A stretch of DNA of 32,000 nucleotides from Candidatus Saccharimonadota bacterium (GCF_008189405.1 NZ_CP043316.1:540001-572000); one strand, 5' to 3'; positions 1 to 32,000 are shown, numbered from the stretch's first letter. Numbers and translations are program-made. Notes: generated from the sequence alone by a model not told the origin.

Positions 1-1688
1 TAGTGTCTGGAATAGTTGCTTTAACTTTGACGCCTGTCATGACTGCATCATTATTACAAAATGACAAGCAATTAGATTGGAAAATTATTAAAAAATTCGA
101 TAAATTACTTGTAAAACTAGAGAATACATATAAAAAATATCTTACACATACTATAAATTATCGAAATTACGTTATGCTAGGAGCTTTTATCTTTGGATTG
201 CTTGGGTTTATCACAGCAAAATATGGAATAAAATCTATTATTGTTCCAGAACAAGATAAAGGAGTAATAGCTATTTCATTAACACCAACTAGTGGTGCAA
301 ATGTAAAATATATGGAATATACAATTTCCAAAGCTGAGACTATAATCAAAAAGCAAAGTGGCGTTGATTCAGTATATTCTGATTTCCATAGTGGTGGTGA
401 TAGAGCTACACTTTATGCATTGTTAGCACCATTTGCAAACAGAAAATCATCTAAAATCATTGCTAAAAACATTGAATATGACTTCAAAAAGTCTTTGCCT
501 GGAACTCAAGCACATATATCATCTGATATTGGATCACTAGGTGGAAACTCACAAGAAATAACAGCAATTATTAAAAGTAATAAATCATATGATGAGCTTG
601 AAAGATTAGGATTGCGTTCAATAAGAACATTTCAATCTCATCCAGCTATTGAGAATATTAGATATAGTCGAGTTGTGCCTGAAAAAACATTTAACATGGA
701 AGCCAATAGAGGGCGTGCATTATCTTTAGGTGTTGATTTATCTGCTCTGAGAGATAATGTTGCTATGATAATGAGAGGAAACCCTCCTGCAGTACGATAT
801 GAGCGAGATGGAAAGCGTTACCCTGTAAGTGTATGGGCAGATGAAAAGTTCAGAAAAGACCCTGAAGGAATTAAACGATTCCATGTTTATACTAATATTC
901 CTGATGAAAAAGATAGATCTGCTAGAAAACTGATCTCTTTGAAAGATATTATTCAAGTTGTTGAATCATCATCTAGGCCGATGATTTTACATCAAGATGG
1001 AGTAAGAGCCTTTGAGATCTATGGGTCATTAAAACCTGGTTATGATACAATCACAACCTATAAAGACATTGAGTCACAATTATATGCATCATTACCATCT
1101 GGGTATGTTGTTAGTCCAGGATTGAATGTAAAAAACCTAATGGAGGAAGGAAGTAACTTCTCAGTCATTCTGATCTTGGCTTTGATTTTCATTTTCTTGA
1201 TCTTAGCAGCTCAATTTGAAAGTTTTTATGATCCATTAATTATCATGACATCTGTTCCATTAGCGCTTTCAGGTGCTATTTTAACTATATTCTTCATTCC
1301 AGGATTAAGTTTAAATATATATAGCCAGATTGGACTTGTCACACTAATCGGTTTGATTACAAAACATGCTGTTCTAATTGTGGATTATTATAAAAAAGAA
1401 CTTGAAGCAAAAAATGACATTATAAAATCAGTTATGAATGCTTCATTACTACGATTAAAGCCAATTCTAATGACTACACTTGCCATGGTTCTTGGTGCTG
1501 CACCACTTATTTTAGCTGGTGGATTTGGATCTGAATTCAGGAGAGAAATTGGATGGGTAATCGTAGGTGGAATGTCTTTTGGTACATTTTTCACATTATT
1601 TGTGATTCCAGCAGCGTGTATTGTATTTGCAGACTTGCGCTTTTTGATTACAAAAGTTAAAATGAAGGACGATAATGGGAGACAATAA
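1..1688 (+). CDS. RND-family (AcrB-like) efflux transporter permease, C-terminal ~560 aa; the 5' end lies outside the window
   Basis: The frame is open from the window edge. The TM-rich C-terminal half carries RND hallmarks: LILAAQFESFYDPLIIMTSVPLALSGAIL (compare AcrB AAQYES...), GLVTLIGLITKHAVLIVDY and LRLKPILMTTLAMVLGAAPL. A large soluble loop lies between the TM bundles. Confidence 0.85.
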   Translation, partial: VSGIVALTLTPVMTASLLQNDKQLDWKIIKKFDKLLVKLENTYKKYLTHTINYRNYVMLGAFIFGLLGFITAKYGIKSIIVPEQDKGVIAISLTPTSGANVKYMEYTISKAETIIKKQSGVDSVYSDFHSGGDRATLYALLAPFANRKSSKIIAKNIEYDFKKSLPGTQAHISSDIGSLGGNSQEITAIIKSNKSYDELERLGLRSIRTFQSHPAIENIRYSRVVPEKTFNMEANRGRALSLGVDLSALRDNVAMIMRGNPPAVRYERDGKRYPVSVWADEKFRKDPEGIKRFHVYTNIPDEKDRSARKLISLKDIIQVVESSSRPMILHQDGVRAFEIYGSLKPGYDTITTYKDIESQLYASLPSGYVVSPGLNVKNLMEEGSNFSVILILALIFIFLILAAQFESFYDPLIIMTSVPLALSGAILTIFFIPGLSLNIYSQIGLVTLIGLITKHAVLIVDYYKKELEAKNDIIKSVMNASLLRLKPILMTTLAMVLGAAPLILAGGFGSEFRREIGWVIVGGMSFGTFFTLFVIPAACIVFADLRFLITKVKMKDDNGRQ

Positions 1689-1978
1689 TGTTAAAATTAA
1701 GATTTGCTAGAGGTGGTAAAAAGAGAAATCCTGTGTTCTTCCTTGTAGTTGCTGAAAGCCAATCGCCAAGAGATGGAAGATTTGTAGAAAAACTAGGGAC
1801 TTATACTCCAAAACTAAAAAATGAACAAAGGTTTATTTTTAATGAGGATCGTATTAAGCACTGGATTTCTAAAGGTGCTCAATTAACTGATAGAGCACAA
1901 TATCTACTTGGCTTACAAGGTATAGTAAAACCTATAGTAAGAAAAACAGTAGAACCTGTAGCTGCAATAGCAGAATAG
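1688..1978 (+). CDS. rpsP: 30S ribosomal protein S16 (bS16)
   Basis: The N-terminus MLKLRFARGGKKRNPVFFLVVAESQSPRDGRFVEKLGTYTP is canonical bS16. The ATG overlaps the upstream stop codon (TAATG). Confidence 0.95.
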   Translation: MLKLRFARGGKKRNPVFFLVVAESQSPRDGRFVEKLGTYTPKLKNEQRFIFNEDRIKHWISKGAQLTDRAQYLLGLQGIVKPIVRKTVEPVAAIAE

Positions 1979-1996
1979 TACATACTTTAAAAACTT

Positions 1997-2455
1997 ATGG
2001 ACAATAATTACATAATTATAGGAAAAACTTTTAAACCTCATGGATTAAAGGGAAACTTACAGATGCATCTTTACTCTGAAGATGTTGATTATAGTGAAGT
2101 ATATATAAATGATCAACAATTAATAATTGAAGATCTAAATATATTGCAAGATAATAAATCAATAATAAAATTTAAAAATTTAGATAAAATTGAAGATATT
2201 GAGCATCTCTGTAAAAATAATGTATATATTAAAAAAGCAAAATTGCCAAATAATGAGCTGTATTGGGATGAGTTAATTAGTATGCAAATTTATACTCCAA
2301 ATGGAGATTTAGTTGCTACTGTATCTGCTGTGCATGACTTTGGAGCTGGATTAGTTTTGGAAACAGAATTAGATTGCATGTTTTCATGGGAGCAAGTAGA
2401 AAAGTTTGATAAAACTACAAAAACAATCACACTAAAAGATAATAAATTATACTAA
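1997..2455 (+). CDS. rimM: 16S rRNA processing protein RimM (short, 152 aa)
   Basis: It sits directly downstream of rpsP, the conserved rpsP-rimM order. IGKTFKPHGLKGNLQMHLYSED matches the RimM N-terminal G-x-x-HG-x-KG motif. Confidence 0.85.
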   Translation: MDNNYIIIGKTFKPHGLKGNLQMHLYSEDVDYSEVYINDQQLIIEDLNILQDNKSIIKFKNLDKIEDIEHLCKNNVYIKKAKLPNNELYWDELISMQIYTPNGDLVATVSAVHDFGAGLVLETELDCMFSWEQVEKFDKTTKTITLKDNKLY

Positions 2456-2834
2456 TATTATATAAATATAATCACAGATAATGATATAAAAATTAGAAAA
2501 TAGTTATAAAAACTAAAAAATCATACTGATATATTAGCAATAATTATATAAAACCATCTGCTTGATCACATTAGAAAGTTAGTTATATTAGAAAAACTAG
2601 CTTATTACAACTCAAAGAGATTTGGTTTACTATATGCAGAAACACTATAAAGGCATTTAAGAAATCTAATTAATTAAATTAATATATATAAATTCTGCTT
2701 GATTGTATTAAATATATATTCAGAATACTATGAATTTCTGATCTATTTCCTGACTTGTTCCATTATAAGCACTCATTCAAAGCAATTAATAAAACAGCAT
2801 AATGGATTTATATAATTATCTTATAAACGACATA

Positions 2835-3596
2835 TTAAGTACTTTGAATATGATGAATCCATTGTGATACCCTTTGATTCTTTTGCATCTGTGATTCTTT
2901 TCTTAATTCACGTTGAATAACTATATCTTTTTCATCTAAATCTCCTAATAATTTCACTGTTTTCTTAGATGCATTATATGCTCTCACAAGTGGAAGTCTA
3001 AATTTAGTCTGCACTTCACATGACATTAATTCAGCTTGAGACATCAGTATGGAAGATTCATCAGCACAAACCATATCTAAATCCAAATCATCTTGTACTG
3101 AACCTGATGTAAATTCACTTATTAAAGATTCAACCTCAGTATTTTTCTTTGACATACCTAAACCTTGCTCTAATAAATACAAATACTCACTACATTTTTC
3201 ACTATATTCTTTTTTTAATAAATGCAAAGCACCACATTCTTGTGCAATATCATACTTTGATACTTCACTATCTTTTTCAATTTCTTGATATTCTTCAATG
3301 TCTATATATTTTTCATAATCAGTACCAGAGTTGATAGGGAATAGATTGAATATTTCACCTTGATATTCCTGCTCTGATTTGTAAGATGCTTGGGATTTAT
3401 CATCTTCATCAGAAAACACCAAAGGTGATACTGAAATATCAGGAGATTCTGAGGGGGTTTCTATGAAAACATTTCTAACTCCCATTGATCGCACAGGAAT
3501 AATAAACTGATCATCAGGAGTTTGAAAATCTTCACTAGGTCCCATTGCATTAGAACATAACATTACTAATAATATACTTAAAATTAACACTTTCAT
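2835..3596 (-). CDS. Hypothetical secreted acidic protein (253 aa), no recognised family
   Basis: This is the longest ORF in the region. It has an N-terminal signal peptide (MKVLILSILLVMLCSNAMG) followed by a D/E/S-rich mature region. Long AT-rich spacers flank it on both sides. Confidence 0.6.
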   Translation of the reverse strand: MKVLILSILLVMLCSNAMGPSEDFQTPDDQFIIPVRSMGVRNVFIETPSESPDISVSPLVFSDEDDKSQASYKSEQEYQGEIFNLFPINSGTDYEKYIDIEEYQEIEKDSEVSKYDIAQECGALHLLKKEYSEKCSEYLYLLEQGLGMSKKNTEVESLISEFTSGSVQDDLDLDMVCADESSILMSQAELMSCEVQTKFRLPLVRAYNASKKTVKLLGDLDEKDIVIQRELRKESQMQKNQRVSQWIHHIQST

Positions 3597-3938
3597 ACTA
3601 TAACATGCTCACTCAGCACTTGTAAAGTTCTGATTAAGTAATTATTAAGTGTAAATTATATAAAATACATATCAAAATCATATAAAAATTAATGTATAAT
3701 TTAATCTTTAGTATGATCTTTAATACAAATTTGACATATAATCAATTTTTGACCTAATCATTTTAATATAATATGACTTAAATTTTATTATGTAAAATAC
3801 AAATATTAAGCCTAAATTTTATTTATAATATACATTACTCTTTACTTGGTCGATTATTTTAATCTTTACTTATTCAGTTAAGCATATAAATTTTATAAGA
3901 AATCTGTTCAATATTTTCTATTCAATATACAATAACTC

Positions 3939-4310
3939 ATGAACGAGTTTAGTATGGATAAACCATTACATGGTATTCAGGAAGATAAGGAGATAAAAGT
4001 TATATTTATTTTCCCAGATAATAGCGAAAAAGAATGCATCGCTAATGTAGGTGAAAATTTATTAAATGTAATAAGAAATAATGATATTCCTATTCCTTGC
4101 TCTTGTGGGGGTGCACTTGCATGCTCTACGTGCCATGTGGTTCTAGATGAAGAAACATTTGAACTATTAGAAGATAATGGGAAAGAAGCTAGCGAAGATG
4201 AGGAAGACCTACTTGAAGTTGCATCAGGGCTTAAAGACACCTCAAGATTAGGGTGTCAAATTGTTCTTACTCCAAAAATGGATGGAATGAAAGTTTCGTT
4301 GCCAAGATAA
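3939..4310 (+). CDS. fdx: 2Fe-2S ferredoxin, adrenodoxin/ISC type
   Basis: The cluster ligand pattern C-x5-C-x2-C...C is present in CGGALACSTCHV plus SRLGCQI. The acidic EDEEDLLE segment and a length near 120 aa fit adrenodoxin-like ferredoxins. Confidence 0.9.
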   Translation: MNEFSMDKPLHGIQEDKEIKVIFIFPDNSEKECIANVGENLLNVIRNNDIPIPCSCGGALACSTCHVVLDEETFELLEDNGKEASEDEEDLLEVASGLKDTSRLGCQIVLTPKMDGMKVSLPR

Positions 4311-4443
4311 AGTTTTTCTTGATCAATTAACATCAAAGTAATGCAAAAAATATAATCAAAGCAATACAAAAGAATATCTAAATAAATAAAAATATATAAC
4401 CATAGAGTAATGTATAATTAGATATAAACACTAGGAGATTGAA

Positions 4444-5274
4444 ATGTTTAAAGTATTAGGAAAAGGATCATTTGGAAGTGCAGTTAAACACATCATTACT
4501 AATTCTAACTTACCACTCACAGATCAAAATTATAAATTCATTATCCCAGCTGTACCATCTTATGCGGTACCAGAAGTTTTAGAGAAAGAGAGTATAGATA
4601 GATTGCGTAAGAACAATATAACTATAATTTTTGTCTCCAAGGGATTTTTATATACTGGAGAACTACTAGGAGAATGGGCAAATCACAAAAGATTAGACTG
4701 GGCTGTATTTGCAGGGCCACATTTTGCTTCAGAATTACAAAGTAATTTGCCTACATATTCCATGCTTGGATATGAGAAAGAGATTCCAGAAATTAAAAAT
4801 TGGAGCAATATGAATGTAATGCTCTCTACTGATAAAATCGCAATTCAGTTACTTGGCGCTTTAAAAAATATTTATGCATGCTTCTTTGGAATAATTGCAG
4901 GATTAGAATTAGGGAGAAATTACACAGCTTCAATGTTCACATTTGTACTTAAAGAAATACAACAAATATTTGATGATATGCATTTAAATCAAGAAGCTAT
5001 ATATAGTTATGCAGGAATCAGTGATCTAATCTTAACTTGTACAAGCAGCAAATCTAGAAACTATAAAGAAGGGTTTAATCGTACACAATCAATTTTAAGT
5101 AACCATTTAAGCGAAGCAAAACATTCTGCCATTGCGTTTACTAAGAGATTCAATAGCACAAGTAAAGAACATAAAAAATATCAGATTTGCAGGTTTATTA
5201 GTGAAGTAATGAAATTAGATTTACATACAAAATCAGAAATCCAAAAACTATTACATCAATATATAGCAATTTAA
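4444..5274 (+). CDS. gpsA: NAD(P)H-dependent glycerol-3-phosphate dehydrogenase-like protein, divergent and shortened (276 aa)
   Basis: GpsA landmarks are present: N-terminal VLGKGSFGSA (GxGxxG), GPHFASELQSNLPT (compare GPSFAKE...LPT), LGALKNIYA (catalytic Lys region) and DLILTCTSSKSRNYKEGF (compare LTC...SRN..G). About 50 aa of the Rossmann domain appear to be missing. Confidence 0.7.
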   Translation: MFKVLGKGSFGSAVKHIITNSNLPLTDQNYKFIIPAVPSYAVPEVLEKESIDRLRKNNITIIFVSKGFLYTGELLGEWANHKRLDWAVFAGPHFASELQSNLPTYSMLGYEKEIPEIKNWSNMNVMLSTDKIAIQLLGALKNIYACFFGIIAGLELGRNYTASMFTFVLKEIQQIFDDMHLNQEAIYSYAGISDLILTCTSSKSRNYKEGFNRTQSILSNHLSEAKHSAIAFTKRFNSTSKEHKKYQICRFISEVMKLDLHTKSEIQKLLHQYIAI

Positions 5275-5500
5275 ATAATAAATTGATTAATACCTATCAA
5301 TGCAAATATGAATAAATTTGCTTGCCAGTAAATTGCCTTTTATCAGTACGAATTCTCATGCAATCTAACATAAAAAAATTAAATCTTTTGATTACTCTTT
5401 TTAACAAAGCTATCTAATGTATCGCAAGCAAATAGATCAAGATGAACATTATTATAAATTGATAAATACCAACTATTTAAATTAGTCATGCATTCTATGA

Positions 5501-6070
5501 TCATTTAACATGTTCATTCAGCATATCCCAAACTATTGTAAGGCCATCTTTCACTTTGATTCCTTTGATTTGTGCATGCATAGCAAATTCCATATCCTGC
5601 TCTGAATCCCCAATAAACCATATATTATGATCATTTTTTAATTTGTACTTTTTGCATAAATTCAAAACTGAGCCAGGATTTGGCTTTGGCTTAAATCCAT
5701 CTTCACTCCCAATAATCATATCAAAATAATCCCATCGTAATTCATTAACTTGATCTCGTATTTCTTGCCCACTTCCATTACTAATAATACATTGTGGAAT
5801 ATTATTCTGCTTAAAATATTTCATTAATGATACAGCATATGGAGAAACCCATGTTGAAGAACGTTCTAATTCAAGTGGAAATTGCGCCTTAATTACATTA
5901 CGCATTGCTATCGAAATCTGATTCCAGTATTGTGACAGCTCTTTTTGCTGGGTGATTTCAAAGATTTTCCCAGTATGCTTCTTCAACAATCTATTCATTA
6001 TAAAAGTATGTGCATTTTCTGGATTCTCAATTGTGCCTAGCCAGTCCCAAAGAACTAAAGTTGGTTTCAT
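5501..6070 (-). CDS. HAD-superfamily hydrolase
   Basis: Motif I-like LVLWDWLGTI lies at the N-terminus. ISNGS is a motif II-like segment. Motif IV is GDSEQDMEFA. A size of 189 aa is typical of phosphoglycolate-phosphatase-like HADs. Confidence 0.75.
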   Translation of the reverse strand: MKPTLVLWDWLGTIENPENAHTFIMNRLLKKHTGKIFEITQQKELSQYWNQISIAMRNVIKAQFPLELERSSTWVSPYAVSLMKYFKQNNIPQCIISNGSGQEIRDQVNELRWDYFDMIIGSEDGFKPKPNPGSVLNLCKKYKLKNDHNIWFIGDSEQDMEFAMHAQIKGIKVKDGLTIVWDMLNEHVK

Positions 6071-6241
6071 AAATCGATTTTAGCACAGCATAATAATTTT
6101 GCAGAGTATTATTATATCTATTCACCCAAATAATATATTACAACCTTTATAGCAAAATAATATCTTATAATCTTGATAGTGTTTATAGTATTTTTTCATA
6201 AAATTGAATATATTGAGACAAAGATAGGGATTGATTAAAGA

Positions 6242-7897
6242 ATGGGAATTTTAGATTTGTTTTTTAAGAGCAAAAGATACCATAAATGTCTTACGTACCC
6301 ATGTGTAATTGTTTCAGCACAAGGGGAAATCCTAGACTATAATAAAGAATTTGCATCTAATTTTAGTGAATCAATGGGAGAGAAATTCTCCAGTGTTATA
6401 AAGATAGTGCATGATCATGGACGAGTGATTACAGAAAAATTTGATAATAAATGGGAGTTAAATTATTTGCAAATCTCTAAGAATGAGTATCATGTATTAT
6501 TTTTCCCATATTCAAATGATAATTTTCTGATTGATATTCCATCTCCGCTAGTAATTGTGAATTCTAATGGCGATATTGTGCATTTTAATCGAGAGTTCCA
6601 AAAATATTTCGATATAGACTTACATAATCAAAATCTGGCTAACTTATTTTCTTTTAACTCTGAGTCACTGAAATCAATCGAGACTTCGCATGAAGTAAAC
6701 ATCAATGATGATACTACAATACTTGTGCGGTATAAACCAACAAATTGTGCAATGTGGATTGTATCTTTAACAGATAAGAGCGAGATTAATGAAATTAAAT
6801 ATAAAATGATTAAGGCACAGCATTTGCAATCATTAGGACAATTAATTGCGAGTGTCAGCCATGATTTTAATAATATGTTCACAGCAACAAGTGGGTTTTG
6901 TGAGATTTTAATCGAAAAAACAAAAGATACTGAAATATATAGCGAAATAAATGAAATTATGCAACATATCTCCAGTGCCAAAGATCTGTCAAAGCAGCTT
7001 GTAAAGTTTGTTTCAAATAATAATATTGAAAATTGTAATCCATACCAAACTCTGTCGAACTTAAATAAAATAGCAATGAAACTAGTAGGAGATCATATTG
7101 ATATTCAGTTTGATTTACAAGAACTCGATACAACTATTCATCTATCTAATAGTAGCTTAGAGCGCATCATGATTAATATGATTATAAATAGTAGAGATGC
7201 AATTACTAAAGATGGAATAATAAATATAAAATTACGTGATGCTGAAAAAGCTTTAGATCATTTAGAGAATCATATAGACTATATCTCGATATCTGTACAA
7301 GATAATGGCCATGGAATTCCTAAAGAAAATAGGCGAAAAGTATTCGATCCATTTTTCTCTACTAAAAAAGATGGAACCGGGTTGGGTTTGTCAAACATTG
7401 CGCAAATCATTAAAAATGCAAAAGGCAAATTAGATTTAGAAAGTAATGAAAATGGAACAACTATTACAATATTACTTCCCAAAGCAAATAATAAGCTGAA
7501 AAAACCTATGCAAAATCAGTATAAAAAAACCAATATACCAAGAAAAATATTAATCGTAGAAGATGAAGCAGGGGTACGAAAAGTAATGTGGCATGCTCTA
7601 AAGAAGGATGGGCACAATATAATCGAGGCACATAACGGGAAAATCGCACTGGACAAACTGCAAAGTAATCAAGATTTAGATTTAGTCATAACAGATGCAT
7701 CACTACCGGAATTAAGCGGAGATAAGTTAGCAAAAGAAATCAAAAGTACATTCCCAAATATCAAAGTACTTGTAGTTTCTGGATATGATGAAAGTATGAT
7801 TAAGTCTAAATTTGAACAATATGATGGATTCTTGCCTAAACCATTTACAATTAGCCAATTGTTAGAAAAAACTCATGAAATCATAAATAACATATAG
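6242..7897 (+). CDS. Hybrid sensor histidine kinase/response regulator, soluble, CckA-like H-box
   Basis: Two PAS-like modules are present (VIVSAQGEILDYNKEFASNF and LVIVNSNGDIVHFNREFQKYF). The H-box is LGQLIASVSHDFNNMF. The ATPase boxes are MINMIINSRDA, DNGHGIP and GTGLGLS. A C-terminal receiver follows (ILIVEDE ... LVITDASLPELSG ... LPKPF). I see no hydrophobic TM segment. Confidence 0.85.
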   Translation: MGILDLFFKSKRYHKCLTYPCVIVSAQGEILDYNKEFASNFSESMGEKFSSVIKIVHDHGRVITEKFDNKWELNYLQISKNEYHVLFFPYSNDNFLIDIPSPLVIVNSNGDIVHFNREFQKYFDIDLHNQNLANLFSFNSESLKSIETSHEVNINDDTTILVRYKPTNCAMWIVSLTDKSEINEIKYKMIKAQHLQSLGQLIASVSHDFNNMFTATSGFCEILIEKTKDTEIYSEINEIMQHISSAKDLSKQLVKFVSNNNIENCNPYQTLSNLNKIAMKLVGDHIDIQFDLQELDTTIHLSNSSLERIMINMIINSRDAITKDGIINIKLRDAEKALDHLENHIDYISISVQDNGHGIPKENRRKVFDPFFSTKKDGTGLGLSNIAQIIKNAKGKLDLESNENGTTITILLPKANNKLKKPMQNQYKKTNIPRKILIVEDEAGVRKVMWHALKKDGHNIIEAHNGKIALDKLQSNQDLDLVITDASLPELSGDKLAKEIKSTFPNIKVLVVSGYDESMIKSKFEQYDGFLPKPFTISQLLEKTHEIINNI

Positions 7898-8013
7898 TGG
7901 CAAACCATAGAAATGACAATTAATCAAAATGACAGCCTATCAAATACGCAAAAAAGATGGGATTCATCTTATTAATTCATTGAAAATTAAATATTTATAT
8001 CACATTATAAGGT

Positions 8014-8397
8014 ATGACTTTAGCTTGTAATGCCGGATGTGTAAATTGTAGCTTTGGAATAGCTCCATCTGACTTAACTATTTTACCTGTAAAAAGAGTG
8101 AACGCTTCAAAACAGCCAGCCGCAACAATATTGGATAATGTCCCTATATTAAATGTTAAACCATTTGGAATGTGCATGACTCCATCAAATCCAGCTGTTG
8201 CATCAATTATTGCATCAAGCTTAGGAACTGTAACTCAAGCACCATGCATCCCTGCTATAGTTGCTCCATGGGTTGCTGGGAAACCAAACGTTTCAATTGG
8301 AGGAACTCCAGCTTTGAACAATCAATCAACAGCATTTTGTATATGGGGAGGAATAATCAGCTTTATTTACCCTGGACAAGTAACTGTACAAACTTAA
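8014..8397 (+). CDS. DUF4280 / PAAR-like domain protein (type VI secretion spike-tip family), 127 aa, no toxin extension
   Basis: The whole-length pattern is typical of DUF4280: N-terminal A-x-C-x-C-S-F-G, PAATILDNVPILNVKPFGMC, APCIPAIVAPWVAGKPNVSIGGTPALNNQS and C-terminal GQVTVQT. It is Gly/Ala/Pro/Cys-rich, in contrast to its neighbours. Confidence 0.8.
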   Translation: MTLACNAGCVNCSFGIAPSDLTILPVKRVNASKQPAATILDNVPILNVKPFGMCMTPSNPAVASIIASSLGTVTQAPCIPAIVAPWVAGKPNVSIGGTPALNNQSTAFCIWGGIISFIYPGQVTVQT

Positions 8398-8668
8398 CTA
8401 TATATGTAGTGTATAAATCAAACTGTACAAACAAAAATCTATATAATCAGCAAATAATAAATTATATGAAAGCATAAGTAGTAATTTGCATAAGAATCTA
8501 AACTGCAAGTTACACATGCCTAATAATATAATGATCAATAGGCTTGACTTAAAAATACAAATAAGCTGTATAATCTTAAAACATAGATTAAAAAAATCTT
8601 TATTTATACTGTGAAAATCATAATCAGATATTGCTTTTGGATAATTTGATTAGTATGATTAGTTTGAT

Positions 8669-8739
8669 TGGGGTATAGCCAAGCGGCAAGGCAACGGGTT
8701 TTGATCTCGTGATCCTAGGTTCGAATCCTAGTACCCCAG
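8669..8739 (+). tRNA. tRNA-Gln (anticodon UUG)
   Basis: TGGGGTATAGCCAAGCGGCAAGGCAACGGGTTTTGATCTCGTGATCCTAGGTTCGAATCCTAGTACCCCAG folds by hand. The acceptor is TGGGGTA/TACCCCA, the anticodon stem ACGGG/CTCGT, the loop TT-TTG-AT and the T arm CTAGG-TTCGAAT-CCTAG. It closely resembles E. coli tRNA-Gln. CCA is not encoded. Confidence 0.9.
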
Positions 8740-8954
8740 TCGACTAACAAACAATGGGCATAAATATATAGAATAATTAATTCATAATGCGTTTTCTAAA
8801 TAAAATGATGTAGTTAACCATATGAACCTAATATCACTATTTTATTTTGCAAAAATTAACTATTTCAAGAAATATATGATATCTATCATGACAATGTTTT
8901 GCAGTGCATCTGATGTTGAAAAAACAATAAGCATCCAAAGAATATTAGCTCTAT

Positions 8955-9303
8955 TTTAATGAGCATTATAATTTGAGATGCATATAAATGGCATCAGCAA
9001 TCTACGATTGTAGGATACTGATCTCTCGGTATTCAAAATTTACAACATAATGATTTATATAAAGTACAAAATTCCATATAATGAATTTAATGAGCATTAT
9101 AATTTTGGATACTGATCTCTCGGTATTCAAAATTTACAACATAATGATTTATATAAAGTACAAAATTCCATATAATGAATTTAATGAGCATTATAATTTT
9201 GGATACTGATCTCTCGGTATTCAAAATTTACAACATAATGATTTATATAAAGTACAAAATTCCATATAATGAATTTAATGAGCATTATAATTTTGGATAC
9301 TGA
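8955..9303. repeat. Tandem repeat of three identical 94-bp units (9013-9106, 9107-9200, 9201-9294), with a partial interrupted copy upstream (8955-9012) and a 9-nt terminal partial (9295-9303)
   Basis: Direct comparison shows the three units are identical base for base. Each unit ends with atgaatttaatgagcattataatttt and is followed by ggatactga, which together form the first 35 nt of dnaQ. The leftmost copy has tttaatgagcattataattt, then a 38-nt unique insert (8975-9012), before ggatactga resumes. Confidence 0.95.
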
Positions 9304-9910
9304 AACAACTGGACTAAACAATAAAGAAGATAGAATTGTTGAAATTGGATGTGTAGAATTGCATAATTCCGAATATACTGGACGCAAATTACATTTATAT
9401 ATTAACCCAGAAAAAGAAATGTGTGAGACAGTACAAAAAGTACATGGCATTACAAATGCATTCCTAAAAAATAAACCATTATTCAAAGATATATATAAAG
9501 AGTTTCTAGATTTTGTGAAAGATTCAACGATTGTTGCACATAATGCAAAGTTTGATATGGGATTTTTAAATGCTGAACTAGATAGGCAAAAACAGCCAAA
9601 ATTGAGTAATAAAGTAATAGATACCTTAGCCACAGCAAGAAAAATGTTTCCTGGATCACCAGCAAACTTAAATGCACTGGCCAAACGATTCAATATATCA
9701 CTTCATGAAAGAACATTACATGGTGCTTTAATTGATGCTAAAATTTTATCCAAAGTATATCTAGCGCTTTATCAGCCAAAACAAGAATCACTGTTTTCTA
9801 CAAATGAAAAAACTGTTGTGAAAAAGTCAAAACAAAATAATTATAAAATCCAATTATCAGATGAAGAAATTAATGCACACAATCAGATAATGAATGAATT
9901 AAAAGGATAA
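9269..9910 (+). CDS. dnaQ: DNA polymerase III subunit epsilon (3'-5' proofreading exonuclease)
   Basis: The DEDDh motifs are ExoI IILDTETTGL, ExoII VAHNAKFDMGFL and ExoIII HGALIDAKILSKVYLAL. Confidence 0.9.
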   Translation: MNLMSIIILDTETTGLNNKEDRIVEIGCVELHNSEYTGRKLHLYINPEKEMCETVQKVHGITNAFLKNKPLFKDIYKEFLDFVKDSTIVAHNAKFDMGFLNAELDRQKQPKLSNKVIDTLATARKMFPGSPANLNALAKRFNISLHERTLHGALIDAKILSKVYLALYQPKQESLFSTNEKTVVKKSKQNNYKIQLSDEEINAHNQIMNELKG

Positions 9911-9912
9911 CA

Positions 9913-10947
9913 ATGAATTTAGGAAAAAATACTTTTTTTATACAAACGAATGATGATCTTAGTAATTTTGAAAAAGAAATCAATAAAAACCCAACAGTTA
10001 TATATTTTGATACAGAGTTTTACAGACGCAATACTTACTGGTCTCAACTATGCTTAATGCAAATCAAAGTTGACAATAAAATAGCGATGATTGATACGCA
10101 GAATGTGAATATCAAAGGTACATTTATTGCAGATCTATTTGCAAACAGTGCAATATTAAAAGTATGCCATGCTTGTGAACAAGATCTAAGTGTATTAAAA
10201 CACGCAGAAATCCCTATAGAAAATTGCTTTGATACACAGATTGGGGCTGCATTTTGTAAAATGGGCTATGGATTATCGTATCAAACTTTAGTATCTAAAT
10301 TACTTGATATTGAATTAAACAAATCGTATCAAGATGCATTATGGAACAAAAGACCTCTGACAGATGAAATGCTATCTTATGCTAAAAATGATGTGCTTCA
10401 CTTAGACCAAATATTCAACAAATTGTATGTGCAATTAGATAAAACAAATAGAGTGCATTGGGTTCAAGAAGAAGTATCAAGCATTAAACATAACCCAAAG
10501 AAAAAACCTATGTTACATTTATGGAGAGATAAGTTAGCTCAAGAGAAAAATTTACCACCTTCATGGATATTAAATAATAAAACATTACATGCACTAGCTT
10601 CTGAAACAAATATAGCAAAAATAAAACAAATGCTACCTAATAAATTACAGTGTTATACTCAGGATGTTTTAGATATGATAAATGCTGCACCAAAATATAA
10701 AGACTTAATCGACACCAATTTACACAATATATTATCCATACTGATTAAGATAATTGCAGAATCTGAAAATATTCCAGCAAGCTGGTTATGTAATGCTGAA
10801 AATATACGATTTATTTGCAGTAATAAAAAAATGCCTTACAAATTTGGATGGAGATATGACATCTTACAAAATAATGTTCATGCATTGCTAAATGGGAAAA
10901 TCGGCATATTCTACATTGATAATAAACTATGCATTATAGATTTATAA
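9913..10947 (+). CDS. rnd: Ribonuclease D (DEDDy 3'-5' exonuclease)
   Basis: The motifs are IYFDTEF (ExoI), HACEQDLSVL (ExoII) and YAKNDVLHL (ExoIII with Tyr). A C-terminal helical HRDC-like region follows. The gene starts 2 nt after the dnaQ stop. Confidence 0.85.
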   Translation: MNLGKNTFFIQTNDDLSNFEKEINKNPTVIYFDTEFYRRNTYWSQLCLMQIKVDNKIAMIDTQNVNIKGTFIADLFANSAILKVCHACEQDLSVLKHAEIPIENCFDTQIGAAFCKMGYGLSYQTLVSKLLDIELNKSYQDALWNKRPLTDEMLSYAKNDVLHLDQIFNKLYVQLDKTNRVHWVQEEVSSIKHNPKKKPMLHLWRDKLAQEKNLPPSWILNNKTLHALASETNIAKIKQMLPNKLQCYTQDVLDMINAAPKYKDLIDTNLHNILSILIKIIAESENIPASWLCNAENIRFICSNKKMPYKFGWRYDILQNNVHALLNGKIGIFYIDNKLCIIDL

Positions 10948-10966
10948 TATGCTCAGCATGCTCAAC

Positions 10967-11629
10967 TTATAAAGTATGATTTTTATCATAAAACATTGTT
11001 CTTTGTGGATGTCGAAAATCAATAACGGAACTCCAAGGAGCATTTGCAGGTAAAGTTAGGTAACGAACAATACACTGCTCCATATTATTATCCATACATT
11101 TTATTTTTACATTATTATTAATAATAATATCAAATCTTAATTCTCTCATACGCTCGATTTCTGTAATATAATCTGCAAATTCTGGATACTTCAATAATTT
11201 ATTCAAAACATCTCTCATTTCATGCTCAACAAATGTACCACGAAATTTAATTCTGGAAATTGGGTAATTCTGCTTAGGAATATGAGATTTTGGAAGCTTC
11301 TTCCCATTAATATTAATATAATAATTGTAGCTATATTCAAATATTGGAATCTCTTCCTCAAGAAAAACAACAATTTCATTAGGCCATATTTTCCTTATTA
11401 TACAATCTCTGACCCAATGTAGTTTGAGGATATTTTTCTTTGTTTTATTTATATCAAAATTGTACATATTCGTAGAGTTAACAGATTTTTTAATATCATC
11501 ATAATTAGTCACAATATTACCAAATACAGTAATCGTATTAATTTTGTGCATTTTTAACTGTTTTGCATAAAACAAAAATGTAAATATTAATATAGTAATA
11601 GTGATAATAATCCTAAATTTACTCTTCAT
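10967..11629 (-). CDS. ftsQ: Cell division protein FtsQ (N-terminal TM anchor plus POTRA domain)
   Basis: The TM segment is FRIIITITILIFTFLFY. The POTRA region is INTITVFGNIVTNYDDIKKSV ... LHWVRDCIIRKIWPNEIVVFLEEEIP, which fits the FtsQ consensus (pWV..a.V.r.wPn.l.i.v.E). Confidence 0.8.
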   Translation of the reverse strand: MKSKFRIIITITILIFTFLFYAKQLKMHKINTITVFGNIVTNYDDIKKSVNSTNMYNFDINKTKKNILKLHWVRDCIIRKIWPNEIVVFLEEEIPIFEYSYNYYININGKKLPKSHIPKQNYPISRIKFRGTFVEHEMRDVLNKLLKYPEFADYITEIERMRELRFDIIINNNVKIKCMDNNMEQCIVRYLTLPANAPWSSVIDFRHPQRTMFYDKNHTL

Positions 11630-11829
11630 AAATACATTTTATCTTTTATCTTCTCGAAATTATAGCGTAATTTAGCTTGTATTCATATTTTTCAATTCAT
11701 GGTACAAATTGAGTGAGTAAACGTGTATGTTATACAAATTAAATGGGTTGATATTATATAAAATAAATAGGTATATATTAGGCGCACTAAATGAGTGGTT
11801 ATACATGTATAAAATTGAAGAAAGAAAAT

Positions 11830-13770
11830 ATGTATAATTTAAATTCAAATCAGGAATTAGCTGTTAAATGCAGGAAAAATTTGCTCATTGTAGCTGGTGC
11901 TGGTACAGGAAAAACCAAAACACTAGTAAGTAAAATTTCATATTATATTGAGCAAGGGTTCATTCTACCACATCAGGTAATTGCCACAACTTTTACCAAC
12001 AAGGCAGCTCATGAAATGAAGAAAAGATTAGAGGATAACTTAGGCAATCTGGCATCCATGATTTCGATTGGAACATTTCATAAATTATCCTTAAATATCG
12101 TACAAGAAAATGCAGAAATACTAGGTTTTAAAAGCGTACAAGTATTACCTTATGATGATCAATTGCAATTAATCAGGAAAATCATTGGACATATGAAATA
12201 CAAAGCATTAAAACCAAGCCAATTATTAGAAATGTTACAACGTGCTAAAGAAAAAGATGTATTTGATGGCTTAGGATTAATTGAACGTGATATCTTAGAT
12301 ATTTACCAAAAAAGATTAAAAGATATGAATGCTGTGGATTTCGCAGATCTTCTAGCAAACACAATAAAATTATGGGAAGCTAACCCTGAAATCTTAGAAA
12401 AATATAGAGAACAGTATAAATTAATTTGCATTGATGAATATCAAGATATTAATGAAGCTCAACACCGATGGCTCAAATTATTATGTGGAGATAACAACCA
12501 AATTTGTTGTGTTGGAGATCCTGATCAAGCTATTTATGCATTCCGTGGATCAGATATAAAGTATATTTTAAGTTTTCATGATGAGTTTAAAAATTCAGAA
12601 AAAGTTATATTGGATCAAAATTACAGATCAACAGATAAGATCATTCATAATGCTAACTCACTAATCAAACACAATAAAAGCAGAATAGAGAAAAATTTAA
12701 TTGCGAACACTACATCACACCGTAATGTTGATGTATTTATTGGGATGCATGAGCGAGAAGAAAGTGTAGAGATTTGCAAATTAATTGCAAAAGAGAAATC
12801 TGAAAATCCTAATGCGACAATTGCAGTTTTATTTAGAACTTCAAGCCAAATGGACTCAATGGAAGAGAGTTTATTAAATGCGAATATTAAATATTCAATT
12901 GTTGGATCTATTCAATTGCTAGATAGAGCTGAGGTAAAGGATATTATTTCATATGTAAGGTTCTTTGCAAACACAAATGATTTGATGGCTTTTAATAGGT
13001 TGATGCAAGCGCCAAAAAGTGGAATAGGGCAAACTACTTTAGATAAAATTGGAAATGCAGATGGAGATAGCGTTAAAGAGAAAATTGAAAATCTGCAAAG
13101 CAGTTTGAATGCTGGAACTTATCAAAAGCTACAAGATATCATGGGCAAGTGGGATAAATGGCGTACACTTAATTTGGAGTTTCCTGTATTAATGGAGAAA
13201 ATCGTACATGAATCTGGTTTGTTTGAATCGCTAGAAAAGCATAGACAAGAAAATATTGTAAGATGGCTTGATTCGATTACAGATTTTAAGAATGCAGAAG
13301 AATATGTCAATTATGTTTTATGGAGTAATATTAAATCTGATGATGATAATGATGTGCAATTAATGACTGTACATGCAGCTAAAGGGTTAGAATTTGATGT
13401 TGTATTTCTACCTGGATGGGAAGAAGGGTTATTTCCACATATTAGATCAAGAGCAAACACAGAAGAAGAGCGAAGATTAGCATACGTTGCATTAACACGA
13501 GCAAAGTCTTACTTGGCTATTTCCTATGCACAAAGCAGAATGCAACATGGCCGATATGCATCTGCAATTCCATCAAGATTTTTACGTGAATTAGATTCAA
13601 AAACTATTGTGTTCAAATCTTTCAAACAAAAAGGAATGATTGGTAAAAAAGTATTTCATGATGTTTTTGGATATGGAATTGTAGAGGAGACTGGGGCCAA
13701 TCATGCTCAAATAGCCTTTGGAAGCACTGTGAAAGTAGTGCCCCTAGATAGTCTAATAGAATGCCAATAA
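11830..13770 (+). CDS. uvrD: ATP-dependent DNA helicase, UvrD/PcrA/Rep family (SF1)
   Basis: The helicase motifs are AGAGTGKT (I), TFTNKAAHEM (Ia), CIDEYQDIN (II), GDPDQAIYAFRGS (III), QNYRS (IV), VHAAKGLEFDVVFLPG and YVALTRAK (VI). I chose the ATG at 11830 (MYNLNSNQELAV) because homologues start about 10 aa before LN..Q..AV. The ORF track start at 11791 is an alternative. Confidence 0.9.
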   Translation: MYNLNSNQELAVKCRKNLLIVAGAGTGKTKTLVSKISYYIEQGFILPHQVIATTFTNKAAHEMKKRLEDNLGNLASMISIGTFHKLSLNIVQENAEILGFKSVQVLPYDDQLQLIRKIIGHMKYKALKPSQLLEMLQRAKEKDVFDGLGLIERDILDIYQKRLKDMNAVDFADLLANTIKLWEANPEILEKYREQYKLICIDEYQDINEAQHRWLKLLCGDNNQICCVGDPDQAIYAFRGSDIKYILSFHDEFKNSEKVILDQNYRSTDKIIHNANSLIKHNKSRIEKNLIANTTSHRNVDVFIGMHEREESVEICKLIAKEKSENPNATIAVLFRTSSQMDSMEESLLNANIKYSIVGSIQLLDRAEVKDIISYVRFFANTNDLMAFNRLMQAPKSGIGQTTLDKIGNADGDSVKEKIENLQSSLNAGTYQKLQDIMGKWDKWRTLNLEFPVLMEKIVHESGLFESLEKHRQENIVRWLDSITDFKNAEEYVNYVLWSNIKSDDDNDVQLMTVHAAKGLEFDVVFLPGWEEGLFPHIRSRANTEEERRLAYVALTRAKSYLAISYAQSRMQHGRYASAIPSRFLRELDSKTIVFKSFKQKGMIGKKVFHDVFGYGIVEETGANHAQIAFGSTVKVVPLDSLIECQ

Positions 13771-13862
13771 TCAGTTGGCGTGATTAAACATCAATTTATA
13801 GCAATATATCAAAAATACTAGCTATCATAAATTGTGCGTAGAAAACAACCACACAAGAATAT

Positions 13863-14663
13863 TCAAAGTAAATTTTTACTACACTTTTCATGATATATAA
13901 TCCATTGCTTTCGCTTTACTCCACCAGCATATCCTCCAAGGTTCCCGTTATGATTAACAATACGATGACATGGAATAATTATAGAGAACTTATTTGCACT
14001 ATTTGCATTAGCTACTGCCCTAAATGCTTTACTATTCCCTACAGCTTTTGCCTGCTCCAAATAACTTCGTGTTTGTCCATATGGGATATCCATTAATGCA
14101 TGCCATGCCTTTTTTTGAAAATCACTACCAACCAAATGGATCGGAGTTTTGAATTCCTGCAACTTTCCATCAAAATATAATGCAAGTTCTTTCTGAATCA
14201 TATCAATATGATCTGTTCCTCCTAGTACAATAGTCGCCTTCTTATCTATAATTAACTTCTCAATTGCTCTTCCCATACTACGCTGACTAACAAATTTCAA
14301 TAAATGCAAACCATCATTATCGCTAATAGCACACATTGCCCCAAGCTTAGTATCAATAAAACATGCATTTAACATCGCAGCATTATTGCCAATATTCAAT
14401 CCATTAGCTCTACTCTTGAAAAAATTATCTGCATAAGAAATATTGCATAGGTTATCATCATTAGTATTGCGAAAATCCTCTATATCACCAATAATACTGT
14501 CACCTTTCTTCACTATATCATCGCTTCCTTGCATTGGTGCAAATGTATCTTTCATACATTTTGCATATTCAATAAATAAATCCCTATGATCTTTTGTATA
14601 ATTAGAAGATTTTGCTACATATTTCTCGTCAGGCCTTTTTACAATCACTACCATTCCATACAT
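13863..14663 (-). CDS. ogt: Methylated-DNA--protein-cysteine methyltransferase (Ogt/MGMT family) with an N-terminal extension of about 95 aa of unknown nature
   Basis: The active site is IIIPCHRIVNHNGNLGGYAGG (PCHR motif). The DNA-binding region is YGQTRSYLEQAKAVGNSKAFRAVANANSAN. An MGMT N-domain-like segment (ACFIDTKLGAMCAISDNDGLHLLKF) precedes these. Confidence 0.85.
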   Translation of the reverse strand: MYGMVVIVKRPDEKYVAKSSNYTKDHRDLFIEYAKCMKDTFAPMQGSDDIVKKGDSIIGDIEDFRNTNDDNLCNISYADNFFKSRANGLNIGNNAAMLNACFIDTKLGAMCAISDNDGLHLLKFVSQRSMGRAIEKLIIDKKATIVLGGTDHIDMIQKELALYFDGKLQEFKTPIHLVGSDFQKKAWHALMDIPYGQTRSYLEQAKAVGNSKAFRAVANANSANKFSIIIPCHRIVNHNGNLGGYAGGVKRKQWIIYHEKCSKNLL

Positions 14664-14836
14664 TTAATTGATTAGGCATATTAAAGCAATGTATATTTTT
14701 CATTACAATACAAATTGCATTATAATTATGAGCAAACATACAAAATTGACCGTATGAATAATGCTCAAAACTGCAACCTGCCTTGACTTTTGATACAAAA
14801 TGCATCATAAATCATGAAAATGTAACGGGGGATCCA

Positions 14837-16240
14837 ATGAAAAATTCGTTTATACTAGCATTTGTAGCTTTACAAATCTCATCAGGGGGAGATAATACTC
14901 CTCCATCGGACACATTGCTCAATCCTCTTGCAAGTATTGCAGGAACACAGAAAGTCACGGTGCATAAAGCAGGGCTATATGAAAATGACTCTCAAACACT
15001 AGATAGGCATGATTTGAAAGATCTAAATTTATGCGAAACCTCTGAATGTTTAGCCCAAAGCTTAAGTTGCTCATCGCTCAAAATGTACAAAGCAGATTCA
15101 GATACAATGTCCTCTACGAGTGGATTCCATACGTTTGATATAGAGAGCAGTACCTATCAGTCGAAATATGAAGAATATGCAAAGTCCATATCAGATATAT
15201 TTACTGCTTCATATGAAAAACATAACGATGTTGGCATAGATATATCTTGCGATGAAGACACAAAATTATCAGCTGCATATATGTATTATACTCAATATTT
15301 AAAAGATATGTATGATAGAGTAACTGAAGATCTTGAATTAGATATATTGAAAATAGGTCAGCAGTTCCGCAAAATAATAAAAGAACCTCAAAGCCTAATA
15401 CAAAAAAATGAACAATTAAACCGTATTGCTATATATAATGATGAGGTCAATACATTTAAGAATTTTGTACATATACAGTCAGAATTACTGATAAGAGAGC
15501 AATTAATCAATTATGAAAAACTATCATATCAAGAATTAATAATGCGCATACAAATCGTGAATAGCGCTCAAAGTTTTGCGAACTGTGCTACATTACAACA
15601 AGCAGAATTTGTTCAAGCATTCAATATTCAAAAAGAACAGAATCAATTTATGTCAATACTGTATATCGTAATGAATGAAGAAAAAATGAGAATCATAGTG
15701 AATCAAGAAAAAAATCAGGATTTTGTTTTTATAGAAAATGAATTTAAGTTAGCAAACACACAAGAAATGCATACAAGAAATACAAATAGTATGATTATGA
15801 AAATGATGAATATGCTTACTTATAAAGACAGGCAGATTGCACAATTATCTGATAAACTTACTGAACAGCACAAGTTCATACAATTTAATGAAAGTGAGAT
15901 TGACAAACATAAAAAACAATTAGAAATTACGAATCAACAAATTGCAGAATCTAGAGATGAATTTGATGAAAAATTACAAGAAATGGAAAATCATAATGCT
16001 CAGGAAATCACAGCATTGAAAGAAGCAAATACTGCTCTACAAAAAGAACTCACTAAACAATCAGAGTTAACAGAGCAAATACGACCTAAAGGGGATTTAA
16101 GCATTAATGCTACGAATATACATATAAGTAATTGTGATGTAAAGGATCTTAAACATATGCCTGTGGGAAGTTTGCAAATTGTTGCAAATGATTTATCTAT
16201 ACTATTGCACAATGGAAATTCAGTGATTTATGCTAAATAA
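14837..16240 (+). CDS. Hypothetical secreted protein with a long C-terminal coiled-coil region (467 aa from the ATG at 14837)
   Basis: The ATG at 14837 is preceded by gggggatcca (SD-like) and begins a signal-peptide-like MKNSFILAFVALQISSGG. The C-terminal third is heptad-like and Q/E/K-rich (QIAQLSDKLTEQHKFIQFNESEIDKHKKQLEITNQQIAESRDEFDEKLQEMENHNAQEITALKEANTALQKELTKQSELTEQ). The ORF track start at 14783 is a TTG. Confidence 0.6.
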   Translation: MKNSFILAFVALQISSGGDNTPPSDTLLNPLASIAGTQKVTVHKAGLYENDSQTLDRHDLKDLNLCETSECLAQSLSCSSLKMYKADSDTMSSTSGFHTFDIESSTYQSKYEEYAKSISDIFTASYEKHNDVGIDISCDEDTKLSAAYMYYTQYLKDMYDRVTEDLELDILKIGQQFRKIIKEPQSLIQKNEQLNRIAIYNDEVNTFKNFVHIQSELLIREQLINYEKLSYQELIMRIQIVNSAQSFANCATLQQAEFVQAFNIQKEQNQFMSILYIVMNEEKMRIIVNQEKNQDFVFIENEFKLANTQEMHTRNTNSMIMKMMNMLTYKDRQIAQLSDKLTEQHKFIQFNESEIDKHKKQLEITNQQIAESRDEFDEKLQEMENHNAQEITALKEANTALQKELTKQSELTEQIRPKGDLSINATNIHISNCDVKDLKHMPVGSLQIVANDLSILLHNGNSVIYAK

Positions 16241-16470
16241 TTCTTAAATTCAATCATGATGATTTAAAATATACGCATACAATTCGTAATATATTTACAA
16301 AAGAATTTGAAAATTGACAACCTATAGAGTTTATTAAATCACAATAAATCATAAATGTGATTACGCTTTTGATCTGCACTACAATGTAAGATTTTTAATT
16401 ATTTTCACTCAAAGTATAATAGCACCCACATTCACAATTCACGTAAAAACAGCAAACATTCCAAGAAAAA

Positions 16471-16836
16471 TCACTTCAAGCAAATTCTAATAATATGCCC
16501 ATCTGGGTCTGCAATAACGAAAGTACGACCATATGGTTCAGTAATTGGCTCTTGCACAACTTTAGCACCAACTTCATTTTTACATGTTTCAAAAAATCGA
16601 TTGACATCATCCTCAGATGGTAACATGATCCCAATTTCAGAATATCTTGGAGTATCTGCATCAGGCTTTTTCATAGAGCATATCGCAAAAATCGCTTCTC
16701 CTCCTGCAGAAAATGCTACGTAATTATCCATCTCGGTCACTGGCTTTGCATTAAATAATTTCGTATAAAATGCTGCAGAATCCTTGATATCTGATACATA
16801 AACTAGCTGTAAATTTGGTTTGGGTGATATTGTCAT
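16471..16836 (-). CDS. VOC-family (glyoxalase/bleomycin-resistance/dioxygenase fold) protein
   Basis: The size is about 120 aa. The pattern L.YV.D...S..FY..LF ... and the C-terminal GRTFVIADPDGHIIRI are typical of VOC proteins. I chose the ATG at 16836 because a strong SD (TAGGAG) lies 5 nt upstream. The ORF track start is 16851. Confidence 0.75.
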   Translation of the reverse strand: MTISPKPNLQLVYVSDIKDSAAFYTKLFNAKPVTEMDNYVAFSAGGEAIFAICSMKKPDADTPRYSEIGIMLPSEDDVNRFFETCKNEVGAKVVQEPITEPYGRTFVIADPDGHIIRICLK

Positions 16837-17090
16837 AAAAACTCCTATCAATCACAAGATACCACTAATAAATTTTATGTCAAACTCAATGAGAATTAAT
16901 ATATCAATGTTATACTCAGCTAAATGCAAAACATGTTCAATTAATTTTCATAAATGCATAATTCTGCATATTTAAAACATGCCAAATTAGGAATACTAGC
17001 ACCAATTGTGGTAAATAGGATATGTACATAGAGCAGAATGATTACAGCCTCTTTCTTTGCCCAGAATTTGAAATTCACTGACGTGGAATA

Positions 17091-17316
17091 TGAATGCCTA
17101 CTATAGTGAGCATAGCGAATCTATAGCATGGAAGGAACAAAATGCATTTAATTTCTAATAAGCAAAGATTATATGTGTAAGAAATTAGATATCAGGTTAG
17201 GCATGAAGCATGAATGCCTACTATAGTGAACAAAGTGAACCTATAGCATGGAAGGAACAAAATGCATTTAATTTCTAATAAGCAAAGATTATATGTGTAA
17301 GAAATTAGATATCAGG
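17091..17316. repeat. Direct duplication of a 106-bp element (17091-17196 and 17211-17316, period 120 bp), abutting the 3' end of tRNA-Ser
   Basis: The copies differ at 4 of 106 positions. All four differences lie between two self-complementary CTATAG hexamers (gagcatagcgaatc versus gaacaaagtgaacc). The 14-nt linker plus the start of copy 2 forms an inverted repeat, TAGGCAT-n9-ATGCCTA. Confidence 0.9.
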
Positions 17317-17400
17317 AAGGGAAGGGATTCGAACCCTCGATACGTTTAACCGTATACATGCTTTCCAAGCAGGCGCCTTCAGCCACTCGGCCACCCTTCC
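17314..17400 (-). tRNA. tRNA-Ser (anticodon GGA), long variable arm
   Basis: The reverse complement is GGAAGGGTGGCCGAGTGGCTGAAGGCGCCTGCTTGGAAAGCATGTATACGGTTAAACGTATCGAGGGTTCGAATCCCTTCCCTTCC. The acceptor is GGAAGGG/CCCTTCC, the anticodon loop TT-GGA-AA and the variable arm ATACG/CGTAT. The T loop is TTCGAAT. It is close to E. coli tRNA-Ser(GGA). Confidence 0.9.
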
Positions 17401-17407
17401 TAATCAA

Positions 17408-17481
17408 TCGGGGCGAGAAGATTCGAACTTCCGACCCCCTGCTCCCAAAGCAGATGCGCTACCAGACTGCGCTACGCCCCG
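17408..17481 (-). tRNA. tRNA-Pro (anticodon UGG)
   Basis: The reverse complement is CGGGGCGTAGCGCAGTCTGGTAGCGCATCTGCTTTGGGAGCAGGGGGTCGGAAGTTCGAATCTTCTCGCCCCGA. The acceptor is CGGGGCG/CGCCCCG, the anticodon loop TT-TGG-GA and the T loop TTCGAAT. It resembles E. coli tRNA-Pro. Confidence 0.92.
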
Positions 17482-17580
17482 ATGAATAAATAGTACAATA
17501 CCTCTATATAAAACACAATATTCACCCTAAAGAACACACTAAACATATCAAACTTCCCCACCATACTGTAGAATATTATT

Positions 17581-17910
17581 ATGCTAAATTCTTATCACAA
17601 AGGCATGTTTTACGAATTATTATCAATTTTGATCCTATCTATTAGAGGTCATAGAATTCTGAAATGGCGTTGCAAAACTCCTGTAGGTGAGATCGATATT
17701 ATTTCTAAAAAAGGGAAGCATATTTTTATCAATGAAGTAAAATACCGCAAAAACATCGAAGATGCATATCATTTTATAAACCCAAAGTACCAGAATAGAC
17801 TAGAAAAAACATATTATTGGTGGCTATATAATAATTCAAAATTTGAATCTCTGGAACCACAATTCAAGTATATTTTTTGGCATAAAATGTTTAGAATGAA
17901 GTATATATGA
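17581..17910 (+). CDS. yraN: YraN-family (UPF0102) predicted endonuclease
   Basis: The size is about 110 aa. The core GEIDIISKKGKHIFINEVKYR matches the YraN family signature (GEIDLI...vfVEVK.R). Confidence 0.75.
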   Translation: MLNSYHKGMFYELLSILILSIRGHRILKWRCKTPVGEIDIISKKGKHIFINEVKYRKNIEDAYHFINPKYQNRLEKTYYWWLYNNSKFESLEPQFKYIFWHKMFRMKYI

Positions 17911-18362
17911 CAAAATGGCACTTAATAACTGATGGTTCATGCTTAGGTAATCCTGGAAAGGGTGGATGGGCATTTATTCTTACAAATGAAGAAATAGAAA
18001 CTATCAAATCTGGATATGAAGAAACAACAACAAATAATCGTATGGAATTGCAAGCATTAATTAGTGGATTAAAACTTTTTGCATCTAAATATGATAACCC
18101 ATTAACAGTGACGATGGATAGCCAATATATTTTGAATGGGATTAAATCTTGGATGGCAAATTGGAAGAAGAACAATTGGAAAACAAGCGCAAAGACTGCA
18201 GTAAAAAACCAAGATTTGTGGCAAGAATTAGATAAAACTATGAACAATATGAAATTAAGTTTTAATTGGACTAGAGGGCATAATGGGCATATTCTACATG
18301 ACAGAGTTGATGTCATTGCTAGATGTGCTGCAACCCAGCATGCACGATGTCAATGTGCATAA
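17907..18362 (+). CDS. rnhA: Ribonuclease HI
   Basis: TDGSCLGNPGKGGWAFIL, TTNNRMELQALISGL, DSQYILNGIKSWMANWKKNNWKTS, VKNQDLWQEL and W.RGHNGH...DRVD are near-colinear with E. coli RNase HI. The gene overlaps yraN by 4 nt (ATGA). Confidence 0.92.
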   Translation: MTKWHLITDGSCLGNPGKGGWAFILTNEEIETIKSGYEETTTNNRMELQALISGLKLFASKYDNPLTVTMDSQYILNGIKSWMANWKKNNWKTSAKTAVKNQDLWQELDKTMNNMKLSFNWTRGHNGHILHDRVDVIARCAATQHARCQCA

Positions 18363-18550
18363 AATAAATAATGCAAAACAACTATAACAATTAATTACAA
18401 AATTTGAATATAATAATAATTTGTGAATCTGATAAAATCTTATAATAAACTTTACAGCATGTTATCTTGTAATTCTCAATTTCACTTAACATGATATAAC
18501 AGTTTTATTTATAAATTTACTCAAATATCATAGTTATTGATGAGCTTCTA

Positions 18551-18988
18551 TTACCTGCTCATAGCCATAAAATCAGACTCACAAACCAACACATCATTTA
18601 CAAATCCAGATCCAGAAAATTGGAAAATAGATCTTCTTTTTGATTTTTGTTTAACAATAAACTTCACATTATCACCTGGTTCGACAGACTTCCTGAATTT
18701 CGCTTTTTCAATTGACATGAATGCAACTCCACTTGGAATCTCTTCCTCATCATGTTTATAGGAATAGGCCACACACAATGTAGCAAGCTGAGCCATTGCT
18801 TCTATTAAAATCACACCTGGAACTACTGGATGATCTGGAAAGTGACCAGCAAAGAAATGTTCGTTAATAGTAAAACATTTATGCCCAATAGCAAACTCCC
18901 AAACTTTCACTTCTTCTATTTTATCTAAAAACAAAAATGGAAATCTATGAGGAATTAAATTTTGTATTTGCGCAGTATTAAATAGCAT
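18551..18988 (-). CDS. fabZ: 3-hydroxyacyl-[ACP] dehydratase FabZ
   Basis: IQNLIPHRFPFLFLDKI and FAGHFPDHPVVPGVILIEAMAQ are canonical FabZ motifs. Confidence 0.93.
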   Translation of the reverse strand: MLFNTAQIQNLIPHRFPFLFLDKIEEVKVWEFAIGHKCFTINEHFFAGHFPDHPVVPGVILIEAMAQLATLCVAYSYKHDEEEIPSGVAFMSIEKAKFRKSVEPGDNVKFIVKQKSKRRSIFQFSGSGFVNDVLVCESDFMAMSR

Positions 18989-19530
18989 TATTTATCATCT
19001 TTATTTAATTCTTGAATGATTTGATCTGTAACATTTGTTACAAATGCATTATCTTTCGAAAATGCAACAACTGATGCAACAGAAATTATAATCATATTTG
19101 AATTTTTATTTGTTATTTTCTCTGACTCTTTAATAACTTTTTGCTGAAATTTTTCAATTATATTATTTTTTAATGAATTCATTTCTTCACTTTTAGCTTC
19201 AACCTCTTTTTGGAAAGATTCTTGCTGTTTGATCAATTGATTTTTTGATTCTTTCAATGCATTCTTTTCAGAATCGTTTTTTGCCAATTCTTGTTTCTTT
19301 TTCAATGCTTCAAACTCACTATTTAGTTTGTTTTGTTTCTCTTGCCACTCTTTACTATACTCTGAATTAAGCCTAGTTAGTTTTTGCTTCAATTCTCTGA
19401 TCATATTTGATGAAGATGCAATTTTATCCATATCGATCATCGCAATTTTGATATTATTCGACTTAACATTTGTCTCAGCATTTGCAAATAAAGCAAATGA
19501 TACACAACACATTATGATTTTAAATAACAT
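18988..19530 (-). CDS. skp: OmpH/Skp-family periplasmic chaperone
   Basis: The signal peptide is MLFKIIMCCVSFALFANA. The protein is 180 aa with a K/E/Q-rich helical body. It occupies the conserved position between bamA and fabZ, and its stop overlaps the fabZ start by 1 nt. Confidence 0.7.
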   Translation of the reverse strand: MLFKIIMCCVSFALFANAETNVKSNNIKIAMIDMDKIASSSNMIRELKQKLTRLNSEYSKEWQEKQNKLNSEFEALKKKQELAKNDSEKNALKESKNQLIKQQESFQKEVEAKSEEMNSLKNNIIEKFQQKVIKESEKITNKNSNMIIISVASVVAFSKDNAFVTNVTDQIIQELNKDDK

Positions 19531-19605
19531 AATTCCTCCTTATAATACATTAATCTAAACTTGCCCACATTAAAAGAACTTTCTATAAAAAATTCTAACT
19601 TAAGA

Positions 19606-22233
19606 TTATCTTAAAAATCCAACATTCAGTGTATTAAACGCATTTAAAGGTGATTTTGATCCAAGAAGTGGATAGTTTAAGGAAATTCCTAGTCCAAACA
19701 TTCCTAATTTAAACTCTAATCCAGCTCCACATGATGCAACTGCTTTATACCTATTTTGCACTATATCTGCTGTATTATGATCCCATCCCCTTATATTACA
19801 TAATTCTCTTGGAACTTTTTGTGATTCCAACCCACAGTCCCATAAGCTTCCTACGTCAAGAAATGCGAACCATTTAGATTGAAATGCTTTTGGCAAAATA
19901 AATGGAGCAGTAAATGTTGCGCTAGCACTAACAAACCTTTTTCCACCTAAAGTATTAAATCTCAAAGTATCTCTTGGCCCATGATGATCAAACCCCCTTA
20001 CATTTGCAGATTTAAAATTATCAAACCAGCTATAATTATTTATCGGGATTATACTTCCTCCAGAAACTTTAATCACAAAATTATATTGATCTGTGAAGTT
20101 TCTTGTAAATTGCATAGATGCTATATTTTTTAGGAAATTTGAAGTTCCAATATTTAATGAAGTGCCTAATTTAGCATTTAATACATTCTTATCATCATAG
20201 CTAGTAACTGAAAAAATGTAATTGCAATTTAATGCAACCTGATTCTTCCATTGACCAAATTTCTTTACGTTTTTATCAAAAAAGCGAGTTATTCCAATTC
20301 CTGTAGCATGAACATCTTTAGAATTTTTGATATATTTTACGTCATCTTCAATTGCAATATGCTTTACACTTGGTGCTATTGCCAATGATATCCCATGATT
20401 TTTATTAGAATATTGAATACCTGCACGCAAATCAGACCCTCTTGTTTTTGTTAATACAACTTGATTATTTTCATTCCAATATTCTACTTTATTGTCTGCA
20501 TCATCTGCATTTAACCCATTAGGATTTGATTCTTTTGCAAGACTATCCGCATCAAGTTTTTTAGGAGCTAATTTGATATTATAATACTTATCATTATTTA
20601 CATTATTAGTTTTGTTCAATATGCCTGAGTGCTTCATTCTTTGTGCAATCACTTGATATTGATTAGATACCTTATCAGACCATGTATTAAAATTAATCAT
20701 ATTCTCTTTAAAGCTACTATCTGCTTTTGCTGGCAAGAAAAACAAATCTCCACCAACAAATAAGTGCAGTGGTTTTCCATTAATGAATCTTTCCTCTATC
20801 TCAGCTCCTAATGTTCTAGCATCACGAGATAAAGATAAATCTATTTGTACATTTTTACCTAGACCTAAGAAATTAATATCTTTATATCCAATTGCAAATT
20901 CATATTCCATTCTTTTCTGGAAACTTGCGCTTAATTTAAAAAGTATTGTTCCAGTTTTAGCTTCTTTATAATCTAATATTAAATCTACTAACCCATCATA
21001 CTCTTCAGGAACAATTGAAACATTCTCACAAAATCCAGATAACATTATATTTTTCTTACTTGCAAATATATTTCTATCAGATAAAATATCACCTGGCTCT
21101 ATAGCCATTCTTTTCAAGATTGCATTTTTATGTGTTCGTGTATTTCCATTAATAAATATATTATTTACTATTTTAGGTTGTGTTTTTGAAGTATGAAATT
21201 CTACATTTGCGTAACCTTTCTCCTTTATAATCTCATATCTAACTTTGTAATTATAATACCCTGAATCATGTAGCTTATCCTCTATAATAGCTTTGGCTTT
21301 TTTGATTTTCTCTTCTGAAAATACCATGCCTTTACTGATAATATCATGAATATCAATTTTTACAGGAGTGAATACTGCTATATTCTTAAATTTATACTGC
21401 ACTCCCTCTTCTAAGTTCACGACTAACACTTTATCATTATTAATCAATTCAATACTTATAGAAGTGATTTTAAAATCTAAATAACCTAGATTATGGGCGT
21501 ATTTCTCAAGCTGAATCTCACTTTGCTCAATAGAAGAAACACTAATACTTGTTTGTGTAAAAAGACCTAATACCGTTTTATTTTTTTTTGCTAAACTATT
21601 ATACAAATCATCTTTATGAAACTCTTTATTCCCAATAAATATTGCTTTTTGAACTAATTTTGGCTTCTTAACTGTAATGATAAATTTCAAGTTTATGCTG
21701 CCGTTCTCTTCATATGAATAGGACTTTACATCTACATATGCTGTTTCTTCAAACATTTGGTAAGTAGTACGCAATAAAGCTTCAGTTGATTTAATTGTTT
21801 GTGGTGAAATAAAGTTTCTTTTTTTCAGCCCTGTAACAGCTTCCCAATTTTCATTTAATGATACAGAATTTTCAACTTTATAAGTAACTTTCTTCAATAT
21901 TGGAAATTCTTCAACCTTCACATGCCATACGCCTTTTTTCTTTATTACATCAATCTTTTTAAAATAATTCTGCTCACTTAGAATTGATATAATATTATCT
22001 TTATCTATATCATGTATGGAATTTAATAAGGATTTAATCACATCTGTGGAAATTCGTTTATTTCCTTCAATGATATATTCTCGATCAGTAAGATGACTCT
22101 TCTCGTGTAATTCATTACTTATATCTGGTTTGGCAAATTCATGATTTATGGTTGATTTAGAAGGTTCACACTTCACGTAAGAAGCTGCAATTAAGTAACT
22201 AAATAAAATTGATAATAAAATAGAATTCATCAA
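19606..22233 (-). CDS. bamA: Outer membrane protein assembly factor BamA (875 aa)
   Basis: A signal peptide is followed by repeated POTRA-like modules, including FINGNTRTHKNAILKRMAIEPGDILS. The barrel starts at KEAKTGTILFKLSASF. The conserved loop-6 VRGF motif is present (SANVRGFDHHG). The gene overlaps rseP by 4 nt. Confidence 0.88.
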   Translation of the reverse strand: MMNSILLSILFSYLIAASYVKCEPSKSTINHEFAKPDISNELHEKSHLTDREYIIEGNKRISTDVIKSLLNSIHDIDKDNIISILSEQNYFKKIDVIKKKGVWHVKVEEFPILKKVTYKVENSVSLNENWEAVTGLKKRNFISPQTIKSTEALLRTTYQMFEETAYVDVKSYSYEENGSINLKFIITVKKPKLVQKAIFIGNKEFHKDDLYNSLAKKNKTVLGLFTQTSISVSSIEQSEIQLEKYAHNLGYLDFKITSISIELINNDKVLVVNLEEGVQYKFKNIAVFTPVKIDIHDIISKGMVFSEEKIKKAKAIIEDKLHDSGYYNYKVRYEIIKEKGYANVEFHTSKTQPKIVNNIFINGNTRTHKNAILKRMAIEPGDILSDRNIFASKKNIMLSGFCENVSIVPEEYDGLVDLILDYKEAKTGTILFKLSASFQKRMEYEFAIGYKDINFLGLGKNVQIDLSLSRDARTLGAEIEERFINGKPLHLFVGGDLFFLPAKADSSFKENMINFNTWSDKVSNQYQVIAQRMKHSGILNKTNNVNNDKYYNIKLAPKKLDADSLAKESNPNGLNADDADNKVEYWNENNQVVLTKTRGSDLRAGIQYSNKNHGISLAIAPSVKHIAIEDDVKYIKNSKDVHATGIGITRFFDKNVKKFGQWKNQVALNCNYIFSVTSYDDKNVLNAKLGTSLNIGTSNFLKNIASMQFTRNFTDQYNFVIKVSGGSIIPINNYSWFDNFKSANVRGFDHHGPRDTLRFNTLGGKRFVSASATFTAPFILPKAFQSKWFAFLDVGSLWDCGLESQKVPRELCNIRGWDHNTADIVQNRYKAVASCGAGLEFKLGMFGLGISLNYPLLGSKSPLNAFNTLNVGFLR

Positions 22234-23129
22234 AACATACCTTTAAAAAATGGACTTATATCTTTAAACATTACGAATATCATAATTGCAAAAGCAATAT
22301 ACATAGTAATCCCTGAAAATACTCGCGCAAACCTTGGGCTAATTAGATTTAGCACTTCATGCAAAATTCTACCTCCATCTAGTGGTAAGATTGGCATAAG
22401 ATTTATCACCCCTAATCCTATAGATAAGATAATTAACCAATTCAAAATATCAGCAAAATGATGATTCGCAATTATATTTTTAGTAGCTTTAATAACACTT
22501 ACAGGGCCATTTAATTTCAGTGACATATTCTTAATAGAACGAATCAAGTGGCTTGCTGTTTTAATAAATAAATTCACAGAATATTTGATAGAACAAATAA
22601 TAGATTTTACCAATCCAATTCTATTATATGACAAAGTTTCTTTAACCTGTTTGATATTATCACTCATCACGAAAGAATTATCTTTTAATATGATTTTATA
22701 CATTTTTTGATTGCTATTCGATTCCAAACTAATTGAGCCAATATAGACTTCTTCAATCGCAGATATCTCATTATTATTCAAATACATTTTATTAGCAGGT
22801 TGACCAAAGTAATATAAAGATATAAATGATATGAAAATTGAGAAAATTAGGTTCCCAATTGGTCCTCCCAAATATAAAAACACTTTAGGGAAGAATCGTA
22901 GATTCTGCTCTTCACATTGAATATATCCACCTAATGGAAGCAGCTTTATAACCCACTTTGTTTGTCTTTTATCTACATATGAAATAATATTAGGCCCAAA
23001 ACCAATAGAAAACTCCTTAACTTGAGCTCCATTCAATCGAGCTATAAAATAATGACCTAATTCATGAAATATTACTATGATACCTATTACAGACACTGTT
23101 AATATTAAATTTAATATATTTAAATGCAT
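22230..23129 (-). CDS. rseP: Site-2 (RIP) zinc metalloprotease RseP-like, shortened (299 aa)
   Basis: The HExxH motif lies in the first TM segment (IVIFHELGHYFIAR). The C-terminal motif is NLMPILPLDGGRILHE. The gene occupies the conserved position upstream of bamA. Confidence 0.8.
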   Translation of the reverse strand: MHLNILNLILTVSVIGIIVIFHELGHYFIARLNGAQVKEFSIGFGPNIISYVDKRQTKWVIKLLPLGGYIQCEEQNLRFFPKVFLYLGGPIGNLIFSIFISFISLYYFGQPANKMYLNNNEISAIEEVYIGSISLESNSNQKMYKIILKDNSFVMSDNIKQVKETLSYNRIGLVKSIICSIKYSVNLFIKTASHLIRSIKNMSLKLNGPVSVIKATKNIIANHHFADILNWLIILSIGLGVINLMPILPLDGGRILHEVLNLISPRFARVFSGITMYIAFAIMIFVMFKDISPFFKGMF

Positions 23130-23293
23130 ATTTCATTTTAGCTAATAAATAAATTCAGAGCAATGAACGCTGTAAAATAACACTTAGGCTAATAGTATTA
23201 ACATTACATCAATAAATCATGCTTCATGAAAAGAAAATGTATGTAATAATTAAAATAAAATTTACCTTTACAGATTATTTTTCTTGTTAAGCT

Positions 23294-24028
23294 ATGATTA
23301 ATAATAAGATAGAAAATTCTTTTTTGATGAATTGTTTCCAAGAATTTATAAATGAAGTATTAAAGTTTCGTGAATTAGTATTGTTTAATAAAACAAGCTC
23401 AAATGCTAAAGAAATACAGGAGACGTTAATCAGGTTTATTATTTATAAACGAGATTTAGCAATAGAAGAGGGCACATTAATAGAAGCAGGATATCATGAA
23501 ACTTCATATATTATGGCTGTATTTGCAGATGAAATCTTCATCAATCTAGATTGGGTTCATAAAGATGATTGGAAGAAAAATAATTTAGAGACTCAAGTAT
23601 TTGATACGCATATAGGTGGTAGAAAATTATTTGAGAATATTGATCGTTTCTTGGACTCTAATGCAACTTATAAATATGATATAGGAAGTGCATACTTGTT
23701 TTGCTTAGGTTTAGGTTTCCGTGGAAAATACAGAGGAATAGATGATCATAATACTATACAAAATTATAAAAATAAATTATTTGATATAATCAACAACTAT
23801 GAATCTAATGTGAATGACAATAGCTTATTCCCACAGGCTAAACAACATACAATTGTAAAGATCTCTACAGCAAGAATGAGCAGTTATAAAGTATGGTCCA
23901 TGATCCTTGGGATTACAGTGCTAATTTATGCAAGCTTCAGCTATCTTGTATGGTATAGATCTGTCAAAGAAATATCTACATTAATCGATATTAGCCAAAA
24001 AGATATAGAGAGTATTAAAAATGGATAA
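23294..24028 (+). CDS. tssL: Type VI secretion membrane-complex protein TssL (DotU/IcmH family), no peptidoglycan-binding extension
   Basis: The DotU-like cytoplasmic domain includes ETSYIMAVFADEIFINLDW...W and YDIGSAYLFCLGLGFRGKYRG (compare LE.yylCLaLGF.GrYr). A single C-terminal TM segment follows (VWSMILGITVLIYASFSYLVWY). The stop overlaps the tssM start (ATGGATAA). Confidence 0.75.
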   Translation: MINNKIENSFLMNCFQEFINEVLKFRELVLFNKTSSNAKEIQETLIRFIIYKRDLAIEEGTLIEAGYHETSYIMAVFADEIFINLDWVHKDDWKKNNLETQVFDTHIGGRKLFENIDRFLDSNATYKYDIGSAYLFCLGLGFRGKYRGIDDHNTIQNYKNKLFDIINNYESNVNDNSLFPQAKQHTIVKISTARMSSYKVWSMILGITVLIYASFSYLVWYRSVKEISTLIDISQKDIESIKNG

Positions 24029-27000
24029 CTTATTAACTACATTTATTATTAGCATGGTATCTGCATCAACATTCATGCTTTTAAATAAATCATATGTGAA
24101 AATGCCAAAAATAATTGCTTTTTTACGTAAGCATATCAAAAGCTTTGCAAAGTATGTTGCAAATTTATTCAGATTCGAAGCAGTATTTGATGATAGAATA
24201 AATAAATCATTTGACCATAATATGCATATTTTGTACTCATTTTTAGGTAGTGAAAATTTCAAATATAAGCTCCCATTTATAATGGTTATTGGATCTGAAA
24301 GATCTGGAAAATCTGCCATAATTAATAGCTTGAAATTAGAGCGTACAATTGATGATCTAACTGAAAAAAATGAATTTTGTAATTGGTCATTTTTCAATGA
24401 TGCTGTATTTCTTGAGATGCATAGTGCATTATTTTCATCAGGAGATTCATATGTATCCTCAGATGCAAGTAATTGGAATAAATTATTAAACACACTATCT
24501 TACCATAGACCTGAACGACCAATTGATAGCTTAGTTCTAACTATTTCTATAGAAGATATTCTTGATCACTCTATTAATTTAAGCAATATTGCAGAGCATT
24601 ATTATATCAAACTATGGAAAATGCAAAAAACATTCAAAGTGAATTTTCCTATTTATGTTGTCTTTACTCATACAGATTTGATTCCAGGATTTTCACACTT
24701 TGTGCATGCTATACAAGAAACCCTACAAGATGACATATTCGGATGGTCTAATCCACATTCAGTTAATGCAATTGAAAATATAGAATTTATAGAAGATGGA
24801 ATTGATCAAATTATTAATCGATTAATGTTAATACAACAAGAAATCATGGCAAAAGAAATATCTTCAGAAAATGGAATGTTCGTCTTTCCATTTGAAATAC
24901 ATAAACTCAAGCAAAGATTATCAGAATTTATGTACTATATTTTTAAAAGAAATTCACTACACGATCATTTTATGTTACGAGGCATTTATTTCACTGGATC
25001 ATCAAAGCACAATGCATATGTAAACCATGAATTCTCACAATCATTACAAAGTGTAGAGTTTGGATCGATTGTTAAAGCATCTTCATTGCATACTTCAGAT
25101 GATATATTATTTACTACTAATTTATTTACAGATAAGATATTCAAAGAAAAAGGACTTACTTTCCCATTATCTGGAAATATACTTAATAATTCTGCGAAAG
25201 TTAGAATGCTACAATATTTAGTTGGCTCTGTAATAATAGGTGGAATTGTAAGCCTAATCCACTATGATTTGAGAATGAACAAAGTAAAATCTGAATTAAA
25301 GCATAATATTTCTAATATTCGATTATCAATTCATAATGCAAAATTAATATATAAAGGGTCATATGATGAGTTAGATAATGCAATATTTGAAGAGCAGTCT
25401 ATTAAAATAATTAATGCCATGAAGCAAATACACCCTAAAGATTTATTTTCATACTCTATGCCACCATCCTGGTTTTCTTCGATCCAAAGCAGGTTGAACA
25501 CTCTATTAGGCAGAGCATATAATACTGTTGTTTTCAGATTTATTATGAATAAATTTAATAATGATCTGAAAATGCTTGTATCTGATTACACTAATGATAA
25601 AATATCATACAAAAAGAATTTTCACCCATTACATTCCCGTGAATTCATTGCACTAAATTCATATATCACTAAAATTGCTAAATTAGAAAATATACACTAT
25701 AAAATCAAACGAGTCCCACATCTAAGAAATATTAATGATGTAATATATATAATGAAGCATCTCCTAAATATAGATGTGAGCAAGAGCCTTATACATAATA
25801 AGCGTGTATTCCAAAATGCATTAAAACATGTGCAAGTTGATATTCACTCATTTGATTCATACAAGAAAAATATTCGCATTAAATCTACAGGATTATTTGA
25901 TAAATTTATAAATCATGCATTAGAATATGATAAAGTAATTCCTAATATTACAAAAATAGAAAGTATTCTAGAGCGTATTGAGCAAAAAGAGAATTACGAT
26001 ATAGAATCATTAACTTCTTATTTTAATCAACTAACATCTGTATTTAACAAACAAGATTTGCTGTGGATATCTAGCAATAAATCCAAATTTGGTGAACAAA
26101 TAAACCACATGCTATATAAAGCGCAGGATAGTAATGTTTTAGGCCTTAAAATTGCACAAAACATGAAAGAAAAAATTGAATTAAAGATTAAACAGCTAAA
26201 GCAAAAAGTAGTCAAACATAGACTACCTATGATTGGTGTAATATTTCAAGATAATGATAATGGACAATTAGATTTTTCTAAAGATTTTGCAGAATTCCAA
26301 GGAATGCTTAATTTACTTGCTGGACAAAGTTTTATGAAAAACACTGATTATAAGATCAATCCTGACCTAAAAAGTAATATAGTTAAATGGAATTTACTCA
26401 AACTGGCAGAAATTGTAAAAATAATTAATGAGTTCAATAAATTCTCCAGCCATAAGATTCTGTATAAGCATGAAAAAATCACACATGCCATGGCAATGGT
26501 CACATGCAGTAGTGTCATTAAAAATATTAAATATAACCTAGTCAGTAGCCAAAGCCAATTTGATAATCTTGAATCTGATAATACTTTATTATCTAATATT
26601 CATCAAAACCTTGATGAAGCAAACAAATATCTCATTAAAATTTTATTATTTGTCAAAAACCGAAACTCTAATCTATTTACAGAGCTAAAAAATGTTTTAC
26701 AAAAGCAAAATATATTATTCTTAGAAAAGTTAGATCAATTACTACAAAAGAAAGATTTATATAATATTTCTAACTCTGATCTATATTTAAATGGCACAAA
26801 AGAAGATATCCAAGAATACATTGCAAAACAGCAGGAACAAATTAAATACCTATCAGAACTTTCTATACCTTCTGTACAAATACTAAGCAAAATCTCAGAT
26901 ATAGGATTAAAAATCTACTCTCCTATATTAAATAAATGGTCTGAAATCAATGATGCAGTAGTAAGAAGCAAGGAAGGAAAAAGCAATCAAATCAAATCAA

Positions 27001-27848
27001 TAGAGACACTGATAATTACGTCTATTTTGAATAAGAAAAACTGTGATTATATGATTGCAGATCTTGATCAAAATAGTACAAGCTATTTCGAAAGGAAAAA
27101 ACATAGCATATTACTTTCTATGAGTAAAAAATGCTTATTTGATAATTATAATACAATCAAAGTTCAATATAGAAAAATTGTACAATATTTTAATCAGTAT
27201 ATGGCACACAGATTTCCATTTAATAAGAGCGCTAATGTAGAGATCACACCTGAAGAAGCTAAGCAATTCTTAGCAATTTGGAATGAGAAATCAATGAATT
27301 TAGATCTACTATCACATTACTTGAAACCGAACCATGCATGGATTGCTTTCCTTAAACGAACACAAAGTATAATCCCATGGCTAGAATCCATGATAGATGG
27401 CAAAAAACATCCAGGGTCATTTATGGTAACTCTGAGGACAAATCGTGATCAAGAAAAACTTGGAGATCACATTGCTATTTGGGACCTAAAATTCGGAGAT
27501 AAAACCATTCACATGAATATGGACCCACAAGAGATTGAACTTAAAAACTACAATATGCACAATATCTTGCGCTTATCTAAGGAAAGTAAGCACTCATTCG
27601 AAAATGGAAAATCCTATGAAGTTAAATATAATGGTTTCTTTGGAATCGTAAAATTAATAAATAAATTCTGTGCAAATCACTGCAAACAAAATAAACAGCT
27701 TAGATTGAGCATTCCACTACTAAGTGAAAATAGTAATTTAACTGTATGGTGTGATATTGAGCTAAAAGGGAAGCTAAAAGAATGGCCAACTTTCCCTAAG
27801 CAAGCCCCTAATTTCCCTAAAAGCGAGGTAAAATTATGCATCAATTAA
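24021..27848 (+). CDS. tssM: Type VI secretion membrane-complex protein TssM (IcmF family), 1275 aa
   Basis: An N-terminal TM segment is followed by Walker A (VIGSERSGKS), NWSFFNDAVFLE (compare WWFT.EAVLiD), FPIYVVFTHTDLIPGF (compare PVYLV.TK.DLl.GF) and LRGIYFTGS. A TM segment lies near aa 400 (LQYLVGSVIIGGIVSLIHY). A presumably periplasmic region of about 860 aa follows. Confidence 0.85.
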   Translation: MDNLLTTFIISMVSASTFMLLNKSYVKMPKIIAFLRKHIKSFAKYVANLFRFEAVFDDRINKSFDHNMHILYSFLGSENFKYKLPFIMVIGSERSGKSAIINSLKLERTIDDLTEKNEFCNWSFFNDAVFLEMHSALFSSGDSYVSSDASNWNKLLNTLSYHRPERPIDSLVLTISIEDILDHSINLSNIAEHYYIKLWKMQKTFKVNFPIYVVFTHTDLIPGFSHFVHAIQETLQDDIFGWSNPHSVNAIENIEFIEDGIDQIINRLMLIQQEIMAKEISSENGMFVFPFEIHKLKQRLSEFMYYIFKRNSLHDHFMLRGIYFTGSSKHNAYVNHEFSQSLQSVEFGSIVKASSLHTSDDILFTTNLFTDKIFKEKGLTFPLSGNILNNSAKVRMLQYLVGSVIIGGIVSLIHYDLRMNKVKSELKHNISNIRLSIHNAKLIYKGSYDELDNAIFEEQSIKIINAMKQIHPKDLFSYSMPPSWFSSIQSRLNTLLGRAYNTVVFRFIMNKFNNDLKMLVSDYTNDKISYKKNFHPLHSREFIALNSYITKIAKLENIHYKIKRVPHLRNINDVIYIMKHLLNIDVSKSLIHNKRVFQNALKHVQVDIHSFDSYKKNIRIKSTGLFDKFINHALEYDKVIPNITKIESILERIEQKENYDIESLTSYFNQLTSVFNKQDLLWISSNKSKFGEQINHMLYKAQDSNVLGLKIAQNMKEKIELKIKQLKQKVVKHRLPMIGVIFQDNDNGQLDFSKDFAEFQGMLNLLAGQSFMKNTDYKINPDLKSNIVKWNLLKLAEIVKIINEFNKFSSHKILYKHEKITHAMAMVTCSSVIKNIKYNLVSSQSQFDNLESDNTLLSNIHQNLDEANKYLIKILLFVKNRNSNLFTELKNVLQKQNILFLEKLDQLLQKKDLYNISNSDLYLNGTKEDIQEYIAKQQEQIKYLSELSIPSVQILSKISDIGLKIYSPILNKWSEINDAVVRSKEGKSNQIKSIETLIITSILNKKNCDYMIADLDQNSTSYFERKKHSILLSMSKKCLFDNYNTIKVQYRKIVQYFNQYMAHRFPFNKSANVEITPEEAKQFLAIWNEKSMNLDLLSHYLKPNHAWIAFLKRTQSIIPWLESMIDGKKHPGSFMVTLRTNRDQEKLGDHIAIWDLKFGDKTIHMNMDPQEIELKNYNMHNILRLSKESKHSFENGKSYEVKYNGFFGIVKLINKFCANHCKQNKQLRLSIPLLSENSNLTVWCDIELKGKLKEWPTFPKQAPNFPKSEVKLCIN

Positions 27849-28708
27849 TTGAAATCAAAAATGCACTCACTAATCCAATAGCAAACATAAGAAATTCCAA
27901 TATATTTGTACAGCTAGAGACACTAGTTGAGCAACACAGCGATGATCTTCCTAAAGGGGATTGGTCTATATCTAATGATAAAAAAGATTGGACTAAAATA
28001 TCTACACTTTGCTTAGAAATATTAGTTAATAATAGTAAAGATATACAAGTCATAATATGGCTTATTGAGGCAAATATTCATTTACGTAAAGATGTAAAAG
28101 AATCATTTGAGATTCTTGAATATATTATTGATAATCACTGGGATATCCAAGATAAAGACTTCGCATATAAGGCTTTTACTAACTTTGATAAAACATTAAA
28201 TATAATGCTTCCTCAGTATTTTGCTTTATATAAAAATGACAATATCTATTACACTCTTGCAAGTTTCATACAGAATAAATCCATGACTGATTTTGAGAAG
28301 CTTACCACTCAGGAATACGAGTATTCGCTGGAATTAGCAAATATTATCCAATCTCTCAAAGAAAAAGCAAGTGCAAAGATGGATAATAATATGATGGCTA
28401 AATCCATTACTATTACACAGAATTTTATTCAGAAAGTTAGGAATATCATGCAGAATCAACATATACAAAATGATTCTATAAAACAAAATATAGAAACAGA
28501 ATCTAACAATATAAACACGCATAATATTACATCACGCGAACAAGCATACCAAATGATTCAGGAAATAATGCTATATTTGAAAACTCATGATCCACATAGT
28601 GCAACTCCATATTTATTGCAAAAAGCATATGAGTGGGAGAAAAAATCATTTGTAGATATCATGAATGACTTTAATGACCCTGTTATCATTCAAAAAATAT
28701 TTCAATAG
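27836..28708 (+). CDS. tssA: Type VI secretion protein TssA / ImpA-family protein (short form, 290 aa)
   Basis: The ImpA_N-like segment is KDWTKISTLCLEILVNNSKDIQVIIWLIEANIHL. The C-terminal PHSATPYLLQKAYEW resembles the HSP.PYLL.RA..W motif of ImpA-family proteins. A GAGG SD lies 8 nt upstream. The gene overlaps the tssM 3' end by 13 nt. Confidence 0.75.
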   Translation: MHQLIEIKNALTNPIANIRNSNIFVQLETLVEQHSDDLPKGDWSISNDKKDWTKISTLCLEILVNNSKDIQVIIWLIEANIHLRKDVKESFEILEYIIDNHWDIQDKDFAYKAFTNFDKTLNIMLPQYFALYKNDNIYYTLASFIQNKSMTDFEKLTTQEYEYSLELANIIQSLKEKASAKMDNNMMAKSITITQNFIQKVRNIMQNQHIQNDSIKQNIETESNNINTHNITSREQAYQMIQEIMLYLKTHDPHSATPYLLQKAYEWEKKSFVDIMNDFNDPVIIQKIFQ

Positions 28709-28827
28709 ACATATATCAGAATTATAAGATGTAACCACACACTTACATTAAGTATAAAGTAATCATATAATCATAATCTGTAAAGCCTTAGAATGCTTAT
28801 TTCAGGTAGGTTTTCCTGCAAAATCTC

Positions 28828-28856
28828 TTGTTATTTAGGTGTAAATGTAACATAAT
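28828..28856 (+). promoter_or_regulatory. Possible sigma70-like promoter for the downstream orphan gene: TTGTTA, 17-nt spacer, CATAAT
   Basis: The -35-like TTGTTA (28828-28833) and -10-like CATAAT (28851-28856) have a 17-nt spacing. They are followed by a strong SD (AAGGGAG) 6 nt before the ATG at 28880. Such hexamers arise easily by chance in AT-rich DNA. Confidence 0.25.
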
Positions 28857-28879
28857 AAGTCAATTTATAAGGGAGATAT

Positions 28880-30490
28880 ATGAAGAATCTAAGAATTTTA
28901 TCACTGGTATTATGCTTATCAGTTATGGCAAATGGCCCAGAATTAACGGAATGCACAAGTAAGTTTGCATATTGTTTGAAGAGTCCTGGTCTCGCAACAG
29001 AAGATGCTGTGCAAACCAATCAAATGGAAAAATATACTCAAGCAATTTATGATGAGTATAATCAATATGCATTAAGCATTATTCCAAGCTTGGAAGGCAA
29101 GAAGTTAAATGTAATTAATATGATGCAAATAGGATATGAAACAAACGAAGATGATGCAGAAGAACGAGCAGAATATATTAATGATTTAAATGAAGGATCA
29201 CTGGAAGAATTATATGAAGGATTAACAGAAATTGAAGAACACACTATTCTGCGATACGTTTATGAATCTCGTCCTTACATAATGAAGCAGAGTGCTCGCT
29301 ATGCGGAGTTAGCAGATGCGTATGGTAATTATGACATGGATGGGGATGTATTCAAAAATGCTGTGTATCTTGCTGACAGGTCTCAAAATGGAACATTAGA
29401 AGTTGATTGGGACTTAGAATCAGATAGGTTGGAAGCTCATAGTTTGTACTACAATTCAATATATGAGTACAACCTAGAAAATCCAGGATTATCGATGCTG
29501 AGCGATAAAGCGGAAGCAGCAAAGGTTAATGCAACTATTTTACAATCCCTATCAAAAGACAAGGAACATTTTACAAACATTGCAAAGCATATTGCGTTAA
29601 AGAAGATGGCAGTTGAGGCGGCAAAAGGCTTGGAGAAATTTAAAATCATGCTTGATGAGGTTGTTAGACAGGATGCATCTTGGAATGTAATTAGAACTGT
29701 CAAGGTAGGGAATGCTATGCAAAAGCATTTTAAGGAGGCTGATAAGTATGTTAGCTGCCAATCATGGATTCAAGTAACAGATGAAGGAAGTGGCATTGGA
29801 ACTTATAGAACTATTTTTGGAAGTAAAGATAGAATAAAATTTGCTGAGATCATAGATTTATTTAATACAGATAGAGCAAAATGCAAAGAAACTGTTTTGT
29901 GTAGATTTAGCAAAGGTTTAGAAAACTATAATAATGATTTTAATAGATTATTGCTATACCCAGATTTCAACATAAGATTTGATCAATTAACTGAGATGAC
30001 TGTTAATGCACTAGAGGATATGTTAAATGCAATTATTAGGAGTAAGCTTTATTATAAAGTTGGAAATGGAGGAGGAGACCGAAAATTCCAAGCATATTAT
30101 CCCGGGGAGGAGCGTAGAGGTGACGTTGAGTTTTTCAAGAAGGATTATGCTGACTGGTATGCAAAATCTGATGGAGACAAGGCTGTTACAGCATTAAGAA
30201 AAGAAGAAGCTGCTAAGCTTGCGAAGGAACGTGATCATGAGGATTATATCGTACACTTGTTTGACAGAGCAGAGGAATTGCTGAATGGATACGAAGGTGA
30301 TAAGGACATGATGGGAGAGATCTTTGGAAACTTCTTGTTCTTAAGATGGGCAGAATACAAGGAGAATGCTAGAGGGCGAGACTTCATGAACAGTGCAAAG
30401 GATGCATTAGAGGGCATGTTAAAACTGGAATCTTCAGACATTGAAAAACTAAATGCAATCTCAAACGAAAAAATCAAATCCCTGCAATAA
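28880..30490 (+). CDS. Hypothetical secreted protein (536 aa), no recognised family, directly downstream of tssA
   Basis: A strong SD (AAGGGAG) precedes the ATG. The signal peptide is MKNLRILSLVLCLSVMANG. The long uninterrupted ORF encodes an acidic, helix-rich sequence. Only short antisense shadow ORFs overlap it. Confidence 0.65.
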   Translation: MKNLRILSLVLCLSVMANGPELTECTSKFAYCLKSPGLATEDAVQTNQMEKYTQAIYDEYNQYALSIIPSLEGKKLNVINMMQIGYETNEDDAEERAEYINDLNEGSLEELYEGLTEIEEHTILRYVYESRPYIMKQSARYAELADAYGNYDMDGDVFKNAVYLADRSQNGTLEVDWDLESDRLEAHSLYYNSIYEYNLENPGLSMLSDKAEAAKVNATILQSLSKDKEHFTNIAKHIALKKMAVEAAKGLEKFKIMLDEVVRQDASWNVIRTVKVGNAMQKHFKEADKYVSCQSWIQVTDEGSGIGTYRTIFGSKDRIKFAEIIDLFNTDRAKCKETVLCRFSKGLENYNNDFNRLLLYPDFNIRFDQLTEMTVNALEDMLNAIIRSKLYYKVGNGGGDRKFQAYYPGEERRGDVEFFKKDYADWYAKSDGDKAVTALRKEEAAKLAKERDHEDYIVHLFDRAEELLNGYEGDKDMMGEIFGNFLFLRWAEYKENARGRDFMNSAKDALEGMLKLESSDIEKLNAISNEKIKSLQ

Positions 30491-31240
30491 TATGTCTGTA
30501 TTAATCCATAAACTTAACAAACCTATATAAGATTAAGGAATTAATATATTTGATTTCCTACTTAAAGCTCATTTATGGAAGTTAAATATAGTAGTTTTCA
30601 GATTATTTATTTTCAGAGCATATGCAAGTATTATCATGAAATTATATAAAACAAGAAAATATTATTATGCATTCCCTAAGCTGTTAAGATGAAGTTGCTT
30701 TATAATGGAGTGAAAATCATAGCTCTCGTGAAATAAATACTTATCTTATGGAATGAGTTAGTTACATTAGGCAAAACTCAGTCTATAATCTTTTAATGTA
30801 CCGAGTCCTTTCTCAGCAAATCACTAAAAAATATAAGTTTACTGTAGAAATATTGTGCACGGCTGATACTGCCACATCATTCTAATATGGTGAATTATAT
30901 ATATTAGAAAAGATAAAGAAAATTCTAAGTTAAATTAAAAAAACATTCAAAATCATCTGAATATTATTTGCTATAATTATAAAATCAATAAGCGAAAATC
31001 ATGCATAAGCAAACTTCTAATAAAAACATTAATTGAAAGGGGAATTATAAAAGTTTTGAAGCATTATGCTTTGAGTTATAAATATATGGTTTGTATGATT
31101 TAACAAATATGCAAATGAAGAAAATCAAAACATATCATAGCATGGAAGAAATCAGCCATAGGATAACAAACAAAATCACATAATAACTTACAAATGCAAA
31201 AATCTAATCTACTAGCTATTTAGATAAATTGGATTTTAGA

Positions 31241-31951
31241 TTATTTTGTTGTTTCATTATCAGATTGCTTTGACTCTGATTTATCTGATTTTGGTTTATC
31301 TTCAGATTGAGCATCGTTTTGTTCAATGCTTTTTCTTGAAACAATTATGTTCCATTTTCTTTCCATTCTAATAATGAAGAAAGGAAGTTTTTTATTTCTC
31401 ATGGTTTGCAATATATTGGAAGACTTTCCACCTATTGATCTAAATTCAATTTGACTTGAAGGAAGAAATGCTTTCACACCCCACGGAAGTAAAGCAACTA
31501 TAAACCCACCACGTACTTTTTCTATAATAGTTCCTTCAACCAATTTTTTGCTTTGAAAAATATCTTCTAATTCTTTCCAAGATCTAATATGGTTAACTTT
31601 AGAAAAACTAACTACTAAAGATCCATTAGAATCTTCGTGTTTTTCGATCCAAACTGAAATCAAATCTCCAAGATTAGGAACCTCTCCAAATCCATTAATT
31701 TTGAATTCGTTTATATCTATTTTACCTTCGGCTTTAATGCCAATATTAACCCATACATAATCTTTAGTAATGCTACTTACTGTAGCTTGAACTATGCTTT
31801 TTTCTCTGGGCATAGAAGATAACTTAGTCAGTTCTGACATTGCACTTACGTGTTCTGATTTAACCTCTACTATTTGATCGTATTTTGTTTGCTTTGGTTT
31901 TAAACTATGCATGTCAACATTATATTCCAACACTTTGTTATAATCAAGCAT
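31241..31951 (-). CDS. S1 RNA-binding-domain protein resembling only the first two domains of ribosomal protein S1 (236 aa)
   Basis: SIVQATVSSITKDYVWVNIGIKAEGKIDINEF ... GDLISVWI ... LVVSFSK and LVEGTIIEKVRGGFIVALLPWGVKAFLPSSQI ... FFIIRMERKWNIIVSRKS are colinear with S1 domains 1-2 (compare GTVV.I.kD.v.VD.GlKSEG.I...EF and G.i...vKGGf.V.l.giraFLPgS). It ends in a low-complexity K/S/D/E tail. Confidence 0.7.
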   Translation of the reverse strand: MLDYNKVLEYNVDMHSLKPKQTKYDQIVEVKSEHVSAMSELTKLSSMPREKSIVQATVSSITKDYVWVNIGIKAEGKIDINEFKINGFGEVPNLGDLISVWIEKHEDSNGSLVVSFSKVNHIRSWKELEDIFQSKKLVEGTIIEKVRGGFIVALLPWGVKAFLPSSQIEFRSIGGKSSNILQTMRNKKLPFFIIRMERKWNIIVSRKSIEQNDAQSEDKPKSDKSESKQSDNETTK

Positions 31952-32000
31952 ATTAGTAGATATTGCTAAAAATGCACATATAATATATAGATTAGAGGTA

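What the first reader, a model, noticed from the sequence alone, without database searches (positions are those of the whole stretch)
23294..28708. Isolated, translationally coupled tssL-tssM-tssA type VI secretion module with no other T6SS core gene in 32 kb
Seen in sequence:
- Three same-strand ORFs overlap, tssL/tssM by 8 nt (ATGGATAA) and tssM/tssA by 13 nt.
- They carry DotU, IcmF and ImpA signatures; the motifs are listed in the feature entries.
- The module is transcribed divergently from the rseP-bamA-skp-fabZ envelope cluster.
- No ORF in the window resembles TssB/TssC sheath, Hcp, VgrG, TssE/F/G/K baseplate, ClpV or the TssJ lipoprotein.

Established knowledge:
- Canonical T6SS loci keep about 13 core genes together.
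- TssJ-L-M form the envelope-spanning complex and TssA primes or caps assembly.
- TssJ-less systems have been reported (for example Agrobacterium and Acinetobacter).

Inference: in what looks like a reduced, AT-rich, host-associated genome, there are three possibilities.
- The T6SS is scattered in small modules.
- It is a strongly divergent T6SS subtype.
- A retained membrane-complex remnant has been put to another use.

Any of these would be worth characterising. The TssM periplasmic region is very long (about 860 aa) and poorly conserved by eye.
Basis: partly seen in the sequence, partly recalled or inferred. Interest (0 to 1): 0.8.

Follow-up and report, generated by a model that had tools for sequence, protein, structure and literature searches.

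The report
Known split T6SS module, Cytomitobacter primus
The three genes are real type VI secretion genes (tssL, tssM, tssA), but they are one piece of the scattered, "modified" secretion system already published for this protist endosymbiont and its relatives, so the finding is correct and not new.

Summary
Three tightly packed same-strand ORFs (23294-28708) encode TssL/DotU, TssM/IcmF and TssA. They overlap by 8 and 13 nt and are transcribed divergently from rseP-bamA-skp-fabZ.

The window is Candidatus Cytomitobacter primus, a ~622-kb Holosporales endosymbiont of the protist Diplonema. All three genes are already annotated in GenBank.

Two papers cover the finding:
- George et al. (bioRxiv 10.1101/719211) list tssABCEFGIKLM, vgrG and iglG/PAAR for this genome, and report Hcp and TssJ as missing.
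- Midha et al. 2021 (PMC8163844) describe Holosporales T6SS genes as scattered over four or more loci, including a conserved [tssK-tssL-tssM-tssA] module.

My comparison of 80 related loci shows where the module comes from. Free-living relatives carry one collinear cluster, tssJ-like-K-L-M-A-B-C-hcp-E-F. Holosporales keep K-L-M-A alone, and the Cytomitobacter, Nesciobacter and Gromoviella loci keep only L-M(-A).

The module is also less isolated than stated. A PAAR-like DUF4280 gene lies at 8014-8397. In the sister assembly, vgrG lies about 15 kb downstream of tssA.

The divergent TssM periplasmic region is shared by the whole clade. It is not a Cytomitobacter oddity.

Verdict: already known, low interest.

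The parts
23294..24028 (+). tssL (DotU family), 244 aa. It has a cytoplasmic DotU domain, one C-terminal TM segment (aa 200-218) and a short periplasmic tail. GenBank QEK38771.
   Evidence: Pfam DotU 97.8 bits and TIGR03349 90.1 bits. Clade HMM 196 bits. PDB 4v3i (VCA0115) E 3.6e-9. Hydropathy. Identity.
24021..27848 (+). tssM (IcmF family), 1275 aa. Layout: weak N-terminal TM segment (aa 3-21); cytoplasmic NTPase domain with Walker A GSERSGKS (aa 91-98); second TM segment (aa 396-414); 861-aa periplasmic region that is mostly helical with a C-terminal beta domain. GenBank QEK38772 (FZC34_02565).
   Evidence: IcmF-related_N 156.8 bits; TIGR03348 159 bits, below its cut-off of 388. Clade HMM 675 bits over aa 52-1266. 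hhalign to canonical TssM: N-terminal half 100% probability; C-terminal ~170 aa 86.6% probability. AlphaFold models with pLDDT 86.3 and 92.8.
27836..28708 (+). tssA, 290 aa. A short form with an ImpA_N domain plus a C-terminal domain. A GAGG sequence lies 9 nt upstream of its ATG, inside the 3' end of tssM. GenBank QEK38773.
   Evidence: ImpA_N 49.3 bits; TIGR03363 103.6 bits, below its cut-off of 160.85. Clade HMM 124 bits in two stretches. PDB TssA C-terminal domain 6h8e E 9e-4. Sequence read.
23130..23293 (.). 164-bp AT-rich spacer between the divergent rseP and tssL starts. It is the presumed promoter region for the three-gene unit.
   Evidence: Sequence read. The promoter scan is uninformative: 58 sites found against 59.9 expected. 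A promoter here is inferred only.
8014..8397 (+). PAAR-like spike-tip gene (DUF4280, IglG-like), 127 aa. GenBank QEK38758.
   Evidence: Pfam DUF4280 101.2 bits. NCBIfam T6SS_IglG 45 bits, below its cut-off of 200. The Nesciobacter orthologue (47% identity) sits next to rseP and close to tssL-tssM. Listed as iglG/PAAR in George et al. Table S3.
28880..30490 (+). Lineage-specific 536-aa protein with an N-terminal signal-peptide-like segment, 171 bp downstream of tssA and with its own AGGGAG ribosome-binding site. It belongs to a three-paralog family; the other two copies flank vgrG in the sister assembly. It is not a conserved part of the module.
   Evidence: No Pfam, NCBIfam or PDB match. Only 2 relatives among 1.8 billion representative proteins. 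Paralogs at 70-86% identity lie next to ywqK-like/vgrG. Absent downstream of tssA in C. indipagum and Gromoviella.

Best explanation
This is the inner-membrane-complex and assembly-factor unit (tssL-tssM-tssA) of the chromosomal type VI secretion system of Candidatus Cytomitobacter primus. It was inherited vertically within the Holosporales. It is what remains at this locus after an ancestral collinear cluster, tssJ-like-K-L-M-A-B-C-hcp-E-F, was progressively broken up.

Mechanism, inferred from what is established for these protein families:
- TssL and TssM form the envelope-anchored complex on which the baseplate docks.
- TssA, which carries ImpA_N plus an oligomerising C-terminal domain, coordinates baseplate docking and sheath polymerisation.
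- The 8-nt and 13-nt overlaps, and the Shine-Dalgarno sequence embedded in tssM, make the three genes a single translationally coupled unit.
- The sheath, baseplate, VgrG and PAAR-like parts are encoded elsewhere in the genome.

What is shown here: gene identities, clade membership, synteny history and intactness.

What is inferred: co-transcription, complex formation and an actively firing system.
For: Identity:
- All five proteins I looked up match C. primus GenBank entries exactly.
- Family HMMs pass the Pfam cut-offs.
- Clade-specific HMMs give 196, 675 and 124 bits.

T6SS rather than T4BSS:
- About 40 free-living relatives carry the same K-L-M-A block directly followed by tssB-tssC-hcp-tssE-tssF.

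Break-up series:
- Less reduced Holosporales and related alphaproteobacterial MAGs keep K-L-M-A alone among housekeeping genes.
- C. indipagum and Gromoviella keep L-M-A.
- Nesciobacter keeps L-M next to the same fabZ-skp-bamA-rseP block.

Selection:
- A 1275-codon ORF stays intact in a 30% GC genome and in every relative examined.
- Walker A is conserved in all 21 homologues checked.
- Tight gene packing is conserved across the relatives.

Rest of the system:
- George et al. Table S3 lists tssABCEFGIKLM, vgrG and iglG/PAAR for C. primus.
- I found the PAAR-like gene in the window.
- I found vgrG plus a ywqK-like gene about 15 kb downstream in the sister assembly.

No sign of recent transfer:
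- GC content of the module (27-32%) matches its flanks.
Against: - I could not scan the whole genome. The presence of tssB, C, E, F, G and K rests on the published table, not on my own search.
- Hcp and TssJ are reported missing. None was found in the ~60 kb I could read. A firing contractile system is therefore not assured.
- C. primus is also reported to lack tssH/clpV.
- TssM fails the NCBIfam equivalog cut-off (159 bits against 388).
- TssM has no Pfam IcmF-related or IcmF_C hit.
- A high-confidence model of the TssM periplasmic part did not retrieve any solved TssM by Foldseek.
- There are no expression data for this organism.
Confidence: 0.85

Rival explanations
1. A retained membrane-complex relic. 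TssL-TssM(-TssA) persists for a function other than anchoring a firing T6SS, for example an envelope or NTPase role, because the tube (Hcp), the outer-membrane anchor (TssJ) and ClpV are gone.
For: - Hcp and TssJ are reported missing in all diplonemid endosymbionts, and tssH is absent from the C. primus list.
- Nesciobacter keeps tssL-tssM but has no tssA at this locus, and none is listed for it.
- The module sits beside the envelope-biogenesis genes rseP-bamA-skp in two genera.
Against: - Sheath, baseplate, VgrG and PAAR-like genes are reported to be retained in the same ~620-kb genomes. That is hard to explain without a working machine.
- 'Missing' TssJ and Hcp may be a detection problem. 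The tssJ-like lipoprotein of this clade is invisible to Pfam at threshold (E 0.0038). A tssJ-like and an Hcp-like gene were found in a related Holosporales genome.
- The rseP-bamA neighbourhood is not conserved in C. indipagum or Gromoviella.
Confidence: 0.1
2. The genes are IcmF/IcmH(DotU) of a type IVB (Dot/Icm) secretion system rather than T6SS parts.
For: The TssL protein scores 48.9 bits on NCBIfam IcmH_DotU_IVB, just under that model's cut-off of 50. DotU and IcmF families are shared between the two kinds of system.
Against: - An ImpA_N/TssA gene is translationally coupled to tssM.
- Homologues at full-length alignment sit inside complete tssK-L-M-A-B-C-hcp-E-F clusters.
- No Dot/Icm gene was seen in the ~60 kb examined.
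Confidence: 0.01
3. A recently acquired mobile fragment of a foreign T6SS island.
For: The module is flanked by unrelated housekeeping genes. A lineage-specific paralog family and an invertible segment lie next to it.
Against: - Base composition equals the flanks.
- The same module, with decreasing identity (58%, 31%, 24%), is found in C. indipagum, Nesciobacter and Gromoviella.
- No integrase or transposase gene was found in the window. The three tRNA genes it holds lie several kb from the module.
Confidence: 0.02

Closest known systems
Scattered Holosporales T6SS with the conserved [tssK-tssL-tssM-tssA] locus (Midha et al. 2021, ISME J, PMC8163844; George et al. 2019/2020, bioRxiv 10.1101/719211; review PMC11909080)
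   Same: Same proteins, same order L-M-A, same tight packing and same isolation among housekeeping genes. vgrG is paired with a ywqK-like gene at another locus. Hcp and TssJ are not detected by standard models.
   Different: In the Cytomitobacter, Nesciobacter and Gromoviella loci tssK is no longer attached upstream of tssL. Here rseP is the divergent neighbour instead. TssA is shortened to 290 aa, against 350-408 aa in the clade.
Collinear tssJ-like-K-L-M-A-B-C-hcp-E-F clusters of free-living bacteria (Azospirillum, Stellaceae, Pyrinomonadaceae, Gemmatimonadota, Desulfobacterales, Sorangium; loci L016-L089)
   Same: - The TssL, TssM and TssA sequence families are the same, with full-length HMM alignment.
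- TssM carries only the Pfam IcmF-related_N domain.
- TssM has a single N-terminal hydrophobic segment.
   Different: Those clusters are complete and contiguous, and they include Hcp and a tssJ-like lipoprotein. The window holds only L-M-A.
Canonical T6SS-i membrane complex TssJ-TssL-TssM (for example enteroaggregative E. coli; named from my own knowledge)
   Same: - DotU-type TssL with a C-terminal anchor.
- TssM with a Walker A NTPase domain and a large periplasmic region ending in a beta domain.
- RYPF-like and GxW/F..L motifs align to the canonical C-terminal region.
   Different: - Two rather than three predicted TM segments.
- No Pfam IcmF-related or IcmF_C hit.
- The profile finds no solved TssM, and Foldseek finds none either.
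- No TssJ detected.
TssJ-less or non-canonical membrane complexes (Acinetobacter, PMC10564176 and PMC6602968; listed by search only, not read in detail)
   Same: T6SS in which the outer-membrane lipoprotein is not recognisable and extra periplasmic proteins may take part.
   Different: I found no homology between the Acinetobacter accessory proteins and anything here. The comparison is an analogy only.

Membership tests
TssL / DotU family | DotU domain above the curated threshold | tested here: met
   Pfam PF09850 97.8 bits (cut-off 27). TIGR03349 90.1 bits (cut-off 89.95).
TssL / DotU family | Single C-terminal membrane anchor after the cytoplasmic domain | tested here: met
   One hydropathy segment at aa 200-218 of 244. 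This is a crude Kyte-Doolittle scan.
TssM / IcmF family (T6SS) | IcmF-related N-terminal NTPase domain with Walker A | tested here: met
   PF14331 156.8 bits. GSERSGKS at aa 91-98, conserved in all 21 homologues checked. hhalign to canonical TssM gives 100% probability over aa 60-525.
TssM / IcmF family (T6SS) | Full-length equivalog score (NCBIfam TIGR03348) | tested here: not met
   159 bits against a cut-off of 388. Only aa 59-421 matched.
TssM / IcmF family (T6SS) | Periplasmic IcmF-related (PF06761) and IcmF_C (PF06744) domains; fold like solved TssM | tested here: inconclusive
TssM / IcmF family (T6SS) | Three transmembrane segments (two N-terminal, one before the periplasmic domain) | tested here: not met
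   Two segments by hydropathy (aa 3-21 and 396-414). Canonical P0060 and P0063 show three. The single N-terminal segment is shared by the whole clade. No dedicated TM predictor was available.
TssA | ImpA_N domain above threshold | tested here: met
   PF06812 49.3 bits (cut-off 26.9).
TssA | Equivalog score and C-terminal oligomerisation domain | tested here: inconclusive
   TIGR03363 103.6 bits, below its cut-off of 160.85. aa 223-269 match the solved TssA C-terminal domain 6h8e at E 9e-4. The clade HMM matches both the N- and C-terminal parts.
Complete type VI secretion system in this genome | Sheath (TssB, TssC), baseplate (TssE, F, G, K), spike (VgrG, PAAR), tube (Hcp), TssJ and ClpV encoded in the same genome | not testable with these tools
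   Only ~60 kb of the ~622-kb genome could be read. In it I found the PAAR-like gene and vgrG, and no J, K, B, C, Hcp, E or F. The published table lists tssABCEFGIKLM, vgrG and PAAR, and reports Hcp and TssJ missing.
Holosporales [tssK-tssL-tssM-tssA] module | tssK immediately upstream of tssL | tested here: not met
   rseP lies divergently upstream. No TssK HMM hit in the window or the 60 kb read. tssK is attached in the less reduced Holosporales and related loci, for example L007, L009, L011-L014, L033, L058 and L060.
Type IVB (Dot/Icm) IcmF/IcmH | IcmH_DotU_IVB equivalog score; other Dot/Icm genes present | tested here: not met
   48.9 bits against a cut-off of 50. No Dot/Icm genes in the regions read. 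Relatives sit in tssB/C/hcp clusters.

The most novel reading that the evidence does not exclude
The Cytomitobacter T6SS may really work without a recognisable Hcp tube, TssJ anchor or ClpV. It would use the two-TM TssM variant. The lineage-specific family of 532-536-aa proteins with signal-peptide-like N-termini would then serve either as a new periplasmic or outer-membrane accessory of the membrane complex, or as its main cargo. One copy lies directly after tssA and two flank vgrG, and an ~11-kb invertible segment lies between two of them.
Probability: 0.1. Interest if true: 0.6.

Novelty: already known. Interest (0 to 1): 0.15.

Why it matters
As a discovery it matters little. The genes are annotated in GenBank. 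The "modified" T6SS of this organism is published, and so is the scattered [tssK-tssL-tssM-tssA] arrangement in other Holosporales families.

Its residual value is as context for one open question: how can a contractile secretion system that appears to lack Hcp, TssJ and, in this species, ClpV still be kept under selection in ~600-kb endosymbiont genomes?

The comparative series assembled here gives clade-specific profiles. The series runs from the complete collinear cluster, through K-L-M-A, to L-M-A and L-M. These profiles could be used to look for the supposedly missing parts. They already show that the clade's tssJ-like lipoprotein escapes Pfam at threshold.

Tried and rejected
Searches that led nowhere:
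- A search with the N-terminal 396 aa of C. indipagum VgrG returned nothing, not even the protein itself. It was meant to locate further T6SS loci, and it cost one search.
- A GTDB genome scan with a TssK alignment gave 80 useful relatives. I therefore could not place tssK, B, C, E, F or G in this genome myself.
- Looking up the 294-aa paralog P0128, to see the window's own arrangement beyond 32000, failed because it is not on record.
- The promoter and terminator scan is at background level in this AT-rich DNA, so I make no claim from it.

Ideas considered and rejected:
- The 536-aa downstream gene as a conserved TssJ substitute. It is absent from this position in C. indipagum, Nesciobacter and Gromoviella, and it is essentially restricted to C. 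primus.
- Small unknown ORFs upstream of tssL in Gromoviella as a divergent Hcp. Two of the three have pilin-like N-termini, judged by eye; none matches the clade Hcp.
- The 485-aa (14783-16240) and 253-aa (2835-3596) ORFs of unknown function as T6SS parts. They have no similarity to any T6SS-linked protein in the relatives.
Full report
**What is there.** The window has about 30% GC throughout. Three + strand ORFs occupy 23294-24028, 24021-27848 and 27836-28708. Reading the junctions confirms the overlaps...AAA AAT GGA TAA against ATG GAT AA (8 nt), and ATGCATCAATTAA (13 nt). A GAGG lies 9 nt before the tssA start. Upstream, a 164-bp spacer separates tssL from the divergently transcribed rseP-bamA-skp-fabZ genes.

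**Family signatures.**
- The first protein hits Pfam DotU at 97.8 bits.
- The second hits IcmF-related_N at 156.8 bits.
- The third hits ImpA_N at 49.3 bits. All three are above their gathering scores.
- NCBIfam agrees on the families. However, TssM (159 bits against 388) and TssA (103.6 against 160.85) fall below the equivalog cut-offs, and TssM matches only over aa 59-421.

**Whose genome it is.**
- The TssM protein is 100% identical to a protein of Candidatus Cytomitobacter primus.
- The five proteins I looked up are exact matches to GenBank entries QEK38771-38774 and QEK38758. These are annotated as DotU family, TssM N-terminal domain protein (the RefSeq name; QEK38772 itself is 'hypothetical protein'), TssA, hypothetical and DUF4280.
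- A sister assembly, OX638200.1 (622,378 bp), is 99.97% identical over window 14021-30537.

**What is already published.**
- George et al. (bioRxiv 10.1101/719211, the Current Biology 2020 study) sequenced this organism. They state that all diplonemid endosymbionts have a 'modified T6SS' that retains most core components but lacks the inner tube (TssD/Hcp) and TssJ.
- Their Table S3 lists tssABCEFGIKLM, tssI/vgrG, cts2N and iglG/PAAR for C. primus.
- Midha et al. [quoted passage not shown] They also found a tssJ-like and an Hcp-like gene in their genome.
- A 2025 review calls the T6SS conserved in almost all Holosporales and 'probably non-standard'.
The genes lie at several loci rather than one.

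**Origin of the module.** I fetched the context of TssM relatives. I also fetched 80 GTDB loci found with a TssK alignment, and mapped T6SS genes on them by tblastn. The loci fall into a series:
1. About 40 loci from free-living bacteria carry one collinear block, tssJ-like-K-L-M-A-B-C-hcp-E-F. These include Azospirillum, Stellaceae, Pyrinomonadaceae, Gemmatimonadota, Desulfobacterales and Sorangium.
2. Holosporales and related endosymbiont-like alphaproteobacterial MAGs keep K-L-M-A, ending after tssA, among housekeeping genes. Some retain the tssJ-like lipoprotein. Examples are Caedibacter, Finniella, Holosporaceae UBA7879, and loci L007 and L009. In Odyssella and a Paracaedibacteraceae MAG, tssA lies divergently upstream of K-L-M.
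3. C. indipagum and Gromoviella keep only L-M-A. Nesciobacter keeps only L-M, next to the same fabZ-skp-bamA-rseP block and a DUF4280 gene.

HMMs built from these loci score the window proteins at 196 (TssL), 675 (TssM, aligned over aa 52-1266) and 124 bits (TssA). The window module is therefore a vertically inherited remnant of a stepwise break-up. It is neither an odd acquisition nor a T4BSS IcmF/DotU pair.

**How isolated it is.**
- With the clade HMMs, no six-frame ORF of at least 40 aa in the window matches TssJ-like, K, B, C, Hcp, E or F at E<1.
- The same holds, with no hit below E = 0.02, for ~60 kb of the sister assembly (OX638200.1 147,732-207,379).
- In the sister assembly a 998-aa VgrG (Phage_GPD, Phage_base_V, Gp5_trimer_C) lies about 15 kb downstream of tssA. 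It has an adjacent 181-aa protein with a weak MORN_2 match, consistent with ywqK-like.

**The TssM protein.**
- Walker A (GSERSGKS, aa 91-98) is conserved in all homologues checked.
- Hydropathy gives two TM segments rather than the canonical three. The single N-terminal segment is shared by the whole clade, including the members with complete clusters.
- The periplasmic part (861 aa) is at the short end for the clade.
- Profile comparison with canonical TssMs is certain for the N-terminal half. It gives 86.6% probability (E 4.5e-6) for the last ~170 aa, aligning RYPF-like and GxW/F..L motifs.
- The clade profile finds no TssM in the PDB by sequence.
- AlphaFold models are confident: pLDDT 86.3 for aa 415-1275 and 92.8 for aa 1014-1275. 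They show a long helical region plus a C-terminal beta domain.
- Foldseek against the PDB did not list any TssM chain, and more sensitive libraries were unavailable.
- Homology of the periplasmic region to canonical TssM is therefore likely at the C-terminus and unproven in the middle.
- The clade's tssJ-like lipoprotein reaches only E 0.0038 on Pfam T6SS-SciN. This shows that 'TssJ missing' calls in this clade can be detection failures.

**TssL and TssA.** TssL matches the solved V. cholerae VCA0115 structure (E 3.6e-9). TssA is short, 290 aa against 350-408 in the clade. It keeps ImpA_N and a C-terminal stretch that matches the solved TssA C-terminal domain 6h8e (E 9e-4).

**The gene after tssA.**
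- ORF 28880-30490 encodes a 536-aa protein with a signal-peptide-like N-terminus (MKNLRILSLVLCLSVMANG..., judged by eye) and its own AGGGAG ribosome-binding site.
- It has no family or PDB match and only two relatives among 1.8 billion representative proteins.
- It is one of three C. primus paralogs (70-86% identity). The other two flank ywqK-like/vgrG.
- A 431-aa protein next to C. indipagum vgrG shares the MKNLRIL start and weak similarity (E 0.003 to the 536-aa protein; 2e-5 to its 535-aa paralog).
- The gene is not at this position in the other genera, so it is not a conserved part of the module.
- It may be cargo or an accessory protein. This is speculation.

**Mechanism.**
- Shown: identities, clade membership, synteny history, intact reading frames and conserved tight packing.
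- Inferred from established T6SS biology: TssL and TssM build the envelope complex; TssA primes baseplate docking and sheath polymerisation; translational coupling links synthesis of the three products.
- Open: whether the system fires, given the reported absence of Hcp, TssJ and ClpV.

**Verdict.** The finding is accurate but already known, so I score interest low. The most novel reading still open is a working Hcp-, TssJ- and ClpV-less T6SS with lineage-specific accessory proteins. It is a literature-level question that this window alone cannot settle.

Noticed in passing
window 29250-32000; L091:9952-12702; L001:14860-16517: The two C. primus assemblies differ by an inversion of about 11 kb. 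The segment carries two LRR genes, a secretin, bacA, dapB, a glyoxalase, asd, tlc and an S1-domain ORF. It is bracketed by inverted paralogs (the 536-aa gene after tssA and a 535-aa gene beside vgrG) that share a near-identical ~1.3-kb 3' part. The window follows one orientation and OX638200.1 the other.
   Followed up: partly
L091:11462-18496 (OX638200.1, about 15 kb downstream of tssA): A vgrG island holds a 535-aa paralog, a 181-aa protein with a weak MORN_2 match (ywqK-like), a 998-aa VgrG and a 532-aa paralog. LRR proteins and a secretin lie between it and tssA in that assembly.
   Followed up: partly
window 9013-9303: A perfect 94-bp tandem repeat (3.1 copies) duplicates the 5' end and upstream region of dnaQ. 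This creates two extra 42-aa ORFs that start with the dnaQ N-terminus.
   Followed up: no
window 17090-17316: A 120-bp direct repeat (1.9 copies, 96% identity) ends where the tRNA-Ser gene (17313-17401) begins, next to tRNA-Pro.
   Followed up: no
window 22230-23129 and 31241-31951: Shortened housekeeping proteins. RseP is only 299 aa and matches the RseP model in two separated stretches, which suggests the middle (PDZ) part is lost. The S1-domain ORF is only 236 aa and matches just the first ~200 positions of 30S protein S1 models.
   Followed up: no
L012:9358-9966 (Caedibacter sp. 37-49); L008:6981-7520: The lipoprotein encoded directly upstream of tssK in this T6SS clade has lipobox-like sequences (VVSC, FAAC, judged by eye). 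It is conserved in 55 of the fetched loci but reaches only E 0.0038 on Pfam T6SS-SciN. Published 'TssJ absent' statements for some Holosporales may therefore be threshold artefacts.
   Followed up: partly
L005:4159-4542 (Gromoviella agglomerans): A 127-aa ORF about 3 kb upstream of tssL has a weak gp25/TssE match (Pfam E 0.0044; clade TssE HMM E 0.023).
   Followed up: no
TssM homologues P0011-P0047 versus P0060 and P0063: The whole TssM clade that carries only Pfam IcmF-related_N has one N-terminal hydrophobic segment and about 90-140 aa before Walker A. This clade includes Holosporales, Azospirillum, Acidobacteriota and Planctomycetota. Canonical TssMs have two segments.
   Followed up: partly
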